Part shown: positions 1 through 64,000 of the stretch, in pieces
How positions within the stretch are numbered: the first letter of the stretch is position 1
Layout: every line of letters begins with the position of its first letter
Origin: Candidatus Omnitrophota bacterium
Lineage (GTDB): Bacteria > Omnitrophota > Gorgyraeia > Duberdicusellales > 4484-171
Length of the DNA stretch: 64,000 nt
Assembly (NCBI GenBank): GCA_028692655.1
Contig: JAQUWY010000001.1
Span: 24,116 to 88,115, forward strand
Reading direction: 5' to 3'
Made by a program: the position numbers and the translations under genes
The notes under the pieces: model-generated
What the model saw: the letters and a program-made list of their open reading frames with translations, nothing else
The model's database searches: none
What the model was told of the DNA's origin: nothing

Positions 1-716
1 CTTAAATATCTGGTCTATTATGTGCCTGGGCCGGGAGCCTTTCTTTATGGATAAAAATAATAATTTAAGGCTGCGTTTCGCTCCGGTATTAAAGAAGAAT
101 TTTTTTACATCTTTGCCCCGAAATGTAAAATTTAACGGTAAAAGCATAAAAATTGAAAAAAATACCTTTGCCTTTAAGCTCTTTTCAAAGACCCTGGTTT
201 GTTACCATAATGACTTGCGTAAAGATACTTTTTGTGATTGCCGGGTTAAAAAAATAGAGGTGGTTTTGAAAAACAAAAAAGATGTATGTTTTTCAAGCAT
301 TTTAAGCCCTTCCTTAAGTTTTGCTGTGCGCCGGGGCGAAGCTGAAAAGATTGATATTTATTTGGGCTGAAACGGCTCTAAAGCCTTAATTATCAAAGCA
401 TTAGCTTAAAAATTAATTTTTTAGAAAACCCTTGACAATAAGGGGTTTATTTGATAAAAATCTTATAGGGTTATTTGGGGGCAAAACTAATAAAATTAAG
501 AACAATTCTGAATCTATCCCCATATAACGAGTTCTTTGATTTAACAGGTAAATAACGGTTATACCATTCAAGGCGTATTCAAACCTGGCAAAAAAGGAGG
601 TGGGGATAAAAGACGCAGCCAGAATATGTCAAAAAAATGGATGATATAACTATAGATTGTCAATAACAAGGGTTGAGAACCTTGTGGTATAGAGATTTTA
701 ATAAAGGAGGATTTGA

Positions 717-2033
717 ATGAGTAGAAAATTGATAATGGCTATTGTAGCCCTTTCTTTTGTCTTTACAGGGGCTGCTTTCGCCGCGGTTGAAAACATCAAA
801 GTAAGCGGAGACATTGGAGAGCAATATCTTGTCAGAGATTTCACTATGGGTGCTTCCACTGATGGTGATGACTCTGATCACCAAGGCATTTTCTCCCAAA
901 TCCGCTTAAGATTTGATGCTGACTTAACCGAAGGCGTTAGCGCTACTGTCCGGTTATTGAATGAAAGACTTTGGGGTGTAGAAGATGGTTTCAATGATAC
1001 AGAATCTTTCAATTTGGATTTAGGCTACATTGAGTTAAAGGAATTTCTTTATCAGCCTCTGACTATGATCATTGGTCGTCAGAACCTTCGCTACGGTAAT
1101 GCTCTTATCATCGGCGACCCTGACACAAACCAGACTGCAGCCGGCGAAACTCCATCGCTTGTTGGTGATTTGTCATGGAAGAAGTCATTTGATGCTGCCA
1201 GGGCAGTTCTTGATTTCTCTCCTTACACAATTGATGTGATTTATGCTCGTTTAGATGAAAATCTTACCGGTTATCGCGATGAGCAGAATATCTACGGTGT
1301 GTATGGAACTTATGACTGGAGTTCTTACAATGGTGTTACCGAAGCCTATTTTATCGGCGCGGATAACTCTGATGGCGGAACTTGGACTGAAAAGAAAGAA
1401 AGAACCTATACTGTAGGTGCCCGGGCTCAGATGGATCCTAACGATCACATCACTCTTGGCCTTGAAGGTGCTTGGCAGTTTGGTAACGACGCCGTTGCTT
1501 CTGATGACAACCGCAGCCGCCGTGCTTATGCTACACAGTTACTTACAGAATACAGATTTCTTAACAAATACAACGCTAAGGTTGGCATAGATTTTACTTA
1601 TCTTAGTGGTGATAAAGGGAAAACAACCGGAAGAACCGAATCTTGGGATCCTTTATACGAAGACCAGACACCGGGAGAATTGGTAAATATATTATTTGCT
1701 AATACAAACCTTTTATTGCCTGGTTTCAAAGTTTCTATGATGCCCAGAGAAGACCTTACTTTGAATTTACGCTACGTTCATGCAAGATATGCTAGAAAAG
1801 TTGCTTCTGATACCTATGAGCCAACTAAAGGCCCATCTTATGGTGAATCTTATAGTGTAGACAGGAACAAAAAGTATCTTGGTGATGAAGTTGATTTTGG
1901 TGCTACTTATGATTACACTGAAGATGTTCAGTTTAACTTAAGCGGCGCTTTGTTTATGCCGGGAGCTTATTTTAAATCAACCCATGACAATACCTCTTAT
2001 TCAGTAAGAGGCGGCGTAACAGTTAACTTCTAA
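717..2033 (+). CDS. outer-membrane beta-barrel protein (porin-like), paralog A
   Basis: 438-aa ORF with a signal peptide ending AFA|AVEN. Strong SD aaaggagg 8 nt upstream. C-terminal ...VRGGVTVNF ends in F, typical of outer-membrane beta-barrels. Tandem paralog of 2301..3617. Confidence 0.6.
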   Translation: MSRKLIMAIVALSFVFTGAAFAAVENIKVSGDIGEQYLVRDFTMGASTDGDDSDHQGIFSQIRLRFDADLTEGVSATVRLLNERLWGVEDGFNDTESFNLDLGYIELKEFLYQPLTMIIGRQNLRYGNALIIGDPDTNQTAAGETPSLVGDLSWKKSFDAARAVLDFSPYTIDVIYARLDENLTGYRDEQNIYGVYGTYDWSSYNGVTEAYFIGADNSDGGTWTEKKERTYTVGARAQMDPNDHITLGLEGAWQFGNDAVASDDNRSRRAYATQLLTEYRFLNKYNAKVGIDFTYLSGDKGKTTGRTESWDPLYEDQTPGELVNILFANTNLLLPGFKVSMMPREDLTLNLRYVHARYARKVASDTYEPTKGPSYGESYSVDRNKKYLGDEVDFGATYDYTEDVQFNLSGALFMPGAYFKSTHDNTSYSVRGGVTVNF

Positions 2034-2052
2034 GTAATTACTTAAGATTATA

Positions 2053-2088
2053 AAAACCCCGTGCTTCTAAAGAGCACGGGGTTTTTTA
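2053..2088 (+). terminator. rho-independent terminator
   Basis: ccccgtgct-tctaaagag-agcacgggg stem-loop followed by a T tract, directly after the stop of ORF 717..2033. Confidence 0.7.
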
Positions 2089-2300
2089 TTGCATCTTGCC
2101 TGCTTGCCACAAGTATAAGCGGGATTATTTTTTTCTTGCCTACCATTAAAATATTCAGTATAATAAAACTAATAATATTTAAATAACCTTTCCTCATCTG
2201 TAGAATTTGCTTTTGATCTGTGTATATCCGTTTTTTAATCCGTGAGAATCCGTGTAGCCATTTGTAATCGGTGTAATCAATCTTTAAAGGAGGGATTTGG

Positions 2301-3617
2301 ATGAGTAGAAAACTGGTATTTTTTCTGGTTGTTTTTTTCTTTTGTTTTTCCGCGGCCGCTTTTGCGGCGGTTGAAAACATCAAGGTAAGCGGAGATATTG
2401 GCGAGCAATACTTTGCCCGCGGCCTTACTCTTGGCCAGAGCTATAACGGAAGTAATTCTCATCAGGGTGTATTCTCTCAAATCCGCTTAAGATTTGATGC
2501 TGACTTAACCGAAGGAGTAAGCGCGACTGTCAGGTTGCTTAATGAAAGGCTTTGGAATGCCGAAGATTCAAATGATGATAAAGAATCTTTAAATTTAGAT
2601 TTAGGTTATATTGAATTAAAAGAGTTTTTCTATCAACCCTTAACTTTAATTGTCGGCCGCCAGAATTTGCGTTACGGAAACGCTATGATTGTAGGTGACC
2701 CTGACACAAACCAGACCGCCGCCGGCGAAACCCCTTCGATTGTAAGTGATTTATCCTGGAAAAAGTCATTTGACTCTATCAGGGCAATCCTTGATTTTTC
2801 TCCCTACACAATTGATGTGATTTACGCCCGTTTAAAAGAAAACGAAACCGGATATCGTGATGAGCAGAATTTATACGGCGTTAACGTAGCCTATGACTGG
2901 GCTATGGGTAATGGCGCGGTAACCGAAGGCTATTTCTTCGGCACTGATAATTCTGATTCTACCGGCACCTGGACCGATAAAAAAGACAGAGTTTATGCCT
3001 TGGGTGCCAGAACCCTGTTTCATTTGAGTGAAAATTTTACCCTTGGCACAGAAGGCGCTTATCAGTTTGGCAGAAGAGCTGTTAGTGCTACCAGCCATCA
3101 GTCACGCCGGGCTTATGCCGGACAATTTATCAGTGAATATCGGTTCAACAATAAATATGATGCCAAGATTGGCATTGATTATTCTTTCTTCTCCGGAGAT
3201 AAGCCCAACAGCGACCGCTATGAAGCCTGGGACCCGATGTATGAAGACCAGACTCCAGCTGAGCTGATGAATGTTTTGCTTACCCAGAGTAACCGTCAAT
3301 TGATAGGCTTTACCGCTTCAATGGTTCCGGTTGAAGATGTAATTTTGAAAGTAAGGTATGCCCGCGGCTGGTGCGTAAAGGGATTTACTTCTTCTATTAT
3401 ACAAGTCGCCGCAGGGCCTGCCGCCGGAAACGTCTATTATGTAAACGTAGGAAAGAAGTTTCTGGGTGATGAAATCGATATCAGCGCCAATTATGATTAC
3501 ACCGAAGATATTAAATTCAGCCTTTCCGGAGCCTGCCTGCTTCCGGGGAAGGTCTTTACCGGTGAAAACAACCATCCTGCCTATTCAGTGAGAGGCGGAG
3601 TAGTGGTTAATTTCTAA
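2301..3617 (+). CDS. outer-membrane beta-barrel protein (porin-like), paralog B
   Basis: 438 aa, same length and architecture as 717..2033. Signal peptide AFA|AVEN. C-terminal ...VRGGVVVNF. Blocks of near-identical nucleotide sequence shared with paralog A. Confidence 0.6.
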   Translation: MSRKLVFFLVVFFFCFSAAAFAAVENIKVSGDIGEQYFARGLTLGQSYNGSNSHQGVFSQIRLRFDADLTEGVSATVRLLNERLWNAEDSNDDKESLNLDLGYIELKEFFYQPLTLIVGRQNLRYGNAMIVGDPDTNQTAAGETPSIVSDLSWKKSFDSIRAILDFSPYTIDVIYARLKENETGYRDEQNLYGVNVAYDWAMGNGAVTEGYFFGTDNSDSTGTWTDKKDRVYALGARTLFHLSENFTLGTEGAYQFGRRAVSATSHQSRRAYAGQFISEYRFNNKYDAKIGIDYSFFSGDKPNSDRYEAWDPMYEDQTPAELMNVLLTQSNRQLIGFTASMVPVEDVILKVRYARGWCVKGFTSSIIQVAAGPAAGNVYYVNVGKKFLGDEIDISANYDYTEDIKFSLSGACLLPGKVFTGENNHPAYSVRGGVVVNF

Positions 3618-3646
3618 AAGAATTTTGTAAAAATTTGCTTAGTTGC

Positions 3647-3683
3647 AACCCCGTACTTTTTAAGAAGTACGGGGTTTTATTTA
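3647..3683 (+). terminator. rho-independent terminator
   Basis: aaccccgtactt-tttaagaa-gtacggggtt stem-loop plus T tract after the stop of ORF 2301..3617. Confidence 0.7.
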
Positions 3684-4203
3684 ATATCTCCATAAAAATT
3701 CCTTTCTTTGATAGTTAAGGCGTACTATGTTACACTTATAGGTGCAATGAGAGCGTAGTTATGATATCCTTAAAGTCAACTGTAACCGTAGCGTAGGATT
3801 ATCGGAATTAAGAATTCCAAAAAAAGTTGACTATGCTTATCTGTGTATTGTAATAAACAGTTGTATAATAAATTATACAGGAGAAAATGCAGGAAAGGTT
3901 TTACTGTAGTACTGATGCCAATAGAGCTGTTCCCTGCTGAACTGTAGGCGATGACCAAACCACGACTGTAACAGCCAATTATATGATTATCTGTGTTAAA
4001 TAGCGGGGGATTAACTTAAGAGTTAATAATGTATTCATTTTTTATCGAAAGTAGCTACGTCTACACACAAAGTCTTTTAACGCTCCAAGCATTTTTAGGC
4101 AGATTGCTAATGCTGAATATTTAATTTGTAATATTAGATATTAGGGGTAAAAATGTTACTGATTTATTGAGTTAGTATAATTTAGGGCTTAAGCATAATT
4201 TTA

Positions 4204-4243
4204 TCTCCGCGTCAATTTTCTATTGGTGCGGAGGTTTTTATTT
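4204..4243 (+). terminator. rho-independent terminator closing an ORF-free ~0.5 kb stretch
   Basis: ctccgc...gcggag stem followed by gtttttattt. No ORF upstream of it between 3700 and 4200. Confidence 0.45.
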
Positions 4244-4312
4244 GGGGTGATTTTGGCCTTGCAAATTGTTATGGCATATGGTACAATTTTCTTGTAAAAG
4301 ATAGTAGGACAT

Positions 4313-5257
4313 ATGTCCTATATAGAATATAAGGGGTTTAGCCAGATTATGAAAAGATATCAACTAAGCGATAAGGAAAAGCTGGAAAAAGTATTGCTGG
4401 AAACGGGTATTTCCCGCTCTGAGCTTGCTCGGCGCTTGGAGGTGGATTATAAGACTGTTTATCGCTGGCTGGATAAAGAGGTTAAGCCTCACCCAGCCCA
4501 GGCTCAGGATATTGACCAGCTTTTTAAAGAATATGTTGACTTGAGGGAGATAGTGCTGCAATTGCAAAATAAACTAAAAAGCCCCATGCATATCTTAAAA
4601 GGCAATCAGGTTATCCGGGAAAAATTTCTTTTAGAGATGACTTATCACTCTAACGCCATTGAGGGAAGCCGGATGACCGTAAAAGAGACCCAGAGGGCTT
4701 TTGACGGCAAACAGGTACGGGGCAAGGAGATGTTTGAAGTATTAGAGGTAATAAACCATAAAAATGCACTACAGTTTTTATTAGAAAATATCCGGTCAGG
4801 CTTTAAAATTGATAGCAATTATATCTTTCAATTGCACAGAACAGTAATGTATAATTTTAATAATAAATTGCCCGGAAAATACAGAACCGGCCATGTCAAC
4901 TTGCTGAATACTGAAAAAGCGCTTCCATCCGCCCAGGAAGTTCCTTTGAGGATGGGTAAGTTAATCAAGAATATCAACAATTACGGTAAGGATGCGATAA
5001 GTAAGATTGCCCGCGACCATTATGAATTTGAAGCCATTCATCCTTTTTTTGACGGAAACGGCAGAGTAGGCAGGCTGATAATGATAACCCAGCTTTTAAT
5101 TAAAGGGTTTGCGCCGGCAATTGTCCAGGTTGAGGATAGGTATAAATATTATATGGCTTTGAGCAAGGCTGATTTTGGTAATTTTGAAAATATGGTGCAA
5201 GTGGTTTGTGATAGTATTGTGAAAGGCTATAGGTTGTTAACGGGCAGCATTAAATAG
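4313..5257 (+). CDS. Fic family protein (Fic/Doc AMPylation fold) with N-terminal HTH-like region
   Basis: Canonical Fic motif HPFFDGNGRVGR at residues ~240-251. sigma70-like promoter ttgcaa-17-tacaat at 4259-4287. Alternative start at 4349 has the better SD (aagggg). Confidence 0.8.
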   Translation: MSYIEYKGFSQIMKRYQLSDKEKLEKVLLETGISRSELARRLEVDYKTVYRWLDKEVKPHPAQAQDIDQLFKEYVDLREIVLQLQNKLKSPMHILKGNQVIREKFLLEMTYHSNAIEGSRMTVKETQRAFDGKQVRGKEMFEVLEVINHKNALQFLLENIRSGFKIDSNYIFQLHRTVMYNFNNKLPGKYRTGHVNLLNTEKALPSAQEVPLRMGKLIKNINNYGKDAISKIARDHYEFEAIHPFFDGNGRVGRLIMITQLLIKGFAPAIVQVEDRYKYYMALSKADFGNFENMVQVVCDSIVKGYRLLTGSIK

Positions 5258-5465
5258 GGACAGCGACCATTTTCTTAGAAATTCTAAGGTCTCTATTAAA
5301 TCTCTGCGCAATTATTGTTTTTTCTGCGTAACGAATCTTTATTTTGTTTTGTGTTTCTGTTAAGTAAACGGCTTAAGGAATGAGGCTTTAACGAAACAGA
5401 TTGACATATACGAAAAAGCTAATATAATGGATTTGTGTCCAAAATTTTAGAAAGTTGAGGAACCT

Positions 5466-6002
5466 ATGCTAAAAGAGGTATTTTATAGTACGAGTGCCCA
5501 AAAAGTCTTATGTTTCCTTTTGGCTAATCCTGAAAAGAGATTTTACGATAGGGAAGTCTCAAGGCTTACGAAAATAGGTCGAGCAGCCGGTAATTATTCG
5601 TTGCGTACTTTGATAGCGACAGGCATTGTTAAAAGGGAAAAAAGAGGCAGGATGTATTTTTACCATGTGAGCCTCGATGATCCAATTATAAGGCAGTTAA
5701 AAATAACTCAGAATCTCATCAACATTAAGCCATTAGCTGACAAATTAAGAGATATTTCTCTGAAGATAGTTCTTTATGGAAGCTCCGCAGGCGGGACTAA
5801 TCACGCAGAAAGCGATATAGATCTGTTTGTCCTTACCCGGGATGTTAAGAAGGTCAAGGATATCGTTTATAAGAGCTCTCTTAAGCAAAAGCTTCAGCAC
5901 GTAGTTACAACTCCACAGGACTTGATTAAACTAAAGAAAGATAATCCCGTATTCTATAAGGAAGTTTCCAGCGGGATAGTTCTCCACGAGGAGAAAAGAT
6001 GA
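5466..6002 (+). CDS. minimal nucleotidyltransferase (MNT) with N-terminal winged-helix, antitoxin-type
   Basis: NTase signature LYGSSAGG...ESDIDLFVL (GS...DxD). Stop overlaps the start of the downstream HEPN ORF (ATGA). Confidence 0.75.
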   Translation: MLKEVFYSTSAQKVLCFLLANPEKRFYDREVSRLTKIGRAAGNYSLRTLIATGIVKREKRGRMYFYHVSLDDPIIRQLKITQNLINIKPLADKLRDISLKIVLYGSSAGGTNHAESDIDLFVLTRDVKKVKDIVYKSSLKQKLQHVVTTPQDLIKLKKDNPVFYKEVSSGIVLHEEKR

Positions 6003-6430
6003 GCATTGAGTTCCAAAAGGCCATAGAGAAGAAACGGATATTACACTTTGCGCCAGGGAAAAATCAGGTTAAGAAAGAGCTTCTGGAGGCAGAAAACGAC
6101 TTATCCGAGGCGTTTAATAGGTTTGAGAGTGAAAAATACAAATACGCTACTATTACCGGCTACTATTCGATGTTTCATTCTGCCAGGGCCCTTATTTACT
6201 CAAAGGGATATCGTGAGAAAAGTCATTATTATCTGCTGGTTGCTTTAAACAGCCTTTTTGTAAACGCGGGGATCTTGTCTGAGGAGATAACCTCAGAATT
6301 TCATGATGCTATGGTTTTACGCGAGGATGCCGATTATCACGGCAATTTTACTAAAGAAGGCGCGGAAGCAGTGCTCAAAACAGCAAAGGAATTTTTGGCT
6401 ACTGCTAAGACTGTCTTAAAAACCAAATAA
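5999..6430 (+). CDS. HEPN domain protein (toxin-type partner of the MNT)
   Basis: 143 aa. R-x4-H HEPN motif in LREDADYHG. Translationally coupled to the upstream NTase, the classic HEPN/MNT arrangement. Confidence 0.7.
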   Translation: MSIEFQKAIEKKRILHFAPGKNQVKKELLEAENDLSEAFNRFESEKYKYATITGYYSMFHSARALIYSKGYREKSHYYLLVALNSLFVNAGILSEEITSEFHDAMVLREDADYHGNFTKEGAEAVLKTAKEFLATAKTVLKTK

Positions 6431-6601
6431 GATGAAAAGGGGGCAGATGTTAATGCTCAACAATTGGGTAATTCTTTTGATATGGTATAATGCCATAAAT
6501 TAAAGGAGAACCTAATGCAACACTCACAACAAATTATTGAAAAGAGTCTTCAGCTTGTTTGTGCGGTGTGCAAATTGTTTTAAACAGATAAGGAGGGTTA
6601 T

Positions 6602-6928
6602 ATGGAAGAAAAAAAATTCACTGAGGTAGAAATTAAGGAAGGTGCGCCTTTTGCGGCATTGTCTTATGTGTTTTTTTTGTGGATACTGACTTTTATTTTC
6701 AAAAAAGACAATGCCTTTGCTTTATATCATGCCCGCCAGGGGATAGTGATATTTATAGGAGATGTAATCTGTTTGACATTTATGTTTATACCGATTATAG
6801 GCGTTTTGTTTGGGCTGCTGGCATTAATTTTAGCGGTAGTCCGTGTGTATGGAATTCTACTCTCACTTACCGGCAAGAGCGACAAAATTTATGTAATTAG
6901 TGATTTGGCAGAAAAATTAGTTGTATGA
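6602..6928 (+). CDS. small integral membrane protein (DUF4870-like)
   Basis: 108 aa, two or three hydrophobic helices. Motif ALSYVFF...ALYHARQG typical of DUF4870-type proteins. SD aaggaggg upstream. Confidence 0.5.
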   Translation: MEEKKFTEVEIKEGAPFAALSYVFFLWILTFIFKKDNAFALYHARQGIVIFIGDVICLTFMFIPIIGVLFGLLALILAVVRVYGILLSLTGKSDKIYVISDLAEKLVV

Positions 6929-6985
6929 GGCTGAGAAACCAAAAAACGAAAAAACAGAAAAACAAGAAAACGAAAAGCATAAAGC

Positions 6986-7369
6986 ATGAGTGATATATTT
7001 CGCTTTCAGAAGTTTCCAGTATATAATGAAGCGAAATTATTTCGTCGGAAGTTAAAAGATTTAAGCAGTAGCAAATTTCCCAAGCAAGAACAGTATTGTT
7101 TGCTTTCTCAATTATGGAGAGCCTTAGATTCCATTTTACTTAATATTGCTGAGGGTTCGGATAGATACTCTGATATAGATTTTAGCAGGTTTTTAAATAA
7201 TGCGCTAACTTCTCTGAATGAAGCAGTCGCGTGCTTAGATTGTGCTTTGAGTGACTCTTATATTAATCCGGAGGAATACAGAAATTATCTTTTGGAGGCA
7301 GAGAGCCTATCTAAACAATTAAAAGCTTTTTCTTCAAAGGTAAGAAAATCGGATAGTAAGCAAAAATAG
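6986..7369 (+). CDS. four-helix-bundle protein (23S rRNA intervening-sequence protein family, TIGR02436-like), copy 1
   Basis: 127 aa. Family hallmarks: FPK.E.Y.L..QL.RA..SI..NIAEG and later ...NEA...L. Flanked by A-rich and T-rich low-complexity inverted repeats. Confidence 0.8.
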   Translation: MSDIFRFQKFPVYNEAKLFRRKLKDLSSSKFPKQEQYCLLSQLWRALDSILLNIAEGSDRYSDIDFSRFLNNALTSLNEAVACLDCALSDSYINPEEYRNYLLEAESLSKQLKAFSSKVRKSDSKQK

Positions 7370-7493
7370 ATTTTATTTATGTTTTTCCTGTTTTTAAAGC
7401 TTTTAGTTTCTTAGTTTTTATGTTTTTGGGTTTTTCAGTTTTTATGTCGTTATATCAAAAAAGTACAATTCAACGAAGGAGAAGAGGTTAATT

Positions 7494-8216
7494 ATGGCAA
7501 ATAAGAAAAGAAAAATAATTTATCCTGTCTCCGGGCCCAGCCAGCTGACTACAACTTTTGATGAGCATTTTGCCAGTTCAGACACCTGGAGAGTCTTCAG
7601 AATTATGAGCGAGTTTGTTGACGGGTTTGAAAGCCTTTCCCGGGTAAAACACGGAGTCTGTTTCTTCGGTTCACGCTGCACCCCAAAGAAACACCCCTAT
7701 TACAAATGCGCGTATGAAGCCGCGCGCCTATTAGCCAAAAAAGGTTATAGCATTATTACCGGTGCCGGCGGAGGCATAATGGAGGCTTCCAACAAAGGGG
7801 CTGATGAAGCCGGGGGGGTATCAGTGGGGCTAAATATACTTATACCTCAAAAGCAAAACGCCAACCCCTATGTTAATTATCTTATGGAATTCAGGTATTT
7901 TTTTGTCCGCAAAGTTATGTTTACCAAGAATTCCCATGCTTCAATCGTCTTTCCCGGCGGTTTTGGCACGCTTGATGAGCTTTTTGAGACATTAGCGTTG
8001 GTCCAAACGCACAGAGTGCCCCGGATTCCTGTGATCTTGGTCCATAAAGAATACTGGCAGGGGCTCGTTAATTGGCTCAAAACAAAGCTAATACAGGAAG
8101 GGACTATAGAGAAAAAAGATTTAGATTTGTTTGTGGTAGTTGACACTCCTCAGGAAATTTTATCGGCAGTAGAAAAGTTTTACGGCAAACCTAAAACTAA
8201 AAAAAAGGCAGAATAA
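7494..8216 (+). CDS. LOG family / TIGR00730 Rossmann-fold nucleotide-binding protein
   Basis: ITGAGGGIMEASNKGA and PGGFGTLDELFE motifs, the LOG-family signatures. Confidence 0.8.
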   Translation: MANKKRKIIYPVSGPSQLTTTFDEHFASSDTWRVFRIMSEFVDGFESLSRVKHGVCFFGSRCTPKKHPYYKCAYEAARLLAKKGYSIITGAGGGIMEASNKGADEAGGVSVGLNILIPQKQNANPYVNYLMEFRYFFVRKVMFTKNSHASIVFPGGFGTLDELFETLALVQTHRVPRIPVILVHKEYWQGLVNWLKTKLIQEGTIEKKDLDLFVVVDTPQEILSAVEKFYGKPKTKKKAE

Positions 8217-8515
8217 TGACTGGTCTGATCAGAGTCTGGAAAGAGCTGGATTTACAGGATATCGAAAAAAATCTAATTGTCGTAGGCGAGCTTTCCAGCG
8301 AATGTTTTGCATGCCACAAGATTGGTATTGATTTGCATTCTATACAATGTCCCGGCTGCGGTATATATTTCAAATATGTAGGTTTCAGGCGGAGAGTTCA
8401 GGCGGGATACTTGAAAAAGCTTAAAGACCAGCATCCTCAACTTTTATTCATAGATTTTGAAGATTTCAAAAAATCTCTGGGTAAGCGCGATGCCCGGAAA
8501 TTACTGGATATCTAG
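8216..8515 (+). CDS. hypothetical zinc-ribbon protein
   Basis: 99 aa. CxxH...CPGC cysteine pairs. Start overlaps the stop of the upstream gene (TAATG). Confidence 0.4.
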   Translation: MTGLIRVWKELDLQDIEKNLIVVGELSSECFACHKIGIDLHSIQCPGCGIYFKYVGFRRRVQAGYLKKLKDQHPQLLFIDFEDFKKSLGKRDARKLLDI

Positions 8516-8814
8516 TGGAGATATTCTTGCAACTCCTTCTTTTCTAACCTCTTGATATTGAATAATTTACCTAAAATTATCTGCAAAGCTCTACGTTTTA
8601 TTTTTGATATATACCATCCGAATTCTTAGGATTTTCCCCCTCATGGTAAAAAGACAAAAAGATTTTTATATTCCCAAAGCTCTATTTTTGCGCTAAAATA
8701 TTACATAATTTAGCGTAAGCTGGGGAGCGTACATTCAAAAGAGCCGTTTCGGATGTCTGCTTCCAGATAAATAAAAAGGTTTCATAATGGCAAGTCAATG
8801 TGATTATTTAAGTT

Positions 8815-9561
8815 ATGAAGAAATTTAAAGATAAGGTAATAGTCGTTACCGGAGGCTCACGGGGTATTGGCAAAGCCTGCTGTGAGGCTTTTGCCAGAGA
8901 AGGTGCCAATATAGTTTTTACTTACAACTCAAGTCAAGAGGCTGCCAAGAGCCTGAAACAGGAAATAGAAACTTCAGGTTCGCAAGTTTTAGCCTTACAG
9001 TTAGATGTGAAAAAATATGACGCCTGCCGCAAATTTGTTGAAAAAGTTTTAGACAAATTCCAGAAAATAGACGTGCTCATCAACAATGCCGGGATCATCA
9101 ACGATAAAGCCCTTATGATGATGAGCGAAAGCGACTGGCTGGATGTTATCAATACCAACCTTAACGGCACCTTTAACGTAACCAAGAACTCTATAATCTC
9201 CTTTATGAAGCAGAGAAAAGGTAATATTATCAATATTTCTTCCTTGAGCGGGATTCTGGGCCTGCCGCGCCAGGCTAATTATGCTGCCTCAAAAGGCGGG
9301 ATGATTTCTTTTACGCGCTCCCTGGCTAGGGAAGTAGCCCCGTTAAATATAAGGGTCAATGCCATAGCCCCCGGTTTCATACAAACCGATATGATAAAGG
9401 GCTTGAGGGAAGATTACGTTAAAGATGTTCTGCCGCAGATCCCCTTAGGGCGCTTCGGTGAGGCAAAAGAAGTGGCTCAAGTTGCTTTATTTTTAGCGGG
9501 AGATGAGTCGGACTATATAACCGGACAAGTCTTAAGGGTTGACGGGGGGTTGGGAATGTGA
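8815..9561 (+). CDS. fabG: 3-oxoacyl-ACP reductase (SDR family)
   Basis: VTGGSRGIGKA Rossmann motif. NNAG. Y-x3-K catalytic pair in YAASKGG. 248 aa. Confidence 0.8.
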   Translation: MKKFKDKVIVVTGGSRGIGKACCEAFAREGANIVFTYNSSQEAAKSLKQEIETSGSQVLALQLDVKKYDACRKFVEKVLDKFQKIDVLINNAGIINDKALMMMSESDWLDVINTNLNGTFNVTKNSIISFMKQRKGNIINISSLSGILGLPRQANYAASKGGMISFTRSLAREVAPLNIRVNAIAPGFIQTDMIKGLREDYVKDVLPQIPLGRFGEAKEVAQVALFLAGDESDYITGQVLRVDGGLGM

Positions 9562-9980
9562 GGCCGCAGATGATCACTGAAGGAAAAGCGCAGATGATCA
9601 CTAATAAGAAAGATTATATTTACAAAGACTTAACTTATAGAGTAATCGGGTGTTTGTATGTTGTGCATAAAGAATTAGGCAACGTCCATAAAGAAATTAT
9701 TTATCATAAAGCTTTGGCGATAGAATTAAAGAGCAAAAATATAGCATTTGTTGACGAAAAATCCATTGATGTAAAATATAAAGGTAAAAAAATAGGAGCA
9801 TACAGGCCTGATTTTATAATAGAGGATAAAGTTATTCTAGAAATCAAGGTTTCACCGGCTATAACCAGAGCTATGCAGGATCAAGTTTATTTTTATGTAA
9901 AGGGAACTAAATACAAGTTGGTTTTATTGGCTAATTTTGGAACAAGCAAAGTTGGTATCAAAAGATTAATTTATTCATAA
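9558..9980 (+). CDS. GxxExxY family protein (PD-(D/E)xK-like), copy 1
   Basis: KDLTYRVIGCLYVVHKELG...GAYRPDFIIEDKVILEIKV matches the TIGR04256-type GxxExxY family. True start is probably internal (MITNKK...). Flanked by CAGATGATCAC / GTGATCATCTG inverted repeats. Confidence 0.7.
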   Translation: MRPQMITEGKAQMITNKKDYIYKDLTYRVIGCLYVVHKELGNVHKEIIYHKALAIELKSKNIAFVDEKSIDVKYKGKKIGAYRPDFIIEDKVILEIKVSPAITRAMQDQVYFYVKGTKYKLVLLANFGTSKVGIKRLIYS

Positions 9981-10030
9981 TCTGCGATTATCTGTAGTAT
10001 TCAATTTGTGATCATCTGTGTAAAAAAGAT

Positions 10031-11257
10031 ATGAAAAAGAAAGCTGTAATAACCGGCATTGGGGTGATTTCGCCTTTAGGTAAGAGCAAGGAAGAGTTTT
10101 GGGAAAATCTGTTTAAAGGTGAATCTGTATTCCATGAGATTGCCTTGTTTGATACTGAAGGCCTTAAGGTTAAAAAAGCCGGTGAGATTTGCAATTTTGA
10201 GCCGAAAGCCATATTGGGAGATAAAGGCCTAATGGATGTTGACCGGGCCAGCCTTATTTTAATGTCGGCGGCAAAACTTGCCCTTGATGATGCGGGTTTT
10301 AAAATTACCCAGGAAAATACTCATTCTACAGGGGTATCAATTGGAACAACTTTTGGAAGCCTTTATAGTATTTCTAAGTTTGACCAAGAGTCGTTAACCG
10401 AAGGCCCTCGATATGTGAACCCTTCTATATTTCCCAGCACAGTCGGTAATTCTCCGGCCAGTCGCCTGGGTATTCGTTACAATATTAAAGGGTTTAATAC
10501 AACCATATCAACCGGAATGTGCGCCGGGCTTGATGCCCTGGATTATTCCCGGGATTTTATTAATTTAGACAGAGCCGATACTGTTGTATCCGGAGGCTTG
10601 GGAGATTTAAACATTCAGACCTTTTTAGGTTTTTATAAACTGGGGTATCTTGCCGGCTTAAAGTATGGCTCAACGGAAGAGATGTGTCCTTTTGATAAGC
10701 GAAGAAACGGGATTATCCTTTCCGAAGGAGCGGTTATTTTTATTATTCAAAACAAAGATGCAGCCAATAGCCAGAAAAAAAGAATTTATGGAGAAATCTT
10801 AGGAACGGGCTCCTGTTTTGAACCGGGTAAGTTTTATAAGTATAGCCGTAAGGGTGAGGGGATGAAAAGGGCTATGGAGCTTGCCTTGGAAGACTCAGGT
10901 ATTAAGGCCTGTGATATAGACTGCATTTTCGCTAATGCCAATTCCACTAAAGACGCTGATTTAATCGAATCAAAAGCCATAAAAGAGGTTTTCGGGGAAA
11001 ACGTTCCTGTCACGGCAGTAAAATCACTCGTAGGAGAAACCTTTAGCGCTTCAGGTACGATGTCAGTTTTGGCAGCACTGGGAGCTTTTGAAAAGCAAAG
11101 CATTCCCGCAATAGCAAATTACCGCGAGAAAGATGAAGATTGCGATTTAGATTATGTAGTCGGAGAATCTCGCAAGAAAAGCATATCAAAAGTAATGATA
11201 AATTCATTCGATCCTAACGGCGCTAGTAGTTGTATGATTGTAGGTAAACCTGTATGA
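10031..11257 (+). CDS. beta-ketoacyl synthase family protein lacking both catalytic His (CLF-like but retaining the active-site Cys)
   Basis: Thiolase-fold KS with active-site Cys in TGMCAGLDA. The HGTGT box is replaced by NANST and the downstream GH by GE. Confidence 0.65.
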   Translation: MKKKAVITGIGVISPLGKSKEEFWENLFKGESVFHEIALFDTEGLKVKKAGEICNFEPKAILGDKGLMDVDRASLILMSAAKLALDDAGFKITQENTHSTGVSIGTTFGSLYSISKFDQESLTEGPRYVNPSIFPSTVGNSPASRLGIRYNIKGFNTTISTGMCAGLDALDYSRDFINLDRADTVVSGGLGDLNIQTFLGFYKLGYLAGLKYGSTEEMCPFDKRRNGIILSEGAVIFIIQNKDAANSQKKRIYGEILGTGSCFEPGKFYKYSRKGEGMKRAMELALEDSGIKACDIDCIFANANSTKDADLIESKAIKEVFGENVPVTAVKSLVGETFSASGTMSVLAALGAFEKQSIPAIANYREKDEDCDLDYVVGESRKKSISKVMINSFDPNGASSCMIVGKPV

Positions 11258-11308
11258 CACGGATGAACACGGATTTTTAAGAAACACGGATATACACGGA
11301 TAGATATT

Positions 11309-11683
11309 GTGGGAAAACTTGAGCAAGAAGATTTGACCTATAGAATAAGAGGCGCGATTTTCGAAGTGTATAATATATTAGGTCCGGGGTTTAAAGAGAT
11401 AATCTACCATAACTCTTTACGAGAAGAATTTGATAAGCGAAAGATTAAATATGCAGAGAAAAAAAGAGTTAAGATTGACTACAAAGGTAAACAAGTAGGT
11501 TTGTATGAACCGGACTTTGTAGTTGAAGGCAAGGTGATTATAGAGACAAAAGCGGTGGAAGTTATGCCTAAGGCGTTTGAAAAACAGTTGTATAATTATC
11601 TGAAAGCTACAGAGTATAAAATCGGAATTCTGGTTAATTTCGGTAGTGAAAAACTGGATATGAGGCGCCGTATCTACGGATAA
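11309..11683 (+). CDS. GxxExxY family protein, copy 2 (GTG start)
   Basis: LTYRIRGAIFEVYNILGPG...GLYEPDFVVEGKVIIETKAV, paralog of 9558..9980. Flanked by CACGGAT x4 upstream and ATCCGTG-type repeats downstream. Confidence 0.7.
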   Translation: MGKLEQEDLTYRIRGAIFEVYNILGPGFKEIIYHNSLREEFDKRKIKYAEKKRVKIDYKGKQVGLYEPDFVVEGKVIIETKAVEVMPKAFEKQLYNYLKATEYKIGILVNFGSEKLDMRRRIYG

Positions 11684-11816
11684 AATTATCCGTGACAGAG
11701 ATGCAGACACACAAGGATTTAAAATGGATGGATATAGATGAATATATTCTGTGTTAATCTGTATATTCAATCCGTGGGAATCCGTGTATGCAATCTGTGT
11801 GTATCCGTGTAATAAA

Positions 11817-12254
11817 ATGAAACAACTAAACATAGAAGAAATCCAGAAAATACTACCCCAGAGGTATCCGTTTTTGCTTATTGATAAAATAATAGAAATT
11901 GAGCCAGGCCAAAGAGTGGTAGCGATTAAGAATGTAAGCAATACCGAGGGGTTTTTTTCGGGGCATTTTCCCGGTAAACCCGTTATGCCAGGAGCTTTGA
12001 TAATTGAGGCAATGGCGCAAGCCTCGATAGTTCTTTACTGGAGTAAATATAAAGATGAATTAGTTAAAACACCTAATTATTATCTTGTTTCGGTCAAGGT
12101 AGATTTAGAAAACCCGGTTTACCCAGGTGATAGTTTAATGATTGAGTCTAAAGCGCTAAAAATTATTCCCAAGGCCGGTTTTGTTGAAGTGAACGCATCT
12201 ATAGACAAAACTATTATTGCCAAAGGCCAGGCTACATTTGCGATAGAAAGATGA
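11817..12254 (+). CDS. fabZ: 3-hydroxyacyl-ACP dehydratase
   Basis: LPQRYPFLLIDKIIE...GHFPGKPVMPGALIIEAMAQ hot-dog fold FabZ signature. ATG at 11817. The track ORF extends upstream through the repeat region. Confidence 0.85.
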   Translation: MKQLNIEEIQKILPQRYPFLLIDKIIEIEPGQRVVAIKNVSNTEGFFSGHFPGKPVMPGALIIEAMAQASIVLYWSKYKDELVKTPNYYLVSVKVDLENPVYPGDSLMIESKALKIIPKAGFVEVNASIDKTIIAKGQATFAIER

Positions 12255-13456
12255 AAAAAAGAATAGTAATAACAGGCTTAGGTTTGGTAACTTCCATAGG
12301 AATTGGTAAAGACGATTTTTGGAAAGCGCTCATTTCCGGAAAGTCCGGGATATCAGAGATAGACTCTTTTGATACTTCAGAACACACTACTCATTTTGGC
12401 GGCCAAGTTAAGAATTTTAAAGCTGAAATGTTTTTAGATAGAAGGAAAATAAAAGCAATGGCTAGAGCGTCACACTTAGCCATTGCTGCGACAAAATTAG
12501 CAATTGAAGATGCCAATATAGGCCTTAAAAAGCGAAACACTAATAAAGTTGCAGTTATGTTTGGGACTACTGGTGGAGAAATCCAGGAAATGGAAAAAAT
12601 GGATATCATCTGGTTAAAACAAGGCAAAGAAGCTGTGGGCTTAAAATCAATAGTTCAATATCCGGTAAATAACATTTCAGCTAATGTAGCTAAGGAATTA
12701 AAACTTAAAGGCTTTAATAGAATGTTTACCACTGCTTGTGCCGCCGGAAATTATGCCCTTGGCTATGGGCTTGACCTTATGAGGTTAGGAAAAACCGACA
12801 TAGCTGTTGTTGGCGGTTCAGATGCTTTTTCTTATCTTTCCTTTACCGGCTTTAATCAGGTTCGGGCGGTTGCGCCTTTAAAGTGCCAGCCTTTTGATAA
12901 AAACAGAAAAGGTATGATTCCCGGGGAAGGCTCAGGCGTTTTAATTTTAGAAACCTTAGAGTCAGCCATGGAGCGAAAAGCCAATATATATGCTGAAGTC
13001 TTAGGTTATGGGCTAAGCTGTGATGCTTACCATATGACACAACCCAATGTTGAAGGGGTAAGCAAATGTATGCAAAAAGCTTTAGATGATTCAGGCATAA
13101 AGCCTGAGGAAGTAGATTATATTTGTGCGCATGGAACAGGAACCCGCCATAATGACAAAGTTGAGTGTGCAGCGATAAAAAACGTCTTTGGAGATAGAAA
13201 AATAGCAGTCAGCTCTATTAAGTCAATGCTTGGCCATTGCATGGGTGCGGCTTCGGCAATCGAGATGGCAGCTTGTTGTTTGGCAATAAAGGAAGGGATT
13301 CTGCCTCCTACGATAAGTTTTGAAACACCTGATTTAGAATGTAATATTGATTGTGTTCCTAATAAAGCAAGAAAACAGAAAGTAAAAGTTGTTCTAAACA
13401 ATGGTTTTGCTTTTGGTGGAAATAACTGTTGTGTAGCAATTAGAAAATTCAATTAA
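12251..13456 (+). CDS. fabF: beta-ketoacyl-ACP synthase II
   Basis: Cys in TTACAAGN. HGTGT present (CAHGTGTRHND). GHCMGAAS. Overlaps fabZ by ATGA. Confidence 0.85.
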   Translation: MKKRIVITGLGLVTSIGIGKDDFWKALISGKSGISEIDSFDTSEHTTHFGGQVKNFKAEMFLDRRKIKAMARASHLAIAATKLAIEDANIGLKKRNTNKVAVMFGTTGGEIQEMEKMDIIWLKQGKEAVGLKSIVQYPVNNISANVAKELKLKGFNRMFTTACAAGNYALGYGLDLMRLGKTDIAVVGGSDAFSYLSFTGFNQVRAVAPLKCQPFDKNRKGMIPGEGSGVLILETLESAMERKANIYAEVLGYGLSCDAYHMTQPNVEGVSKCMQKALDDSGIKPEEVDYICAHGTGTRHNDKVECAAIKNVFGDRKIAVSSIKSMLGHCMGAASAIEMAACCLAIKEGILPPTISFETPDLECNIDCVPNKARKQKVKVVLNNGFAFGGNNCCVAIRKFN

Positions 13457-13467
13457 AGGAGGAGACT

Positions 13468-13734
13468 ATGTCAGAAAATGCGTTTGAAGGATTAGGAAAA
13501 GAAATTCAGCAGTTAATTGCCGAAGTTACTGGAAAAAGTATGGAGGATTTAAGACCCGAAGCTAATTTTTGGGAAGATTTGGGTATTGATTCAATTAAGG
13601 CCATTGAGATAACAGTAGCCATAGAGAGAAAATACAAGATAAGGATAGGCGATGAGCAAATACCACAAATAATGACCGTTGGCAAAGCTGTTGAGGTGGT
13701 TCGACAAGCTCTGGAGAAAAAGAAAAATGCATAA
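13468..13734 (+). CDS. acpP: acyl carrier protein
   Basis: 88 aa. Phosphopantetheine-attachment region LGIDSIKAIE (conserved Ser). SD aaaggagg upstream. Confidence 0.8.
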   Translation: MSENAFEGLGKEIQQLIAEVTGKSMEDLRPEANFWEDLGIDSIKAIEITVAIERKYKIRIGDEQIPQIMTVGKAVEVVRQALEKKKNA

Positions 13735-15025
13735 AAAAAGAATAGTTGTTACTGGAATTGGACCCATGGCTTCAGTAGGTGTGGGGAAGGATTTATTTTG
13801 GAAGGGAATTTTAGATAAGAATATTAATATTAGTTTAGAAAAAACCTGTATAGACTCAGAACTTTGGGATGAGTTTTATCTTCATAAAATAAATAATTTT
13901 TCCATAAACGACTTCGGCATCGATAAAGAGAGATTAAATGACATAAAAGAATGGAAAGATGGAGGAAGTGTTTTAGAATTAGATTATCTTATTGCCCTGG
14001 TCAAACTAGCATTAGACGACAGCAAACTCAATTATAATGCTAGCAATAATGACATTGGTTTAGTCCTAGCTCATGAGAATTTAGGCATAATGCAGTTTGC
14101 TTATCAAATAAGTGATTTAGCATACGAAGGCCTGATTGATAAAAAAAGATCTGATCTATCTAAGAGAGATTTTTTTGATGAGTTTTACCGTAAATTTTTA
14201 AAGATTGGGTACGATATTCAAACTTTTCCTGATTTATTTCATATCGCAAGGGTTTTTAATATTCGTAATTATTCTTTATTCATAAATAATGCCTGTGCTT
14301 CAGGGCTTTATGCGTTAGAGGCAGCGAGCAATGTAATAAATAGTGGCCAGGCTAAAGCTATGGTTATCGCTGTCTCAGACTGTCCAGAAATATATAAATA
14401 TATTTGGTTTAAAAGTTTGGGGATATATTCTGTTGATGGAATATGCCGGCCATTTTGTAAGAATAGCAACGGCCTTGTTTTTGGCGACGGGGGTGTGGGC
14501 ATGGTGGTTGAAGATTTAGAGCATGCCAGAGAAAGAGGTGCGGAGATTTATGCCGAATACTTAGGGGGAGGTTTTGATTTGGAAGGTTGGAAAATTACCG
14601 TTCCTCAGCTAGGCAGTGATTCTTATCAAAAAGCAATGCAGAAAGCATTCGCGCAAAGTAATGTTAATAAGGATGAAATTGATTTGCTTTGTCCGCATGG
14701 GGTAGGCTCACAAGTCATAGATTATTATGAAGCTAAGGCTATAACAGATATATTTGGTAAAAATCCGCAAAAACCCTTAATGACTACATTTAAGCCTTAT
14801 GTTGGGCATAATTTAGGAGGTAGCGCGCTTTTAGAAACTGCGATACTTTTACTTTCCTTAAAAAATAATGTTATTCCGCCTACTTTAAATTATGATGAGC
14901 CTGACCCTAAATTTAATATTTCTTTGGTTAAAGAAAAAAAAGAAGTAGAGCTAAAAACTGTTATGAAAGCGTGCTGTGCTTTTGCAGGGTTTAACGCGGC
15001 GGCGATATTTAGAAAAATTGACTGA
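13727..15025 (+). CDS. beta-ketoacyl synthase family protein (atypical, with N-terminal insertion)
   Basis: Cys in NNACASGLYA. His in CPHGVGS and in VGHNLGGSA. Overlaps the ACP stop. About 430 aa. Confidence 0.7.
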   Translation: MHKKRIVVTGIGPMASVGVGKDLFWKGILDKNINISLEKTCIDSELWDEFYLHKINNFSINDFGIDKERLNDIKEWKDGGSVLELDYLIALVKLALDDSKLNYNASNNDIGLVLAHENLGIMQFAYQISDLAYEGLIDKKRSDLSKRDFFDEFYRKFLKIGYDIQTFPDLFHIARVFNIRNYSLFINNACASGLYALEAASNVINSGQAKAMVIAVSDCPEIYKYIWFKSLGIYSVDGICRPFCKNSNGLVFGDGGVGMVVEDLEHARERGAEIYAEYLGGGFDLEGWKITVPQLGSDSYQKAMQKAFAQSNVNKDEIDLLCPHGVGSQVIDYYEAKAITDIFGKNPQKPLMTTFKPYVGHNLGGSALLETAILLLSLKNNVIPPTLNYDEPDPKFNISLVKEKKEVELKTVMKACCAFAGFNAAAIFRKID

Positions 15026-15027
15026 CT

Positions 15028-16578
15028 ATGAAAAAAACCGACTATGATGTAATTATTATTGGCGCGGGAATTGGTGGTTTGGTTTCTGGCAATATTTTAG
15101 CTAAAAATGGATTAAGGGTTTTATTATTGGAGAAAAATAACGTACCGGGCGGTTCAGTTTCTACATTTTATAAAGATGGTTACCCCATTGACATAACTCA
15201 TTCTTTTTGTGGAATGAAGCAAGGTTCGTTTATCAGGAAGATTTTTGATTATCTAGATATTTATAGAAAGTTAGAACTTATTGAGTTAAAAAAAGCTTTT
15301 ATATATATATCTGAGCATCGAAATGAACCAATCTTTTGTTATACAGATACAGAACGATACAAAAAAGAACTTAAATCCCATTTTCCATATGAAAGGAAAA
15401 GTATAGATGGATTTTTTAGAGAAATTGAATTAATCTGGAATGAAGAGATTCTAAAAAGTTATTACAACCCTTCCTTTTATCAGTTATTAAGTTACCCTTT
15501 TCTATTTCCTCGTCTTTGTAAATACAGAAATTATACTTTCGAAAGGTTTCTTAGTATTTTTACTGGTTCTAAAGAATTGAAAGAAGTGCTGTCTGTGGGC
15601 TGGCCTTATTTAGGTTTAGACAGATTTTCGGTTTCTGCTTTATACATGGTGTGTTTAATAATGGCCTATTGGAAAGAAGGCAGTTTTTACGTTAAGGGAG
15701 GGGTTGGAAAAATTGCTGAAGCATTAGCTTGTAATTTTAAAAATATGGGAGGCTATCTTCTTTACAATGTAGATATTGAATCTATAATAGTGAATGACAA
15801 AAGAACAGCGTTGGGCGTAAGGGATAAAAATAATGAAGTTTATCGTGGAGAAAAGATAGTCTCAAATGTTGATACTAAAAAAACATTTTTTGAATTAGTA
15901 GGACGTACATTTCTATCAAAAAAAACTTTGAGAAAGATTCAAAAGTCGATAGCATCTTGTTCTCTTATTCAAGTTCATATAGCGGCGGAGGCTCAAATTA
16001 AGGAAGATTACCTATCCGCAGGCTCAATAGTATTACCGTTTCGTATCGATTTAGAAGAAACCATAAAGGCTTTATTAGGTGTTGACACAAGCCCCTTTGG
16101 TAATTCTTCAATGATGGTAAGCATTAATTCTCTGGATTGTTTTTCGAATGATAGTAAAGAAAATGAATATATGTTCAATGTGGCATGGTTCCCCGCACAT
16201 TATAGTTTATGGAAAAAACTTATGGTTTTTTACGGGAGGAGGAAATATGAGATTTTGAAAGAAGAAATTGCTCAAAAAGTCATCAAGATATTACAGAAAT
16301 CAAAAATCATTGGTAGATTTAAATTCAGCAATGTATTGACGCCTCTTTCTGTAGAGAATTGGCTTAATGCATCTGAGGGAGCAATCTATGATTTTGCCGC
16401 TATTCCTCAACAAATGCTTCTTTCACGTTTCAAACATACAACATGTATAGATAAACTGTATCTTGTAGGTGCAAAAACATTTCCTGGCGCCGGTATCGCC
16501 GGCGCTTTTTGTTCTGCCGTCTGTCTTTCAGATATTCTTTTAAAAGGAGGCCTTTCCAAGGGCAAATTTACGTTATAA
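15028..16578 (+). CDS. FAD-dependent oxidoreductase, phytoene-desaturase (CrtI/COG1233) family, paralog 1
   Basis: N-terminal dinucleotide fold DVIIIGAGIGGLVSGNILAKNGLRVLLLEKNNVPGG. 516 aa. C-terminal GAGIAGA motif. Confidence 0.7.
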   Translation: MKKTDYDVIIIGAGIGGLVSGNILAKNGLRVLLLEKNNVPGGSVSTFYKDGYPIDITHSFCGMKQGSFIRKIFDYLDIYRKLELIELKKAFIYISEHRNEPIFCYTDTERYKKELKSHFPYERKSIDGFFREIELIWNEEILKSYYNPSFYQLLSYPFLFPRLCKYRNYTFERFLSIFTGSKELKEVLSVGWPYLGLDRFSVSALYMVCLIMAYWKEGSFYVKGGVGKIAEALACNFKNMGGYLLYNVDIESIIVNDKRTALGVRDKNNEVYRGEKIVSNVDTKKTFFELVGRTFLSKKTLRKIQKSIASCSLIQVHIAAEAQIKEDYLSAGSIVLPFRIDLEETIKALLGVDTSPFGNSSMMVSINSLDCFSNDSKENEYMFNVAWFPAHYSLWKKLMVFYGRRKYEILKEEIAQKVIKILQKSKIIGRFKFSNVLTPLSVENWLNASEGAIYDFAAIPQQMLLSRFKHTTCIDKLYLVGAKTFPGAGIAGAFCSAVCLSDILLKGGLSKGKFTL

Positions 16579-16588
16579 TAACAATATT

Positions 16589-18022
16589 ATGAAAAAAAAG
16601 CGTGATTACGATGTTGCGATTATTGGTTCTGGTATAGGGGGCTTAGTTTGCGGTTGCTATTTGGCAAAAGCGGGCTTGAAGACAGCAATAATTGAAAAAC
16701 ATCATTCTCCGGGAGGGTATTGCACTTCTTTTAAACGAAGAGGGTATAGATTTGATACATCTGTGCACTATATAGGGGGGATAAAAAAAGGAGCGCTAAG
16801 TGAAATATTGATGAATTTAGAGATGGAAACCTCATTAAAGTTTCATCAAGATGATCCCTCAGACGGCATTTTTTTACCGGATACGTCAACTTATATTAGA
16901 GCCAATTCTCAGGATACAATTAAAGAATTTAAGAAGAGTTTTCCTTCGGAGAGCAAAGACATTGAAAGGTTTTTTAGATTCATCATGCAAAATGATATCG
17001 CATCTATTTATAGAAAAACGATAGAAATTACTTTAGAAGAATTACTAAATGATTTTTTTAGTGATACGAATCTTCGAGCAACCATAGGAATTCCTTTTTT
17101 AGGAAATATGGGTTTGCCGCCCGGTAAAATTTCTGCTTTTGCTGCCATTGTTTTCTTTCGGGAATTTCTATTAGACCCAGGATATTATCCTGTTGGAGGG
17201 ATGCAAGCTTTTGCTGACTGTTTAGCTAACAGATTTAAAGGCTATGGTGGCGATTTAGTTTTGTCGAAAGAAATTTCCAAAATAATATTAAATAACAATG
17301 TTGCCGAAGGGGTAGTGACTTCATCTGGAAAAGAAATCAAGTCCAAATTCGTAGTTTCTAATATCGATGCTACGCGAACTTTCAAACATCTTATTAAGTC
17401 TAAAACCAAAGAGGCGCTAGTCGTAGACAAGATGGTGCCATCTAATTCTATTTTTGCTGTTTATGTAGGCCTCAAAAGAACTTTTAAAGATAGCTTTAAA
17501 AATCTTTATGATACTTGGCTATTCAAAAATTATGATTTAAATGATAGCTATAAATATTTGACAAAGAACATAGCTGAAGGCCAAATTTCTGGAGTCATGG
17601 TATCATTTCCTTCCTTCAAAGACCTTTCTTTTACAAAGACATCTAAGTTTACTGCCGAAATTTTTACAATGGCCCCATATGTGAGTGAAAATTTTTGGGC
17701 TATCAATCAAGAATTAGTAACTGAGGCGGTTTTAAACTTTGTAGACGAAAATATTCCAGGTTTCAAAAAATACGTAGATTTTAAGTTAGTCGCGACTCCT
17801 CACACGTATTATAGGTATACTATGAATAGGGAAGGAGCTGCTTTTGGTTGGGCGTCAATCATAAACCAGATAAAATCTTCTTTGTTGCCCCAAGTTTCGT
17901 CAGTCAAGAATTTATTTGTAGTTGGGCATTGGTGCACTATGGGAACGGGGCAAGGTGGTGTGTCAACCGTGGCTTTAGCTGGGAAAAAGGTTTACGAAAG
18001 GATAACTAACTTGTTACTATGA
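16589..18022 (+). CDS. FAD-dependent oxidoreductase, phytoene-desaturase (CrtI/COG1233) family, paralog 2
   Basis: DVAIIGSGIGGLVCGCYLAKAGLKTAIIEKHHSPGG. 477 aa. Tandem to paralog 1. Confidence 0.7.
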   Translation: MKKKRDYDVAIIGSGIGGLVCGCYLAKAGLKTAIIEKHHSPGGYCTSFKRRGYRFDTSVHYIGGIKKGALSEILMNLEMETSLKFHQDDPSDGIFLPDTSTYIRANSQDTIKEFKKSFPSESKDIERFFRFIMQNDIASIYRKTIEITLEELLNDFFSDTNLRATIGIPFLGNMGLPPGKISAFAAIVFFREFLLDPGYYPVGGMQAFADCLANRFKGYGGDLVLSKEISKIILNNNVAEGVVTSSGKEIKSKFVVSNIDATRTFKHLIKSKTKEALVVDKMVPSNSIFAVYVGLKRTFKDSFKNLYDTWLFKNYDLNDSYKYLTKNIAEGQISGVMVSFPSFKDLSFTKTSKFTAEIFTMAPYVSENFWAINQELVTEAVLNFVDENIPGFKKYVDFKLVATPHTYYRYTMNREGAAFGWASIINQIKSSLLPQVSSVKNLFVVGHWCTMGTGQGGVSTVALAGKKVYERITNLLL

Positions 18023-20184
18023 ACTTTTTTACGTTTTCTTCTATATTTTCAACCTTTTCAACTTTCGCTATAGCTTTATTACTTTTCGTTAAAGTAAAAA
18101 ATAAAAGTCCAAGCTATAATTTTGCCTACACTTCTTTAGCTTCAGGAATTTGGACCTTGGGAGCGTGGGGATTTTCGACAACTACTTCGTATGATACAGC
18201 GTTGATATGGATCAAGGTTGCTCACATAGGAACAATTTTAACCCCTGCTTTCTTTTTCCATTTCGTTTCGGGTCTTACGAAAAAATATAATAAATTCCTA
18301 ATTTTGTTAAATTATTGTCTTGCAGCGCTGTTTGTTTTTTATACTTTTTTTTATAAAGATTTTATTCATATCAAATATGTTTTTGGTCAATTCTATTTTC
18401 CCATCTATGTTAATCCAGCTTCTGTATTATTTTATATAAGTGTTTACGGAATATTTCTCCCGTATGCGTTTTTTCTATTAATAACTTTTTTTAGAACTAC
18501 CAGGGGCATTTTACGAAATCAGCTTAAATATTTTATAATTGGTCTTATAGTAGCGTGGTCAGGTCCTGAAGGGTTATTCTTGTTTGCCTTAGGGGTTCCG
18601 ATTTATCCTTGTTCGAATATTCTTATAGGTGTCTATCCTTTAATATTTGCTTACGCTATCCTTAAATACCATCTAATGGATATCCGAATTTTTATCTCTC
18701 GGGCGGCGGCGTTTCTCATCAGTTATCCTTTCTTTTTAGGAGTTCCCTTTATATTCGCTTATCGAATGGAGCCGGTTCTGTTTCCTTTATTGGGAATGAA
18801 TTGGTGGCTTGTGCCTACAAGCTTAATTGTTTTCTTTGCCACCCTTGCCCCTTTGGCCTACGGGCAGATAAGAAGCAAAATGGAAAATGCCTTTTTGGCT
18901 GAACAAAAAAGATACCAGAAACTTTTACTTCAAGCTGCAAGCGGTATGGCGACAGAACATGATCTAAATCGTCTGGCAAAGCTGATTGTTTATATTGTAA
19001 AGAAGGCCGTAAGAATTGATTTTGCGGCTATTTTCCTTGATGATAAATCCAACGAGATTTATCGGCTCAAGGCTTATCGTGATAGAGGAAGCAAAATATC
19101 AAAGGATATGGTTTTTCTTTATGAACATCCCCTTGTGCAATATTTAAAGAAGCAAAAAGAACCTGTGCTTTATGAAGAACTGCCTCCTGAGTTAAGAGAA
19201 TCTTTAGGTGAATTCTCCAAAACCAGCCTTATTGTTCCTTCCGGTATTGAAGATAATCTGCTGGGCTTTGTGTTTTTTGGTGAAAAACTTAATCGCCAAC
19301 CTTATACTAACGATGATATTGATGTGTTTAAAATACTTTCCCATCAGGCGGCTTTGGCTATAGAAAATTGTCTTTTTATGGAGGAATCGCGCCAGGCTCA
19401 GGAGAAAATATTTGCCGCTGAAAAACTGGCTTCAATCGGAGGCATCGCTGACGGTGTGGCTCATCAGATTAAAAACCGTTTGAATCAATTTTCTGTTGCC
19501 AGCGGAGAGCTTCGCTATGAAATAAAAGATTTTGCCCAGAAGCATTCCGAGCTGATATTGAAGAATCCTGACCTTAAAAAAACCTTTGATTATTTGGCCG
19601 AAATCGCTACATCTTTTCTTAATAATGTCAAAAGGACTGACGGCATTGTTAAGGGAATACTTAATTTTGCAAGGGTGGAGGAGAAAGAGACTTTTTTCAG
19701 CAAGTTTTCTTTAAAAGAGGTGATAGATGTTTCTACTGAACTTCTGCAGATAAAGCATGAAATTTCCCAGGTACCTCTAAAGCTTAATCTAGGTTCTTCA
19801 GATATTATTTATGGTGTTAAAGCCCAAATGACCGAAGTCGTGTATAATATGCTCGACAACGCCTATGAGGCTATACAGGATAAAGTTATGCGTCTTGAGC
19901 CGGAAGAAAAACTGAAATTTTCTCCTGAAATTAAATTACGCTTGCTTCACGAGCAATCAATAGACGTTATAGAAATCTCTGATAATGGTATTGGAGTCAG
20001 CAAAGAAAATGAGCGCAAAATATTCGCTCCGTTTTTTACCACAAAATCTTCATACAAATCAGGCACAGGCATTGGAATGTATGTTGTAAAGCGTATGGTG
20101 GAGGAAAATCATAAAGGAAAAGTTTGGTTTGAATCTACGCATATGAAAGGAATCAAGTTTTTTGTGGAATTGCCACGGAAATAA
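18019..20184 (+). CDS. sensor histidine kinase with large multi-TM N-terminal domain and GAF-like region
   Basis: About 300 aa of hydrophobic helices. H-box GVAHQIKNRLN. HATPase_c motifs DNGIGV and GTGIGMYVV. Overlaps the upstream gene stop. Confidence 0.8.
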   Translation: MNFFTFSSIFSTFSTFAIALLLFVKVKNKSPSYNFAYTSLASGIWTLGAWGFSTTTSYDTALIWIKVAHIGTILTPAFFFHFVSGLTKKYNKFLILLNYCLAALFVFYTFFYKDFIHIKYVFGQFYFPIYVNPASVLFYISVYGIFLPYAFFLLITFFRTTRGILRNQLKYFIIGLIVAWSGPEGLFLFALGVPIYPCSNILIGVYPLIFAYAILKYHLMDIRIFISRAAAFLISYPFFLGVPFIFAYRMEPVLFPLLGMNWWLVPTSLIVFFATLAPLAYGQIRSKMENAFLAEQKRYQKLLLQAASGMATEHDLNRLAKLIVYIVKKAVRIDFAAIFLDDKSNEIYRLKAYRDRGSKISKDMVFLYEHPLVQYLKKQKEPVLYEELPPELRESLGEFSKTSLIVPSGIEDNLLGFVFFGEKLNRQPYTNDDIDVFKILSHQAALAIENCLFMEESRQAQEKIFAAEKLASIGGIADGVAHQIKNRLNQFSVASGELRYEIKDFAQKHSELILKNPDLKKTFDYLAEIATSFLNNVKRTDGIVKGILNFARVEEKETFFSKFSLKEVIDVSTELLQIKHEISQVPLKLNLGSSDIIYGVKAQMTEVVYNMLDNAYEAIQDKVMRLEPEEKLKFSPEIKLRLLHEQSIDVIEISDNGIGVSKENERKIFAPFFTTKSSYKSGTGIGMYVVKRMVEENHKGKVWFESTHMKGIKFFVELPRK

Positions 20185-20268
20185 TATTTTATGATTACGT
20201 AGTCTGGTATATGTTGACCGTTGAAAGGTTGCGTAGCTGGAAACGTTAAAGGTTTAGCGTTAATCGTT

Positions 20269-20700
20269 ATGGAAGATAAAAAAATAAGAAGCTTTCACGA
20301 TTTAGATGTATATCAAAATTCATATGGAGCCATGCTGATAGTTTATAAAGAAATAATGCCTAAATTACCCAAAGAAGAGGAATATGACCTTAAAGATCAG
20401 CTTAGAAGGTCAACTAAAGCTATTCCAAGATTGATAGCCGAAGGGCATTCTAAAAGACATCAAAAGAGGGGATTTCAGAAATATATAGACGATTCTTTAG
20501 CAGAGTCTAACGAGACAATTGTTTCACTAAGTCAGGCTCGCGATTTGTACGCAAATTACGTAGATACTAAATTATGCAATGAACTGATTGATAGATACGA
20601 TAAAATAAGCAGGCAGTTATATAATTTAGCTTTGGCTTGGGATAAATTTAATAGGCGCAGCCGTAAAACGACAAACGATTCGAGCTACACAACCGTATAG
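20269..20700 (+). CDS. four-helix-bundle protein (23S rRNA IVS protein family), copy 2
   Basis: FHDLDVYQNSY...LRRSTKAIPRLIAEGHSKRH...AESNETI. ATG at 20269. The track ORF starts at 20221. Flanked by ggttgcgtagctgg / cgagctacacaacc inverted repeats. Confidence 0.75.
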   Translation: MEDKKIRSFHDLDVYQNSYGAMLIVYKEIMPKLPKEEEYDLKDQLRRSTKAIPRLIAEGHSKRHQKRGFQKYIDDSLAESNETIVSLSQARDLYANYVDTKLCNELIDRYDKISRQLYNLALAWDKFNRRSRKTTNDSSYTTV

Positions 20701-20766
20701 CTTATTACGGAAAAGCTAATTGTTAATTTTTTATTTTACATTCCCGAATAAGATGAGGGGTGAATT

Positions 20767-21135
20767 ATGAGCAAAGTATTAGTAATTGATGATGAAGTGG
20801 AAGTGGTAGATTTTCTATTTAATTTTCTCAGGAGATTCAAAATTCAGGTTGAGAAAGCTGTGAGCGGTAAAGGGGCTCTTGAGGCTTTTATGAAGGTCAA
20901 GCCCGATTGGGTATTTTTGGACATCAAAATGCCGGATATAGACGGTTTCGAAGTTTTAAAAGCGATAAAATCTATGTCGCCGGAAGTCAACGTTATAATG
21001 ATAACCGGAAAGGAAGATAAAGAATCCCAGGATAAGGCCAGGAAGCTTGGAGCATTTGATTACATAATTAAGCCTTTGGATTTAGAGCAGCTACATAAGA
21101 AAATTCAGGTTAATATACTGGATAAAAATAATTAA
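20767..21135 (+). CDS. response regulator receiver domain protein (CheY-like, stand-alone)
   Basis: VLVIDDE. Phospho-acceptor in LDIKMPDIDGF. Conserved K in IIKP. 122 aa. Confidence 0.85.
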   Translation: MSKVLVIDDEVEVVDFLFNFLRRFKIQVEKAVSGKGALEAFMKVKPDWVFLDIKMPDIDGFEVLKAIKSMSPEVNVIMITGKEDKESQDKARKLGAFDYIIKPLDLEQLHKKIQVNILDKNN

Positions 21136-21189
21136 CATTAGTAAAAAACTCTTTTTGTAAATGTAAGCCTGTGTATAATATAAAGAATT

Positions 21190-22371
21190 ATGAAAGCACA
21201 TCCCGACTATAGGAAAGACTTGGAGATTGCCGCGAAGCAGATGATTCTTATCCACCGTGTGGATACTTTGATTAAACTGATTCTGCGCACTATAGTCAGG
21301 TCACTTAAGGTTAAACATGCCGGGCTTCTTTTATATGATAAAGATAGAGATGAATATGTGGTTAAGGTGTCCCGCGGTAAGGGTGGATTCAAGATTCCTT
21401 CCGGATTTACCAAAATAAATAAAGATAACGCTTTAATAAGATATTTTACTGAAGATAGCCTGCGTATTTTCGGCAAGGATGTTTTACTTCTGCGCCGGTT
21501 GAATGCTTTTTTAAGCTCAAAAAAGACCAAAAAGGATAAAAACTTAAGAACTTTTCTTGAAAGTATTAAGCTGCAGTTTTCTTTATATAACGCAAAGGCT
21601 TGCATTCCGGGATTTTTTAGGGATAAACTTATTTGTATTTTTTTTCTTGGCCAAAAGTTAGACGGTAAAGATTTCAACCGGGACGAGTTAGGATTTCTTT
21701 CGGTTCTAAGCTCAGACGCAGTAATGGCTATCCAAAATGCTTGGTTTTTCCAGGATTTGAATAACCAGCTTGGTATAAATAAAAAGCTCTTTTTACAGAC
21801 TGTGATGGCGCTTGCTTCAGCAATTGAAGCCAAAGATAAATATACAATAGGCCACACAGAAAGAGTATCAAAATATTCTTTGATAGTTGCCCAGGAAATT
21901 AAAGCAATGAAGAAAGTTCCTTCTAAGGACAGGGAAGATTTTCTGGAAAATTTAAGGATAGCGTCTTTGCTTCACGACATAGGAAAAATCGGCGTCAGGG
22001 AAGATGTGCTTAACAAAAATGGGTTTCTTGATCAAGAAGAACGCCGCGAAATCGAAAAACACCCAACGATAGGGTTTTCGATATTGAAACAAGTTGATGA
22101 ATTTCATGAGCCTATTTTAGGGGTGAAATACCACCATGAGCGTTATGATGGCAAAGGATATCCCGAAGGCATAAAGGGAAAGAAAATTCCTCTTATTGCC
22201 CAGATAATTGCCGTAGCAGATACCTTTGATGCGATGACCTCTGATAGGCCATATCGTAAGGGTTTATCCAAGGAAGAAGCAGCTAGGGTAATTGAGGAAA
22301 ATAAAGGCAAGCAATTTTCTCCTTTGATCGTGGATGCGTTCTTAAGGGTGTATAAGGCAGGGAAGCTGTAA
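21190..22371 (+). CDS. GAF domain / HD-GYP phosphohydrolase
   Basis: HD motif LLHDIGKIGV. HD-GYP signature HHERYDGKGYP. Confidence 0.8.
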   Translation: MKAHPDYRKDLEIAAKQMILIHRVDTLIKLILRTIVRSLKVKHAGLLLYDKDRDEYVVKVSRGKGGFKIPSGFTKINKDNALIRYFTEDSLRIFGKDVLLLRRLNAFLSSKKTKKDKNLRTFLESIKLQFSLYNAKACIPGFFRDKLICIFFLGQKLDGKDFNRDELGFLSVLSSDAVMAIQNAWFFQDLNNQLGINKKLFLQTVMALASAIEAKDKYTIGHTERVSKYSLIVAQEIKAMKKVPSKDREDFLENLRIASLLHDIGKIGVREDVLNKNGFLDQEERREIEKHPTIGFSILKQVDEFHEPILGVKYHHERYDGKGYPEGIKGKKIPLIAQIIAVADTFDAMTSDRPYRKGLSKEEAARVIEENKGKQFSPLIVDAFLRVYKAGKL

Positions 22372-22815
22372 TAGTCGATAGTCCATAGTCCATAGATGAT
22401 AGGCTGTACAGGTTAAGGTTAAGGTTGAGGTTGAGAAAGACAGAAAAACCGAAAAACCAAAGAATCGAAAAACGGAAGAACTAAAAACTGAAAGACCAAA
22501 AAACCGAAGAACATAAAAACTAAAAGACTGAAAAACATAAAGAATAGGGAAGTTAAGACCTTGTCTACCGGCAGGCAGGCGCTAACCGAAAACCGAAAGA
22601 ATATTTCTTTAGTAGAAATACGATAGAAATATATGGAAATACATAGAAATAAATTGTTTTGAATTTTATTCATTTGAATTTGTTTAGGGATTAGAATTTC
22701 GGATTTAGTATTTGGTTGGTTAGTATTATTGGAATTTTTGATGTTCTGGCGCTCTGGTGACTAGTGTACTGGTGTTCTTAAAATATTTATTTAACGCGTA
22801 AGCATTCTGCGAATA

Positions 22816-22903
22816 GGAGAGGTCGCATAGCCCGGTCGAGTGCGCGTGTTTGGAGAACACGTATCCGCTTTGCGGATCCAGGGTTCGAATCCCTGCCTCT
22901 CCG
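22816..22903 (+). tRNA. tRNA-Ser (anticodon GGA)
   Basis: Acceptor GGAGAGG/CCTCTCC. Anticodon stem CGTGT/ACACG with loop TTGGAGA. Long variable arm ATCCGC-TTT-GCGGAT. T arm CAGGG-TTCGAAT-CCCTG. No encoded CCA. Confidence 0.8.
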
Positions 22904-23021
22904 TTTTTTGACCTTTGGTCAAAAAACGGAGCAATTGAGCAATAGACAATAGAACAATAGATGCGTTTGCTCAATTGCGGTCTAATGCTCAATTGTTCTA
23001 TTGTTCTAAAGAAGGTGACAA

Positions 23022-23342
23022 ATGCCTTTCATGTTCGAAAATCTGGAGGTTTATAAGAAGGCTATCGATATCGCCGAAGAGCTTGGCGTTCTCACGGAAT
23101 CTTTTCCAAAAGGTAACTATTATTTAGCCGATCAGTTGAATCGAGCGGCTCTATTAATCGCGACAAATATTGCCGAGGGCAATGGTAAGTATCATAAAGC
23201 AGATAGGATTAACTTTTTTCGCATCGCTCGTGGTTCTGCGTTTGAATGTATTCCCATATTAGAATTATGTAAGCGCAAAAGATTAATCAAAGAAGAGGAC
23301 GCTTCAGGCATCAATTCGGCTAAGGCCTCTTTGAAATGGTAA
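23022..23342 (+). CDS. four-helix-bundle protein (23S rRNA IVS protein family), copy 3
   Basis: LEVYKKAIDIAEEL...FPKGNYYLADQLNRAALLIATNIAEGNGKYH...FRIARGSAFE. Confidence 0.8.
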   Translation: MPFMFENLEVYKKAIDIAEELGVLTESFPKGNYYLADQLNRAALLIATNIAEGNGKYHKADRINFFRIARGSAFECIPILELCKRKRLIKEEDASGINSAKASLKW

Positions 23343-23562
23343 TTTCAAAAGGCCTAGTCTCATTGAGACAACGGACTCCGGACGAGGCTTGGTCCGAGCC
23401 GGAGTTTTAATAGTCGTAGAGCTGTTTTGAATCTAAGCCTTTTTCTTTATCTACGAAATAGCCAGGTTTTTCTCGAAATAAGATTTTTCCTTGACACCTG
23501 CGCTATAAATATGTTATATTAACTCCGGTTAATTTATAGGTTAAACCTTTACGGTTAAGGAT

Positions 23563-23655
23563 ATGCGGACAAAAAACCATTACAAGGCAATTTTTTCTCT
23601 AGTTGTAGGGGTAGTAGTCTCTGCGTTCTGCCGTAGGGGTCTAGCTAATAAGTAG
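23563..23655 (+). promoter_or_regulatory. candidate ilv leader peptide 1 (MRTKNHYKAIFSLVVGVVVSAFCRRGLANK)
   Basis: 30-codon ORF with a Val-rich core LVVGVVV, followed 25 nt later by an intrinsic terminator. Lies upstream of ilvB. Confidence 0.45.
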
Positions 23656-23681
23656 ATTAACCGAAAATTAGCGAAAACAAA

Positions 23682-23719
23682 GCCCTTGTCGGTAGAAACG
23701 ACAGGGGCTTTTTTATTTT
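23682..23719 (+). terminator. attenuator terminator 1 (ilv leader)
   Basis: gcccttgtcg-gtagaaa-cgacaggggc stem followed by ttttttatttt. Confidence 0.55.
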
Positions 23720-23752
23720 ATACTGCATAAAAATAGCAAAATGCCAAATAAT

Positions 23753-23821
23753 ATGGAGAAAAATAGGCTTAATAATCAGGTTAAACTAGAATTGGTCGTA
23801 GTCAACAAGGCACCGCCTTAA
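23753..23821 (+). promoter_or_regulatory. candidate ilv leader peptide 2 (MEKNRLNNQVKLELVVVNKAPP)
   Basis: 22-codon ORF with LELVVV, followed about 25 nt later by a second intrinsic terminator. An in-frame alternative start lies at 23741. Confidence 0.4.
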
Positions 23822-23844
23822 GGCGCTTATGTTTTGTAAGCATA

Positions 23845-23885
23845 GGCCCCTGCCGGCGGTAAACGAGGCAGGGGTTTTTTATTTT
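23845..23885 (+). terminator. attenuator terminator 2 (ilv leader)
   Basis: cccctgcc-ggcggtaaacga-ggcagggg stem followed by ttttttatttt, 28 nt before the ilvB start. Confidence 0.55.
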
Positions 23886-23912
23886 CAAAAGGGATTTTAG
23901 AAGGAGGGGAAA

Positions 23913-25583
23913 ATGTATTACAGCGGAGCGCAGATTCTTATTAAATTATTGGAGAAATTCGGAATAAGAAAAATTCCCGGAATTCCCGGGGGCGCGAATC
24001 TTCCAATTTATAGCGCCCTGGCAGACAGTTCTATAGAGCATATCTTGGCACGGCATGAGCAGGGAGCTGGATTTATTGCTCAAGGCATGGCACGCTCAAC
24101 CGGTAAGCCTGCAGTTTGTTTTGCCACTTCCGGCCCGGGTGCTACGAATTTATTAACAGCCATTGCCGACGCAAAATTAGATTCGGTGCCGATAATTGCT
24201 ATTACCGGACAGGTGCCTACAACTTATTTGGGGACAGATGCTTTCCAGGAAATCGATACCTACGGCCTTACTTTGCCGATTACAAAACACAATTTTCTCA
24301 TTCGTTCGCCAGCGGAGCTGCTGGAAGTTATTCCTGAAGCTTTCAGGATTGCTAGAGACGGCCGGCCGGGGCCGGTTGCAATTGATATTCCTAAGGATGT
24401 ACAGTTTGAGAAGATTAAAGTTTCTAAATGGCCATCTCCGAAAAGGACAAAAATTAAAAAAATTGACCAAAAAACTATTAGGAAAATAGCGCAAGAAATC
24501 AATAAAGCAAAAAAGCCCTTGCTTTATATCGGCGGCGGGATTATCAGCTCAGGGGCTCATTTGGCTTTGCGTAAGTTTTCCGGTAAGAATTCTATTCCGG
24601 TTACATCAACCCTTATGGGCCTGGGAGCTTTTTTGCCTCAGGGCTCCTTATATTTGGGGATGCTGGGAATGCATGGGGCGCGCTATACAAATCTTCTTCT
24701 TAAGGAAACAGATTTACTTTTGGCTTTTGGGGTTAGATTTGATGACAGGGCAACTGGCAACATAAAAGAATTCTGCAGCCAGGCTAAGATAATCCATATC
24801 GATATTGACTATGCAGAAATAGACAAATTGAAGAAAACTAATATTTCCATAGCAGGGGATATCAAGCAGGCGTTAGAGCAGATCCTTCCTTATTTAAGGC
24901 GCGATGCCCGAAGGCAGTGGCTTGCTCATATAGAAAAGTTTAAGAAAGAATATCCTTTTTTTATGCCGGCAAAAAAATATTTTTTTCAACCGCTTAACTT
25001 TATACAGGCTATAAACAGGCATCTTGCGCCTCAGGATATTATTACTACTGATGTTGGCCAACACCAGATGTGGGTTGCCCAGGCTTATACTTTCAGCTAT
25101 CCCAGGACTTTTTTGACATCCGGAGGCCTGGGAACAATGGGTTTTGGGTTCCCGGCGGCTATCGGTGCGGCTCTGGCTAATCCCGGCAGGCGTGCGGTTT
25201 GTATTAGTGGAGACGGCTCATTCCTTATGAATATACAGGAATTAGCCACTCTGGCCGATTTGAATTTAGATGTTGCCGTAATAATAATGAATAATAAAAA
25301 TTTAGGATTGGTTCGTCAACAGCAGGAACTTTTTTACGGTAAAAAATACATAGGGACCTTCTTTAAGAGTAATCCTGATTTTACGAAAATAGCTGAAAGC
25401 TTTGGCATAAGGGGCTATGATTTGGGAAAGGCAAAGCAACCAGCGAAGATGCTGGATGAGGCTTTACGGAAAAAGGGCCCTTGTGTTATCAATGCCCCGA
25501 TCCATTATGCCGAAAACGTTATGCCTATGGTTGCTCCGGGAGCGGCCAATAGCGAAATGATAGGAGGCCAGGAATATGAATAA
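23913..25583 (+). CDS. ilvB: acetolactate synthase large subunit (ThDP-dependent)
   Basis: 556 aa. TPP-enzyme N/M/C domains. GDGSFLMNIQEL ThDP-binding motif. SD aaggagggg. Confidence 0.9.
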   Translation: MYYSGAQILIKLLEKFGIRKIPGIPGGANLPIYSALADSSIEHILARHEQGAGFIAQGMARSTGKPAVCFATSGPGATNLLTAIADAKLDSVPIIAITGQVPTTYLGTDAFQEIDTYGLTLPITKHNFLIRSPAELLEVIPEAFRIARDGRPGPVAIDIPKDVQFEKIKVSKWPSPKRTKIKKIDQKTIRKIAQEINKAKKPLLYIGGGIISSGAHLALRKFSGKNSIPVTSTLMGLGAFLPQGSLYLGMLGMHGARYTNLLLKETDLLLAFGVRFDDRATGNIKEFCSQAKIIHIDIDYAEIDKLKKTNISIAGDIKQALEQILPYLRRDARRQWLAHIEKFKKEYPFFMPAKKYFFQPLNFIQAINRHLAPQDIITTDVGQHQMWVAQAYTFSYPRTFLTSGGLGTMGFGFPAAIGAALANPGRRAVCISGDGSFLMNIQELATLADLNLDVAVIIMNNKNLGLVRQQQELFYGKKYIGTFFKSNPDFTKIAESFGIRGYDLGKAKQPAKMLDEALRKKGPCVINAPIHYAENVMPMVAPGAANSEMIGGQEYE

Positions 25584-25875
25584 AATTGCCAGCACTATAA
25601 TAGAGTTGACGGTTAGGAATCATCCGGGGGCCATGTCGCACATAACCGGTTTGTTTTCCCGCAGGGGATTTAATCTGGAGGGAATACTATGTGCTTCCAT
25701 AGGCAATGGCGAAAATAGCCGCATGTATTTACTGGTCGAAAACAATAGCCGTCTTGAGCAGATAGTAAAACAACTACAGAAATTATACGATGTTCTAAAA
25801 CTGCGAATAAGGCATGATTATGACCACACTTTATTTAATCGCCTGCATGAGCTTATTAAGGGAGAAGGACTATAA
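25576..25875 (+). CDS. ilvN: acetolactate synthase small subunit (ACT domain, short form)
   Basis: 99 aa. ACT-domain start LTVRNHPGAMSHITGLFSRRGFNLEG. Overlaps the ilvB stop. Confidence 0.8.
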   Translation: MNKIASTIIELTVRNHPGAMSHITGLFSRRGFNLEGILCASIGNGENSRMYLLVENNSRLEQIVKQLQKLYDVLKLRIRHDYDHTLFNRLHELIKGEGL

Positions 25876-26006
25876 GTCGACAGAAGCAGGTAGAGGCTAA
25901 GGCAAAGGCATAGACACAAAGCTTCATTTTCAGCTTAATAAAATCTCGTCAGTATTTGATTGATGGACGAGCAGGCATGTTTAAATAAGGTTTAGCTTTT
26001 ATTTAA

Positions 26007-26642
26007 GTGGGCCGAAACTGTTTGCTAATCTTGGCCTTTTGCGGTAAAATTCCATCAATGGAGAAGAAAAATATATATATAATATCTGGGCCAAATGGTT
26101 CAGGCAAGACTACTTTTGCCAAGGAATTCTTGCCTGATTATGCAAATTGTCCCAATTTTATAAATGCTGACCTTATCGCTCAGGGGTTATCTCCCTTTTC
26201 GCCTCAACAAGTGGCAATCAAAGCCGGCAAACTCGTTCTTGAACAAATCACTCAATTTTCCGAAAAAGGCCTTGATTTTGGGTTTGAGACTACTCTATCC
26301 GGAAAAACTTACCTTAAACATTTTAAGGTTTTTAAGAAAAAGGGTTACCGGCTAAATTTATTTTTTCTCTGGATTCCCAGCCCGCAGTTGTCTATAGTCC
26401 GTATTCAAGATAGAGTTAAACAAGGCGGGCATGATGTGCCAATAGCAGATATCAAGCGTAGGTTTGACAGAAGTATAGAAAAGTTTTTTAAAGAATACCG
26501 CTTATTGGCAGACAAATGGATATTATTTAATAATTCTGGGGAAAAGCCGAAGATTATTGCAAAAAAACAAAACGCACATATCGATATAATTGATAGAGAA
26601 CTAATGACGAAAATTACTAAAAAAGCCGGAGTAAAATTATGA
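26007..26642 (+). CDS. zeta-toxin-like P-loop kinase (AAA-type ATPase)
   Basis: Walker A ISGPNGSGKTTFAKE. Zeta/PezT-like length and layout. GTG start at 26007 or ATG at 26058. Confidence 0.5.
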   Translation: MGRNCLLILAFCGKIPSMEKKNIYIISGPNGSGKTTFAKEFLPDYANCPNFINADLIAQGLSPFSPQQVAIKAGKLVLEQITQFSEKGLDFGFETTLSGKTYLKHFKVFKKKGYRLNLFFLWIPSPQLSIVRIQDRVKQGGHDVPIADIKRRFDRSIEKFFKEYRLLADKWILFNNSGEKPKIIAKKQNAHIDIIDRELMTKITKKAGVKL

Positions 26643-26790
26643 AAAAGAAACGCTTAACGATACTAGACAAAGCCGAGCTTGCCATGAAACAAGCCATAAA
26701 AAAAGTTGTGGCCCAACATAAAAAAGACGGCCGCCCGTTGGCGGTATGGGAAAACGGCAGGGTTAAAAGAATCTACGTTAAGTAATACTT
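26639..26790 (+). CDS. small hypothetical protein (50 aa) translationally coupled to the zeta-like kinase
   Basis: ATG overlaps the upstream stop (ATGA). Basic, lysine-rich. Not in the supplied ORF track because it is under 60 aa. Confidence 0.3.
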
Positions 26791-26906
26791 GCTATTTATT
26801 ATCCGGTGTTTGATTTTATCTTATCCAGCCAAATAGCTTACAGTTTACTTCCTGCATAACCATTTATCTTGTCAAGAGATAGCAGGTATGTTAAAATCTA
26901 AGCACT

Positions 26907-28466
26907 ATGAGCGAAATTATCTATCATATTGGCTTGCCTAAAAACGGACGATTAAAATCAATTCCTAAAAATCTTCTCAATGCTTCTTTTAAAAGAATAT
27001 CTAAACTAAAAGATATTGAGAAAACGGGGCCGTCTCTTGTAGTGGTAGATGAAAGCCTTCTCAGAAAAAAAACCAAATTTAATCTCGCCCTTTTAACTGG
27101 TAAAGTTTGTCTTGCTCATTTCAAAGAAGCCAGTAAAAAACATTTCAGCACAATTAAAAAATTTAATTGTTTCGGTTATTTTACTGATCAGGATTCAAAA
27201 ACAGAGGTTTCTTTTAAATTTAAGAGGGCATTGAAGGTCCTTACGTCTGTGCGACAGCTCTATAAAGCAAGGGATGAACTGACCAAAAAAGAAGAACAGA
27301 TCCAAAAAATGACCTTGGTTGACCCTTTGACCGGCTGTTACAACTGGCGCTATTTTTTGAATCGTCTTTCCCAGGAGATAAGCCGCAGCCGCAGGTATCT
27401 TTATAGCGTTTCGTTTGTCGGTATAGACATAGATAATTTCCGCCAGATAAATGAGATTTACGGCGTCAAAGTTGCAGATCAAGTTACCAAAGATTTAGTG
27501 GCTCTTTTGAATAGGACGTTGAGGAAGGAGGATGTCCTTTGCCGCTGGAGAGGGGATGAGTTTTTTATTATCGCTCCTCATATTGAAAGTAAGAATGGCT
27601 ACAGGATGGCGGCGAGGATAAGGAACAAGATAAATTCTTATAAATTTAAGTATCGCAATTTAACAATAAGCATAAAAGCCAGCATAGGCGTTACTTCTTC
27701 TCCGGAAGACAGCCTTTTTAATGCCAGGGATATTGTTGGAGCTTTAAACAGGTGCCTTGTCCTGGCTAAACGCAAGGGCGGAAATACTATAGTGTTGCAT
27801 TCTGAATCCAAATTCAAGTTTATCCGAAAAGAAAAGGATAAAGCTAATGTTGTGGATTTAAGAGGCAAAATCGAGAAGATGAATGTTCTCATGACCAGGG
27901 ATTTTCTTGAAATGATCTATGGATTTGCCCGGGCCATAGAAGCTAAAGATTCTTATACCGGCAAACACGTTGAATATACGGCTGTTTTAGCTGAAGAAAT
28001 AGCTAACAGCTTAAAGCTTTCTAAAAGTGAGGTTGAAAACATTAAGCATGCCGCGGTTTTACATGATTTGGGTAAGGTTGGCATAGATGGCAGTATCCTT
28101 TCCAAAAAAGGCTCTTTGACCGCCAAAGAGAGAAACATTATAAAAACTCATCCTTCCATTGCTGCCGGAATCTTAAAAGATATCCATAGCTTGCGAGGAG
28201 CTGTCCCGGCGATTCTTTACCATCACGAACGCTATGACGGCAAGGGCTATCCGCTGGGCCTCAAAGGAGAAGAGATACCTTTAAGTGCCCGAATTGTTTC
28301 TGTGGCGGACGTATATCAAGCGCTTATTTCCGACAGGCCTTATCGTAAAGGCTTTAGCAGAAAAGAAGCGATACGAATTGTTAAAAGCGAATCCGGAAAG
28401 CAATTTGACCCTAAAATCGTAAAAATATTTGAAAAGGTAGTTAAAAAGATAAATGGCCGAAGATGA
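26907..28466 (+). CDS. degenerate GGDEF domain + HD-GYP domain protein
   Basis: GGDEF-like region DPLTGCYNWRYF...RWRGDEF (first Gly of GG(D/E)EF replaced by Arg). HD-GYP motifs HDLGKVGI and HHERYDGKGYP. Confidence 0.8.
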   Translation: MSEIIYHIGLPKNGRLKSIPKNLLNASFKRISKLKDIEKTGPSLVVVDESLLRKKTKFNLALLTGKVCLAHFKEASKKHFSTIKKFNCFGYFTDQDSKTEVSFKFKRALKVLTSVRQLYKARDELTKKEEQIQKMTLVDPLTGCYNWRYFLNRLSQEISRSRRYLYSVSFVGIDIDNFRQINEIYGVKVADQVTKDLVALLNRTLRKEDVLCRWRGDEFFIIAPHIESKNGYRMAARIRNKINSYKFKYRNLTISIKASIGVTSSPEDSLFNARDIVGALNRCLVLAKRKGGNTIVLHSESKFKFIRKEKDKANVVDLRGKIEKMNVLMTRDFLEMIYGFARAIEAKDSYTGKHVEYTAVLAEEIANSLKLSKSEVENIKHAAVLHDLGKVGIDGSILSKKGSLTAKERNIIKTHPSIAAGILKDIHSLRGAVPAILYHHERYDGKGYPLGLKGEEIPLSARIVSVADVYQALISDRPYRKGFSRKEAIRIVKSESGKQFDPKIVKIFEKVVKKINGRR

Positions 28467-28908
28467 ACTGCATATGCAAAGAGCCCTCGTTCAGGCTCGC
28501 CGCGCGTTTGAAGAGGATGAGGTTCCTGTAGGGGCTGTTATTGTCTATAAAAATAAAATTATAGCTAAAAGTTATAATCAGGTCGAAAAACTCAAAGATC
28601 CTACCGCTCACGCCGAGATGATTGCTATTACTCAAGCCGCTAGTTTCCTCAAATCAAAGTGGCTGACTGATTGCGTGATGTATGTTACTATCGAGCCTTG
28701 TGCTATGTGTGCCGGGGCACTAGTCTTAAGCCGCATAAAGAAATTAGTTTTTGGGGTAAAGGATTCTAAGACCGGGGCTTTTGGTTCAAAGCTTGATATG
28801 AACTCCTTTGGCTTAAATCATCAGATAAAAGTTAAGAAAGGCGTACTTTGTGATGAATGCTCAGCTATCATTAAGAGTTTTTTTAAAGGCAAGCGAAAAA
28901 TAGCCTAA
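28453..28908 (+). CDS. tadA: tRNA-specific adenosine deaminase
   Basis: HAEMIAI and PCAMCAGAL zinc-binding motifs of CMP/dCMP-type deaminases. 151 aa. Confidence 0.85.
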   Translation: MAEDELHMQRALVQARRAFEEDEVPVGAVIVYKNKIIAKSYNQVEKLKDPTAHAEMIAITQAASFLKSKWLTDCVMYVTIEPCAMCAGALVLSRIKKLVFGVKDSKTGAFGSKLDMNSFGLNHQIKVKKGVLCDECSAIIKSFFKGKRKIA

Positions 28909-29118
28909 AACCTGCCATTTATAACCTCCTGTTCAAAACTCCTATTTAGCCTTTAAAACCTTCATTTTAGAAGATTTTTTAACTTTTTTAGAGAAAATAA
29001 GCAGATTGCCTTGAAAAAACAATATAAATATGTTACCTTTTCTACGGGTATGGTTTAGTAATTCCGAACTTGTTGTTAAAAAGCCACGGGTTCGGATTTT
29101 GTTTTTAAGGAGTTTTGA

Positions 29119-29457
29119 ATGAATGCTTTAGAAGAAAGAAGGCAGTTTCCGAGGGTGAAAGTATCGTTTCCGGTTGAATGCAAAACCCTTCCTTCCCGCA
29201 AGTATTTTTATACAGTCAGCAAAGATGTTAGCATGGTAGGTATGAAGATTCTTATTAACGGTTTCATTCCCCGCGATAAGCTTCTGCGCCTGGATTTAAA
29301 CCTTATCGATACAGTTTTGGAATTAAAAGCAAAAATAGTCTGGTGCAATCGCGAAAGAATGTCTGACAAGTATTCAGCAGGCTTACAATTCGTTGAAGTA
29401 GGCCAAGATTGCCGTAAAGCTTTAACCCAGTTTTTAAGCAATGTCTGTCTTGCCTGA
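29119..29457 (+). CDS. PilZ domain protein (c-di-GMP receptor type)
   Basis: RRQFPRVKV (RxxxR) near the N-terminus. DVSMVGM (D/NxSxxG). 112 aa. Confidence 0.65.
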   Translation: MNALEERRQFPRVKVSFPVECKTLPSRKYFYTVSKDVSMVGMKILINGFIPRDKLLRLDLNLIDTVLELKAKIVWCNRERMSDKYSAGLQFVEVGQDCRKALTQFLSNVCLA

Positions 29458-29820
29458 GCCTCAGTATCTATTCTAAAAAACCTCAAAAAACTTTAAAAAA
29501 AGCCCATAAACTAAAAATAGGGGCTTTTTTAGCCCCTATTTTAGGAGAATTGAATGAGTTCGTTTAAGGCCTCTCCCGTGGCTGGCAGTGCCTCTTTACA
29601 CTTAATGTATAAAACAAATAAAGGCAGTTTTCAATACTCTGAGGGTGTGGGTTTGAAAGCGCTTCAATTCCAGCATGCATATGTTTTAAGTCTCTGGCTT
29701 TGCTTATTAAGTCTTTTTTTGATTAATTATAAATATTTTTCTGTTGAAAGAATCAGTTTGTAGTAGTATTATTATTCAATAGATATTTACCAAAAGTCTG
29801 AATACCAAGGGGGGTGGACG

Positions 29821-30129
29821 ATGGTTGAGGTAGTGCATGAAAGGGGAATGAGTTGGAAAACTTTCTTCCAGGTAATTTTACTGATGTGTGCTTTGGGGTT
29901 TCTGTTCTATCTTGTATATCCTAAATATCAACACGGATTTAAACTGCCCTACAGGGCCAATAAGATTACTGGAAAAGTTGAATATTGGATGAATGGCAAA
30001 TGGTATGTACTTAAAGATAAAGACAAGCAAAGTTTGTTCGCTAAACTTGGGAACAGCAATCTTTACAGAATTCCCGGGAAAAAACTTGCTTTAATGAAAC
30101 AAGCTCTTAATAGGCAGGCAGATAAATAG
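29821..30129 (+). CDS. hypothetical small membrane protein
   Basis: 102 aa with one N-terminal TM helix. SD gggggtgg upstream. Confidence 0.3.
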   Translation: MVEVVHERGMSWKTFFQVILLMCALGFLFYLVYPKYQHGFKLPYRANKITGKVEYWMNGKWYVLKDKDKQSLFAKLGNSNLYRIPGKKLALMKQALNRQADK

Positions 30130-30797
30130 CTTTGGTTTTATAACAAGCCGCATTCTTTAGATAACAATATAATGCTTCTGTTCCCGCCGGCCACAGTCCA
30201 CAGTCCACAGTCGATAGTCCACGGTCCACAGACTATAGGATATCCAGGATGAGGTTAAGGTTGAGAAAAACTAAAAAACCAAAAGACAAAAAAACAGAAA
30301 ACTAAAGAACTAAAAACAGAAAAACTGAAAGACCAAAAAACCGAAGAACATAAAAACTAAAAGATTGAAAAACATAAAGAATAGGGAAGTTAAGACCTTG
30401 CCTACCGGCAGGCAGGCGCTAACCGAAAAACGAAAGAACATTTCTTTAGCGGAAATACGGTAGAGATATATGGAAACAAATAGAAATAGATTGTTTGAAA
30501 AAATTCTTCGGGTCACAGGTCGCAAGCCACAGGTATCAGGTAACAGGTTATTTAAAATAACCAATAACCAAGCAACAAGAAACAAATAAATTACAATATT
30601 CAATAACCAAACAGAATGAAAAATCCAAAATCCAAATACTACCAAATCCCAAACAAATTCAAAATCCCAAATCCCAATTTTGGATTTGGTAATTGGGATT
30701 TATTTGGTAGTATTGGCATTATTGGAATTTGGGATTTTTAGCATTTTCGCTCTAACAACTTTGTTATTGAAGATAATGCGTAAGCATTCTGCGAATA

Positions 30798-30890
30798 GGA
30801 GGGGTGGCCGAGCTCGGTTTAAGGCGGCGGTTTGCTAAACCGTTGTACGGTCGAAAGTCCGTACCTGGGGTTCAAATCCCCACCCCTCCG
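30798..30890 (+). tRNA. tRNA-Ser (anticodon GCU)
   Basis: Acceptor GGAGGGG/CCCCTCC. Anticodon stem GCGGT/ACCGT with loop TTGCTAA. Long variable arm GTACGG-TCGAAAGT-CCGTAC. T arm TGGGG-TTCAAAT-CCCCA. CCA encoded at 30891-30893. Confidence 0.8.
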
Positions 30891-31092
30891 CCAATTTAAA
30901 CCTTTGGTTTAAATTGGCGGAGCAATCGATAATCGAAATTCGATTATAAGAGGTTATCGATTGCGGTCAAATTTTAACTATCGATTTTCAGAAAATTGTA
31001 ATCGCTATGCCGACGATTGTACCGAATGATCTAAGATAAACAAATTTCAACACACTGCCAAAAACACAGTGTTTAGTGTATAATAGGGTTAA

Positions 31093-32055
31093 ATGGAAGT
31101 CATTTCAAATTTTATAATTTTCTTCGTTGGCTTGTTGATTTTGATTTTTTCTTCGGGCTGGATGATACAGGCAAGTGTCAAAGTATCCTATCTTTTCAGG
31201 TTATCCCCCTTATTCATAGGTTTAATTTTGGTTGCTTTCGGAACTTCTGTGCCTGAGGCTGGAGTGGGAATAGTGGCGGCTATCCGTAATTACAGAGGCG
31301 TTGCTTTAGGCAATATAATAGGAAGCAATATTGCTAATATTGGCCTTATACTGGGGATTTGTGCTCTTTTTAGGCCGTTGGGTGTAAACAAGAGCATCTT
31401 TAAACGAGAAATGCCAATGATGCTGGCTTCGGTGCTTTTGCTTTTTATCCTAAGCGCTGATTTATGCATAAGCCGCATTGACGGTATTATTTTGCTGGCA
31501 GGTTTTGTAGCTTTTTGTATTATAGCTTATACAGGCGGCAAGAAGTCTTTTGATACCAGCGAAATTGACAATTTTAAACTAAAAAGTTTTCTGAAAAAAA
31601 GCGCCTCAACGCCGTTAGTTCTAATAATTATATTATTGTCATTGTTGGGAGTATTCTGGGGGGCTAACTTAATGGTTAATTCCGGAGTCCTGCTGGCCGC
31701 GGCCTTTGGAATCAGTCCTTGGGTTGTGGGCTTAACTGTTTTTGCTATAGGCACATCGTTGCCTGAACTTTCGGCTTCGCTTACAGCTGCTTTTAAGAAA
31801 GTTCCCAGCATAAGCGTGGGCAATATTGTCGGCAGTAATATTTTTAATATTTTATTTATATTGGGAGTGGTGGCGCTTGTAAGGCCGATCACTATTTCTG
31901 CGGAGATATTTAGTTTAGAGTTGCCGGTATTGCTGATTTATAGCTTGGCGATTTTAGTTGTTATGAGAACCGGTTTTAAGATAACCCGTTGGGAAGGGGG
32001 AGCTTTGCTTTTAGGATATGTAGGATTCTTGGCGGCTTTATTTTTAAAAAGATAA
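31093..32055 (+). CDS. Ca2+/Na+ antiporter (CaCA family, YrbG-like)
   Basis: Two alpha-repeats with GTSVPE and GTSLPE motifs. 320 aa, about 10 TM. Confidence 0.8.
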   Translation: MEVISNFIIFFVGLLILIFSSGWMIQASVKVSYLFRLSPLFIGLILVAFGTSVPEAGVGIVAAIRNYRGVALGNIIGSNIANIGLILGICALFRPLGVNKSIFKREMPMMLASVLLLFILSADLCISRIDGIILLAGFVAFCIIAYTGGKKSFDTSEIDNFKLKSFLKKSASTPLVLIIILLSLLGVFWGANLMVNSGVLLAAAFGISPWVVGLTVFAIGTSLPELSASLTAAFKKVPSISVGNIVGSNIFNILFILGVVALVRPITISAEIFSLELPVLLIYSLAILVVMRTGFKITRWEGGALLLGYVGFLAALFLKR

Positions 32056-32057
32056 AT

Positions 32058-33782
32058 ATGGAATATGTAGTTTTTGCTTTAAAGTATCGACCGGCTGATT
32101 TTGACGGTGTTGTAGGGCAGGAAAATGTGGTTATGTCCTTAAAGAACGCCATAATTAGCAAAAGAGTTCATCACGCTTATCTTTTCAGCGGGCCCAGGGG
32201 AGTGGGTAAAACTTCTTTAGCCAGAATCTTTGCTAAATCCCTGAATTGTTTTGAGGGCCCGAAACCTAAGCCATGTGGGAAATGCCTAAGCTGTGTTGAA
32301 ATCGCCAAAAACCAATCATTGGATGTGATTGAAATAGACGGCGCTTCCAACCGGGGTATCGATGAGATAAGGACTTTACGAGAAAATGTTAAGCTTTCAG
32401 CGGCTCATTCGCGGTACAAAATATATATTATCGATGAAGTTCATATGTTGACTCAAGAGGCTTTCAATGCTCTCCTTAAAACTTTAGAAGAGCCTCCGGC
32501 GCACGTTAAATTTATTTTTGCTACCACTCATCCGCATAAAGTACCACCGACAATATTATCCCGTTGCCAGAAGTTTCAGTTTAACCTTTTGCCGGTGGAG
32601 AAGGTGGTGTTTAAACTTAAAAAAATCGTTGAAGCTGAAAAATTGGATATCAAAGACAGCCTTCTTCATACAATAGCTCAAGCCAGTGGCGGCAGTATCC
32701 GTGATGCCGAATCTTTGCTGGATCAGGTGGTGCCGGTAATTCTTGAAAAAGGTTCCCTGGAAGACGTTTTTTCTTTTCTGGGCATAGTAGACGAAGAGAG
32801 CCTAAACCAGGCTTTGGATAAGATTATAAAAAAAGACTTGCCTTCTTGCCTGGAATTTATCGAAAAGTTATCCGCAGACGGAAAAGATTTGGGGATTTTT
32901 TTAAACGGACTCATTGAACACGCCCGCAACCTTCTTCTGGCAAAGATTTCTCCTAAAAACTTTAAAGAGCTCAGTGAATTGTCTCCCCAGGGCAAAGATG
33001 CTGCCATGGCTTTGACAAAGGTTTCATCTACCGCGGACATATTAAGATTTATAGATTTATTGATAGAGGCCAAAGATCTTTCTCGTACACTCAATACGGC
33101 TCGAATTCCTTTCGAACTTGCCCTCATAAAGTATTGTCATAAACCCGAAACCCGGCAGTCCAAAATACCCGTGAAGAATACTGAAAGTGTTAGTATTCAG
33201 CCTAAAAAGAATTTAGCCGAGAAAATAAATCCGATTAAAAATGTAACGCCGATTGAAGCTTTGGGCAAAGAAATAGACGATGCTGATTTTGATTTGCCGA
33301 TTAATAAGGCTAAAGCCTCTGAATCTAAAGCTGATATCCCGGCGCAAGCCCCGCTGGATTTCGGCCCCGAAGACGATGCGTTATTACCTTTAATAAAAGC
33401 AAGATGGAACCAGATAATAACCTATATACAAAAGGTAAGGGCTGCGATAGCTTCGCATTTGCATTTCTCTCAGCCTGTTTCATCCAGGGGTTGTGTTGTG
33501 ACTATAGGGTTTTTACCGGCCAACTATTTTCATAAAGAAATCGTTGAGACTGCAAAGAATGTCCAATTCATCGAAGAGGCAATGTCAAAGATTATGGAAA
33601 AAAAAGTTGGAGTAAAGTTTGAGCTAAAAGATACTCTCGGAGATTCTAGGCAAACGGATTTTCCCCAGGAAGCTGAAGAAAAGCCAATTCCTGAGGAAAG
33701 TAAGGCGCATAGCGAAGGCGATGATGAATTTTTAAATGATTTACTTGATACTTTTGGAGGAAAATTCCAGACGGAAGAGTAG
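32058..33782 (+). CDS. dnaX: DNA polymerase III subunit gamma/tau
   Basis: Walker A GPRGVGKTS. Zn module CGKCLSC. DEVHML. ATG at 32058. The track ORF begins at 31989. Confidence 0.85.
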   Translation: MEYVVFALKYRPADFDGVVGQENVVMSLKNAIISKRVHHAYLFSGPRGVGKTSLARIFAKSLNCFEGPKPKPCGKCLSCVEIAKNQSLDVIEIDGASNRGIDEIRTLRENVKLSAAHSRYKIYIIDEVHMLTQEAFNALLKTLEEPPAHVKFIFATTHPHKVPPTILSRCQKFQFNLLPVEKVVFKLKKIVEAEKLDIKDSLLHTIAQASGGSIRDAESLLDQVVPVILEKGSLEDVFSFLGIVDEESLNQALDKIIKKDLPSCLEFIEKLSADGKDLGIFLNGLIEHARNLLLAKISPKNFKELSELSPQGKDAAMALTKVSSTADILRFIDLLIEAKDLSRTLNTARIPFELALIKYCHKPETRQSKIPVKNTESVSIQPKKNLAEKINPIKNVTPIEALGKEIDDADFDLPINKAKASESKADIPAQAPLDFGPEDDALLPLIKARWNQIITYIQKVRAAIASHLHFSQPVSSRGCVVTIGFLPANYFHKEIVETAKNVQFIEEAMSKIMEKKVGVKFELKDTLGDSRQTDFPQEAEEKPIPEESKAHSEGDDEFLNDLLDTFGGKFQTEE

Positions 33783-33834
33783 CGTTCGTATATAGTATGT
33801 CGTATATAGCATTTCGCATATAGGATATCGTGGG

Positions 33835-34200
33835 TTGCAGATGGAGAAGATAAATAGCTTTAAGCAGTTAAAAATTTGGCAAAAGGGAATTGAGATTGTC
33901 AAAGACATATATAGCATTACAGAAAAATTTCCCAATAAAGAGACTCGCGGTTTAATTTCGCAGATGCGAAGAGCGTCCGTATCTATACCGTCTAATATAG
34001 CTGAAGGTTTTAAGAGATATCACAATAAAGAATATAAGCAATTTCTGTTTATTGCTTTAGGCTCTTGCGCGGAATTAGAAACTCAGTTTATCATTTCAAA
34101 TGAGCTCAGGTATATAGACAAAATAAATATGGAATTCATTTGTGAAAAATTAGACCATCTTTCAAGAATGGCTACGGTTTTAATTGGTAAACTCAAATAA
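33835..34200 (+). CDS. four-helix-bundle protein (23S rRNA IVS protein family), copy 4
   Basis: FPNKETRGLISQMRRASVSIPSNIAEG...LGSCAELETQ. Likely ATG at 33841. Flanked by an 18-bp perfect inverted repeat ttcgtatatagtatgtcg / cgacatactatatacgaa. Confidence 0.8.
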   Translation: MQMEKINSFKQLKIWQKGIEIVKDIYSITEKFPNKETRGLISQMRRASVSIPSNIAEGFKRYHNKEYKQFLFIALGSCAELETQFIISNELRYIDKINMEFICEKLDHLSRMATVLIGKLK

Positions 34201-34247
34201 CCATCACGCTGTGCACGACATACTATATACTATATACGAATTAATCT

Positions 34248-34847
34248 ATGGGTTTTAACAAAGCATTTAATGATTTAGCAAAGAGTTTTTCGAAATTTCC
34301 CGGCGTGGGCAGGCGCAGCGCCGAGAGGATGGCTTTTTATATCCTGAAAATGAAGCCTGAAGAGGTTAAAGATATGGCTCTAAAGATGGAGGAAATCCAT
34401 AATCACATAAAGCCTTGCAGCTTATGTAATAATTTTTCAACCAAAGATATCTGCTCTATCTGTTCTGACCCAAAAAGAGAGAAAGACGTGATATGCATTG
34501 TGGAGGAGCCCAAAGATATAATGGCAATTGAAAAAACTTCCCGTTACCGGGGGCTTTACTATGTCCTCTTAGGTTCTATTTCTCCCATAGAAGGCATAAA
34601 TGCTGAGAATCTTAATTTGCAAAAGCTGATTAATCGTCTTGAAAAAAAGGAGATCAGAGAAATCATTATTTCTACCGACCCAGATAACGACGGAGAAATT
34701 ACCGCCCAGTATCTTATCAAATTGCTTTCTTCTTACGATGTGAAGATTTATCGCATAGCCATCGGCGTCCCTCTGGGTACCCAAATCGAATATATTGACT
34801 CAGCTACCCTCGGCCAGGCCCTTACTGAAAGAAAGGCCATTGCCTGA
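34248..34847 (+). CDS. recR: recombination protein RecR
   Basis: Zinc finger CSLCNNFSTKDICSIC. Toprim domain. 199 aa. Confidence 0.9.
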   Translation: MGFNKAFNDLAKSFSKFPGVGRRSAERMAFYILKMKPEEVKDMALKMEEIHNHIKPCSLCNNFSTKDICSICSDPKREKDVICIVEEPKDIMAIEKTSRYRGLYYVLLGSISPIEGINAENLNLQKLINRLEKKEIREIIISTDPDNDGEITAQYLIKLLSSYDVKIYRIAIGVPLGTQIEYIDSATLGQALTERKAIA

Positions 34848-34954
34848 AAAATATTCTTTAAAATCATAATCCCATTGCTTTAAGGAGAGTTTCCAGATAT
34901 AATAAATACAGGTACTATATTGTATAAGGCTTAACCGTTAAATCATTCTAAGAG

Positions 34955-36286
34955 ATGCCGGAAAAAAAAGAAAAGTTGTTCATAATAGACACCAACGTCA
35001 TTCTGCATGATTCATCCTGCATTTACCAATTCGCCGAGAATAACATCGTCATCCCGATTACTGTCTTAGAAGAGCTTGATAAATTTAAAAAGGGCCATCA
35101 GACAGTAAATTTAAATGCCCGCCAATTTCTTCGCGCTCTGGACTCAATAAACGGAGACCGTATCTTTGATGAAGGGGCAAAGATAAGCCCTGAACACGGC
35201 AAGATAATCATTAAGCTGGATAGAAATTTTGATGATAAATTTGCTTTAAGCTTCTCTCCCAGCAATCCCGATCATCATATCCTTAATACCGCCTATTGCC
35301 TGACTAAAGATTATCCCGGAGAGCAGGTTATCCTGGTATCAAAAGACGTTAACCTGCGCATGAAAGCCAGGGCTTTGGGTGTGAAAACAACTGATTATAC
35401 AACCGACCATGTTAAAGATATCTCCGACCTTTATACCGGTTACCGCGTGCAGGAAGGGGTTTCTCAGGAGACGATCAACCGGCTGTATAAAAAGCCTTTC
35501 GAGATTGATTCTTCTGAGGTTGGCTTTGACAAAGAATTATCTCCTAATGAATATATTATACTGCGCAACGGAAAACATTCGGTGCTCACGCGCTTTGAGC
35601 ATGCTAAGAGAAAAATAAAACATGTTGATAAGATTTATGCCAACGGCATTGCTCCCCGTAATGCCGAGCAAATCTTTGCTTTGGATGCGTTAATGAACAA
35701 TAAAATTCAACTAGTTACTTTAACCGGTAAAGCCGGAACCGGTAAAACCCTTCTTGCTTTAGCCGCGGCTCTTGAGAGTAAAAAAGCTTATCGCCAAGTT
35801 TTTCTGGCCCGGCCGGTAGTGCCTTTGAGCAATCGGGATATAGGGTTTTTGCCGGGAGATATTGCTGATAAACTAGATCCTTACATGCAGCCCTTGTTTG
35901 ATAACTTAGGTGTTATTAAAAATGAATACTTGGGCTCAGACATTCGCCACCAGCAGACAAAGAACCTGTTAACAAAAGAGAAGCTGATTATCGCTCCTTT
36001 AGCTTACATCAGAGGAAGGAGCCTGGTAAATATTTATTTTATCGTCGATGAAGCCCAGAACTTAACACCCCATGAAGTTAAAACCATAATTACCCGTGCC
36101 GGGGAAAATACCAAGCTTGTTTTTACCGGCGATATCTTCCAGATAGATCACCCGTATTTAGACACCTATTCTAACGGCCTAAGCTACCTGATTGATAAAA
36201 TGCGGGGCCAGAGGCTTTACGCTCACATAAACCTTGAGAAAGGTGAGCGTTCAGAATTGGCTGATTTAGCCAGCAATATACTTTAA
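34955..36286 (+). CDS. PhoH-like ATPase with N-terminal PIN domain (YlaK-like)
   Basis: N-terminal PIN (FIIDTNVILHD). Walker A LTGKAGTGKTLLA. PhoH-family C-terminal region. Confidence 0.8.
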   Translation: MPEKKEKLFIIDTNVILHDSSCIYQFAENNIVIPITVLEELDKFKKGHQTVNLNARQFLRALDSINGDRIFDEGAKISPEHGKIIIKLDRNFDDKFALSFSPSNPDHHILNTAYCLTKDYPGEQVILVSKDVNLRMKARALGVKTTDYTTDHVKDISDLYTGYRVQEGVSQETINRLYKKPFEIDSSEVGFDKELSPNEYIILRNGKHSVLTRFEHAKRKIKHVDKIYANGIAPRNAEQIFALDALMNNKIQLVTLTGKAGTGKTLLALAAALESKKAYRQVFLARPVVPLSNRDIGFLPGDIADKLDPYMQPLFDNLGVIKNEYLGSDIRHQQTKNLLTKEKLIIAPLAYIRGRSLVNIYFIVDEAQNLTPHEVKTIITRAGENTKLVFTGDIFQIDHPYLDTYSNGLSYLIDKMRGQRLYAHINLEKGERSELADLASNIL

Positions 36287-36304
36287 CAAAAGAATAAAGC
36301 TATT

Positions 36305-36886
36305 ATGACTGCTGAGGAAATTCAAAAACTCAACCAGGAAATTCATTCTTGTCAGAAATGTCCATTGGGTGCAACCCGCACAAACGCGGTTCCCGGACAA
36401 GGAAACCTGAACGCTAAGGTTATGTTTATCGGAGAAGCCCCCGGTGCCACAGAAGATGCTCAAGGCATACCTTTTTGTGGTAAGGCCGGAGGAGTCCTTG
36501 ATGAATTGCTGGCGATTGCCGGGTTAAAGAGGGAGGAGATATTTATCGGCAATATTTTAAAATGCCGTCCGCCTAATAACCGCAACCCTCAAGAAATTGA
36601 AATAAAAACCTGCACTCCTTATCTTGATAGGCAAATTGAGCTTATTAAGCCGTCTGTTTTATGCTGTCTTGGGAATTTCTCAACCGGCTATATCATGAAG
36701 AAGTTTTCTCTTGGAGCAAAAGTGCAGGGGATAACCAAAATCCACGGAAAAATCTTCCTCAGTGATGTAGCTTACGGAAAGATAAAGATAATGCCTTTGT
36801 TTCATCCGGCAGTAGTAACTTATGATATGAGTAAGAAGAGCGTCCTCGCCGAAGACTTCCGTCTGTTGAAGAATATACCGAAGTAG
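36305..36886 (+). CDS. uracil-DNA glycosylase, family 4
   Basis: CQKCPL Fe-S Cys. GEAPGATED motif A. FHPAVV motif B. Confidence 0.85.
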   Translation: MTAEEIQKLNQEIHSCQKCPLGATRTNAVPGQGNLNAKVMFIGEAPGATEDAQGIPFCGKAGGVLDELLAIAGLKREEIFIGNILKCRPPNNRNPQEIEIKTCTPYLDRQIELIKPSVLCCLGNFSTGYIMKKFSLGAKVQGITKIHGKIFLSDVAYGKIKIMPLFHPAVVTYDMSKKSVLAEDFRLLKNIPK

Positions 36887-37003
36887 ATAAGAGCAGGTTG
36901 AGGCAGAGGTAGAGGTTGAGGAAATTCCAAATTCAAATATTGCCAAATTCCAAATAATTTCCAAACCTCAATTTCCAAAGCCTAAACGGATTCAATTAGT
37001 TTA

Positions 37004-37222
37004 CTACTTAGACTGTGCTGCCAGAACTATGCAAATGACAGATAAAATTACTCCGATGATAAGAGCTGGCCAGCCTAAAGGCATAAGATAATTTGCTAGA
37101 AGTATTCCCAGGCCCAAGCCTACAAGAAGTTTTGAAACCGCAAAAACAATAAACATAGGTTCAGATAGCTTTTTGACTCCGGCGATAAGGTTTTTCATAC
37201 ACCCTCCTTTTTTCAAGTCCAT
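37004..37222 (-). CDS. hypothetical small membrane protein
   Basis: 72 aa with two predicted TM helices. Weak evidence. Confidence 0.3.
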   Translation of the reverse strand: MDLKKGGCMKNLIAGVKKLSEPMFIVFAVSKLLVGLGLGILLANYLMPLGWPALIIGVILSVICIVLAAQSK

Positions 37223-37462
37223 AAAAGGCCACCAATCTATTATACTACGAAATGTAAGGGGGAGAAGCTGGAAGTTGAAGATTGTGTGGGGAAGGGTTTC
37301 GTACGGAGACCTCGACGCTTACTCAGATATTTCGTTTTCGGTTACTCAACCTAGCTCGCCTTTGGCGAATCGTTTTGAAAATAGAAAATCGACATTAGAC
37401 CGCAATAGAAAATTTTTCCTTCAATTTTCGATTCTCTATTTTCTATTGCTCTGCTTCATAAA

Positions 37463-37494
37463 AAAAGCCCGCATTTCTGCGGGCCTTTTTATGA
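37463..37494. terminator. bidirectional intrinsic terminator
   Basis: aaaaaaagcccgc-atttct-gcgggcttttt. Lies immediately 3' of the minus-strand tRNA-Asn. Confidence 0.6.
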
Positions 37495-37500
37495 AGCCAA

Positions 37501-37805
37501 CTCCCCGGGTAGGGCTCGAACCTACGACCTATTGGTTACGATCTGACTCACATTACTGTGAGAGTCGGACTATCCCTTTACCATGACTGAACAACTTACC
37601 CCTTATTTTATTCGGGATAAAACTTCGCTTCGTTCAGTTTTAGGTAGCGAGTGTCTAGTCTCTGCACCTTCCCTTTTGGGGCTTGGCTCAGGATTGCCCT
37701 TCGCTTGAAGGGTTTCCCTGAATTTACTCGCTGTTTCAATCTCAATTTCTTGAGAAAGCTGCTAACCTTAACAGCCAACCGCTCTACCAATTGAGCTACC
37801 GGGGA
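37501..37805 (-). tRNA. tRNA-Asn (anticodon GUU) interrupted by a group I intron in the anticodon loop
   Basis: Minus-strand exons. 5' exon (37805..37771): TCCCCGG-TA-GCTC-AATTGGTA-GAGC-G-GTTGG-CTGT. 3' exon (37538..37501): TAA-CCAAT-AGGTC-GTAGG-TTCGAGC-CCTAC-CCGGGGA-G. Spliced product is a 73-nt cloverleaf with anticodon loop CUGUUAA. Confidence 0.7.
37539..37770 (-). ncRNA. group I self-splicing intron (cyanobacterial/plastid tRNA-intron-like), 232 nt
   Basis: Intron begins after exon U. Ends in omega-G (...GAGUCAGAUCG). Core AAAUUCAGGGAAACCCUUCAAGCGAAGGGCAAUCCUGAGCCAAGCC plus P7-like GCAGAGACUAGACACUCGC strongly resemble the tRNA-Leu(UAA)-type group I intron core (GGGCAAUCCUGAGCCAA). Confidence 0.7.
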
Positions 37806-38040
37806 ATAAATTATCTAAGAACTTTCTTCCTTGACCAGACTTGAGAAATTTCTCTCTTTGCTTGGCCTCTTTTATATTAGAGAATTCTTCGTAATGCAAT
37901 AAATCAAATGGACGATTCAACCTTGTCCAGCGTGTATTTCCCGAGTTATGTTCTTTTAAGCGAATCCTCACATTCTTTGATGTGTAGCCTACGTATCTTT
38001 TACCATTATGTTTGCTTTTTAATACATAAATAAATGGCAT
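37768..38040 (-). CDS. GIY-YIG nuclease domain protein (YhbQ/UPF0213-like)
   Basis: FIYVLKSKHNGKRYVGYTSKNVRIRLKEHNSG matches the GIY...YIG...R...E...N core. Same strand as the intron-containing tRNA and directly 5' of it. The ORF's last ~38 nt overlap the tRNA 5' exon, so the true C-terminus is uncertain. Confidence 0.55.
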   Translation of the reverse strand: MPFIYVLKSKHNGKRYVGYTSKNVRIRLKEHNSGNTRWTRLNRPFDLLHYEEFSNIKEAKQREKFLKSGQGRKFLDNLFPGSSIGRAVGC

Positions 38041-38323
38041 AAGCGCTGCCTATTTAGAGCTTCCGCCAGAGGCGGATCAGCCTATGGCTGAACCGGGGAA
38101 TTCAATGAAACCGTGATTTTTAAGTATCTAGTAAAAATCGCTTGGTTGAATTAATTCCGACTGCTATCGGGAAAACTTGCTTAAAAGAGCACTAATCTGT
38201 GTAATCTTTTTCGAATCGGTGTAATCGAATATCTCATTAAGACTGCTAATTATAGCGTATTTGATAAAAAGCGTCAAGATTTTGATTTTTGTGGCCTAAA
38301 CCTGAGGAAAAGCTCTAGGAAAA

Positions 38324-38488
38324 CAGGAGAAAATTTACAAGAGAGAGTACAAAAATATCTCCTTGTAAATATTTAAAGAAAGTACTATAATTCCTTTTGT
38401 TACGGTTAAACGGATATCTATGCATTGGCAATATACCCAAATTATTTAAGTAAATCAAAGCGCTAGGAACACCTAGCGCTTTTTTTTG
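38324..38488 (+). repeat. promoter-leader-terminator module, copy A (candidate small RNA or attenuated leader)
   Basis: 126 nt identical to 41537-41662. Contains a perfect sigma70 promoter ttgtaa-17-tataat. Ends in hairpin gcgctagg...cctagcgc plus a T8 tract. Lies upstream of lipoprotein gene 38551. Confidence 0.6.
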
Positions 38489-38550
38489 TTTTTGGTGAGC
38501 TGATAAGCTAATCTTGTCTTTTCTTTTTACAATCAAGAATTTGGCTGAAA

Positions 38551-39099
38551 ATGAGAAATATTTTTATAGTTTTGCTTATCACGGTTTCATTAATAACATC
38601 AGGATGTACAGTACTTTTAGTTGGTGCCGCTGTGGGCTTAACAGCTCTAGCTGTAAAGAAAATGGCTTCCAATCCTTACGATTTAACAGAAGAGGAAAGA
38701 AAAAAAACAGAATATCGTGAAATAAAGGGAAACGAAAAAGATGTATTGTGTGCTGCGAAACAAGCATTAAAGAATATGGGATACGCAGTAAAAGAGACGT
38801 CAGTTGGGCAAATCAAGAATGTTGAACAATATAGGCAAGGAACGAATATAAGTTTTGGAAAAAGAGATGAAATTGCGACAAATAATAGAGTTGTGAAGAA
38901 GGGAAAAGACTTTTCGGAGGGGCTGATTGTTGGTGTCAGGCATGATCCATTTTTGCAGATAACGGCTGTTGTTAAAAAAACAGTGGCAGACCACGTCGGA
39001 TTGAGATTAATCGCTGAGAATGAGGAAGGGATAGTGGAAAACAAGCGGCTATATGAAGTATTGTTTGATAAAATTATGGAAGAGTTAAGAGAAACGTAA
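38551..39099 (+). CDS. hypothetical lipoprotein
   Basis: Lipobox LITSGC at residues 13-18. 182 aa. Confidence 0.5.
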   Translation: MRNIFIVLLITVSLITSGCTVLLVGAAVGLTALAVKKMASNPYDLTEEERKKTEYREIKGNEKDVLCAAKQALKNMGYAVKETSVGQIKNVEQYRQGTNISFGKRDEIATNNRVVKKGKDFSEGLIVGVRHDPFLQITAVVKKTVADHVGLRLIAENEEGIVENKRLYEVLFDKIMEELRET

Positions 39100-39101
39100 G
39101 A

Positions 39102-40430
39102 ATGGAGGCTGGCGTGACGAAAAAATCAGTTAAATTAATTTTGATAGTTTTGTTGTCAATGTCGTTGTTTGGTTGTGCTAGAGCGGTTAGAATCAAAAAT
39201 ATAACTAGAATGCCGGTAATTGTGCCCAAAAGCCAAGAAACAAAACCTGTAATGTTAAAAAAGGTTGTTATAAAGCTTAGCAGAGGCCAATTTATTGGAA
39301 GTGTTCAAGCTGGGATGTTTTGCATACCTCAAGCGCAGTTATTTTACAGACGTGGTAGATACAATGTGCCTGATGAAGAATATACCGAAATTTTGAATGA
39401 AGAGCTTGAAAAAAATGGATATACTGTTGTCGGGGACCCCACATCTCTTTGGGATGATGAAGAAGGTGATTGTGCAAATTTCCTAATAGGTGCACTCATA
39501 ACAGACATAAAGGCAAATGTATGTTATCCGAATTTAGGCTGGGGAGATTTCTTAACATCAAGTGGTGAAGCATATATGGAAATTGAGTGGCAAATTTATA
39601 GCCGTTTAACGCGAGATGTGGTGTTACGATTTAAGACAGAAGGAAGTTCAAAAACAAAAAATATGGAATATGGAAGTGATGAAGCGTTCTATCAAGCCTT
39701 TTCTGTGGCCACTAATAATATGCTAGCAGATAGAAACTTTTTTCAATTAGTTGCTTTACATCAGGATATTGGAGAGAAGGTAGATAAGAAAGAGTTAAAG
39801 CCTATACAGGTTAGTTATAAAAAAATGAATGAAAAGAATATCGGAGACTTTTCCGACAAGAACATGATTAAAAAAGCTAGAAATGCTGCCGTTACAATTT
39901 TTGCTGGGGATGGATGGGGATCTGGATTTTTAATATCCAATGATGGATACATTTTAACCAATGCGCATGTTGTGGGTGGTGCTAATTTTGTTCAGGTTAA
40001 GCTAGTTACTGGATCAGAAAGAACCGGTGAAGTTATTCGTAAAGACAAGAGAAGAGATGTTGCCCTCGTGAAGCTAGAAGCTGACCTATACCCGTATATT
40101 GTTTTGAGCGACAGCTCTCTTTTATCAATTAGCGATGAAGTTTTCGCTATTGGTACACCTAAGAAAGAAAAATATTCTAATACTGTTTCCAAGGGTATCG
40201 TTAGTAGCTTTCGAGTCGATGAAGGTATCAGATATATACAAAGTGATGTTACTGTACATCCAGGTAATTCAGGTGGTCCTCTAATTTCAGAAAAAAGTGG
40301 GGCTGTTGGAATAACGGTACAGGCATATCCCATTATTGCTGCTGGCAGGGACAGAGTTGGAATTGGTTTGAATTATTTTATTCCTGTCGAGGAAGCTTTA
40401 GACATATTGAAAATTAAAAAAGCAGAATAG
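39102..40430 (+). CDS. trypsin-like serine protease (S1 family) lipoprotein with ~230-aa N-terminal domain
   Basis: Lipobox LFGCARA. Catalytic-triad contexts TNAHVV (His), RDVAL (Asp) and GNSGGPL (Ser). Confidence 0.75.
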   Translation: MEAGVTKKSVKLILIVLLSMSLFGCARAVRIKNITRMPVIVPKSQETKPVMLKKVVIKLSRGQFIGSVQAGMFCIPQAQLFYRRGRYNVPDEEYTEILNEELEKNGYTVVGDPTSLWDDEEGDCANFLIGALITDIKANVCYPNLGWGDFLTSSGEAYMEIEWQIYSRLTRDVVLRFKTEGSSKTKNMEYGSDEAFYQAFSVATNNMLADRNFFQLVALHQDIGEKVDKKELKPIQVSYKKMNEKNIGDFSDKNMIKKARNAAVTIFAGDGWGSGFLISNDGYILTNAHVVGGANFVQVKLVTGSERTGEVIRKDKRRDVALVKLEADLYPYIVLSDSSLLSISDEVFAIGTPKKEKYSNTVSKGIVSSFRVDEGIRYIQSDVTVHPGNSGGPLISEKSGAVGITVQAYPIIAAGRDRVGIGLNYFIPVEEALDILKIKKAE

Positions 40431-40456
40431 AGACTCTTAATAATAAAAGGGACATA

Positions 40457-41530
40457 AAAGGGACGGAGTTAACTTAATAACTTATGGACATAGTTAATAC
40501 TTTCTGTAAAATGATTATATGCCAAGAAACAAACGATTAAACGTTATTGGCGGTGTATATCATGTATTTACTCGGGGAATAGAGCGTAAAGAGATATTTA
40601 AAGATTCAACCGACCGTGAAGAATTCTTATCCCGCCTTGCTGATACGCTAGATAAAACAAAATCAACCTGTTATGCCTGGGCATTGATGCCTAATCATGT
40701 TCATATTATGCTTCGTCCTGGCAAGAGAACCTTAACTGATATAGCCCGAAGAATATTCACCGGCTATGCTGTATATTTCAACATCAGACATAAACGTAGA
40801 GGGTATCTTTACCAGAACCGATATAAATCAATTCTTTGCCAAGAGGACATATATTTTGAAGAACTTATAAGATATATCCACTTAAACCCTTTAAAAGCTA
40901 AAATAGTATCAACAATCAGCCAATTAGATAAATACCCTTGGACTGGTCATTTTACAATAATGAGTAGTAAAAATTGTCCTTGGCAGAATATAGATGAAGT
41001 ATTGCTTCGCTTTTCGAAGAAAAAGGGAAAAGCGGTAGCTGCCTACAGAGATTTTATAAAAGAAGGCGTAGGCAAAAAGTCTATGGTAGACTTTTTAGGT
41101 GGCGGATTGATAAGAAGTGCCGGCGGCTGGAGCGAACTTGCTGCCATGAGGCGTAAAAAAGATTATTGGCGGGGAGACGAGAGAATACTAGGGGGCGATT
41201 CATTTGTTAATCAGGTATTGAATGAATACGAGGAGAAAATGGATCAAAAAGATAAGCTAAGGAGAGCGGGCTGGGATTTAACTAAGGTAATCCATAAGGT
41301 ATGTTGCGAATTGGCCATAAGTGAGGAAGACATCTACAAAAAAGGCAGAAACAATATATACTCAGAAGCCAAAGCCTTGATTTGTTACCTTGCCAATAAA
41401 AAGCTCGGTATCAGCGGAGCCCAAATAGCCAAAAGGCTTAGAATATCTCAACCGGCGGTAGCCAAGTATATGATTAAAGAGATTGTGAGGGAGAGGGGAA
41501 ATAAGTTATTAAGTTAACTCCGTCCCCTCC
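40457..41530 (+). mobile_element. IS element with ~25-bp terminal inverted repeats carrying an IS200-like (HUH/Y1) transposase gene
   Basis: Left end aagggacggagttaacttaataactta (40457-40483). Right end taagttattaagttaactccgtccc (41503-41527), a perfect inverted copy. Single ORF between them. Confidence 0.6.
40519..41517 (+). CDS. IS200-like / REP-associated tyrosine (HUH) transposase with C-terminal DnaA-domain-IV-like HTH
   Basis: GVYHVFTRG. HUH motif NHVHIML. YLYQNRY catalytic Tyr region. C-terminal ...AKALICYLANKKLGISGAQIAKRLRISQPAV resembles a DnaA C-terminal HTH. Confidence 0.7.
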   Translation: MPRNKRLNVIGGVYHVFTRGIERKEIFKDSTDREEFLSRLADTLDKTKSTCYAWALMPNHVHIMLRPGKRTLTDIARRIFTGYAVYFNIRHKRRGYLYQNRYKSILCQEDIYFEELIRYIHLNPLKAKIVSTISQLDKYPWTGHFTIMSSKNCPWQNIDEVLLRFSKKKGKAVAAYRDFIKEGVGKKSMVDFLGGGLIRSAGGWSELAAMRRKKDYWRGDERILGGDSFVNQVLNEYEEKMDQKDKLRRAGWDLTKVIHKVCCELAISEEDIYKKGRNNIYSEAKALICYLANKKLGISGAQIAKRLRISQPAVAKYMIKEIVRERGNKLLS

Positions 41531-41536
41531 TCCTCA

Positions 41537-41699
41537 CAGGAGAAAATTTACAAGAGAGAGTACAAAAATATCTCCTTGTAAATATTTAAAGAAAGTACTA
41601 TAATTCCTTTTGTTACGGTTAAACGGATATCTATGCATTGGCAATATACCCAAATTATTTAAAGAATTTAAAGCGCTAGGTGCCCCTAGCGCTTTTTTT
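41537..41699 (+). repeat. promoter-leader-terminator module, copy B
   Basis: Same 126-nt sequence as copy A, then a variant terminator hairpin gcgctagg-tgcc-cctagcgc plus a T tract. Lies upstream of lipoprotein operon 41750. Confidence 0.6.
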
Positions 41700-41749
41700 G
41701 CTTCGAGGTACTTTTTAAGGTTTTTTTATAGACATTAAAAGGAGGCAGG

Positions 41750-42154
41750 ATGAAGATATTCTATATAACTTTTGTTGCTCTAATGATTTTTAGTGGCTGT
41801 GCATCTGCTAGCAAGCATAGGCAGAATGTCCAAGATGATACCGGAGAGCGCATAACGGTTGGAAAGGTTCAACGAGAAATACGCGTAGGCATGCCATCAG
41901 CTCAGGTTGCTGAAATTCTGGGATCTCCAAATGTTGTGAGTACCGATGAAGAGAGGCGAGAAGTTTGGCTTTACGACAAAATTTCTACTGATGTCAGTTA
42001 TTCAAAAAGTGAAGCTGGCGCAGGACTCCTAATTATTGGCGGTAGTGGGGCTTCAGGAGCGCAATCAACATCACAGAGGACTCTGACAGTTATAATAAAA
42101 TTCGATAAAGATAATAAGGTTCGTGACTTTGCATATCATACATCACGATTTTAA
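41750..42154 (+). CDS. lipoprotein with BamE/SmpA-OmlA-like domain
   Basis: Lipobox IFSGCASA. GMPSAQVAEILGSPN resembles the BamE motif (GMT..QV...LGTP). Confidence 0.45.
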   Translation: MKIFYITFVALMIFSGCASASKHRQNVQDDTGERITVGKVQREIRVGMPSAQVAEILGSPNVVSTDEERREVWLYDKISTDVSYSKSEAGAGLLIIGGSGASGAQSTSQRTLTVIIKFDKDNKVRDFAYHTSRF

Positions 42155-42158
42155 AATA

Positions 42159-42713
42159 ATGTTGTTACGTGTCTCAAAATTACTCCCGTTAATTATTATC
42201 AGTTGTTTTTTGTCCGGGTGTGTTAGTGCTCCAAAAGGTTTTCTAAAGTTTCCTGAAACATATCTTGAAAAGCGGCAATTGCAAATACGGCAATATGATA
42301 CAACAGATGAAGAAAAAATTATTATTTCTGTAGCAGGAGTTTTGCAAGATTTAGGATTTATGCTTGATGATAGCGAAACAGAAGTGGGTTTGGTGGTTGC
42401 TTCAAAAAAAGCTGATGCTACTGACGGTGGGCAAATTGCAACTGCTTTTTTTATCGACTTGCTAGCCGCGTTGGGTGGTTCGTATTCAAACGCATCAGCC
42501 AATGTTGATGCTGTACAGCATGTTAAAGCCTCTGTAATTGTTAAACCTAGCCTTGAAGGTGGCAGAACTGTTGTTCGTGTGACTTTTCAGCGTATTGTTT
42601 GGAATGTCAGCAATAAAATTAATAGAGTGGAAACTGTAGACGAACCCGAGATTTACCAGAAGTTTTTTGATAGTCTATCAAAATCGATATTTTTGGAGGC
42701 ACATTCAATATGA
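42159..42713 (+). CDS. hypothetical lipoprotein (paralog family with 42710..43138)
   Basis: Lipobox FLSGCVSAP. Shares DTTDEE...QDLGF...YQKFFDSLSKSIFLEAH with the next ORF. Confidence 0.45.
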   Translation: MLLRVSKLLPLIIISCFLSGCVSAPKGFLKFPETYLEKRQLQIRQYDTTDEEKIIISVAGVLQDLGFMLDDSETEVGLVVASKKADATDGGQIATAFFIDLLAALGGSYSNASANVDAVQHVKASVIVKPSLEGGRTVVRVTFQRIVWNVSNKINRVETVDEPEIYQKFFDSLSKSIFLEAHSI

Positions 42714-43138
42714 ATAGACAGAGTAAAAAAATGTTTTTTACAATATTCTTAGTTGTTTTTCTTGCAGGTTGCGCTTCGACTTCACAAAAGGCATTTGTGA
42801 CTAACGAGAGCCAGGTTATGCTGAGAAGTATGCAGACGAGGGCATTTGATACAACAAATAAAAAAGCGATGATGCAAACAGTTATTAGCACAATGCAGGA
42901 TTTAGAATTTGTTATTGATAAAGCAGATTTTATGCTTGGGTCGGTGACCGGTACAAAATTTTTAGGATATGCCGTTATAAAAATGACAGTAACGATTAGG
43001 CCTCGAGGAAAGACTCAATTATTAGTAAGAGCAAACGCTCAGCATGGGATAAATTCTATTAATGATGCCGAAACCTATCAAGATTTCTTTACCGCTTTAG
43101 GAAAGTCATTATTTCTTACAGCTCACCAAGTGGATTAG
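42710..43138 (+). CDS. hypothetical lipoprotein (paralog of 42159..42713)
   Basis: Lipobox FLAGCAST. C-terminal YQDFFTALGKSLFLTAH. Overlaps the upstream stop. Confidence 0.45.
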   Translation: MNRQSKKMFFTIFLVVFLAGCASTSQKAFVTNESQVMLRSMQTRAFDTTNKKAMMQTVISTMQDLEFVIDKADFMLGSVTGTKFLGYAVIKMTVTIRPRGKTQLLVRANAQHGINSINDAETYQDFFTALGKSLFLTAHQVD

Positions 43139-43184
43139 ATGTTTTTACAACCGATAGAATTCAGGAGGGCAGAGTACTTATTTC

Positions 43185-43212
43185 GAATTAAGTAATACGT
43201 CCCCTCCTCCAA
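43185..43212 (+). repeat. possible solo IS-end remnant
   Basis: gaattaagtaatacgtcccctcctcc shares cgtcccctcctcc plus a taagt(a/t)a prefix with the right end of the IS at 41503-41536. Confidence 0.3.
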
Positions 43213-43392
43213 CGGATTAACGATTTTAAAATAAACATACCGGGGGTGCTCATTGTTGTTTGCGTGGCTTTTATCATTTTTGGCTTATCTTTACGGAGTA
43301 GTAAATTTATAAGTGTAAAAACTCAAAATAAGGTCATGGGTATTTTATCACTAGACAAAGAGAAGAATTAACTTCCTTTATAAATTAAGGAG

Positions 43393-44154
43393 GTGTTAAA
43401 ATGGCCGAAGGTGGCTTTTAGTGAGGTTTATGGATGGAGAGATATATATATGAATTACGGTATTCTATCGCACAGTGAAGCGAGGGCGTTTTTCAAAAAA
43501 GAAATAAATTCACAGAAATTGTGTAATGAATGTCGATCGGCAAGGTCAGAATTTCGTTTAAAGGATCAAAAATATAATTCTTCTTACAGCAATCTCCTTC
43601 CTGGCTTTTCAAGTTCTAAAGTAAAGATACCAATAGATGTATTAGTTATTGCTGAGGCCCATGGCGGCGGTCGAGAAAAGTGCTTTCGTAAACAGCTATC
43701 TCTGGAAAAAGAAGTTACTGAGATAGGTAATTATTATCGCAGTGACTCTATTGAGAAATTCCATCAATATGAAATGAGAAAATTGTTTAAACGATTAGAT
43801 CAAAAGGGAAAGAGCTGGATTTTTGCTGATTTAATACGTTGTTTTGTTTGGCAAGGAATAGACATAGCCGCTAATTTGGACGGCAGAATTAATGTTCAAA
43901 AAGCTATAGGCTACTGCCGGAAATATCTAGACAAAGAGATTGCTTTTTTGAAGCCTAAAAAAATAATTTGTTTAGGAAATAAAGTCGCCAGAGATTATTT
44001 TGGAATAGACGAAAGAATGATACACGGTATGGAGTATAAATACAATAGCAAAAATACTGAGTCCGTCGTTATCCGGTCGTACTTCCCAAGCAGAAATACA
44101 GCTGATATATGGGTGACGGTTGGAGGGTGGAAAGAAATTCTCGCTAAAATCTAA
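43393..44154 (+). CDS. hypothetical protein, possibly UDG-superfamily-like
   Basis: VLVIAEAHGGGRE resembles UDG motif A (GEAPG) and SYFPSRN resembles motif B (HPSP). CNECRS cysteine pair. Start uncertain: GTG at 43393 or ATG at 43450. Confidence 0.35.
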   Translation: MLKWPKVAFSEVYGWRDIYMNYGILSHSEARAFFKKEINSQKLCNECRSARSEFRLKDQKYNSSYSNLLPGFSSSKVKIPIDVLVIAEAHGGGREKCFRKQLSLEKEVTEIGNYYRSDSIEKFHQYEMRKLFKRLDQKGKSWIFADLIRCFVWQGIDIAANLDGRINVQKAIGYCRKYLDKEIAFLKPKKIICLGNKVARDYFGIDERMIHGMEYKYNSKNTESVVIRSYFPSRNTADIWVTVGGWKEILAKI

Positions 44155-44240
44155 TTCCTTGACAGAATTTCCGATCAGAGCTATATTAAAAGTAACAATT
44201 AGGCAAAAGTCCCGAGTTAGAGGATTAAATCCCGGACTTA

Positions 44241-44288
44241 AAAAAAGTAAAACCTTCACTGGAAACGGTGAGGGATTTTTTATTTTAT
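44241..44288 (+). terminator. intrinsic terminator, copy 1 of a 44-bp duplicated sequence
   Basis: aaaaaagtaaaaccttcactggaaacggtgagggattttttatttta. Repeated at 44893-44942. Confidence 0.55.
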
Positions 44289-44904
44289 GGAAATGAAACA
44301 AAAATATTGGTTATTTAATGTTTTGTTTTTATTGTTTTTTGCTAACGCAATAGCATCGGAAGTTAATCCTTCGGCAAAGCCTAAGATTTATGTTAGTACG
44401 CATAGAGGGATAGATTATTATCATATGAAATATACACTGACTCCCGATAATGTAGAATTAACCTTGCCTACTTATCATAAATATGGACCTAGCGAATATT
44501 TCTTTGAATATGGAAACTTTCAACTATTTATTCCCAAGGAAAAATTTCCCATCTCAGCGCCTAATTGCAACACGCATATTATTTTACGTATGCCTATGAC
44601 AATGGGCGATGTTTTTGCGAAAAGGTATTACACTTCTGAACAAGAGCGCTATATTGCAGAGAAAAGAGCTGTTTACGACAAAATTAAACAAATAAAGGAA
44701 TCAGGCAGGGGCGAGTTAGAGGTAGTGGTTGAGTTAAACCCGTATGTGAAAGTAAAGCAAGAGGAGCCGTTAGAGGTTGAATTAGAGTGGTGCAATGTTT
44801 TTTTCAGAGATGCTTATGGTCAATATATTGATTATGTGGGTCCGTTAAAATGGACAATTCCGCGGATAAATAAAAAGTTGTTTAAACGTCTTGAGAAAAA
44901 GTAA
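44287..44904 (+). CDS. hypothetical secreted protein
   Basis: 205 aa with signal peptide ending ANAIA|SE. Bounded on both sides by the duplicated terminator sequence. Confidence 0.4.
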   Translation: MEMKQKYWLFNVLFLLFFANAIASEVNPSAKPKIYVSTHRGIDYYHMKYTLTPDNVELTLPTYHKYGPSEYFFEYGNFQLFIPKEKFPISAPNCNTHIILRMPMTMGDVFAKRYYTSEQERYIAEKRAVYDKIKQIKESGRGELEVVVELNPYVKVKQEEPLEVELEWCNVFFRDAYGQYIDYVGPLKWTIPRINKKLFKRLEKK

Positions 44905-44942
44905 AACCTTCACTGGAAATGGTGAGGGATTTTTATTTTAAG
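44893..44942 (+). terminator. intrinsic terminator, copy 2 of the 44-bp duplicated sequence
   Basis: aaaaagtaaaaccttcactggaaatggtgagggatttttatttta. Its stop codon taa is embedded in the repeat. Confidence 0.55.
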
Positions 44943-44965
44943 AATACATAAAATAAAAGGGATAT

Positions 44966-45166
44966 ATGAAAATCAAAAAATGCAGAAAATGTGGAGGGGA
45001 TAATTTTATCATTCAGGAAACTATTCTTCACGAAGCTGCACTTTGCTTGGAAGATAAAGAATTGACTGTTTACAAGGAACGCACTGGAGGCATAGAAAAA
45101 ATAATATGCAAAAATTGTAATACAGATTACTCTGAGGAAGATTTTTCAAGAATAAACTTTCGGTAA
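44966..45166 (+). CDS. small zinc-ribbon protein
   Basis: 66 aa. CRKCGG...CKNCN. Confidence 0.3.
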   Translation: MKIKKCRKCGGDNFIIQETILHEAALCLEDKELTVYKERTGGIEKIICKNCNTDYSEEDFSRINFR

Positions 45167-45423
45167 TAAAGTTATTATAAAAAATAAGTACGTTTGTTTA
45201 CAGCAGGGTTTACACATATTCAGTTGCTAAAAAAGCGTGGTTGCCGGAGGAAAGATTTTATATATTGACACTGGATTTCAGTACATTAAGATAATCATAA
45301 TGCTTTGGGCAAGGAAGAGGAATCTATGCGTAAAAATAAGCAAAACCTTTGCAAAACAAGCGAAGGTTTTTGTATTTTTATAGGGGTAGTGAAAAAGTGA
45401 AAAATTTGGTATAATAACAACAT

Positions 45424-46713
45424 ATGAAAACGATGCATAAAATTATCATTGGTGATTCGCGAAAGATGAAGGAGCTTTCTGATGAAAGCATCCATATAGT
45501 TGTAACTTCTCCGCCATATTGGCAACTGAAAGATTACGGAGTTAAAGATCAAATAGGATTTAATGATAGTTATGAGAGCTACATCAATAACCTTAATTTA
45601 GTCTGGAAAGAATGCCATAGGGTTTTACATAAAGGTTGTCGTTTATGCGTCAACATTGGAGATCAATTCGCACGTTCAGTTTACTATGGAAGATATAAGA
45701 TTATTCCTATCCGAACGGAGATTATTAGGTTTTGCGAAACGATCGGGTTTGATTATATGGGCGCTATAATCTGGCAAAAAGTAACTACCTGCAATACTAC
45801 AGGTGGTGCGACAATAATGGGTTCATTTCCTTACCCCCGGAATGGGATTTTAAAGTTAGATTACGAATTTATTCTGTTATTTAAAAAACCAGGCATTTCT
45901 CCACGACCATTTAGAGAGATTAGAGAACGCTCAAAGATGACAACTGAGGAATGGAATAAGTATTTTGCTGGACATTGGCAATTTACCGGAGAAAGACAGA
46001 ATAAGCATTTGGCAATGTTTCCGGAGGAATTACCTAAACGTCTTTTAAGAATGTTTACTTTTGTCGGCGATACGGTATTAGACCCTTTCCTAGGGAGCGG
46101 TACGACTTCTTTGGCAGCAAGGAATTTAGAAAGAAACTCTGTCGGATACGAGATAAATAAAGATTTTTTGTCTGTTATAAAATCAAAACTCGGAATGAAG
46201 CAGCACAATTTTTTTCATACGCATAATTTCGAAGTTATACAACAAGAAAAAATAGCGAATAATTTAACCGAGGAAATTAATAAATTGCCTTATGTTTTTA
46301 AGGATCCAATAAAATTTGATAAAAAAGTTGATCCTAGAAAGTTGCAGTTTGGTTCAAGAATCGATAAAAATAGTGGGGAGCGACACCAATCCTTTGTTGT
46401 AAAGGAAGTTATTAGCCCCGAATTACTAAAACTCAACAATGGTCTTACTATACGACTTCTAGGCATCAAGCAGAACCTTGACAAAAATGGAAAAGCTACT
46501 CAGTTTTTGAGCGATAAGGTTAAGGGAACAAGAGTTTTTCTTAAATACGATAAAGCAAAACATGATGAAAAAAATAACCTGCTTTGTTACCTTTATTTAC
46601 AAAATAAGACTTTTGTGAATGCACATCTAGTAAAAAATAACCTAGTGGACGTTGATGCAGCAACGGATTATAGATATAAGACAAAATTTTTATCTTTGGC
46701 AGGAGCTAAATAA
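45424..46713 (+). CDS. DNA methyltransferase, beta-class amino-MTase (N4-C or N6-A)
   Basis: Motif IV SPPYW precedes motif I DPFLGSGTT, the beta-class permutation. About 150-aa C-terminal extension. Confidence 0.8.
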   Translation: MKTMHKIIIGDSRKMKELSDESIHIVVTSPPYWQLKDYGVKDQIGFNDSYESYINNLNLVWKECHRVLHKGCRLCVNIGDQFARSVYYGRYKIIPIRTEIIRFCETIGFDYMGAIIWQKVTTCNTTGGATIMGSFPYPRNGILKLDYEFILLFKKPGISPRPFREIRERSKMTTEEWNKYFAGHWQFTGERQNKHLAMFPEELPKRLLRMFTFVGDTVLDPFLGSGTTSLAARNLERNSVGYEINKDFLSVIKSKLGMKQHNFFHTHNFEVIQQEKIANNLTEEINKLPYVFKDPIKFDKKVDPRKLQFGSRIDKNSGERHQSFVVKEVISPELLKLNNGLTIRLLGIKQNLDKNGKATQFLSDKVKGTRVFLKYDKAKHDEKNNLLCYLYLQNKTFVNAHLVKNNLVDVDAATDYRYKTKFLSLAGAK

Positions 46714-47345
46714 TGGCAAAAGAATGGATATTAAATCAGGCAAATATGCGATGGGGGTTAACTAGAAAGAGTAAAGTTGGTCCTGTTGCAGAACTAATAA
46801 GGAAATGTTCACCCAAGACATTAAAAGAATGGGAAGAGTTTTATTTGCATAAAGCTTATTCAAAGCAACACCTTGAACAGCTCGGGAAAATATTGTTCAT
46901 TAAGGTAACTGATATTTGCAAGGCAGAAATAGAAGATATTACCGAAGAAGATTGCATAGGATTTGTATATAATTTGGTAATTAACAGAACCTTTGATGGA
47001 TATCAGTCAGAAATTCAAACAATATATGGCCAACTTGAAAAGATTCTTGGGGTAAAAATTGAATCCGCTCCTGACGAATGGGATAGAGGCTATAACGTTG
47101 ATTATTTCATTCGAATTGATGGTAAACATATCGGTCTTCAAATAAAACCCGCAGGTTATGAGTATATAACGCAAATAATTAATGAGAGAGAGCAGCAGAA
47201 GAAAACTCACGAAAAATTTTCAGCAAAGTATGGAGGTAAAGTGTTCTATATTATTTCAATAACTGAAGGTAAAAATAAGTTAATTCATAATCCCGAAGTA
47301 ATCGAGGAAATAAAAAAAGAGATCGAAAGGCTAAAAAGAGTATAA
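46713..47345 (+). CDS. hypothetical protein, candidate cognate restriction endonuclease
   Basis: Translationally coupled (ATGA) to the MTase. VDYFIRIDGKHIGLQIK could be a PD-(D/E)xK-like core. Assignment by position only. Confidence 0.3.
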   Translation: MAKEWILNQANMRWGLTRKSKVGPVAELIRKCSPKTLKEWEEFYLHKAYSKQHLEQLGKILFIKVTDICKAEIEDITEEDCIGFVYNLVINRTFDGYQSEIQTIYGQLEKILGVKIESAPDEWDRGYNVDYFIRIDGKHIGLQIKPAGYEYITQIINEREQQKKTHEKFSAKYGGKVFYIISITEGKNKLIHNPEVIEEIKKEIERLKRV

Positions 47346-47707
47346 AGATCAGTGATAAAAAGGGGAATTTCTACCCCGAAATTCTTCGGGCTGGGTGGGT
47401 ATTTAGTGTTCCACTCACTTGCAGGTTCGGAGTCCCGAACCAGAATAGATTCGGTTCGGGGTAAACTCCGGTAGGCCCGAGCAGAGCGAAGCCTTCTTTT
47501 AGGGGTTGAGACTGCAACAAGCAACCACGATGTATATGCACCCCACCAGAGACGCCAACAGGCTACCACGATGAGGCTGGCCCTTGGCCGTTTCTTAAAC
47601 AACAAAGATGAACTCCAGCCATTTTTCACATTTCGAACTATTCTGCCGTCCATTTCTAAGAGGATTTTCTCCCTTCACGAATTTGCCAATAATGATATAC
47701 TTAAAAT

Positions 47708-48247
47708 ATGCAAAACATAAAAGCCGGTGACATTATTCTTTTTAAGCCCGGGGGAGATTTGCTTTCAAGGATTATTGCCTGGGGCACAAAAAGCGCCTAT
47801 TCTCATGTTGCTGTTTGTGTATCGGCAGAAATGAACCTGGCCATTGAGGCAAACACAAGAGGCGGAGTGAGAGCAATTGACTTACGCAAAATTAAACGCA
47901 GGATAGATATTTACCGCATCAAAAACGAGCATCAATTCCGGCTGGATGGAGTAATTTCTTTTTTAGTTGAGCAGTTAAATAACAAGTATGACTTTTTAGG
48001 CGTAATATACTTAGCAATTTTAAAGAGTTTAGCTATTGTTTTACGCAGGCCCCTTAAAAATGCCGCCAATAGATGGCAGAAAGGCAAAGACTATTTTTGC
48101 TCAGAGCTCTGCTATGAAGCTTTTTTAAAGGGCGGCGATTTAGATATCGTACCGCAAAGCGATAAAGCGGATGTAACTTCTCCCGGTGATATTGCCAAAA
48201 GCCCGATTGTCGAATTAGTGGAGCAAAAAAGAACTTTCTACAATTAG
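47708..48247 (+). CDS. permuted papain-fold hydrolase-like protein (YiiX/DUF830-like)
   Basis: GDIILF near the N-terminus. SHVAVCV. FCSELCYEAF. Order and spacing are typical of permuted NlpC/P60-like amidases. Confidence 0.4.
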   Translation: MQNIKAGDIILFKPGGDLLSRIIAWGTKSAYSHVAVCVSAEMNLAIEANTRGGVRAIDLRKIKRRIDIYRIKNEHQFRLDGVISFLVEQLNNKYDFLGVIYLAILKSLAIVLRRPLKNAANRWQKGKDYFCSELCYEAFLKGGDLDIVPQSDKADVTSPGDIAKSPIVELVEQKRTFYN

Positions 48248-48490
48248 GCTGGGATTTGCCTACTGCTTAATCATTTACGGTCATTTTTATATTAAAAAAG
48301 TTATTTATAATGTAAGATATTGCAGAGGGTTTTCTTTTTCGTGATATAATATAAAAATGTAATTCCGGCCGCTTATATAGCGGGTTAAATCTTGCCCTGT
48401 TTTGCGCCGTAACTTTTAACCCTAAGCGGTTCGGACATAATTCACCCTTGACATTAAAGATATCAAGGGTTCATTAAAAGGAGGTTAGAT

Positions 48491-48745
48491 ATGCAAGAGC
48501 AAGAGATTGGAGTAGTTGACCATTTTTTTGGCAAGATTTCTGTTGGGATGATCAACCTAAGCGGCGAGCTTAAAGTAGGAGAGACCATTCGCATTAAAGG
48601 AAAGCAGGCGGATTTTTCTCAAAAGGTCGAATCGATGCGGATAGGGTTTGATGATGTAACTGAGGCTAAAGAAGGGGACAAGGTAGGCATAAAAGTTTCC
48701 GAAGCTGTCCATGCTAACGATAAAGTATATAAAGTGATTGCTTAA
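48491..48745 (+). CDS. small EF-Tu domain-2-like beta-barrel protein
   Basis: 84 aa. GKISVGMINLSGELKVGETIRIKG resembles the translation-factor beta-barrel domain 2. SD aaaggagg. Confidence 0.4.
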   Translation: MQEQEIGVVDHFFGKISVGMINLSGELKVGETIRIKGKQADFSQKVESMRIGFDDVTEAKEGDKVGIKVSEAVHANDKVYKVIA

Positions 48746-48793
48746 ATCCCGGCGATAAATATTATTTTCCCAAGAAACTTTTAAAATAAGTCT

Positions 48794-49951
48794 ATGCAAT
48801 TCAGTGAGCTTAATTTACCGCAATCTATATTAAAATCTCTGCAAAGAATGGGGTTTAAGGAGCTTACTCCTATACAGGAAGCAACTTACCCGATTATTTT
48901 GACCGGGCGTGATATCTGCGCATTGGCTGAGACCGGTTCAGGTAAGACTAGCGCTTGCGCGATTCCGCTTATTCAGATAGTTGATTCTAATATTAAAAGT
49001 ATCCAAGGGCTGGTGATTGTGCCTACACGCGAGCTCTGCATTCAATATGTCGATGAAATTCATAAGATTGCGCTTAAAACTCAGGTTGCAGTTTTTGCCG
49101 CTTACGGCGGTTTTGATAAGTCAATACAAGTAACCAAGCTTAAACATGGGGTGCATATCCTGGTGGCTACTCCCGGACGGCTTATAGACCTGATTTATGA
49201 CGGAGTAGTTGATTTAACCGGTATAAAATGCGTGATATTGGATGAAGCTGACCGGCTGCTCGACGATGGTTTTTTAGAAGGTATTGAGCTTATTCTTTCC
49301 TGTATAAGGCAGGAACACCAGATACTTATGTTTTCAGCCACGATGAACGAGGAGACGAAAAAACTCGCCAATGACTGCCTTAAAAACCCCAAGCATATAT
49401 CGTTGATTAACAAGCAGGCTACACCCAAGAGTATTGAGCATTATTTTGCTTATGTTAAACGGGAAACTAAAGAAAAAGCCCTCTTTGATTATTTGCGCCG
49501 CGAAAGAGTTAACCAGGCGATTATTTTTTGCAATGCCCGGAGCATGGTGGATACCCTGCACAGGATTGTGCGCAAGCATTTTCGTGATGTAGAGTATATT
49601 CATGCCGGCCTTGAACAGGGCAAGCGTTCTTCAATAGTGCGCCGATTCAGGGCTAAAAAGATTCGCTATTTGATTGCAACAGATGTTGCCGGCCGCGGCC
49701 TTGATTTTTCCCATATTTCTCATATTGTTAACTGGAATTTTCCCCGAGGCGAGCAATATACGCATCGTACCGGACGAGTCGGGCGTATGGGCAGAAAAGG
49801 CAGGGCATTATCTTTGATAACCCATCATGACATTCCTGCGGTGCGGGAAATGCTAAGCGCTACTAAAATTAAACCTCATTGGTTCGGGATAGATCCATTG
49901 AGCCAGTTATCAGCGCCGCATCGTTCCAGCCGTCGGCCGCCGAGAGGTTAA
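48794..49951 (+). CDS. DEAD-box ATP-dependent RNA helicase
   Basis: Q motif region. AETGSGKT. DEAD. SAT. HRTGRVGR motifs in order. Confidence 0.9.
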   Translation: MQFSELNLPQSILKSLQRMGFKELTPIQEATYPIILTGRDICALAETGSGKTSACAIPLIQIVDSNIKSIQGLVIVPTRELCIQYVDEIHKIALKTQVAVFAAYGGFDKSIQVTKLKHGVHILVATPGRLIDLIYDGVVDLTGIKCVILDEADRLLDDGFLEGIELILSCIRQEHQILMFSATMNEETKKLANDCLKNPKHISLINKQATPKSIEHYFAYVKRETKEKALFDYLRRERVNQAIIFCNARSMVDTLHRIVRKHFRDVEYIHAGLEQGKRSSIVRRFRAKKIRYLIATDVAGRGLDFSHISHIVNWNFPRGEQYTHRTGRVGRMGRKGRALSLITHHDIPAVREMLSATKIKPHWFGIDPLSQLSAPHRSSRRPPRG

Positions 49952-50147
49952 CAAGTTAAGCAATTTATGCGCTTATCAGAAATGGATGAGCCTGAGGAGA
50001 TGGAGGGTTATTTAGAATTTTTGCTTAAGGCGTGCAGAGAATTGGTTGTTACTTTTTTGTGTTAATAAAAATGTTAAAAGTTGTCTTTTTTACCATTTGT
50101 GGTAGCGTAAAAGAGAGAAGGATTTAAAATAAAAAAAGGAGGCGGGA

Positions 50148-50663
50148 ATGAGGCAAAAGATGATATTGGCGGTTTTATTGTCACTGGGTTTTATTTTTGT
50201 TACTTCATCAGTTAACGCCGGCCAGGCGGAAGGATTAGAGGCAAATAAAGAAATTGCCGTAAAGTATGTAGAGGAAATTTTAGAAGAAGGCAATATTGAT
50301 TTTATTGTTGATAATTATCTTGCCCCTGAGATTGAAATTGAGTTTCCTGAAAATTTCATAATTCCGGCATTAGGAACTAACCAGGTTAAAGGGAAGGAGG
50401 CCCATCGTAGGGCAGCTAAGGCTTGGAAGAGCGAAACGGCGCATAACGTTGATATCTCTGAGGTCATTGCCGAGGATGATAAAGTGGTAGTATTGGTTTA
50501 TGTTGATCGAGCATTCAAAATAATAGAAGGTAAGGAAAGATTATTCAATGACCATCCGATGGTATTTATTTTTAAGTTTAAGGATGGCCAGATTATTAAT
50601 GCTAAGATAATTTTTGACGTGTTGGATGAAATTGAACAGATGAAAGCAAAAAAATATAATTAG
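50148..50663 (+). CDS. secreted SnoaL/ketosteroid-isomerase-like fold protein
   Basis: Signal peptide ending VNA|GQ. About 150-aa mature domain of NTF2-like composition. Weak evidence. Confidence 0.35.
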   Translation: MRQKMILAVLLSLGFIFVTSSVNAGQAEGLEANKEIAVKYVEEILEEGNIDFIVDNYLAPEIEIEFPENFIIPALGTNQVKGKEAHRRAAKAWKSETAHNVDISEVIAEDDKVVVLVYVDRAFKIIEGKERLFNDHPMVFIFKFKDGQIINAKIIFDVLDEIEQMKAKKYN

Positions 50664-50738
50664 CTAATAGAGTTAATAAGCAATAAAATATTTATTTTTA
50701 GCTGACAAGAATATCTCTATGCTTAGAGAGGGGTATAA

Positions 50739-51515
50739 GTGATTTTACGTAAGGTTTCTATATTATTTTTCTCGATAGTTTTTCTGTCAGTTATTTTTTT
50801 CATTAAATACGCCAGTGCTGAGGGCAAATGGCAAATTACCGGCCAAAGGCATTTTGGTACGCGTGTTGTCGATGACAGCGATTTTGCGAAGGTAAAAAGT
50901 ATACCTGCTTGGTGCGGAGTGGCTCGGATAGTAAACTGCGGCGGCAGGCAGGCCTTAGAATACGCCTGTTTAGAGGATGCTCTCTGGACTCCTTATACAG
51001 AAAGCAGCCTTATCGGCCCGATAGGGTTTGATTTTCAGGGTTATAACGAGTTAGTGGTTTATATTTATTCTACCGCGGCAAATTCTCCGGGCCGTTTCCT
51101 AAGGCTTAAAGGAATAGACTTAGATAAAACAATGATCGGCAAGGTAGGAGAATTCACCGGGAAAATAACTCCCTGGGTTAAAGGCAAAAGCCCGGGAGTG
51201 ATGGAGGTGGAAGAATACCACTGGCTGCCTCCAGTCTGCATAAAAGGCATTGTGAGAGAAGAAAACAGATGCCAGGGGGAGCGGAAAGAATCCACAGCTC
51301 TTGTTTTTGATGTGAAAGGAAGAAAAGGTACGGTTACATTTTTTATCAGCCAGAATTCACCGGTTTATTCAGAGCTTAGACAGCATCTTGGAGAAGAGAT
51401 TAGCTTAGCTGCCTATGTTTGCAATAAATGGCTAAGCGAGCATATCTTCCCCGAGATGAGTTGGACATGTTTCCTTGGTATGCCGGCGATGAGTGTGCAG
51501 TGGCTTTGCGATTAG
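50739..51515 (+). CDS. hypothetical secreted protein
   Basis: 258 aa, N-terminal TM/signal, several Cys. Confidence 0.3.
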   Translation: MILRKVSILFFSIVFLSVIFFIKYASAEGKWQITGQRHFGTRVVDDSDFAKVKSIPAWCGVARIVNCGGRQALEYACLEDALWTPYTESSLIGPIGFDFQGYNELVVYIYSTAANSPGRFLRLKGIDLDKTMIGKVGEFTGKITPWVKGKSPGVMEVEEYHWLPPVCIKGIVREENRCQGERKESTALVFDVKGRKGTVTFFISQNSPVYSELRQHLGEEISLAAYVCNKWLSEHIFPEMSWTCFLGMPAMSVQWLCD

Positions 51516-51528
51516 ATTGTCCATGAGC

Positions 51529-51876
51529 AGAGCGGGAAACATAGAAAGCCTTTTACAAAAATCAAAATTCAGGTCGAGCTTTAAACTTACCCTCAAAGAC
51601 TTAGCTTATATAAAAAGAGTTGGGCTTGCAAAAATTAAGAGTCATGCCCACGATTTTATCGTTACAAGATTAAAACCGGCAAATCCTGAAAATGACGGAA
51701 AGCAAACCCCTTTTAGGGGCCACCCAGTTTTTAAGGCTCAACACGCTACTGCTACATGCTGCCGCAAGTGCCTTTATAAGTGGTATGAAATACCAGAAAA
51801 AAGACAGCTGAGTGAAACTGAAACAACATTTATTGAAAAGCGTATTATGAATTGGATTAATGCGCGCTTACAATAA
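51529..51876 (+). CDS. hypothetical protein (DUF4186-like)
   Basis: CCRKCLYKWYEIPEKRQL motif. The track ORF starts at 51493. Confidence 0.3.
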   Translation, partial: RAGNIESLLQKSKFRSSFKLTLKDLAYIKRVGLAKIKSHAHDFIVTRLKPANPENDGKQTPFRGHPVFKAQHATATCCRKCLYKWYEIPEKRQLSETETTFIEKRIMNWINARLQ

Positions 51877-52083
51877 ATATAGCTTTGCCGGTGAAAGCGG
51901 TTGGAAACGGCTGTTTATTTTTGAAAAAGTAATTAAACCAGAAGAATCGCAGCAGTTTTTGCCAGATATAAGCAATATATATTGTTTTATTCTTGTAAGA
52001 GAGTTCAAGCAGCGATAAAATGTTTAGAAGTCGCCGGAGTAATTAATGTAGGATTATTTTGTTTATTGCATAGGAGGTTTTTA

Positions 52084-53136
52084 ATGGAAAAAGAGTCCTT
52101 AGAGTTTCTAAAAAAATTGATTAATACTGCCAGCCCTTCAGGTTCTGAAGAAGAAGCAGGCATAATATGGAGAGAGGAAGTAGCCAAGAGCATCAGTAAG
52201 GTTAAAAATGATATTCACGGCAATAGCATTGCGGTTATAAATGAGGCTAAAACTCCCAAGGTGATGCTTGCGGCTCATATTGATGAAATTGGGTTTATGG
52301 TGAAATATATCGACAAAGAGGGATTTATTTATTTTTCGGCAGTCGGCGGCATTGACGCGCGTTTAGTTTCCGGGCAGAGGGTAAAAATCAAAACCAAAAA
52401 AGGAAATGTTTTAGGCGTTGTCGGAAAAAAACCAATTCATTTATTAAAACCGGAGGAAAAGAAAAAGGCAGAAGAAATAACCGACCTTTGGATAGACATT
52501 GGGGCAGAAAATCAAGCCCAAGCTAAAGCAAAAGTTGATATTGGAGATGTGGCGGTTATTGATGTAGGGTTTGACAGCTTATGCTCTGATCGGATAGTCG
52601 GAAGGGGCTTGGATGATAAGGCAGGGGTTTTTGTTGCGGCGGAAGTTTTAAAATCTATCTTCAAAGAAAGTTTTGACACTTGCTTGGTTGGCGTAGCTAC
52701 GGTTCAGGAAGAGATAGGCCTGCGCGGTGCGAAAACAAGCGCTTACGGAATTTCTCCTGATATCGGAATCGCTGTTGACGTAACTTTTGCTTCGGATTTT
52801 CCCACAATGGATAAAAAAGAAACGGGAGATATTAAAATCGGAGCTGGACCGGTAATCGCTAAAGGCCCTAATATTAATTCTAAAATATTTGATTTACTGG
52901 TCAATACGGCAAAGGAGAAAAATATTCCTTATCAGATAGAGGCAATATCCCGGGCTACCGGAACTGATGCCAATGTTATCCAGCTTACGAAATCGGGAGT
53001 AGCTACGGGACTGGTGAGTATTCCTTTAAGGTATATGCATACCCCGGTAGAAATAGTCAGCCTCAAGGATTTAGAAAATACGATTGCATTGATAAAACAG
53101 TTTATTTTAAAAGTTGATAAAAACTTACTGGTTTAA
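52084..53136 (+). CDS. M42 family aminopeptidase (FrvX/CelM-like)
   Basis: AHIDEIGFMV metal-binding motif. 350 aa. ATG at 52084 with SD taggagg. Confidence 0.8.
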   Translation: MEKESLEFLKKLINTASPSGSEEEAGIIWREEVAKSISKVKNDIHGNSIAVINEAKTPKVMLAAHIDEIGFMVKYIDKEGFIYFSAVGGIDARLVSGQRVKIKTKKGNVLGVVGKKPIHLLKPEEKKKAEEITDLWIDIGAENQAQAKAKVDIGDVAVIDVGFDSLCSDRIVGRGLDDKAGVFVAAEVLKSIFKESFDTCLVGVATVQEEIGLRGAKTSAYGISPDIGIAVDVTFASDFPTMDKKETGDIKIGAGPVIAKGPNINSKIFDLLVNTAKEKNIPYQIEAISRATGTDANVIQLTKSGVATGLVSIPLRYMHTPVEIVSLKDLENTIALIKQFILKVDKNLLV

Positions 53137-53169
53137 GCAAAGATGGGTTTTAAAAGATTAAGGAGGCAA

Positions 53170-54141
53170 ATGATGGCAGGTATCCGAGAAGTAAAAGCAG
53201 AAGGCATGGATGCGGAAGGTTTTATAAACGAGAAAGTTAAAGAGATATCTGCAGCTGTCGGTGATGGCGTTGCTATTAACGCTTTATCTGGAGGGGTAGA
53301 TTCTTCAGCGGTAACGATGCTGGGGCACCGGGCTTTAGCAGGCAGGTTGAAAACTTACTTTATTGATAATGGAATAATGAGGGAGAACGAACCTGAACAG
53401 ATAGCCGGAATATTTAAAAAATTAGGCGTGCCGGTAGAGATAATAGATGCTCGCAAGGAGTTTTTTACTGCTCTTAAAGGCCTAACTGATCCGGAAGAAA
53501 AAAGAGAAGCAATCACCCAAACTTTTTACAAGGATGTCTTTGGAAAATTGGTAAAGAATAGCGGGGCAAAATATCTTTTACAGGGAACAATCTTAACCGA
53601 TGTGGATGAAACTGTTGCCGGAATCAAAAGGCAGCATAATGTATTTGAACAGCTGGGCATAGACCCGCAAAGCACTTTTGGCTACAAAATCATTGAGCCT
53701 TTAATACAGTTGCGTAAGGATGGAGTAAGAAAAATCGCCAAAGCAACAGGCTTGCCGGAGTCTTTGTTCAACCGGATGCCGTTCCCCGGGCCGGCTCTTG
53801 CGGCGCGGGTAATTGGCGAAGTGACACCCGAGAAAATAGAAGTCGTCAGAATTACTACCAAGATAGTTGAGGCAGAGCTTGTTTCTTCAGGAGCCTTCCA
53901 ATATATGGCCATTTTACATAACGATAGAGTAACCGGAATGCGCCAGGGAAAAAGAGATTTTGGTTTGCAAATTGAGATAAGGTGCTGGGATAGCGTTGAT
54001 GCCCGCAGGGCCACACCGACTAATTTGCCTTACGAGCTTCTTTGTAAGCTTGGCGATAGAATTTCTACCGAGGTTCCCGGGGTGGTGAGCGTTACTTACA
54101 ATATAGTTAATAAACCCCCCTCAACCATGGAAGCGATATAA
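53170..54141 (+). CDS. GMP synthase ATP-pyrophosphatase subunit (stand-alone GuaA C-terminal half)
   Basis: PP-loop SGGVDSSAV. C-terminal GMP-synthase dimerisation region PGPALAARVIGEVT. No glutamine-amidotransferase domain in this ORF. Confidence 0.7.
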   Translation: MMAGIREVKAEGMDAEGFINEKVKEISAAVGDGVAINALSGGVDSSAVTMLGHRALAGRLKTYFIDNGIMRENEPEQIAGIFKKLGVPVEIIDARKEFFTALKGLTDPEEKREAITQTFYKDVFGKLVKNSGAKYLLQGTILTDVDETVAGIKRQHNVFEQLGIDPQSTFGYKIIEPLIQLRKDGVRKIAKATGLPESLFNRMPFPGPALAARVIGEVTPEKIEVVRITTKIVEAELVSSGAFQYMAILHNDRVTGMRQGKRDFGLQIEIRCWDSVDARRATPTNLPYELLCKLGDRISTEVPGVVSVTYNIVNKPPSTMEAI

Positions 54142-54170
54142 AAATAACTTTTTGAAAAAATGGAGGGAGA

Positions 54171-55154
54171 ATGAAATTCCGGCAGCTATTAAGAGCCAGT
54201 TTGCTTTTTTTGAGCCTATGTTTTTGTTTTGTTAATGAAGGTGTATGCCTTGATACTAAAAGCGTAGTTTTGCCGGAGCCGGATTACGTGAATTCTATAA
54301 ATTGGATGTTTTTACCCGGAGATTCTAATGCTCAAGCAGCCGATATTTTCTGGGTGTATCCGACTATATATGTTTCAGAGGATAACTGGAATATGCCCCT
54401 TGATGATAAAGAGGCTATGGCGAAAGCAAAAGAGGTTACTTCTAAATATCTTGATATGTTCAAAGACAATGGAAACCTTTACGCACCTTACTACCGGCAG
54501 GCGAGCCTGAAGGTTCTTTCCGCAAACGAGCAGGAAAAAGAAAAATATTTAGGCATAGCGATTGAGGATATCAAAAATGCCTTTAATTTTTACCTTGATA
54601 ATTACAATCACGGCAAGCCGTTTATCCTTGCCGGCCACAGCCAGGGAGCTAATGTGCTTCTTGAAATGATGAAGGATATGTTTGCCAGTGAGCAAATACG
54701 CAAAAAATTAGTAGCAGCCTATATAGTAGGCTGGTCGGTTACAGAAGATGATCTCAAAGAGTATCCTTTCTTGAAAATTGCCCAGGCACCCGATGATACC
54801 GGGGTGATAATAACTTATAACGTTGTTGCTGACGGATTCCAGGATAAGTCGCCTACACTTTTGGCGGGAGCGGTCGCGGTTAACCCGCTTTGCTGGCTGA
54901 AATCGGATATTTTTATGCCGGCGATGCTTAATGAGGGAGCGGTGTTTTTTGATGATAAGATGATTGAGACAATAATTCCTTATTACACAGGTGCTCAGGT
55001 AAAAAATGGCGCTTTGGTTATACCGAAGATAGAAGACGAGAGCCAATTTGATATGCTTTTTGGGCCGGGGGTGTATCATGTTTATGACTATTATTTCTTT
55101 TATGAGAATATCCGTAAAAATATGAAACAGCGCTTAAGGGCTTTTTTGCAGTAA
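54171..55154 (+). CDS. secreted alpha/beta-hydrolase (lipase/esterase-like)
   Basis: Signal peptide. Nucleophile elbow GHSQG. Confidence 0.55.
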   Translation: MKFRQLLRASLLFLSLCFCFVNEGVCLDTKSVVLPEPDYVNSINWMFLPGDSNAQAADIFWVYPTIYVSEDNWNMPLDDKEAMAKAKEVTSKYLDMFKDNGNLYAPYYRQASLKVLSANEQEKEKYLGIAIEDIKNAFNFYLDNYNHGKPFILAGHSQGANVLLEMMKDMFASEQIRKKLVAAYIVGWSVTEDDLKEYPFLKIAQAPDDTGVIITYNVVADGFQDKSPTLLAGAVAVNPLCWLKSDIFMPAMLNEGAVFFDDKMIETIIPYYTGAQVKNGALVIPKIEDESQFDMLFGPGVYHVYDYYFFYENIRKNMKQRLRAFLQ

Positions 55155-55219
55155 AAATATTTCAGGGGCTTATGATTGTTTTAAACTAGATATGAATATG
55201 GAAGGATAATTAAAGTTAT

Positions 55220-55582
55220 ATGCCAATGGATAAACAGGTAAATATCCAGCATAAAAATTTAGCTGCCGGGCGATGGAAGGAAATATCTCTTTGCGAGCAG
55301 ATGGCAAATATTGGCAGTGAAATATCCAGAGCGCTTAATTGGCAAAATAAGGGCAGAGAAGAGATGTCCAAAAAAGCTGTTTTAAGAGCTCTGGAATTGT
55401 TGGATTTAAGTTTAGATTCATCTAAAAAAATATCTCGCCTTAAGGAAATGGCCCGTTTACGAGAAGCAATAGTTGATTATTTTTATAGCTCTAATGAGTT
55501 TTCTTCTTTAGAGAAGCTGTTTCGCGGATATTTTGACCATTTCAATTATGCCGCACGGCATTCTTGCCGCCGGCTGGGTTGA
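55220..55582 (+). CDS. hypothetical protein
   Basis: 120-aa ORF, no recognisable motif. Confidence 0.25.
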   Translation: MPMDKQVNIQHKNLAAGRWKEISLCEQMANIGSEISRALNWQNKGREEMSKKAVLRALELLDLSLDSSKKISRLKEMARLREAIVDYFYSSNEFSSLEKLFRGYFDHFNYAARHSCRRLG

Positions 55583-55627
55583 GCGGGATAACGGTTTATG
55601 ATATAATTTTAAAAAAAGGAGGGAGGA

Positions 55628-56107
55628 GTGAATATTTTTAAAATAGCTATTTTTGGATTATGCGCTTTTATGTTTATGACCGGTTGTGAAACCATGGATA
55701 CTGCTTCAAAATTTACCAGGCCGGTTATAAAAAAGAGGGTTTTTGATGCTTCATACGATGTTGTTTGGAACGCAGTATTGGAGACTGTGTCTTCTCAGGG
55801 AGTTGAGATTACTGCCGCGGATAAAAATAAAGGCGTTATTACTTTTAAGAAAGCACTTACTAACAAAGAAGCCAAAGAGTATATCGCTCCTGACTCCAGA
55901 ATTGCCTGGTATCGTGCCAATGCTAATGGCGAGGTGTTAATCAAAGAAGAGGATGTTGGGAAGATTACTGTTGTTATAAATATGAGTTTCAGAGGAAGTA
56001 TCAGCGGCTCCTCCGGCCCTTTAGCGCAGAGTCATGGGGGTGATACAAGCGGAGTTTTTGAAGAAAAAGTTTTCTACGGAATAAAAAATCTGGTTAGTGG
56101 GAATTAA
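55628..56107 (+). CDS. hypothetical lipoprotein
   Basis: Lipobox FMTGCET. SD aaaggaggg. Confidence 0.4.
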   Translation: MNIFKIAIFGLCAFMFMTGCETMDTASKFTRPVIKKRVFDASYDVVWNAVLETVSSQGVEITAADKNKGVITFKKALTNKEAKEYIAPDSRIAWYRANANGEVLIKEEDVGKITVVINMSFRGSISGSSGPLAQSHGGDTSGVFEEKVFYGIKNLVSGN

Positions 56108-56226
56108 TAACTGTCCAGGGGAAAATCGCGATAAGTAACTAAGCTCAGAAGAAAATCTTTTAGCTTGCGTTAGTATATTATTCTAAGTACAATATTTAAC
56201 GGATATTAATTAAAAAGGAGGGGAGG

Positions 56227-56607
56227 ATGCTTAAAAGATTCTTAGTTGTATTTTTTATGGCAGCTTTGGTCATATCTTCTTCAGGTTGTGTTGGAGGGCT
56301 CATAGTCGGTGCCGGAGGAGCAGCCCTGTGGCAGTCAGGAAAAGTTATTTCCGAGGAAACAGTATCCTTTGACAGGGCTGTAGCTGTGGTTGAAGCTACG
56401 TTTAAGGCGCAGAAGATTACACTTACCGATAAGCTTGTCAAAGAGAAGACTGCCCAGATAAGAGGGGATGATAAAGATGGCAAAAAAGTTGCCGTGGATA
56501 TTTTTGATAAAGGCCCGAAAGTGGTCAGCATTGAGATACGCTACGGGTTAGTAGGAAAAGAAAAGCCGGCCCGTGAGCTCTTAGGCCAGATAAAGAAACG
56601 TCTGTAA
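56227..56607 (+). CDS. hypothetical lipoprotein
   Basis: Lipobox SSSGCVG. SD aaaggagggg. Confidence 0.4.
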   Translation: MLKRFLVVFFMAALVISSSGCVGGLIVGAGGAALWQSGKVISEETVSFDRAVAVVEATFKAQKITLTDKLVKEKTAQIRGDDKDGKKVAVDIFDKGPKVVSIEIRYGLVGKEKPARELLGQIKKRL

Positions 56608-56735
56608 AAACGAAAGTTTTCAAGAGATAATTTTAAACCCACCGCGTTTAAATGAGGCGCGGTGGGTTTTTAAATTATTGATAAGGTTTTGGAATGATTG
56701 TTATGAATAGAAGCATACAGAGGAAAGAAAAACCG

Positions 56736-58145
56736 ATGGTAAAGGGCGGCGTGCGAGAAATGATTTCTATCGCGATGCCAATGGTAATATCGCAGGCCTG
56801 CTATACAATCATGACTTTTACCGACCGGATGTTTCTATCGCGCCTTGGCCCTGAATATATGAATGCGGCTATGGCCGGAGGCCTGACGGCTTTTATGATG
56901 ATGACGTTTTTCCTAGGCTTAATCGGTTATACTACAGCTCTCGCGGCTCAGTATTTAGGCTCCGGCAAAAAAGATAAATGCGCTGTTACTGTAAGCCAGG
57001 CCGCGATTATAGCTTTGGTGGCTTATCCGCTGATTCTTTCCTGCCGGCCTCTGGCTCATGGCCTTTTTGAATTTATGGGGATAATTCCCGGCCAACTGGC
57101 ACTGCAAAAGATTTATTTCGATATATTATTATGGGCGGTGTTCGTCAGCTTATTGCGAAATTGCCTTAGCGGTTTTTTCTCCGGTATAGGCAAAACAAAG
57201 ATTGTAATGATTTCGGCATTTGCCGCTATGCTTGTAAATGTCGTAATTAACTATGTCCTTATTTTCGGTAAGTTGGGTTTCCCGGCTTTAGGCATAAGGG
57301 GGGCGGCCTATGGAACCATTGCCGGGGGAGTAAGCGGCTTGATAATTTTGTTGGTTTCATATCTTGGAAAAACTAATCGCAGAGAATACAAAGTTTTAAA
57401 ATCTTTATATTTTGATAAAACCGTGATGACAAGGTTGCTATGGTTTGGCTATCCGGCCGGTCTTGAGATGTTTCTTAATCTCTTAGCGTTTGATATAGTA
57501 ATAATGATTTTTCATTCCGCAGGTGCTATTGCCGCTACAGCCGCGACTATTGTCTTTAACTGGGACATGGTTTCCTTTGTGCCTTTATTGGGGGTAGAGG
57601 TGGGAGTGATGAGCTTGGTTGGCCGTTATATGGGAGCAAGAGACCCTGATACTGCCCATAAAGTTACTATGTCCGGGCTTAAAATGGGGGCAGCGTATTC
57701 GGCAATAGTTTTTGTTTTATTTTTCGGATTTCCGCAATTTTTGACTGAAATTTTCCGGCCCAGTAATTCCGCAAGCGTATTTATAGCCGCTAAGCCGGTA
57801 ATAGTTTTTATGATACGGCTGGCGTCGATCTATGTTTTAGTTGAGGCGATGATAGTAGTTTTTATCGGAGCCTTAAGAGGAGCCGGAGATACTTTCTGGG
57901 CAATGCTTATTTCAGTTTCCCTGCATTGGGTTCTGGTGCCGGTACTATTTGTGCTGTTGAAAATATACGGAGTATCATTACAGATTAGCTGGAGCGTGGT
58001 GGTAGGAATATTTCTTATGTTCTCGTTTCTTGTTTACTGGCGCTATTCAATTGGTAAATGGAGGAAGATATCTGTGGTAAGCGCGTCGCCGGTAGTTCCG
58101 GCAGTTACCGTATATGAAGACTTTCATGAATCTTTGGACCTATGA
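56736..58145 (+). CDS. MATE family efflux transporter
   Basis: 12 TM. N-terminal MVKGGVREMISIAMPMV typical of the MATE start. The track ORF begins at 56694. Confidence 0.8.
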   Translation: MVKGGVREMISIAMPMVISQACYTIMTFTDRMFLSRLGPEYMNAAMAGGLTAFMMMTFFLGLIGYTTALAAQYLGSGKKDKCAVTVSQAAIIALVAYPLILSCRPLAHGLFEFMGIIPGQLALQKIYFDILLWAVFVSLLRNCLSGFFSGIGKTKIVMISAFAAMLVNVVINYVLIFGKLGFPALGIRGAAYGTIAGGVSGLIILLVSYLGKTNRREYKVLKSLYFDKTVMTRLLWFGYPAGLEMFLNLLAFDIVIMIFHSAGAIAATAATIVFNWDMVSFVPLLGVEVGVMSLVGRYMGARDPDTAHKVTMSGLKMGAAYSAIVFVLFFGFPQFLTEIFRPSNSASVFIAAKPVIVFMIRLASIYVLVEAMIVVFIGALRGAGDTFWAMLISVSLHWVLVPVLFVLLKIYGVSLQISWSVVVGIFLMFSFLVYWRYSIGKWRKISVVSASPVVPAVTVYEDFHESLDL

Positions 58146-58231
58146 TTTTATATCTTCAAACCTTTTGGTTGCAATAAGCCTCATTTCTTATAAAATATAG
58201 TTCTAAAGTTTTTTTTAACCCCGAGATCAGT

Positions 58232-58789
58232 ATGTTTTCTCAAAAATCTAAAATTAGTGATTTTGGATTCATCGCTGAGGGCAATTCCCTTTTTCAAATT
58301 TATCCAAGAACATATGGCATTATTCTGTTATTACTCATAATGCTGTCCGGAAGCCTTCTTATTGCCGGATTATTTATGCCGGTTCTAACTTTTAAAGAAA
58401 TGGCCTGGTTTAAAACTACCTTTTCGGTTCTTTCGGGGATACAGAACTTATGGCAGGAAAAGCAGCCATTTTTAGCTTTGATAATTGTCCTTTTTTCGGT
58501 GATATTTCCTGTGATTAAACTATTCGCTCTGGCTTGGCTTTGGCTGGCGAAACTTTCGAGTAAACGCAGAATGGTTATAATTGAACGGCTTGAGCTTTTG
58601 GGGAAATGGTCGATGCTGGATGTTTTTGTAGTCGCGGTTACGGTTGTTGCGGTTAAACTCGGGTTTTTAATTAAAGCAAGGCCCCGAGCCGGCATTTATG
58701 TCTTTGCCTCTTCTATTATACTTACCATGTTTATAATGATGTGGTTGAGTAAACTTGCGCTTAAAGCATCTCGCCGTCAGGATCAATAA
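58232..58789 (+). CDS. PqiA-like integral membrane protein
   Basis: Four TM. WSMLDVFVVA-type motif. Weak evidence. Confidence 0.35.
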   Translation: MFSQKSKISDFGFIAEGNSLFQIYPRTYGIILLLLIMLSGSLLIAGLFMPVLTFKEMAWFKTTFSVLSGIQNLWQEKQPFLALIIVLFSVIFPVIKLFALAWLWLAKLSSKRRMVIIERLELLGKWSMLDVFVVAVTVVAVKLGFLIKARPRAGIYVFASSIILTMFIMMWLSKLALKASRRQDQ

Positions 58790-58833
58790 CGGCAGGCGGA
58801 TACAACTATAAAGGTATAACATTATATTTATAG

Positions 58834-60126
58834 ATGCAAAACGGAGGTTGTATGGGTAAGCGGCTTATTCTGGCGTTTGTCTTTATTTTTTTTATTTCTT
58901 TTCAAAATCTCCTTGAAGCCAGCGAGATAGATATATTAGTTGATAAATTAGTGGAAAAAGGCATTTTGAGCCGGGACGAAGCCAAAGAAATCCTGGATGA
59001 AACCAGAAACGAGGCCGCTAAAGAGGCCGAAAAAACGGTTCTTGGCCGGGAGGCTAAGGGTAGTTTTGAGAAAAAAACTTTTGATTTGCCGCAGTGGGCC
59101 AAAAACCTGAATATTAAAGGAGACTTGCGCCTGCGTTATCAGTATGATGATACAAAACATGATTCTACTGATGGAAGAAATCTTGGCAAAATACAATATC
59201 GTTTAGGGTTTGACGTTAAGATAAACGATAGAATAGCATTGGCCGGAGGGCTTGCTTCAGGAGGAAGTGATCCCCGTTCGCGTAATATTACCTTTGACGG
59301 AACTTTTGACGGCAAAGCAATATGCCTTGATTATGCTTACCTCAGGTATGCTCCGCTTCCCTGGTTTATTTTTGAAGCCGGTAAAATGAAACGCAATACC
59401 GTTATGTGGGAGCCCACGGATCTTTTATGGGATACATCTATTACTCCTGAAGGCGGGGCGGTTGTATTTTTAAAAGAAACCCCGGAGATTAAGTATTTCT
59501 CGAATATGAATATGTATGTTCTTGAGGCTGATTCGGGAAGCGATAACGGTGCTTATGTGGCTTTTGTGCAACCGGGGATAGATTGGGCGGTGGATGAAGG
59601 TACGAATCTTAAGGCAGCAGTTACCTATTATAATGTTAATACTAAAGGTAAAACTCTTACTCATCCGGGTGCGGGAAACACTATGGCGGGAGATAGCCAG
59701 AGATACGATTATGATTCTGTGAGCCCGGCTTTTGAATTAGGGTTTGATAATCCTTTAGGGTTATTACCTTATGCGTCTTTAACCGGTGAATACATTCACG
59801 CCTTAAAGCCCAAGAAGAACGAGAATGGTTTTATAGCCGGATTCAAACTCGGCGATAAAGATATTGAGAATTTCGGCAATTGGCAATTCGGCTACTACTA
59901 TAGGAGGCTTGAGGCTGATTGCTGGCTGGATGCTCTTCCTAATTCTGATACATATAGCGGTGATACCAACACTAAAGGACATACCTGGTTTTTGGGGTAT
60001 GGACTGGGAAAGAATGCACTGTTTAATCTTACCTGTTATTATGCTCAACCGATAAAGAGCATTAATTCCATGGATACCGAGGCTAAGCAGATTGTCGTGC
60101 AGTCTGACTTTATAGTTAAGTTTTAA
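58834..60126 (+). CDS. outer-membrane beta-barrel porin-like protein with N-terminal coiled-coil segment
   Basis: Signal peptide. Charged helical segment. Alternating beta-strand pattern. C-terminal ...DFIVKF. Confidence 0.5.
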   Translation: MQNGGCMGKRLILAFVFIFFISFQNLLEASEIDILVDKLVEKGILSRDEAKEILDETRNEAAKEAEKTVLGREAKGSFEKKTFDLPQWAKNLNIKGDLRLRYQYDDTKHDSTDGRNLGKIQYRLGFDVKINDRIALAGGLASGGSDPRSRNITFDGTFDGKAICLDYAYLRYAPLPWFIFEAGKMKRNTVMWEPTDLLWDTSITPEGGAVVFLKETPEIKYFSNMNMYVLEADSGSDNGAYVAFVQPGIDWAVDEGTNLKAAVTYYNVNTKGKTLTHPGAGNTMAGDSQRYDYDSVSPAFELGFDNPLGLLPYASLTGEYIHALKPKKNENGFIAGFKLGDKDIENFGNWQFGYYYRRLEADCWLDALPNSDTYSGDTNTKGHTWFLGYGLGKNALFNLTCYYAQPIKSINSMDTEAKQIVVQSDFIVKF

Positions 60127-60211
60127 AGCATTAATATCCCTTGACTCTAAAAAATCCCTGCCATATAATTCATCTTTGCATTATTAACCATTTTTTGAAA
60201 TAAGAGGAAAA

Positions 60212-61132
60212 ATGATTAGTTTAAACGACTATATAAAACCGGAAGCCATTGTAACCGGAATGAAAGCCCAGACTAAAGAAGAGGCTATAAAAATTCTGAT
60301 CAAACGTGTTTTTCAGGAGGATAATTCCTGCTGTGGTTCGGTAAGCTTTGAAGATGTTTGCAGGGAAGTTCTATACCGGGAAAGCATGCAGACGACCGGC
60401 GTGGGAGAACATATGGCTTTCCCTCATGCCCGTATAGCCGGATGGAAGAAGCTATCCGTAGCCTTGGGTATTTGTAATGAAGGTATTGACTTTAAAAGCC
60501 TGGACAAAAACCCGGTTAACTTTGTCTGTCTCATGGTTTCATCATTGGATGAGCCTTATGTAATTCTTCAGACTATGGCTTCTATAATAAGATGCCTGCG
60601 CCGAATGAAAAAAAGCGGCGGGTCTTTTGAAAATATGGATTCCCGACAAATAGCGGACAGTTTTACGTCTTACGATGTGCGAACAAGTGAAAATATTCTT
60701 GCCGGGGATATAATGAGGCCGGTAAAAGCATCTGTTAAATTAGATTCAAGCCTTGAAGATGTGGCCCGGCTGATGCATCTTAACCATCTCGACGTTCTCC
60801 CGGTAGTAAACGGAGGAGATAGGCTGTGTGGTGAAATATCCTGCCTTGATATTTTTTCTTACGGTATGCCGGATTTTTTTAAGCAGTTAAGTACGGTTTC
60901 ATTTGTGCGCCATATTGACCCTTTCGAAAATTATTTTAAAATCAAACGCGGAGTAAAAGTAAAAAATCTTTTAAGTAAAGATGTTTCGGCTATAGCCAAG
61001 GATGCTACATTACTTGAGATAGTATTTCAACTTACGGTTAAAAACAGGCAAAAACTTTTTGTGGTCGATGAGGGCAGGTTAGTAGGAGAGTTGGACCGTT
61101 TTAATATAATCGATAAAATATTGTTTTTTTAA
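60212..61132 (+). CDS. PTS EIIA(Ntr)-type domain fused to CBS pair
   Basis: N-terminal PTS EIIA type-2 with His in MAFPHARI. Two C-terminal CBS motifs. Confidence 0.65.
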   Translation: MISLNDYIKPEAIVTGMKAQTKEEAIKILIKRVFQEDNSCCGSVSFEDVCREVLYRESMQTTGVGEHMAFPHARIAGWKKLSVALGICNEGIDFKSLDKNPVNFVCLMVSSLDEPYVILQTMASIIRCLRRMKKSGGSFENMDSRQIADSFTSYDVRTSENILAGDIMRPVKASVKLDSSLEDVARLMHLNHLDVLPVVNGGDRLCGEISCLDIFSYGMPDFFKQLSTVSFVRHIDPFENYFKIKRGVKVKNLLSKDVSAIAKDATLLEIVFQLTVKNRQKLFVVDEGRLVGELDRFNIIDKILFF

Positions 61133-61141
61133 AATTAAAAC

Positions 61142-62443
61142 ATGATACCGTCACTAGTTATATTTATAATTGCGTATATTCTCATTGCCACAGACAGGCT
61201 TGATAAGACTACCGTTGTGCTTATAGGAGCCGGGTTGATGCTTTTTTTCCGCTTGATAACTTTTGAAAATGCGGTAGCGGCGATAGATCTAAATGTTATT
61301 TTTCTTCTTGTGGGCATGATGACCAGTGTTTTTGTTTTGGCAAAAACAGGATTTTTTGAGTGGGTTGCCATTATTGTGGCAAAGCTGGCCAGGGGAAATC
61401 CGATGCTAATAACCCTTTTATTCCTGATAGTGACGGCTATTCTTTCAGCTTTCCTGGATAATGTTACCACAATAATTCTTTTGGCGCCGGTTACCATACT
61501 TATAATGCAGATTTTAGAAATTTCCCCCGTACCTCTGCTTATTCTGGAAGTTATCGCTTCTAATATTGGCGGAGCAGCCACTCTTATTGGAGACCCTCCC
61601 AATATCATCGTGGGTTCACAGGCCAACCTGTCTTTTAACGATTTTTTGATTAATCTATTTCCGGTAGTCAGTGTCATGTTTGTTGTATTTCTGCTTACAG
61701 TATATATTCTGTTTCGCAGGCGCTGGAACATATCCGGGCAAATCAGAAAGAGGGTGATTGAGTCTGTACCACATTTGGCTATTATTGACCGCAAGAATAT
61801 GATCAAAGCTTTGGTCGTTTTAAGTTTTATATTTTTGGGATTTTTTACCCATACCTTGACAGGCGTGAAACCGGGGGTTATAGCTCTTTTTGGGGCGATG
61901 GTTATGACTTTAGTCTGTAAAGTCGAGATTGATAGGACATTTAAATCAGTTGAGTGGAGTGTAGTATTTTTTTTCATAGGCTTATTCATGATGGTGGCGG
62001 CTTTGGAACATAACGGGGTTATAGAATTTTTGGCTCAAGGGTTATTAAATGCTGCCGGGTCAAATTTATTTATTTTATGCGTTGTCATTCTTTGCGGCAG
62101 TGCGCTTTTGTCTTCAGTTTTGGACAACATACCTTTTGTTGTAACCATGATACCGATGGTTAAAAGCATTATCGGAAAAGTTTCTCTTTCTTATGGCCTG
62201 GCTGATGCTTCTCTTATCCAGGCTCAAATAGCTTACCCTCTTTGGTGGTCGTTGGTTCTGGGAGTGTGCCTGGGGGGTAACGGTACTTTAATCGGGGCTT
62301 CAGCGAATGTAGTTATGGCTAAGATCAGCCAGCGTAATAAATATCCTGTTAGTTTTATGAAATTTTCCAAATACGGGTTTCCTTTTATGCTGCAGACTTT
62401 AGTTATTTCTGTTCTGTATATCTGGATAAGGTATTTTCTCTAA
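61142..62443 (+). CDS. ArsB/NhaD-superfamily anion permease
   Basis: 433 aa, about 12 TM. Duplicated GDPPN/ GASAN-type hairpin motifs. Confidence 0.65.
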   Translation: MIPSLVIFIIAYILIATDRLDKTTVVLIGAGLMLFFRLITFENAVAAIDLNVIFLLVGMMTSVFVLAKTGFFEWVAIIVAKLARGNPMLITLLFLIVTAILSAFLDNVTTIILLAPVTILIMQILEISPVPLLILEVIASNIGGAATLIGDPPNIIVGSQANLSFNDFLINLFPVVSVMFVVFLLTVYILFRRRWNISGQIRKRVIESVPHLAIIDRKNMIKALVVLSFIFLGFFTHTLTGVKPGVIALFGAMVMTLVCKVEIDRTFKSVEWSVVFFFIGLFMMVAALEHNGVIEFLAQGLLNAAGSNLFILCVVILCGSALLSSVLDNIPFVVTMIPMVKSIIGKVSLSYGLADASLIQAQIAYPLWWSLVLGVCLGGNGTLIGASANVVMAKISQRNKYPVSFMKFSKYGFPFMLQTLVISVLYIWIRYFL

Positions 62444-62530
62444 TTGTTTTAGCAATGCGCCTTTAAAATGGATTTAGCTGCGATGTGGCTAGTCTAAGCT
62501 TAAAGGCGTTTTTTATTAAGGAGAAACAGT

Positions 62531-63544
62531 TTGGCCGCAAAAAAAATACTCATTGTTTTCACCAGGGATGAAGAGATTAAGAAAAACATAAAGGATACGG
62601 TTCTGGCCGTTGATGAAATAAAAAAGGCTCTTGTTGCTGGTGGATTTGAAGTAGAAGCCAGATGCCTTACGGAAGAAGATTTCAAGGACGTTGGACGCCT
62701 TAAGAGAAAAATATTTGTAAAAAGACCCGATTGTATTTTTAATCTTTTTGAAGGGTTCGTTGATGACTCATCGAAAGAGATAGAATTGGTTCGCATAATT
62801 GAAAGCGAAGGCCTACCTTATACGGGTAACGGCTCTATGGCTTTAGAAAATTGTTTGGACAAAGCAGCCTGCAAGAAAATACTCAAAGAAGCAGGCGTAA
62901 GCGTGCCTAGAGGCATATTTATTAATAAATCCGGAGATTTTAATTTAGGAGATTTAGCGCCTCCTTTTTTTGTTAAACCCTGCTTTGAAGATGCCAGTTA
63001 TGGCATAGACGAGCAATGCCTGGTTTATGAGGAGAAAGAGCTAGCCAGTGTCATTGAAAGGGCTCTTGAAATGTTTCCCCGGGGGATTGTGGTGGAAGAA
63101 TTTATTGGGGGTAAAGAATATCATGTGGGTTTACTTGGCGAGTATCCTTATGAGTTGCTGGGAATTTCAACTACCGACTATTCTCTTTATAAGGACTTTA
63201 AGCCTTTCTTGACATATAAAGCCAAGTGGGATAGGAATACTCCTGAGTACAGACGAATAATGCCGTCTCTTATTGAGCCCATAGAGGGGCAGATAGAAAA
63301 TAAGCTACACGAAACTGCTTCTTTTTGCGCGAAAGCGTTAGGTTGTAAAGGCTACCTGAGAGTTGACATACGCGAAAAACGGGGCGGTTTTTTCGTTCTG
63401 GATGTTAACCCTAACCCGGATATATCGGTTGAGAGCGGTTTTATAAAGCAGGCCTATCAAAAAGGGTATGATTATCAGAAAATAATAGTTAAAATTGTTC
63501 AATTGGCAAACATTGGGCCGGGAGAAACAAAATGCAACAGATAA
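62531..63544 (+). CDS. ATP-grasp enzyme (D-Ala-D-Ala ligase-like)
   Basis: ATP-grasp layout: FVKP...E.FI.G.E..V....., then LRVDIR and DVNPNPD. Confidence 0.6.
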   Translation: MAAKKILIVFTRDEEIKKNIKDTVLAVDEIKKALVAGGFEVEARCLTEEDFKDVGRLKRKIFVKRPDCIFNLFEGFVDDSSKEIELVRIIESEGLPYTGNGSMALENCLDKAACKKILKEAGVSVPRGIFINKSGDFNLGDLAPPFFVKPCFEDASYGIDEQCLVYEEKELASVIERALEMFPRGIVVEEFIGGKEYHVGLLGEYPYELLGISTTDYSLYKDFKPFLTYKAKWDRNTPEYRRIMPSLIEPIEGQIENKLHETASFCAKALGCKGYLRVDIREKRGGFFVLDVNPNPDISVESGFIKQAYQKGYDYQKIIVKIVQLANIGPGETKCNR

Positions 63545-64000
63545 GTAGCATATATTTAAAGATTGCTGACAATGCGAGAGTTTTTACTCCGGTTGAGCTG
63601 GGTGTTTTAAGAGAGGTACTTCTGGACATAAATGTCAATTCCAACAGTACATATAAACTGGTTGAGGAAAAAGAAGGAGAGCGTGTCGCCGGGTTTGCAG
63701 TGTTAGGCAGAATTCCCATGACAGCTTTTGGCTGGGATATATATTGGATGGCCATTGATAAGGATTTACAGGGTAAAGGTATCGGGACCAGGCTTTTGAG
63801 GCGGGTTGAAGCGCTTATTCTAAGCGCAGCGGATAAAGCTATAGTAAGAGTTGAAACCTCAGCTAGGAAAGATTATGTTTTGGCTCAGAATTTCTATTGT
63901 AAAAGAGGTTTTATTCAAGCGGGGATAATACCAGATTTTTACGGCACTTGTGATGATCTGATGGTTTTTTATAAGAAGATAACCAATCGCAGTCTTAAGT
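63532..64000 (+). CDS. GNAT family N-acetyltransferase (3'-truncated by window end)
   Basis: Motif A LQGKGIGTRLL. Overlaps the ATP-grasp stop. Not in the ORF track because it runs off the window. Confidence 0.55.
   Translation, partial: MQQISSIYLKIADNARVFTPVELGVLREVLLDINVNSNSTYKLVEEKEGERVAGFAVLGRIPMTAFGWDIYWMAIDKDLQGKGIGTRLLRRVEALILSAADKAIVRVETSARKDYVLAQNFYCKRGFIQAGIIPDFYGTCDDLMVFYKKITNRSLK

Follow-up and report, generated by a model that had tools for sequence, protein, structure and literature searches.

Small, probably mobile cassettes with inverted heptamer arms at operon junctions of a Candidatus Omnitrophota bacterium vary the theme of rRNA intervening sequences

A 64,000-nt stretch from a Candidatus Omnitrophota bacterium (GCA_028692655.1, contig JAQUWY010000001.1, positions 24,116–88,115, forward strand; the whole stretch is called the window below) carries at least six copies of what we consider likely to be a small mobile cassette of one common design, carried within host operon transcripts and folded there into a cleavable stem. 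That ORF and inverted arms travel as a single mobile unit is strongly supported by comparison with related genomes. A 5' arm of 3–15 tandem units of 7–10 nt is followed by a small ORF and a 3' arm of reverse-complement units, and the whole measures 430–560 nt. As cargo, four of the six cassettes encode a PF05635 four-helix-bundle protein and two a GxxExxY PD-(D/E)XK protein. Every cassette has the orientation of the surrounding genes, starting 0–6 nt past the upstream stop codon and ending 9–55 nt ahead of the next start codon. Their parts, together with two ORF-less repeat blocks, are located in the window as follows.

6929–6985, plus strand: 5' arm of cassette 1, A-rich tandem 7–8-nt units of GAAAAAC type; stem 6930–6959; TRF 6936–6976, period 8
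6986–7369, plus strand: cargo ORF of cassette 1, 127 aa, PF05635 (E-value 3.9e-24), TIGR02436
7370–7447, plus strand: 3' arm of cassette 1, T-rich tandem units complementary to the 5' arm; stem 7408–7439, 28 long-range pairs; TRF 7376–7447
9562–9611, plus strand: 5' arm of cassette g1, GCAGATGATCAC twice, directly past the fabG stop and overlapping the ORF start; stem 9565–9594; TRF 9565–9611
9594–9980, plus strand: cargo ORF of cassette g1, GxxExxY / PDDEXK_3, PF13366 (1.5e-32)
9981–10020, plus strand: 3' arm of cassette g1, GTGATCATCTG; stem 9991–10020, 24 pairs; ends 11 nt before the KAS gene start
11258–11308, plus strand: 5' arm of cassette g2, CACGGAT four times, directly past the KAS stop codon; stem 11258–11304
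11309–11683, plus strand: cargo ORF of cassette g2, GxxExxY / PDDEXK_3, 124 aa, PF13366 (3.8e-36)
11684–11812, plus strand: 3' arm of cassette g2, ATCCGTG units; stem 11767–11809, 34 pairs; TRF 11748–11811
20185–20268, plus strand: 5' arm of cassette 2, from the histidine kinase stop to the ORF; stem 20191–20247; autocorrelation peak at lag 7
20269–20700, plus strand: cargo ORF of cassette 2, 143 aa from ATG, PF05635 (3.1e-20), TIGR02436
20674–20723, plus strand: 3' arm of cassette 2, starting within the last codons of the cargo ORF; 39 long-range pairs
22371–22775, plus strand: ORF-less heptamer-array block of ATAGTCC, AGGTTA and GAAAAAC type, running into tRNA-Ser(gga)
22929–23008, plus strand: hairpin upstream of copy 3, self-contained, CAATAGA/TCTATTG units, not bracketing the ORF
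23022–23342, plus strand: copy 3 ORF, 106 aa, PF05635 (7.3e-25, model positions 1–94 of 106), no 3' arm
30191–30737, plus strand: paralogous ORF-less heptamer block with CCACAGT, AAAAACN and an AAATCCC/ATTTGG hairpin, running into tRNA-Ser(gct)
33783–33834, plus strand: 5' arm of cassette 4, CGTATAT-type heptamers directly past the dnaX stop; stem 33783–33810; TRF 33786–33831, period 7
33835–34200, plus strand: cargo ORF of cassette 4, start TTG 33835 or ATG 33841, PF05635 (1.2e-37), TIGR02436
34201–34247, plus strand: 3' arm of cassette 4, ending right before the recR ATG; stem 34208–34238, 25 pairs; TRF

The four-helix-bundle paralogs named in the original prediction are all real PF05635 (23S_rRNA_IVP) ORFs. 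Their Pfam scores of 72.8–128.8 bits lie above the cut-off of 33.8 and place them in the family, and the TIGR02436 scores are 58.5–119.9 bits against a cut-off of 24. In a six-frame HMM scan of the window, no PF05635 copies beyond these four were found. The protein of copy 4 matches PDB 2GSC, which is Xanthomonas XCC0516, at 5.6e-21. Two cassettes of the same design with GxxExxY cargo, overlooked earlier, lie in the fab operon (approximately 9562–10020 and 11258–11809). The g1 (9558–9980) and g2 (11309–11683) ORFs belong to the GxxExxY family, for which the cut-off is 22 bits and their scores are 112.9 and 124.4 bits; the L008 ORF reaches a TIGR04256 score of 120.2 bits. The g1 ORF starts at a GTG (9558) in the ORF list and has in-frame ATGs at 9570 and 9594.

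Inverted repeats had been proposed to bracket every four-helix-bundle copy, which holds for copies 1, 2 and 4, whose arms consist of tandem 7–8-nt units, but fails for copy 3. The 5' arm of cassette 1 begins 1 nt past the stop codon of an upstream 108-aa gene. Its A-rich tract indeed faces a T-rich one around the ORF, as 48-nt arms (6936–6983 / 7394–7441) with 77% complementarity, and the local-complementarity score of 21 was reached by 1 of 501 control genes. Copy 2 splits a histidine kinase (18019–20184) from its response regulator (20767–21135), as had been noted. The repeat strings quoted for it are present, although they pair at only 12 of 14 positions; the inverted repeat extends to 21 nt at 86% (20227–20247 / 20674–20694), with the 3' arm inside the ORF end and a score within the top 2.2% of controls. 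Copy 4 was correctly placed between dnaX (31989–33782) and recR (34248–34847). Its inverted repeat is real, but the supposed 18-bp perfect pairing ends after 15 bp, where an additional heptamer follows, because the 3' sequence is cgacatactatatacTATATACgaa and not cgacatactatatacgaa, a string that is not contiguous in the window. An example of the arm motif of the copy 4 / copy 1 lineages is CGATATACTATATACGAC.

For copy 3, the sole strong inverted repeat lies wholly upstream of the ORF (22905–22947 / 22980–23022). Bracketing was not detected here, with a complementarity score of 7.0 that is not significant and 0 long-range pairs in the whole-cassette fold. The ORF is also short of the C-terminal 12 or so positions of the Pfam model, and copy 3 is probably a decaying cassette. 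The four-helix-bundle ORF of L038 likewise has no bracketing arms.

Taken over all cargo genes, flank complementarity scores of at least 15.5 were found for 7 of 11, as against 1 of 501 control genes, the one exception encoding an IS200-like transposase between terminal inverted repeats. In whole-cassette folds, at least 24 long-range pairs formed in 9 of 10 cassettes and in 13 of 231 control genes; minimum-free-energy folds of about 500 nt are noisy, with at least 20 long-range pairs in 11–15% of controls. Such folds gave 24–39 pairs for cassettes 1, 2, 4, g1 and g2 and none for copy 3. RNAduplex energies of 100-nt flanks were non-discriminating (controls averaged −31 kcal/mol, sd 8.8), and local complementarity and whole-cassette folds were used instead. 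Among 29 arms, the strongest autocorrelation was at lag 7 in 16, at lag 8 in 7 and at lag 10 in 6. Arms change in steps of whole repeat units, which are gained or lost, and copy number differs between near-identical loci (L105 and L107; the window and L063). In Pseudanabaena, the arrays on both sides are direct and not inverted.

Empty sites were found in relatives at three of the four PF05635 positions, the Omnitrophota relatives being metagenome-assembled contigs throughout. In about 48 of them dnaX abuts recR; in most of approximately 50 relatives the gap is 2–220 bp long and contains no ORF. The histidine kinase–response regulator junction of copy 2 is empty in three genomes (L068, L069, L070), and at the copy 1 site of L090 the 108-aa gene abuts LOG, TAA being followed by ATG. 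Two metagenome-assembled genomes, L023 and L024, have 100% identical flanks and different cassettes at the same position, the swapped segments sitting within a shared outer stem. Turnover is also seen at the kinase–regulator junction, where L072 has another four-helix-bundle lineage and a third is present in L064 as a pseudogene. These comparisons show cassettes entering, leaving and replacing one another at exact positions. The usual ybaB is absent between dnaX and recR, as had been remarked, and from the window as a whole, but its loss is not a consequence of insertion: the junction is without ybaB in all of the approximately 50 Omnitrophota relatives, with a cassette or without, and the absence is hence a lineage trait.

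Homologs of copy 4 with 74–80% amino acid identity occur at PAS|CheR, GGDEF-RR|RR, GspE|GspF and dnaX|recR junctions, and all of them bear arms of the identical type, TTCGTATATAG... / ...CGATATACTATATACGACATACGA. Copy 1 homologs (66–77% amino acid identity) are spread over several phyla and, in other contexts, have GAAAAAC- or GAAGAAC-type arms, one of them in a CPR bacterium. Arm sequences are particular to each cassette lineage, and one lineage is found at differing operon junctions across genomes. Empty sites, the L023/L024 swap and homologs with matching arms at unrelated junctions together back the predicted mobility of ORF plus stem, and relatives with the same genes in conserved synteny but without repeats, the pattern named beforehand as speaking against it, were not observed. 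The sporadic distribution over other operons and phyla is consistent with horizontal transfer. The same design is present in Nostoc, Geminocystis, Picosynechococcus, Riemerella and Bacteroides, also on cyanobacterial and Bacteroidota plasmids. Among these, Picosynechococcus PCC 7003 has a cas10|cmr3 cassette and Bacteroides finegoldii a radA cassette, and Riemerella anatipestifer is also cassette-bearing. Between the window and L063, the copy 4 ORF has a dN/dS of 0.27, i.e., moderate purifying selection. Its dS is 0.09 as compared with 0.90 for the adjoining dnaX, and nucleotide identity is 94–99% for the cassette and 69–93% for dnaX; by these measures the copy 4 cassette is younger than its flanking genes. 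In viral collections searched for a possible vector, copy 4 had no viral relative, and the sole viral DNA-pattern match (L101) is a CGTATAC-type repeat array without a four-helix-bundle ORF.

How could such an insertion be tolerated within an operon? The cassette would be co-transcribed with its host operon; in a plus-strand scan, no promoter or terminator belonging to a cassette was found. The arms may then pair in the transcript as a duplex of 24–39 bp, looping the ORF out and joining the two host cistrons. By analogy with rRNA intervening sequences, we infer that RNase III would cut this duplex, which would free the ORF RNA and let the host operon tolerate the insertion at almost no cost. 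In the whole-cassette folds, stems of 24–39 pairs are long enough for cleavage of the RNase III type. Among mismatches in the arms, however, G·U was not significantly commoner than A·C (26 vs 21, p = 0.56), so that selection at the RNA level is unsupported by this measure, and the sense fold was more stable than the antisense fold in only 11 of 14 cassettes.

Since G·U is not in excess over A·C, the inverted repeats could equally be a DNA-level feature. The arms would then serve as terminal inverted repeats, or as a hairpin or cruciform that a host enzyme recognizes in trans to move the cassette, and an RNA stem and its cleavage would be incidental or absent. We regard this explanation as possible but doubtful. 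Besides the balanced mismatches, it is favored by arms that are lineage-specific and conserved along with the ORF, as with transposon ends, and by the IS200-like Y1 transposase encoded in the window, whose family works on hairpins in single-stranded DNA. The exchange between L023 and L024 inside a shared outer stem also looks as if the hairpin tip were the target. Arm sequences, however, differ completely between lineages, which makes a single sequence-specific enzyme unlikely, and no target-site duplication was visible at six aligned junctions. Moreover, the homologous rRNA elements are cut by RNase III at the RNA level (PMC4990558), and the co-orientation of all cassettes with their host operons hints at a transcript-level constraint.

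A further explanation reverses the order of events. Heptamer hairpins would be ordinary intercistronic structures that arise by replication slippage and are kept as stabilizers or regulators of mRNA, and the ORFs would have landed in their loops as passengers. ORF-less hairpins of the cassette kind are indeed also present at these junctions in related genomes, including 9 of 12 long dnaX–recR spacers (z ≤ −2.9), and large ORF-less heptamer blocks lie ahead of both tRNA-Ser genes of the window. In agreement with slippage-born hairpins, repeat number varies between the near-identical loci given above, and an excess of heptamers between bacterial genes has been described and is still unexplained (PMC4692102, PMC4679880). 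Yet at four unrelated junctions one ORF lineage comes with one and the same arm sequence; arms and ORF co-travel, which is not expected of locally generated arms, and we hence judge this order of events unlikely. That the four-helix-bundle genes are vertically inherited operon members flanked by coincidental low-complexity sequence would fit their co-orientation with neighboring genes and the purifying selection on copy 4, but is rejected as exceedingly improbable by the empty sites at three positions, by single sites held by different lineages, by single lineages in different operons and by the flank statistics.

The preferred reading, a mobile cassette acting through an RNA stem, draws on the 23S rRNA intervening sequences, whose geometry had been proposed to recur here. 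This agrees with the published anatomy of the Coxiella element, an RNase III-cleaved insert of 428–444 nt: its ends close a stem of 28 bp, its ORF occupies the loop, and GACAGAT heptamers stand in tandem upstream of that ORF (PMC4990558). ORF-bearing intervening sequences (the Coxiella burnetii helix-45 element with S23p; that of Leptospira) and our cassettes are alike in size and in their terminal stem (24–39 bp in the cassettes, 28 bp in Coxiella). They also share tandem heptamers by the ORF with strain-variable copy number, a PF05635 ORF in the loop, and a sporadic distribution with inferred horizontal transfer (PMC4990558). In contrast, the host transcript of the cassettes is an mRNA intercistronic junction or a tRNA leader and not an rRNA helix tip, they also use GxxExxY as a second cargo family, and their cleavage by RNase III is something we infer. 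In an Rfam scan of the window, two tRNAs and one group I intron were the only hits; there is no rRNA, so that insertion at a 23S helix tip (helix 9, 25 or 45) does not apply. Literature searches returned no account of heptamer-armed cassettes outside rRNA, whether with four-helix-bundle or with GxxExxY cargo, and the cassettes are a fresh variation on the known rRNA theme.

Phage T7 early mRNA offers a functional parallel, as RNase III cuts its intercistronic duplexes and separates the cistrons. The cassettes would share this function of an intercistronic duplex for RNase III, whereas the T7 sites are short local hairpins, immobile and without an ORF in the loop. Similarity to Avd of diversity-generating retroelements is distant. 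Close homologs are annotated as PF22296 (bAvd), but NF033474 matched copy 4 and the L024 ORF only weakly (22.9 and 39.3, cut-off 80) and copies 1–3 not at all. No reverse transcriptase was seen beside the cassettes, whose neighbors in the window are the kinase and regulator, dnaX and recR, fab genes and LOG. With scores under the cut-off and no adjoining reverse transcriptase, assignment to this Avd was rejected. Like MITEs and Y1-mobilized REP/BIME elements (RAYT), the cassettes are small, intergenic, hairpin-forming, multi-copy and without their own transposase. Unlike these, their arms are lineage-specific tandem arrays of 7–10-nt units rather than one conserved palindrome, and they bear a conserved ORF, are strictly co-oriented and begin at stop codons. 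No transposase is encoded in the cassettes and no insertion mechanism was identified; the 26-bp repeats of the window's one Y1 transposase gene are unrelated to the cassette arms.

Intergenic heptamer repeat arrays also include the STRR sequences of cyanobacteria. Further arrays are the GGGNATC repeats of Xanthomonas and Nostoc and the TAACTGA repeats of Beggiatoaceae, whose function is described as unknown (PMC4692102, PMC4679880). Such arrays resemble the cassettes in their tandem 7-nt units between co-directional genes and their rapid length variation but differ in being direct, and a term search of the two papers returned neither an inverted partner array around an ORF nor S23 or four-helix-bundle genes (PMC4692102, PMC4679880).

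The intervening-sequence design is thus not bound to rRNA but appears as a general, lineage-structured mobile cassette, which inserts precisely at intercistronic junctions in several phyla with two alternative cargo families and leaves natural presence, absence and swap polymorphisms at defined sites. To our knowledge, it has been unclear for over three decades where rRNA intervening sequences and their S23p/four-helix-bundle ORFs come from, how they move and what they do, and the same goes for over-represented bacterial intergenic heptamer repeats. We may tentatively speculate that heptamer-armed four-helix-bundle and GxxExxY cassettes form one pan-bacterial, transposase-less mobile class. 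Classical rRNA intervening sequences would then be only those cassettes that landed in rRNA helices, and the arms would explain much of the heptamer excess, e.g., in cyanobacteria and Xanthomonas. Mobility would be driven by the cargo, either as an Avd-like protein partnered in trans by a reverse transcriptase or as a PD-(D/E)XK homing nuclease at hairpins. Cassette-bearing bacteria with sequenced plasmids (Nostoc, Picosynechococcus, Riemerella, Bacteroides) make the predictions testable, namely RNase III ends within arms, co-travel of arms and ORF, and targeting of hairpin tips. For annotation, cassette ORFs split operons and are probably not operon members. For engineering, the cassettes suggest a natural route to intercistronic insertion with little polarity.

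The window has a G+C content of 38.8%, with nearly all genes on the + strand. Four of its ORFs match PF05635 (23S_rRNA_IVP) well over the cut-off and also match TIGR02436, "four helix bundle protein". Beyond those in the original prediction, we found two GxxExxY/PDDEXK_3 ORFs (g1 and g2) in the fatty-acid synthesis operon:

6986-7369: copy 1, four-helix-bundle ORF
9558/9594-9980: g1, between fabG and a ketoacyl synthase gene
11309-11683: g2, between the ketoacyl synthase gene and a FabA/FabZ-like gene
20269-20700: copy 2, four-helix-bundle ORF
23022-23342: copy 3, four-helix-bundle ORF
33835-34200: copy 4, four-helix-bundle ORF

As originally predicted, copy 2 has a histidine kinase and a response regulator as neighbours, and copy 4 has dnaX and recR. 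Copy 4 matched the solved structure of Xanthomonas XCC0516 (chain 2GSC) at 5.6e-21. By eye the four copies align poorly with one another, and a six-frame HMM scan of the window revealed no fifth PF05635 copy.

Inverted repeats had been proposed around each copy, and this was borne out for copies 1, 2 and 4. The copy 1 arms comprise 48 nt with 77% complementarity; the copy 2 repeat comprises 21 nt at 86%, its 3' arm lying inside the ORF end. The "18-bp perfect" repeat formerly assigned to copy 4 has a 3' string that is not contiguous in the sequence; its arms have 15 bases in perfect complement, then an additional TATATAC unit. Copy 3, truncated at its C-terminus, has no bracketing repeat, and a self-contained hairpin precedes the ORF. 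The arms are GCAGATGATCAC / GTGATCATCTG at g1 and CACGGAT / ATCCGTG at g2. In every cassette, that is, ORF plus both arms, the arms consist of short units repeated in tandem. Of 29 arms, 16 had their autocorrelation peak at lag 7, 7 at lag 8 and 6, those of GxxExxY cassettes, at lag 10. Period-7/8 arrays (Tandem Repeats Finder) occur mostly at cassettes, in two tRNA-Ser leaders and at 36895-36979.

These leaders (22371-22815 and 30191-30797) are paralogous non-coding blocks of 450-600 nt, made up of successive heptamer arrays, ahead of tRNA-Ser gga and gct. Downstream, each region has a terminator-like hairpin, then a heptamer hairpin; a four-helix-bundle ORF (copy 3) follows the gga locus only, not gct. 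Solitary short-repeat arrays with no adjoining cargo ORF (2230-2290, 25876-25925, 36895-36979 and 38200-38240; types ATCCGTG, GGCAAAG-like, AAATTCC and AATCGGTGT) may belong to the cassette class as members without an ORF, or be remnants of it.

To compare bracketing with chance, each gene was given a score for local complementarity of its two 100-nt flanks. Scores of at least 15.5 were obtained for 7 of 11 cargo genes (window and related loci) versus 1 of 501 control genes, the sole control being an IS200-like transposase gene with its own 26-bp terminal repeats. Copy 2 and g1 fell in the 2-4% tail of the controls, the g2 cassette was significant by shared 6-mers only, and flank complementarity was not significant for copy 3 and the ORF of a related locus, L038. 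When whole cassettes (465-660 nt) were folded at minimum free energy, 24-78 long-range pairs looped the ORF in 9 of 10 cases; among small control genes, 13 of 231 had at least 24 such pairs.

Other features were seen in the window. A 332-aa protein (40440-41545) combines an IS200-like Y1 transposase domain with a DnaA_C helix-turn-helix domain. Its gene, the sole high-scoring control above, lies within a 26-bp inverted repeat that is near-perfect (GGGACGGAGTTAACTTAATAACTTAT). Two near-exact copies of a ~135-nt segment that includes a good -35/-10-like TTGTAA...TATAAT lie downstream of this gene (41540-41680) and downstream of a tRNA/intron region (38310-38450). There, a full-length group I intron (37495-37810, minus strand; Rfam, 82.7 bits) has flanks resembling two tRNA gene halves, uncalled by ARAGORN, and just upstream on the same strand lies a 90-aa ORF (37768-38040), GIY-YIG nuclease-like by eye. 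A zeta-toxin-like gene lies at 26007-26642.

Arms and ORF move as one. Close copy 4 homologues (74-80% amino acid, 71-77% nucleotide identity) lie at PAS/CheR (L096), dnaX/recR (L098), GGDEF response regulator/response regulator (L099) and GspE/GspF (L100). Their arms are recognisably alike, 5' (T)TTCGTATATAGTAT...CGTATATCG and 3' CGATATACTATATACGACATACGA...ACGAA, and these cassettes start right after the upstream stop codon and stop 0-20 nt before the next start. On a viral contig from IMG/VR (L101, 3150-3400), ~250 nt of CGTATAC/ATCGTATACCAGTAT-type repeats form an array similar to copy 4 arm units, with no four-helix-bundle ORF. Copy 1 homologues were found downstream of a giant gene (77%; AAAAAAC/GTTTTTC arms) and in a Nealsonbacteria (CPR) genome (70%; GAAGAAC/GTTCTTC arms), and in this lineage two contigs with an identical protein differ in 3' arm length.

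The window and L063, a species-level pair, share 88.5% identity over 3.7 kb; upstream of window position ~30710 nothing in L063 is alignable. Identity is 94-99% in the copy 4 cassette and 69-93% in dnaX, and dS is 0.09 in the copy 4 ORF (dN/dS 0.27) versus 0.90 in the adjoining 3' part of dnaX. From these sequence comparisons, the cassette hence seems to be of later date than its flanks, or to have been exchanged recently. The 3' arms differ in a single heptamer, TATATAC versus GACATAC.

RecR relatives at 55-79% identity are Candidatus Omnitrophota MAGs in nearly every case. The contig with the closest (L002, 79%) is labelled a Methanosarcinales archaeon MAG, probably by a binning error, since its dnaX-recR arrangement is bacterial. 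In most of ~50 Omnitrophota loci, the gap from dnaX to recR is 2-220 bp and contains no ORF. The ybaB gene, previously noted as absent near copy 4, is indeed missing there, but also from all ~50 loci, while Clostridia loci contain it; its absence is thus a clade trait and not special to the cassette site. Among spacers of at least 90 nt, 9 of 12 fold strongly as hairpins without an ORF, several of them showing a 7-nt period, and one junction (L008) holds a GxxExxY ORF with CACGAAT/ATTCGTG arms. L023 and L024 are 100% identical across the dnaX 3' and recR 5' ends; the DNA between these is a 146-nt hairpin in L023 (TGCAAAT-type arms) and a four-helix-bundle cassette of ~590 nt in L024 (GGCACAAAG-type arms). 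The swapped segments sit within a common outer stem, a hint that hairpin tips may be where insertion occurs, much as in rRNA helices.

The kinase/regulator junction of copy 2 is empty in three metagenomic relatives. Elsewhere it holds a different four-helix-bundle lineage, nearer copy 3 than copy 2 (L072), a pseudogene of a third lineage (L064), or another small, apparently frameshifted ORF of unassigned family (L065, 1-360) with ATGAACA-type repeats after it, suggestive of one more type of cargo. Several of these inserts have their own repeat arms. At the copy 1 site in L090, the TAA of the orthologous 108-aa gene directly abuts the ATG of the LOG-family gene. In relatives, 135-365 nt separate the LOG-family gene from an Alginate_exp porin gene upstream; in place of this spacer, the window (3618-6928) has ~3.9 kb of accessory genes (Fic/DOC, a nucleotidyltransferase-HEPN pair, the 108-aa membrane protein and cassette 1).

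Beyond Omnitrophota, tblastn with copy 4 against plasmids retrieved four-helix-bundle genes wedged within operons and co-oriented:

Nostoc sp. C052: between a conjugation gene and a hypothetical gene; arms GGGAACA/TGTTCCC; 36 long-range pairs
Geminocystis: between a parA-like ATPase gene and parB; arms AAGGGAA/TTCCCTT; 66 long-range pairs
Picosynechococcus (L084, 1454-1881): splits CRISPR-Cas cas10/cmr2 from cmr3; arms GGAGATAA/TTATCTCC; 27 long-range pairs
Riemerella: downstream of an Fe-S assembly gene; arms AAGGTTC/GAACCTT; 34 long-range pairs

A copy on a Pseudanabaena plasmid (L083, 1292-1971) splits CRISPR-Cas cas6 from cas4; its flanks are direct, not inverted, with ~15 AAAAGCT upstream and ~10 AAAAGCC downstream. 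The Gemmatirosa gene has a hairpin upstream and an array downstream. A GxxExxY cassette of Bacteroides finegoldii, between radA and a FAD protein gene, has CAGAGGA-type arms (33 pairs), and the ATCCGTG motif of g2 recurs with GxxExxY in Treponema and on a Fusobacteria plasmid.

The cassettes are not typical MITE or REP elements, and we rejected DGR Avd genes, for which the score was under the cut-off and no cassette adjoins a reverse transcriptase. In structure and distribution they resemble 23S rRNA intervening sequences, but they lack the defining location in 23S rRNA. Anatomically they match the ORF-bearing intervening sequence in Coxiella rRNA (428-444 nt), which has a 28-bp terminal stem and GACAGAT tandem heptamers in variable number ahead of the S23p ORF (PMC4990558). 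Heptamer repeats in intergenic DNA are already on record, without an explanation (PMC4692102, PMC4679880); term searches of both papers gave no hit for S23 or four-helix-bundle genes. The literature searched, in which journal coverage was incomplete, yielded no account of such cassettes outside rRNA.

No cassette here has its own plus-strand sigma-70-type promoter or intrinsic terminator, and most have no obvious ribosome-binding site, as is the case for several host genes. A live rival explanation is that the arms act at the DNA level in transposition, since across 14 arm pairs G·U mismatches are in balance with A·C ones (26 versus 21, p = 0.56) and the sense fold is more stable than the antisense in just 11 of 14 cassettes. 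A search for a transposase, target duplication or other insertion mechanism for the cassettes returned none. That ORF and arms form a mobile unit is strongly supported, and we may reasonably infer its excision by RNase III. The cassette would be transcribed together with the operon, pairing of the arms would loop the ORF out, and an RNase III cut would then part the cistrons and so allow the insertion to be tolerated.

Follow-up and report, generated by a model that had tools for sequence, protein, structure and literature searches.

The gene array at 8815–22371 of the window (the whole 64-kb stretch of DNA analysed here, from a metagenome-assembled genome of an uncultured Candidatus Omnitrophota bacterium) is read, with an about even chance of being right, as the Omnitrophota counterpart of Cluster I, the candidate, unproven ladderane cluster of anammox bacteria (PMC2649909, PMC10139942, bioRxiv 10.64898/2026.05.19.726425): an acyl assembly line with its own acyl carrier protein (ACP), apart from the housekeeping fatty-acid synthase (FAS), that would build a specialised unsaturated chain without oxygen. 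Five of its genes, encoding the ketosynthases KSb and KSa, FabZ, ACP and the flavoenzyme Crt2, have their closest relatives in Cluster I (KustE3603-3607). Cluster I (KustE3603-3608) also puts a name to the association that the first-pass annotation had called 'comparable' in uncultured lineages elsewhere.

Architecture and conservation of the array

A tight same-strand gene array occupies 8815–18022 and extends on to 22371, with intergenic gaps of -8 to +133 nt, and is probably a single operon. Gene identities derive from strong profile matches to Pfam and NCBIfam, and the cassette proposed at 8815–18022 is real and correctly placed; the genes proposed for it (fabG, ketosynthase, fabZ, fabF, ACP, ketosynthase and two flavoproteins) are all present, but two GxxExxY nuclease-like genes inside the array had been overlooked. 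The features are:

8815–9561, + strand: FabG-type 3-oxoacyl-ACP reductase, KR step (TIGR01830; adh_short_C2, E=2.9e-69)
9558–9980, + strand: GxxExxY / PD-(D/E)XK_3 gene (PF13366, E=1.5e-32; TIGR04256)
10031–11257, + strand: KSa, dead chain-length-factor-like ketosynthase of the amxFabFmut / Kuste3606 type (triad loss, PDB match)
11309–11683, + strand: second GxxExxY / PD-(D/E)XK_3 gene (PF13366, E=3.8e-36)
11817–12254, + strand: amx-type FabZ, 3-hydroxyacyl-ACP dehydratase (PDB matches, signature residues)
12251–13456, + strand: KSb, active FabF-like ketosynthase of the amxFabF2 / Kuste3605 type (intact triad, PDB match)
13468–13734, + strand: dedicated acyl carrier protein, amx-type (PP-binding, E=1.2e-12)
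13727–15025, + strand: KSc, third ketosynthase, N-terminal lobe remodelled (Cys-His-His and Lys intact)
15028–16578, + strand: Crt1, FAD enzyme of the CrtI/CrtISO (amine-oxidase/CrtI) superfamily (carot_isom 147.6 and crtI_fam 139.1 bits, sub-cutoff)
16589–18022, + strand: Crt2, phytoene-dehydrogenase-like FAD enzyme of the Kuste3607 clade (identity, neighbour-joining tree, AF2 model)
18019–20184, + strand: HisKA_7TM-GAF-HATPase sensor histidine kinase (Pfam PF16927, GAF_3, HATPase_c; hydropathy)
20269–20700, + strand: 23S_rRNA_IVP four-helix-bundle gene (PF05635, E=3.1e-20)
20767–21135, + strand: stand-alone receiver, a CheY-like response regulator without output domain (Response_reg, E=1.4e-29)
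21190–22371, + strand: protein with a GAF-like N-terminus and an HD-GYP domain (HD_5, E=7.2e-32)

The two GxxExxY genes and the 23S_rRNA_IVP gene are insertions outside the pathway. The first lies between fabG and KSa, bracketed by CAGATGATCAC, found twice upstream, and by its reverse complement at 10008-10018, and is missing from the same junction in five relatives' loci (L001, L003, L092, L093, L095); the second has ACACGGAT repeats on its upstream side and ATCCGTG repeats on its downstream side, with no counterpart in relatives' loci; the 23S_rRNA_IVP gene (143 aa, called in the NCBI and Logan copies) separates kinase from receiver, a junction at which it is missing in L003 and L092.

The order fabG-KSa-FabZ-KSb-ACP-KSc-Crt2-HK(-RR-HD-GYP) is found in every long Omnitrophota locus examined, with fabG the first gene in every full-length one. 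The linkage of KS/ACP genes to CrtI-superfamily genes thus holds in every long Omnitrophota locus recovered, and the description of the array as a non-housekeeping type II FAS/PKS-like cassette stands. Genes for an enoyl reductase (ER), an acyltransferase or a radical-SAM enzyme were found neither in the window nor in the Omnitrophota loci examined, and the window's variant of the cluster has no off-loading enzyme.

An acyl-building core of the anammox type

The earlier description of KSa as 'His-less' is correct but understated, as all three catalytic residues are replaced: Met occupies the column of the catalytic Cys, and Asn and Glu stand in for His1 and His2, respectively. Its top PDB match is 9s5h_C (335 bits, runner-up 220), it shares 42% identity with KS2 of Brocadiales and 49% with KS1 of Nitrospirae, and its F134 and V138 are the amxFabFmut tunnel residues Phe135 and Val139; triad loss and retained F/V tunnel residues are common to 120/120 of the closest KSa homologues. 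KSb, its presumed partner, has a complete Cys-His-His triad, shares 50% identity with KS1 of Brocadiales and 56% with KS2 of Nitrospirae, and matches 9s5h_B best (475.6 bits). Homology thus identifies KSb and KSa as putative equivalents of amxFabF2/amxFabFmut, a heterodimer that works like a ketosynthase/chain-length-factor (KS/CLF) pair, primes itself by malonyl-ACP decarboxylation and prefers C6-C8 chains (bioRxiv 10.64898/2026.05.19.726425). KSc (true start 13727) carries insertions of ~8 and ~16 residues in the helix-loop-helix/pocket region relative to FabF-type ketosynthases, and its clear orthologues are confined to Omnitrophota-like loci.

The top PDB matches of FabZ (true start 11817) are the anammox amxFabZ structures 7QV0, 8AYB, 8AYI and 8AYC, at 124 bits versus ~100 for canonical FabZ, and its identity to amxFabZ (41.7%) is only slightly above that to E. 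coli FabZ (37.2%, for a manually entered E. coli sequence). The catalytic His and Glu are retained; Ile stands at the position of amxFabZ Ile69, where canonical enzymes have Gly, and positions 96 and 115 are non-basic, a signature common to the window and seven relatives. By homology, this amxFabZ signature indicates a probable narrowing of the tunnel and an altered ACP-docking surface; amxFabZ itself favours chains no longer than C8 and works with amxACP as its sole carrier (PMC10139942). The ACP misses every ACP equivalog cutoff and shares the motif E[KR][KR][YF]K with S. brodae amxACP and all module-linked ACPs, in all of which the recognition helix (helix II) is neutral; its net charge here is 0, whereas the ACPs of Aquifex and E. 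coli carry -10 and -11, respectively. The charge-neutralised helix, the same as in amxACP, would insulate it from the housekeeping FAS. Against the amx-type assignment, the protein scores equally well against a canonical Aquifex ACP.

It is very improbable that the cluster is itself the organism's housekeeping fatty-acid synthase operon. FabG exceeds the TIGR01830 cutoff (310.3 bits against 297.75), KSb and FabZ pass NF005589 and NF000582, respectively, the 64-kb window holds no other fab genes, and Omnitrophota carry the cluster very commonly; however, neither KSb (431 bits against 493.75) nor FabZ reaches its equivalog cutoff (FabF and FabZ, respectively), as the helix-neutralised ACP misses its own, a dead KS is an obligate partner, FabD, FabH, ER and PlsX were not found in the window, and anammox bacteria possess canonical FAS genes besides the homologous set (PMC2649909).

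A highly reducing type II PKS making a conjugated polyene in the ishigamide or aryl-polyene style, as pigment or membrane antioxidant, with the CrtI-like enzymes isomerising or further desaturating the chain, would call for exactly the set found here, KS/CLF, KR, dehydratase and ACP iterating unreduced without an ER. The polyene ketosynthase Iga11 (6kxd_A) is the second PDB match of KSb at 343 bits, though this is no better than ordinary FabFs (335, 331 bits); orthologous FabZs lie near the ApeP/ApeI dehydratases in precomputed Pfam matches, but Ile69 narrows the tunnel, and saturated C6-C8 chains are substrates that the anammox homologues take readily (PMC10139942, bioRxiv 10.64898/2026.05.19.726425). 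CrtI-like genes likewise adjoin KS genes in Bacteroidota loci of putative flexirubin/APE type, whereas the window contains no genes for a starter-activating ligase/TAL, thioesterase, LolA/MMPL export or acyltransferase/glycosyltransferase, and the polyene product is judged unlikely.

The flavoenzymes

Crt2 is 40% identical to a Nitrospirae enzyme and 32% to a Brocadiales cluster enzyme, groups with both in a neighbour-joining tree, and belongs to a clade with its own C-terminal GHW motif. Its AF2 model (pLDDT 94.7), with 4REP as top structural match (TM 0.81), followed by 4DGK and 5MOG, predicts a CrtI/PDS fold. Crt1 is an accessory paralogue limited to Omnitrophota: it forms a clade of its own in the tree, occurs in a subset of loci only, and has ~37 homologues of at least 38% identity, the named ones all from Omnitrophota, below which identity falls to 31% or less. 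Of the tandem CrtI-like pair, the Crt2 type is universal, but the pair as such is not the conserved feature.

Carotenoid enzymes (CrtI, CrtD, CrtISO) standing by chance beside fab genes are an effectively refuted explanation of Crt1 and Crt2. Among named HMMs, carot_isom, crtI_fam and CrtD score best, and carotenoid desaturases are the top structural matches, but every score is far below cutoff (crtI_fam 139 and 118 bits against 238), neither protein reaches a carotenoid-family or equivalog threshold, and the best named sequence model of Crt2, a carotenoid isomerase, falls below all carotenoid cutoffs. The window lacks crtB, crtE and cyclase genes, the KS/ACP linkage is conserved across three phyla, and the tree puts both proteins outside the cyanobacterial carotenoid-isomerase (CrtISO) clade; membership of a carotenoid clade, which the first-pass annotation had allowed for, is contradicted by tree and HMM scores alike. 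In vivo, neither of the anammox homologues, Kuste3607 and Kuste3336, could substitute for CrtI, and they made no lycopene (PMC4790861); with this failure, the missed family thresholds and the position in the tree, the label of CrtI-family 'desaturases' given to both enzymes lacks support.

The CrtI/PDS fold and FAD motifs, together with two or more tandem flavoenzymes in some lineages, reminiscent of stepwise carotenoid desaturation, would suit a Rattray-type model, as proposed in PMC2649909, in which the flavoenzymes are true oxidative desaturases turning a long, saturated or mono-unsaturated, FAS-made acyl chain into a polyunsaturated fatty acid. This model is distinctly improbable: the hosts belong to lineages considered anaerobic, the neighbouring genes include none for a quinone- or oxygen-linked partner, the preference of the KS/CLF and FabZ homologues is for short chains, and the closest named model is an isomerase, not a desaturase. 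Polyunsaturated fatty acids have been seen neither in anammox bacteria nor on heterologous expression, which yielded no new fatty acids (PMC10139942, PMC4790861).

Proposed pathway

On the preferred reading, a Cluster I-like assembly line, KSb/KSa, FabG and FabZ would produce a 2-enoyl-ACP of short or medium length. None of the cluster variants examined encodes an enoyl reductase and Crt2 is the only universal extra enzyme, so Crt2 would act on an enoyl or otherwise unsaturated ACP intermediate, most likely by an oxygen-free double-bond shift or isomerisation like that of CrtISO, less likely by saturating the bond. We infer this role solely from the absence of an ER and from family resemblance, and a housekeeping ER encoded outside the 64 kb analysed may supply the step in trans. 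KSc, with its remodelled pocket, could then elongate the Crt2-modified chain, and Crt1, where present, could perform a second tailoring step, to give a specialised unsaturated acyl chain, in all probability one destined for a membrane lipid. Because the cluster has no B12 radical-SAM enzyme, the product is presumably not a ladderane.

Linked signalling genes

The kinase, whose gene shares its first 4 nt with the end of the Crt2 gene, was first described as having 20 transmembrane segments; hydropathy instead indicates ~8-9 membrane helices, with the hydrophobic segments within the first ~285 residues, and Pfam assigns HisKA_7TM, GAF and HATPase_c domains. It resembles PrsK in architecture but is not a member of that family (87 bits versus 300). 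Its adjacency to the cassette stands, yet it is no mere neighbour, since it belongs to a conserved unit with the receiver and the HD-GYP protein: it comes directly after the last biosynthetic gene, or a short way downstream (~1 kb in L098), in the window and in L001, L003, L008, L092, L093, L094, L095, L098 and L110, with the receiver following also in L003, L092, L093, L094, L098 and L110. The HD-GYP protein, a predicted c-di-GMP phosphodiesterase carrying HHERYDGKGYP, is 48% identical to its L003 orthologue and kept in L092, L094, L098 and L110. Co-transcription with these genes would couple the pathway with signalling at the membrane or through c-di-GMP, a link that may be regulatory only.

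A synthase and receptor for a DSF-like (cis-2-enoic) signal derived from a short or medium unsaturated fatty acid, sensed by the kinase and passed from kinase to receiver/HD-GYP and c-di-GMP as in RpfC/RpfG, is an unlikely alternative. Upstream biosynthetic genes vary across both Omnitrophota architectures while Crt2, multi-TM GAF kinase, REC and HD-GYP are constant, and the module has c-di-GMP/sensor proteins beside it in Brocadiales (dCache-HAMP-PAS-HD-GYP) and in Nitrospirae (a PilZ-methyltransferase and a PAS kinase) as well; signalling genes are abundant anyway, however, with three more 7TM kinases in L001 and further GGDEF/HD-GYP and PilZ genes in the window, and REC and HD-GYP sit on separate proteins here. 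The homologous KS/CLF and FabZ prefer C8 or shorter chains and their tunnel residues are kept here, whereas the presence of a third KS suggests that the chain is elongated further. Release enzymes, rather than glycerolipid acyltransferases, are found in variant clusters (a thioester reductase in L008 and in L110, a GDSL hydrolase in L109), but an RpfF-type crotonase, a thioesterase and an exporter are all missing from the window, and the anammox cluster is reported to be expressed at a high level, as would befit a bulk lipid (PMC10139942).

Comparison with anammox Cluster I

Nitrospirae and Brocadiales have smaller versions of the cluster, and the named hosts to date are Omnitrophota, Brocadiales and a vent Nitrospirae. 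These lineages are generally known as anaerobes or were sampled from anoxic settings, which fits chemistry without oxygen. Compared with anammox Cluster I, the Omnitrophota cluster lacks the B12 radical-SAM enzyme and adds FabG, the third active ketosynthase KSc, sometimes Crt1, and always, beside the biosynthetic genes, the sensor kinase, receiver and HD-GYP protein. Enzymes supposed to be anammox-specific are thus more widespread, and the Omnitrophota cluster offers a simpler system in which to learn what ladderane-cluster-type enzymes make.

Organisation of the probable operon

The window has a G+C content of ~38% and carries nearly all of its genes on the + strand, of which those between 8815 and 22371 form an unbroken same-strand array with intergenic gaps of −8 to +133 nt.

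Genes of the array (biosynthetic and GxxExxY genes assigned by Pfam/NCBIfam, signalling and 23S-IVP genes by Pfam)
8815-9561, + strand: FabG (TIGR01830, 310.3 bits against a cutoff of 297.75)
9558-9980, + strand: first GxxExxY / PD-(D/E)XK_3 gene
10031-11257, + strand: KSa, ketosynthase (KS) homologue
11309-11683, + strand: second GxxExxY gene
11817-12254, + strand: FabZ, taken from the start shared by its homologues
12251-13456, + strand: KSb, FabF-like KS
13468-13734, + strand: ACP
13727-15025, + strand: KSc, third KS
15028-16578, + strand: Crt1, CrtI-superfamily flavoprotein
16589-18022, + strand: Crt2, CrtI-superfamily flavoprotein
18019-20184, + strand: HisKA_7TM-GAF-HATPase kinase
20269-20700, + strand: 23S-IVP gene
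20767-21135, + strand: stand-alone receiver
21190-22371, + strand: HD-GYP protein

The FabZ start at 11817 was used in preference to the GTG proposed by the ORF finder (11751), which lies upstream of the homologues' start. The first-pass annotation had listed the biosynthetic genes essentially as Pfam and NCBIfam place them but overlooked the two GxxExxY genes, and the kinase that it credited with 20 transmembrane segments has ~8–9 hydrophobic helices, within the first ~285 residues.

Near-identical copies of the locus occur in GCA_028715335.1 (contig JAQUSC010000061.1, 99.95% identity) and in a Logan contig (100%), and Crt2 is 100% identical to a Candidatus Omnitrophica MAG protein. The NCBI copy (L107) has four mismatches to the window over 8.3 kb; there, the kinase (L107:5050-7211, window 18023-20184) is annotated as only 502 aa long and lacks the membrane region, whereas the window and the Logan copy hold an uninterrupted 721-aa ORF that includes HisKA_7TM. 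A scan for promoters and terminators returned counts no higher than in shuffled sequence, an Rfam search of the fabG leader gave no credible match, and the upstream 99-aa CxxC protein (8216-8515) has no significant similarity to the Zn-ribbon protein that precedes the Brocadiales cluster.

Insertions and repeats around the operon

Each GxxExxY gene lies between its own short inverted repeats. At the first (9558-10018 region), CAGATGATCAC occurs twice upstream and as its reverse complement downstream (four matches in the window against 0.46 expected); the second (11259-11810 region) has four copies of ACACGGAT on its upstream side and three to four of ATCCGTG on its downstream side. Because relatives lack them at the same junctions, both genes look like small insertion cassettes tolerated by the operon. 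Four 23S_rRNA_IVP (four-helix-bundle) genes are scattered among unrelated genes (6986-7369, 20269-20700, 23022-23342 and 33835-34200), the second of them separating kinase from receiver, a pattern in keeping with a genome that carries numerous small gene insertions. A tRNA-Thr(CGU) at ~37500-37806, one of very few minus-strand features of the window, has its anticodon loop split by a 232-nt group I intron (RF00028, 82.7 bits); the default tRNA scan did not detect this tRNA.

Short tandem arrays with periods of 7–8 nt (ATAGTCC, GAAAAACC, CCACAGT, AAAAACTA, AAATCCC) fill intergenic regions (22371-22651, 30191-30737, 6936-6976 and 7376-7447), especially upstream of both tRNA-Ser genes, and give rise to spurious minus-strand ORFs and apparent inverted repeats around the operon. 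The inverted repeats at 7382-7452 and 22482-22556, considered as element ends, were rejected as copies of these recurrent A/T-rich arrays of 8-nt period. Further downstream, an IS200-like Y1 transposase fused to a DnaA-C-type HTH (40519-41517), five ORFs without a Pfam match (41750-44904), and an N6/N4 DNA methylase with an MjaI-like restriction enzyme (45424-47345) may together constitute a mobile or defence island (40519-47345). Toxin-antitoxin and signalling genes abound near the operon: a Fic protein, a nucleotidyltransferase/HEPN pair and a zeta-toxin-like kinase are encoded across 4313-6430 and 26007-29457, as are additional c-di-GMP proteins, namely a GGDEF-HD-GYP protein (26907-28466) and a PilZ protein (29119-29457).

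Ketosynthases, dehydratase and carrier protein

The anammox candidate ladderane cluster, Cluster I, comprises amxACP, amxFabZ, amxFabF2, amxFabFmut, a PDH homologue and a B12 radical-SAM enzyme (KustE3603-3608; PMC4790861). The same layout (ACP-FabZ-KS-KS-flavoenzyme-B12 radical SAM) was found in a Brocadiales locus (L005), and a hydrothermal-vent Nitrospirae locus (L007) holds KS-KS-ACP-flavoenzyme; BLASTP gave clear one-to-one relations between the window proteins and those of both loci.

BLASTP identity of window proteins to their counterparts
KSa: 42% in Brocadiales L005, 49% in Nitrospirae L007
KSb: 50% in Brocadiales L005, 56% in Nitrospirae L007
FabZ: 45% in Brocadiales L005, gene not present in Nitrospirae L007
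ACP: 32% in Brocadiales L005, 41% in Nitrospirae L007
Crt2: 32% in Brocadiales L005, 40% in Nitrospirae L007

KSa had been described as a His-less KS; the loss of His stands but understates the change, as the whole triad is gone (Met/Asn/Glu), with the Asn and Glu substitutions as in amxFabFmut. In amxFabFmut, the dead subunit of a KS/chain-length-factor-like (KS/CLF) complex with amxFabF2 that decarboxylates malonyl-amxACP and prefers C6–C8 probes, Phe135 and Val139 shape the tunnel (bioRxiv 10.64898/2026.05.19.726425). Both residues are retained in KSa (F134/V138), and triad loss with retention of the Phe/Val pair extends to 120 of the 120 closest KSa homologues listed, from a family of at least 120 protein clusters at 90% identity. 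Best PDB matches assign the two proteins to the respective subunit types: KSa to 9s5h_C (335 bits, next 220) as amxFabFmut-type, and KSb, with its Cys-His-His intact, to 9s5h_B (475.6 bits, next 343) as amxFabF2-type; 9S5H and 9S5I apparently correspond to the amxFabF2/amxFabFmut heterodimer crystallised in the May 2026 preprint. By analogy with these anammox homologues, we infer that KSa and KSb would form a heterodimer. KSc also has an intact Cys-His-His triad, and differs by insertions of ~8 and ~16 residues in the pocket/interface region.

The best PDB matches of the window FabZ are amxFabZ structures, its identity to amxFabZ being just modestly above that to E. coli FabZ. Two features make up the amxFabZ signature (PMC10139942): Ile replaces the canonical Gly at position 69, and the ACP-docking positions 96 and 115 are non-basic. 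The window protein has Ile69, Glu96 and Ile115; its Omnitrophota orthologues carry Ile or Thr at the first of these sites and no basic residue at the other two. An E[KR][KR][YF]K motif is common to S. brodae amxACP, for which an unusually long 3-10 helix is the published hallmark, and to all module-linked ACPs (both Omnitrophota architectures, Nitrospirae, Brocadiales and L109, a locus of unknown taxon). The recognition helix (helix II) has a net charge between 0 and −3 in module-linked ACPs; the corresponding values for Aquifex and E. coli ACPs are −10 and −11. In phmmer, the window ACP scores no better against amxACP (47.7 bits) than against Aquifex ACP (48.4 bits). The neutral ACP helix complements the loss of basic residues on FabZ, and argues for a pathway that would be kept apart from housekeeping FAS, a segregation shown experimentally for amxFabZ and amxACP (PMC10139942).

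On the 64 kb of sequence analysed, a housekeeping type II FAS operon is improbable, being contradicted on several counts. Among the equivalog tests of ACP, KSb, FabZ and FabG, FabG alone passes, with KSb at 431 bits against 493.75 (TIGR03150), FabZ at 140.2 against 155.15 (TIGR01750) and the ACP at 56.9–59.7 against cutoffs of 70–84; one KS is dead, and neither the window nor the flanks of three Omnitrophota loci (L001, L003 and L110) contained FabD, FabH, enoyl reductase or PlsX. A rival reading, a highly reducing type II PKS making a polyene, fits the gene complement, KS/CLF, KR, DH and ACP being present without an ER; however, genes for starter activation (ligase/TAL), thioesterase, export and lipid anchoring are absent from the operon and its flanks, and the homologues accept saturated C6–C8 substrates.

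The B12 radical-SAM enzyme is the missing element, a tblastn search with the Brocadiales query matching neither the window nor any Omnitrophota locus, and Pfam annotation of the window containing no Radical_SAM domain. The host is an Omnitrophota MAG, no anammox bacterium, and ladderanes are therefore not expected. Cluster I and the amx enzymes have been called exclusive to ladderane producers (PMC10139942; bioRxiv 10.64898/2026.05.19.726425), and the present locus shows that the FAS-like part of Cluster I is not.

Flavoenzymes

Crt1 and Crt2 both match an N-terminal FAD motif and an amine-oxidase domain. Their best named models are carotenoid isomerase (TIGR02730; Crt1 147.6 and Crt2 128.2 bits, cutoff 586.9), crtI_fam (TIGR02734; 139.1 and 118.4 bits, cutoff 238.1) and CrtD (TIGR02733; 114 and 98 bits, cutoff 549.7), all scores lying below the curated cutoffs, at roughly half of them or less. 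The AlphaFold (AF2) model of Crt2 (pLDDT 94.7) retrieved 4REP (gamma-carotenoid desaturase, TM 0.81) as its best Foldseek match, followed by 4DGK and 5MOG (CrtI and plant PDS); the predicted fold is thus CrtI-like, of the three-domain FAD type, in a protein outside the curated families.

In a neighbour-joining tree calculated without support values, Crt1 formed a clade of Omnitrophota alone, and Crt2 grouped with the Nitrospirae and Brocadiales cluster enzymes (the Kuste3607 clade), apart from cyanobacterial carotenoid isomerases. A C-terminal GHW motif is distinctive of Crt2-clade proteins, Crt1 retaining the usual G-x-x-x-x-P-G-x-G; the shared clade, the common GHW motif and the adjacent KS genes place Crt2 with Kuste3607-type enzymes. 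A role of both flavoproteins as carotenoid enzymes is effectively refuted by these scores and by the lack of crtB, crtE and cyclase genes in the 64-kb window; moreover, Kuste3607 and Kuste3336 could not replace CrtI in a lycopene assay (PMC4790861).

Conservation across relatives

The order fabG-KSa-FabZ-KSb-ACP-KSc-Crt1-Crt2-kinase is common to loci of GCA_018830005.1 (L001/L002) and of a 1.87-Mb contig (L003/L004), with a receiver and an HD-GYP gene following the kinase in L003. A KSc-seeded metagenome scan returned 19 loci, and the array is kept in every one long enough to judge. Variants include Crt2 without Crt1 (L092), two genes of Crt2 type (L093) and the order ACP-Crt2-KSc (L094 and L095), from which it follows that Crt2 is universal and Crt1 accessory. 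Crt2 has 932 relatives at E ≤ 1e-20, and the close homologues of Crt1, Crt2 and KSa that carry a taxon name, like the named Crt2 relatives at large, are Omnitrophota except for one Elusimicrobiota and one unclassified 'bacterium'. Smaller versions of the module were found in Nitrospirae and other anaerobes; KSc and Crt1 have counterparts only in Omnitrophota.

A second Omnitrophota architecture (L110:2099-13211, L008:237-6384) reads HTH_17-KS-thioester reductase (NAD_binding_4)-FabG-ACP-nitroreductase-KS-Crt2-kinase-REC-REC-HD-GYP, and suggests a product released as an aldehyde or alcohol; what it has in common with the first is Crt2 and the signalling genes. In L110 it adjoins CDP-alcohol phosphatidyltransferase and PgpA genes. 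The L109 locus (L109:3022-10125) encodes a PaaK/F390-like ligase, GDSL hydrolase, ACP, FabZ, KS, short KS, flavoenzyme and FabG, in the anammox gene order without the radical-SAM gene, and adjoins PagL and polysaccharide deacetylase genes. In a single Omnitrophota lineage, the HTH_17-fabG start is directly preceded by a lipoate-protein ligase-like gene and one for a small lipoyl/biotinyl-domain protein (L001:3467-4802); an octanoyl-ACP/lipoate link is conceivable because the homologous KS/CLF prefers C8.

Several candidate associations were rejected. The glycolipid genes that follow the L003 and L092 clusters are lineage-specific, and the MGDG-synthase, LpxL-like and GT2 genes downstream of L003, considered as a conserved off-loading route, proved lineage-restricted; a second ACP at the end of L093, considered as a sign of canonical FAS, has receivers and no fab genes as neighbours. 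A scan of a genome collection with the Crt2 alignment yielded 80 loci, most of them unrelated CrtI-superfamily genes, because its patterns derived from the generic N-terminal FAD motif; L008 was the directly useful locus, and CrtI-like genes were often near KS genes in Bacteroidota, some Deltaproteobacteria and Halobacteriovoraceae.

Coupling to signalling genes

In several lineages the start of the kinase gene and the stop codon of Crt2 lie no more than a few nucleotides apart; in the window the two genes overlap by 4 nt, and the receiver and HD-GYP domains belong to different proteins. The biosynthetic genes are accompanied by those for kinase, REC and HD-GYP protein in ~10 loci, which represent fewer independent lineages. 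Outside Omnitrophota, a dCache-HAMP-PAS-HD-GYP protein is encoded upstream of the Brocadiales cluster (L005:3928-6511), and the Nitrospirae cluster is flanked by a PilZ-methyltransferase fusion upstream (L007:5770-7188) and a PAS kinase-receiver downstream (L007:11448-13607).

Such an arrangement could denote a self-contained DSF-like lipid-signal and receptor system, a reading considered improbable, in which the amx-type KS/CLF, together with a CrtISO-like flavoenzyme, would produce an unsaturated acyl signal of short or medium chain length (for example, a cis-enoic acid, aldehyde or alcohol), sensed by the translationally coupled multi-TM GAF kinase and relayed through receiver and HD-GYP protein to c-di-GMP. 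Consistent with it are the invariant Crt2-kinase-REC-HD-GYP block, the preference of the homologues for short chains, the release enzymes that variant clusters encode, and the sensor or c-di-GMP genes flanking the Brocadiales and Nitrospirae modules; against it, the operon has no RpfF-like enzyme, Pfam annotation returning no ECH/crotonase (RpfF-type) domain.

Proposed pathway

The preferred reading is a segregated lipid pathway with a flavoenzyme tailoring step. Homology makes it very probable that the operon encodes a self-priming KS/CLF pair acting on short or medium chains, a narrow-tunnel dehydratase and a dedicated, segregated ACP. A KR is present in the operon, and genes for enoyl reductase, acyltransferase, thioesterase and radical-SAM enzymes are absent. 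The ACP is seemingly incompatible with canonical partner enzymes, and the FabZ product would be handled by Crt2, the best candidate because the ACP is non-canonical, no variant has an ER, and Crt2 is universally co-inherited. The likeliest Crt2 reaction would be a redox-neutral, CrtISO-like repositioning or isomerisation of the double bond, with saturation as the alternative; redox-neutral chemistry suits host lineages regarded as anaerobes. True oxidative desaturation by the flavoenzymes, the Rattray model, is a rival to this step. KSc would then elongate the Crt2-modified chain, and Crt1 may provide a second tailoring step. The specific role of Crt2 is put forward tentatively, as doubtful in its detail, and the mechanism as a whole is judged about equally likely to be right or wrong.

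The biosynthesis of ladderanes has resisted solution for over twenty years, anammox genetics being impossible and the radical-SAM enzyme not producible. The KS/CLF pair, narrow-tunnel FabZ, charge-neutralised ACP and PDH-like flavoenzyme are shown here to be an older, widespread module; because it occurs naturally without the radical-SAM step, generic and ladderane-specific parts of the pathway become separable. The smaller, radical-SAM-free gene set lends itself to heterologous expression and could reveal the function of the flavoenzyme, and the locus exposes a conserved link between a lipid pathway and a kinase/HD-GYP unit in a phylum that is little understood and for the most part uncultured. 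Were the lipid-signal reading true, it would imply a quorum- or membrane-signalling system that is new and characteristic of Omnitrophota, and descent of the FAS-like half of the anammox 'ladderane' cluster from such a signalling module. Clusters of 'ladderane-type' had already been marked, though not analysed, by antiSMASH surveys in Omnitrophota and further phyla (PMC9902471), and Rattray et al. noted related clusters in Deltaproteobacteria (PMC2649909). The literature search found no description of an Omnitrophota radical-SAM-free variant with amx-type signatures, a third KS and an optional second flavoenzyme, nor of its obligatory coupling to kinase, REC and HD-GYP genes; literature searches on the function of CrtI-like genes in flexirubin/APE clusters and on Omnitrophota lipids gave nothing decisive.

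Comparison with known systems

Five of the six gene types of Cluster I are present in the window as closest relatives, the ACP probably so, by its motif and near-neutral helix. The Omnitrophota clusters contain in addition FabG and a third KS, active and with its pocket remodelled, and in many cases another flavoenzyme; they also differ in gene order, in the kinase, receiver and HD-GYP genes directly downstream, and in lacking the B12 radical-SAM enzyme. The ishigamide (Iga10-16) and aryl-polyene (Ape) systems likewise combine a KS/CLF heterodimer, in which an inactive KS homologue sets chain length, with a stand-alone KR, DH and ACP and no ER; KSb, however, is no nearer to Iga11 than to ordinary FabFs, and we know of no CrtI-superfamily flavoenzyme in the Iga or core Ape sets.

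With CrtI, CrtISO and CrtD, the flavoenzymes share the fold and N-terminal FAD-binding motif, and differ in their sub-cutoff scores, the GHW motif of Crt2, a gene context devoid of carotenoid genes, and anammox homologues that do not desaturate phytoene (PMC4790861). The proposed mechanism would resemble those of FabA/FabB, FabM and Helicobacter FabX, in that the double bond of a short- or medium-chain enoyl-ACP is repositioned, escapes reduction and is followed by elongation by a dedicated KS. FabX of Helicobacter is a flavoenzyme able to carry out oxygen-independent repositioning of the enoyl-ACP double bond. Crt2 has no sequence relation to any of these, belonging to the CrtI/amine-oxidase superfamily and neither to the hot-dog fold nor to the FMN/nitronate-monooxygenase type, and the window pathway has its own ACP and KS/CLF pair.

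The signalling half recalls the Rpf system (RpfF, RpfC, RpfG), where fatty-acid genes also stand beside a multi-TM kinase with HD-GYP output, and DesK/DesR, where a multi-TM kinase again accompanies a lipid pathway and the system controls lipid unsaturation. The window departs from Rpf in having no RpfF-type crotonase and in keeping separate the REC and HD-GYP domains that RpfG joins, from Des in having no DNA-binding regulator of the DesR kind, and from both in the input region of its kinase, which combines HisKA_7TM with GAF in a PrsK-like architecture.

Follow-up and report, generated by a model that had tools for sequence, protein, structure and literature searches.

The closest described relatives of the elements reported here are the intervening sequences (IVSs) of bacterial 23S rRNA. 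The Coxiella burnetii 23S rRNA IVS carries tandem GACAGAT heptamers before its ORF, two or three copies depending on the strain, and its terminal inverted repeats form a stem in which RNase III cuts at the first repeat (PMC4990558). GxxExxY and IVP-type genes located within cas operons or other conserved clusters have been interpreted as functional partners (PMC3936711). Our search of the literature returned no paper on repeats around GxxExxY genes and no earlier description of the cassettes described below.

The window, the whole 64,000-nt stretch of DNA analysed here, contains two such cassettes, termed elements 1 and 2. As in the ORF-bearing 23S IVSs of Coxiella burnetii and Leptospira (PMC4990558), each is an insert of ~0.4-0.6 kb with one small ORF and a poor ribosome-binding site. 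Heptamers precede the ORF in both systems (GACAGAT in Coxiella; CACGGAT and CGCAGAT here) in a copy number that varies between strains, and complementary termini form a stem enclosing the ORF, here seen as inverted arms and in the predicted minimum free energy (MFE) structures. Both kinds of insert preserve host function; the rRNA inserts depend on host transcription, and the cassettes presumably do so too. The two systems differ in location, cargo and stem. The rRNA elements lie in helix 25 or 45 of 23S rRNA, whereas the cassettes lie at junctions of protein-coding genes; the rRNA cargo is S23p (PF05635), whereas that of elements 1 and 2 is GxxExxY (PF13366), though PF05635 cassettes of the same design occur elsewhere in the window. 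A single 28-bp stem in the rRNA contrasts with arms made of arrays of 2-6 short units. The rRNA elements are excised by RNase III without religation; for the cassettes such cleavage is proposed.

Family matches confirm the first-pass annotation in placing two GxxExxY genes inside one operon, copy 1 between FabG and the first ketosynthase (KS1) and copy 2 between KS1 and FabZ (Table 1). The description of that operon as an essential fab operon is not supported. Its ketosynthases score 288.7 (KS1), 431.2 and 189.5 bits, all short of the fabF cutoff of 493.75 bits; the FabZ-type dehydratase passes NF000582, fails TIGR01750 and matches ApeI-like/ApeP-like families; two phytoene-desaturase-like FAD oxidases (FAD amine-oxidase-type) lie downstream; and the cluster contains no FabD, FabH or FabI. 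The host operon looks aryl-polyene-like rather than housekeeping. Both GxxExxY proteins score above the curated HMM cutoffs (35 bits for TIGR04256, 22 bits for PF13366), with PF13366 scores of 112.9 bits for copy 1 and 124.4 bits for copy 2. Each is the sole ORF of its cassette, a protein of 124-128 aa with a restriction-endonuclease-like fold and a PD-(D/E)XK core whose acidic residues and lysine are conserved. The nuclease motif is intact, with E30, D69, E79 and K81 conserved in copy 2 and the D-ExK catalytic residues invariant. A sequence search of the PDB with the family profile gave no match.

Table 1. Features of the host operon, of elements 1 and 2 and of related arrays in the window (window coordinates).
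Feature	Position	Strand	Details
Solo array of downstream-type units ATCTGTA, ATCTGTG, ATCCGTG x2, without a GxxExxY gene	2196-2254	+	Upstream of porin-like gene 2301-3617
Sister cassette with 23S_rRNA_IVP (four-helix-bundle) gene 6986-7369	6933-7447	+	PF05635 E 3.9e-24
FabG-type 3-oxoacyl-ACP reductase, host gene	8815-9561	+	TIGR01830 310.3 bits (cutoff 297.75); Pfam adh_short
Element 1 upstream array, two CGCAGATGATCAC units (9565-9577, 9589-9601)	9565-9601	+	24-nt period
GxxExxY copy 1, PD-(D/E)XK nuclease-fold	9594-9980 (alternative start 9558)	+	PF13366 PDDEXK_3 E 1.5e-32; TIGR04256 109.8 bits
Element 1 downstream array: ATCTGCG (9980), ATCTGTA (9990), GTGATCATCTGTG (10008-10020)	9980-10021	+	Reverse complements of upstream units
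Ketosynthase KS1, host gene	10031-11257	+	PF00109/PF02801; cassette on either side
Element 2 upstream array, four (A)CACGGAT units at 11258, 11268, 11285, 11295	11257-11301	+	
GxxExxY copy 2, PD-(D/E)XK nuclease-fold, GTG start	11309-11683	+	PF13366 E 3.8e-36; TIGR04256 128.9 bits
Hairpin across copy 2 stop codon	11676-11693	+	ACGGATA 11676-11682 / TATCCGT 11687-11693, 4-nt loop
Element 2 downstream array: TTCTGTG, ATCTGTA, ATCCGTG x2, ATCTGTG, ATCCGTGT	11747-11810	+	23-nt period
FabZ-type dehydratase (ApeI/ApeP-like), host gene	11817-12254	+	PF07977; NF000582 140.8 bits

The arrays reach almost from gene to gene. The first unit of element 1 lies 3 nt beyond the FabG stop codon (TGA, 9559-9561), and its downstream array ends 10 nt before the KS1 start codon. 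The motif CAGATGATCAC occurs on the forward strand at 9567 and 9591 and as its reverse complement at 10008-10018, in agreement with the two upstream and one inverted downstream repeats first reported for copy 1, and a repeat search joined these regions as 33-nt inverted arms with 73% complementarity (9567-9599/9986-10018). The ATG at 9594 falls within the second upstream unit, and further in-frame starts lie inside the array at 9558 (GTG) and 9570 (ATG). In element 2, the first upstream unit abuts the KS1 stop codon (TGA, 11255-11257) and the downstream array ends 6 nt before the FabZ start codon. The positions of the four upstream CACGGAT units and the downstream ATCCGTG-type units were likewise confirmed: ATCCGTG, the complement of CACGGAT, is found at 11688, 11770, 11780 and 11803, two variants (ATCTGTA, 11757; ATCTGTG, 11793) are also present, and the repeat search recovered inverted arms at 11253-11275/11792-11814 and 11284-11304/11767-11787. 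Repeat units at 11675 and 11688 surround the copy 2 stop codon; what had been called a perfect palindrome there is instead a 7-bp inverted repeat around a short loop.

The window has 13 occurrences of CACGGAT where 3.1 are expected, and CAGATGATCAC has four matches (at most one mismatch) where 0.46 are expected; neither count was reached in any of 100 shuffles. Short units, an AT-rich genome and the shortness of many related contigs would be compatible with chance, low-complexity sequence or an assembly artefact. Such an origin is effectively refuted by these shuffles, by the same architecture in independent assemblies from many phyla, and by a cassette architecture that is nearly identical in a second genome. 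PF05635 genes at 6986-7369, 23022-23342 and 33835-34200 in the window sit in cassettes of the same design as the GxxExxY cassettes. The first has GAAAAAC-type units on its upstream side and GTTTTTC-type units on its downstream side, and gene maps show its cassette to be missing at the homologous junction of the relative L091.

Empty sites were obtained through homologous proteins and the contigs that encode them. One Omnitrophota relative (L094) shares the FabG-KS-FabZ-KS-ACP-KS-FAD oxidase order of the window, and both of its junctions are empty, with 4-nt stop/start overlaps (TTGA and ATGA). The close relative L083 has GxxExxY cassettes at both junctions, as in the window, with one upstream unit in element 1 instead of two (one 24-nt unit is absent). 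In the relative L091 both junctions are occupied by 23S_rRNA_IVP cassettes, each flanked by inverted arrays of its own, and in L095 an ORF-less array pair is present at KS|FabZ alone; ORF-less pairs with GxxExxY-type units were also seen at other junctions. A metagenome scan with KS1 returned one close relative and clusters in a different gene order, with no empty site among these. This insertion polymorphism, filled in the window and L083 and empty in the syntenic L094, supports the earlier view that the units were inserted without disrupting the operon. Comparison with the empty site shows ATGA...ATGA around element 2 and TGA...TGA around element 1. These direct repeats of 3-4 nt could be target-site duplications, but they coincide with stop/start codons, and the need to keep both codons intact would account for them equally well. 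Since two unrelated ORF families and ORF-less forms share one architecture, the arrays seem to work independently of the cargo protein.

The architecture is not confined to this operon. Of 71 GxxExxY loci from many phyla, 59 have it (at least three 7-mers shared between the arms), and about 12 are without clear arrays. The upstream flank and the reverse-complemented downstream flank of a locus have a mean of 7.6 7-mers in common, as compared to 2.3 for cross-locus pairs (71 loci). Arrays have a median of 3 units per side and fill the spacer between the neighbouring genes, with a median gap of 7 nt between the upstream stop codon and the first unit, and of 11.5 nt between the last unit and the following start codon. 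Both neighbours are co-oriented with the cassette in 45 loci and both opposite in one. The arms co-vary: units differ by protein subfamily (CACGGAT, CAGATGATCAC, CGCGGAT, CGCTAAT, GACGCGAAT, GATTACACAGAT, CACGACG, CACGATG), with both arms matched in each case, and acidobacterial elements at an orthologous position differ in unit while their arms still match. What is conserved is the complementarity of the arms rather than their sequence. Across host phyla, and also within a single genome, unit type goes with protein subfamily: W1 combines CAGATGATCAC units with 'QMITD' N-termini and 'CDHL' C-tails, and W2 has CACGGAT units. The 'MITD/QMITD' N-termini of homologues are translated repeat units.

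The first-pass annotation proposed folding the flanks as RNA, and the arrays do pair in the predicted MFE structures. All four upstream units of element 2 are paired with downstream units (z = -5.0), and both arms of element 1 are paired with each other (z = -2.2). Across loci, the best flank-to-flank duplex beats shuffled controls at z < -2 in 41/70. In 47/70 loci, duplex stability is higher for the sense than for the antisense flanks, but shuffled flanks are equally biased; the bias is therefore compositional, and we dropped it as evidence for RNA over DNA.

The explanation that we favor, with a probability of roughly one half, sees both units as selfish cassettes of an IVS-like kind that lack a promoter and whose arrays pair once the operon is transcribed. 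Such a cassette would have entered exactly where the stop codon of one gene meets the start codon of the next, the two genes being translationally coupled, and would be transcribed by read-through from the host operon. In the transcript, the arrays would pair into a long imperfect stem, with the cassette ORF looped out and its start codon buried, and this stem may be an RNase III substrate by analogy with the 23S rRNA IVSs. Cleavage would detach the cassette from the cistrons on either side or would at least insulate it from them, which would allow the host operon to tolerate the insertion. For making the DNA break needed for entry into new junctions, the obvious candidate is the encoded nuclease. 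The empty sites, the spread of the architecture over phyla, the co-varying arms, the spacer-filling placement, the co-orientation with host genes, the predicted pairing, the variable unit number and the independence from the cargo all speak for the IVS-like cassette. The heptamers before the ORF and the terminal stem of the Coxiella IVS (PMC4990558) lend this "IVS-like" label, already used in the first-pass annotation, support by analogy. Against the explanation, the precedent is an rRNA with a different ORF family, and the dozen or so GxxExxY loci without clear arrays do not fit. A search of the whole window at Rfam gathering thresholds found no family at the elements and no rRNA, just two tRNAs and a group I intron. 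The aligned arms also carry no RNA-specific mismatch signature, with G.U-compatible and A.C-type transition mismatches equally frequent (41 vs 41).

This symmetric mismatch spectrum is expected of duplex-DNA sites and points toward an element that acts at the DNA level, in which the arrays would be multi-site terminal inverted repeats (as in Mu/Tn7 ends), cut or mobilised by the PD-(D/E)XK nuclease of the cassette, and the ORF-less pairs would be non-autonomous derivatives. The tracking of unit type with protein subfamily, the invariant catalytic residues, the ORF-less pairs at other junctions and the short direct repeats around both elements are all in line with such an element. We nonetheless consider it unlikely. 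Four-helix-bundle cassettes that encode no nuclease have the same architecture, the direct repeats can be accounted for by the need for stop and start codons, and no strand-transfer activity is known for a 124-aa PD-(D/E)XK protein. Identical proteins on 14-18 contigs have the same surroundings in every contig of sufficient length, and recent transposition, seen as an identical protein in different contexts, was not found among them; "mobile", as first applied to the elements, is not supported in the sense of current mobility. Moreover, arms at vertically inherited positions have stayed complementary, implying that they function at the resident site.

Dispersal of the units bears on both the DNA-level element and a REP/RAYT-like arrangement, in which a domesticated nuclease would be flanked by a repeat family that it spreads through the genome. 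Inverted copies of the gene's own repeat family do lie on both flanks, repeat type co-varies with gene subfamily, and solo arrays such as that at 2196-2254 occur. Yet units are concentrated at cassettes and rare elsewhere (11 clusters in 312 kb of flanking DNA, with no REP-like dispersal there), genomes hold several gene copies rather than a single gene with hundreds of repeats, and the protein is not an HUH/Y1 transposase. On these grounds, with dispersal judged from the flanking DNA, we regard a REP/RAYT (REPIN) system as very improbable. MITE-like, REP/BIME, ERIC and Correia repeats are similar in being inverted repeats in transcribed spacers that form mRNA hairpins, and the ORF-less pairs of L091 and L095 recall them. 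They are, however, multi-copy families of fixed consensus served by DDE/HUH transposases, whereas each cassette here has its own unit, with no transposase, little dispersal and no demonstrated target duplication; neither the transposase nor the many near-identical dispersed copies of a TIR transposon or MITE were found. Free-standing homing endonuclease genes (phage seg/mob; the PD-(D/E)XK enzyme I-Ssp6803I) are likewise small nuclease genes in intergenic slots, present or absent between relatives and non-disruptive. They need no flanking inverted repeats and have one cognate site, whereas the cassettes occur in diverse contexts with the arrays as their most conserved architectural feature.

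The position of the start codon in or beside the last upstream unit (9594; the ATG lies within the unit in the W1 subfamily) suggests another role for the arrays, as cis-regulatory elements that close a resident nuclease gene, one that may benefit the host or be toxic. Translation would be kept low by 5'-3' pairing or by protein binding to the arrays, and processing and mobility would be incidental. The window copies have no obvious Shine-Dalgarno sequence, the predicted stem encloses the ORF, and elements are stable at one locus in populations. The fold-back of hok/sok (tac-fbi) is comparable in that pairing between distant 5' and 3' segments would hide the start of a small ORF whose product may be harmful; it differs in having an antisense RNA and a killer peptide, neither of which is found here, where the pairing comes from repeat arrays within a polycistronic transcript. 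We find closure as the primary function doubtful. ORF-less array pairs have nothing to regulate, acidobacterial copies have a good Shine-Dalgarno sequence between array and start codon, and neither the exact stop/start placement nor the replacement of GxxExxY by IVP at the same junctions is explained. PADLOC returned only weak Cas4b matches for copy 1 (best E 1.5e-05, 23.3 bits), none for copy 2 and no toxin-antitoxin match. ToxIN-like type III toxin-antitoxin loci have ~36-nt direct repeats upstream only, a terminator and a ToxN-type endoribonuclease; such an assignment was rejected for units of 7-13 nt with inverted copies downstream. Unit length, spacing and the inverted downstream copies also ruled out a CRISPR-like reading.

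A broader and more speculative extension of the IVS-like cassette, which we judge unlikely on present evidence, would unite GxxExxY cassettes, 23S_rRNA_IVP cassettes and ORF-less pairs in a single class of mobile elements that reside at operon junctions across phyla; in mRNA this class would be the counterpart of the 23S rRNA IVSs, and perhaps their source. The arrays would be recognised by the small nuclease of the element itself, in autonomous/non-autonomous pairs, and new junctions would be colonised by a mechanism unlike that of described transposases. If the cassette reading itself holds, TIGR04256 GxxExxY and TIGR02436/PF05635, very large families of 'function unknown', would gain a common genomic logic as the cargo of repeat-bracketed operon-junction cassettes, and their presence inside cas operons and conserved clusters would be explained as cassette insertion. 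Such cassettes confuse guilt-by-association annotation, and the shortness of many cassette-bearing contigs suggests that they may also fragment metagenome assemblies. The 23S rRNA intervening sequences would acquire a wider family and a plausible origin, and the cassettes would offer a natural example of how an operon can tolerate a 0.5-kb insert between translationally coupled genes.

The two GxxExxY genes of the window (copies 1 and 2) lie within one cluster of co-directional genes at 8815-18022. Their proteins are clear members of PF13366/TIGR04256 and share ~40% identity. The first-pass annotation presumed that this host operon is essential. All three ketosynthases (KS) score under the fabF equivalog cutoff, FabZ matches ApeI-like and ApeP-like families, two desaturase-like flavoprotein genes close the cluster, and the cluster encodes no FabD, FabH, or FabI. 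Essentiality is therefore not established, and the cluster is probably not a housekeeping fab operon. Orthologues found via KS1 homologues show that it is conserved in Omnitrophota and Elusimicrobiota, with the window lineage being Omnitrophota-like (GCA_028715335.1 and one Logan contig).

Features of the window and of compared loci (L numbers; other genomes or contigs)
Feature	Position	Remark
FabG	8815-9561	cluster gene
GxxExxY copy 1	9594-9980	in-frame alternative starts 9558 and 9570
KS1	10031-11257	cluster gene
GxxExxY copy 2	11309-11683	cluster gene
FabZ	11817-12254	cluster gene
KS2	12251-13456	cluster gene
ACP	13468-13734	cluster gene
KS3	13727-15025	cluster gene
Two FAD amine-oxidase/phytoene-desaturase-like genes	15028-18022	cluster 3' part
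Nucleotidyltransferase + HEPN pair	5466-6430	upstream of cluster; no flanking arrays seen
Similar pair in L092	1027-1741	within cluster, between ACP and FabZ
Solo array	2196-2254	between tandem Alginate_exp porin-like genes 717-2033 and 2301-3617
23S_rRNA_IVP gene (PF05635)	6986-7369	GxxExxY-like cassette; absent from homologous junction in L091
23S_rRNA_IVP gene (PF05635)	20221-20700	between histidine kinase and its response regulator
23S_rRNA_IVP gene (PF05635)	23022-23342	GxxExxY-like cassette
23S_rRNA_IVP gene (PF05635)	33835-34200	GxxExxY-like cassette
tRNA-Ser (GGA)	22816-22903
tRNA-Ser (GCT)	30798-30893
Non-coding stretches upstream of tRNA-Ser	22371-22790; 30180-30790	~400-600 nt, homologous
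Intron-split apparent tRNA	37503-37805 (- strand)	group I intron RF00028 at 37546-37780, 82.7 bits
ORF-less inverted arrays	37377-37450; 36922-36979	adjoin the intron
Extra array pairs or doubled arrays	L018 4784-4900; L015 1299-1440; L029 and L033 flanks

Both copies are bracketed by repeats, as first described. Two copies of CAGATGATCAC precede copy 1 and the reverse complement follows it (4 matches, 0.46 expected); four CACGGAT units lie upstream of copy 2 (13 matches in the window, 3.1 expected), with ATCCGTG/ATCTGTG-type units downstream at a 23-nt period. Neither count was reached in any of 100 shuffles, and an artefact is essentially excluded. The supposed perfect palindrome at the copy 2 stop codon is a 7-bp inverted repeat, interrupted by a 4-nt loop. 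The solo array, of ATCYGTG-type units without a GxxExxY gene, may be a cassette remnant or an independently functioning array.

Orthologous clusters fetched via KS1 homologues were compared at the FabG/KS1 and KS1/FabZ junctions, which hold the copy 1 and copy 2 cassettes (elements 1 and 2). L094 (KS1 62% identical) has exactly the gene order of the window and is empty at both sites, with FabG and KS1 overlapping by TTGA and KS1 and FabZ by ATGA. This comparison bears out the initial reading of the cassettes as inserted units. The close relative L083 (KS1 91%) carries both cassettes in the same positions with 99% DNA identity, not counting a 24-nt upstream unit that element 1 has lost. L091 (KS1 65%) has genes for the four-helix-bundle protein 23S_rRNA_IVP with their own inverted arrays at both junctions, as well as ORF-less array pairs at FabZ/KS2, LOG/99-aa, and 99-aa/FabG. 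A further locus, L095, has an ORF-less pair at KS1/FabZ, with ACGCNAAT units followed by ATTNGCGT units. Because different cargo occurs independently at the same junctions, against an overlapping-gene empty state, this polymorphism is best explained by insertion rather than repeated precise deletion. The short direct repeats bracketing element 2 (ATGA) and element 1 (TGA) may represent a target duplication of 3-4 bp or, equally, reflect selection for intact stop and start codons. The L083 FabZ (6787-7221) is only 65.5% identical to that of the window, against 83-98% for neighbouring genes and 98% for the cassettes; this sequence divergence points to a recombination tract 3' of element 2, or to replacement of the gene there.

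A GxxExxY alignment used to scan a genome collection retrieved 80 loci, hosted by Omnitrophota, Planctomycetota, Nitrospirota, Nitrospinota, Patescibacteria, Chloroflexota, Acidobacteriota, Bacteroidota, and others. Inverted arrays were analysed at 71 loci, both window copies among them. The upstream flank shares at least three 7-mers with the reverse complement of the downstream flank at 59 of the 71, and arms share a mean of 7.6 7-mers within a locus versus 2.3 for cross-locus pairs. Units include CACGGAT, CGCGGAT, CGCAGAT, CGCTAAT, GACGCGAAT, GATTACACAGAT, CACGAAT, CACGACG, CACGATG, and CGAAGAC; whatever the unit, arms within a locus always match. Arrays of ~3 units per side fill the spacer (median 7 nt from upstream stop codon to first unit, 11.5 nt from last unit to next start codon), and cassettes span ~550 nt. 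The genes on both sides run in the cassette's direction at 45 loci and both run against it at 1; the cassette would therefore rely on host transcription. Units cluster at cassettes and are not ubiquitous irrespective of GxxExxY genes: the surrounding DNA, 312 kb in all, contains only 11 clusters, a rarity that essentially excludes a REP/RAYT-like reading.

Unit type follows protein subfamily. CACGGAT accompanies close homologues of copy 2, while ~120 close copy 1 homologues, spread over several phyla, start with MITD, QMITD, MIAD, or the like and, where extended at the C-terminus, finish in tails of the CDHL or DDHR kind; these termini are translated CAGATGATCAC and GTGATCATCTG units. Such specificity supports a role of the arrays at the DNA level, as multi-site ends for a cognate nuclease. 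We consider this unlikely, as 23S_rRNA_IVP cassettes are built alike yet encode no nuclease, units are not dispersed, and identical proteins on 14-18 contigs keep one context on every contig that reveals their surroundings.

At some loci the cassette is followed at once by a further pair of oppositely oriented arrays with no ORF, or its downstream arrays are doubled; these look like nested or tandem cassette remnants. Most contigs with close GxxExxY homologues are only 1-3 kb, and one public MAG contig (JAQUSC010000094.1, 3155 nt) begins just before KS1, near element 1. Assembly from short reads may break at repeat-bracketed cassettes.

Inverted arrays of their own bracket three of the four 23S_rRNA_IVP genes in the window (GAAAAAC/GTTTTTC, CAATAG-type, and CGTATATAGTATG). 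The stretches directly upstream of the tRNA-Ser genes consist of successive arrays of CCACAGT, GAAAAAC, AAATAC/ATAGAAAT, CACAGGT, AACCAA, and AAATCCC, the second ending in a clear palindromic array pair. The exon halves of the apparent intron-split tRNA, which ARAGORN did not call, point to an anticodon loop resembling that of Asn-GUU.

Among documented systems, the 23S rRNA intervening sequence (IVS) comes closest. In Coxiella, two or three tandem GACAGAT heptamers, varying by strain, precede a poorly translated small ORF, and the terminal inverted repeats pair into a stem, with RNase III cleavage at the first repeat (PMC4990558). GxxExxY cassettes have the same anatomy, their unit number also differs between close relatives, and the window houses the classical IVS protein family in cassettes of this design. 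In full-text literature searches, neither repeat arrays flanking GxxExxY genes nor IVS-like cassettes within protein-coding operons turned up; 23S_rRNA_IVP genes within cas operons have been reported and read as functional associates (PMC3936711). We place the GxxExxY cassettes with the IVS or MITE-like intergenic elements, as an apparently new variant.

The stem-loop envisaged in the first-pass annotation is predicted when elements 1 and 2 are folded as RNA, with paired arrays enclosing the ORF. The architecture is common to two unrelated cargo families and to ORF-less forms, and arms remain complementary while the unit drifts at vertically inherited positions; these sequence patterns suggest a cis-acting role of the arrays where they reside, independent of the cargo protein. 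Purely regulatory closure of the ORF, as in a hok fold-back, leaves ORF-less pairs and junction targeting unexplained and appears improbable. Neither test for an RNA-specific signature returned one: arm mismatches were G.U-compatible and A.C-type in equal number (41 vs 41), and shuffled flanks equally produced the sense-over-antisense duplex advantage. We give a probability of roughly 0.5 to the model in which upstream and downstream arrays pair within the operon transcript. Such pairing would make possible IVS-like processing or insulation of the cassette, and thereby let the host operon tolerate the insertion.
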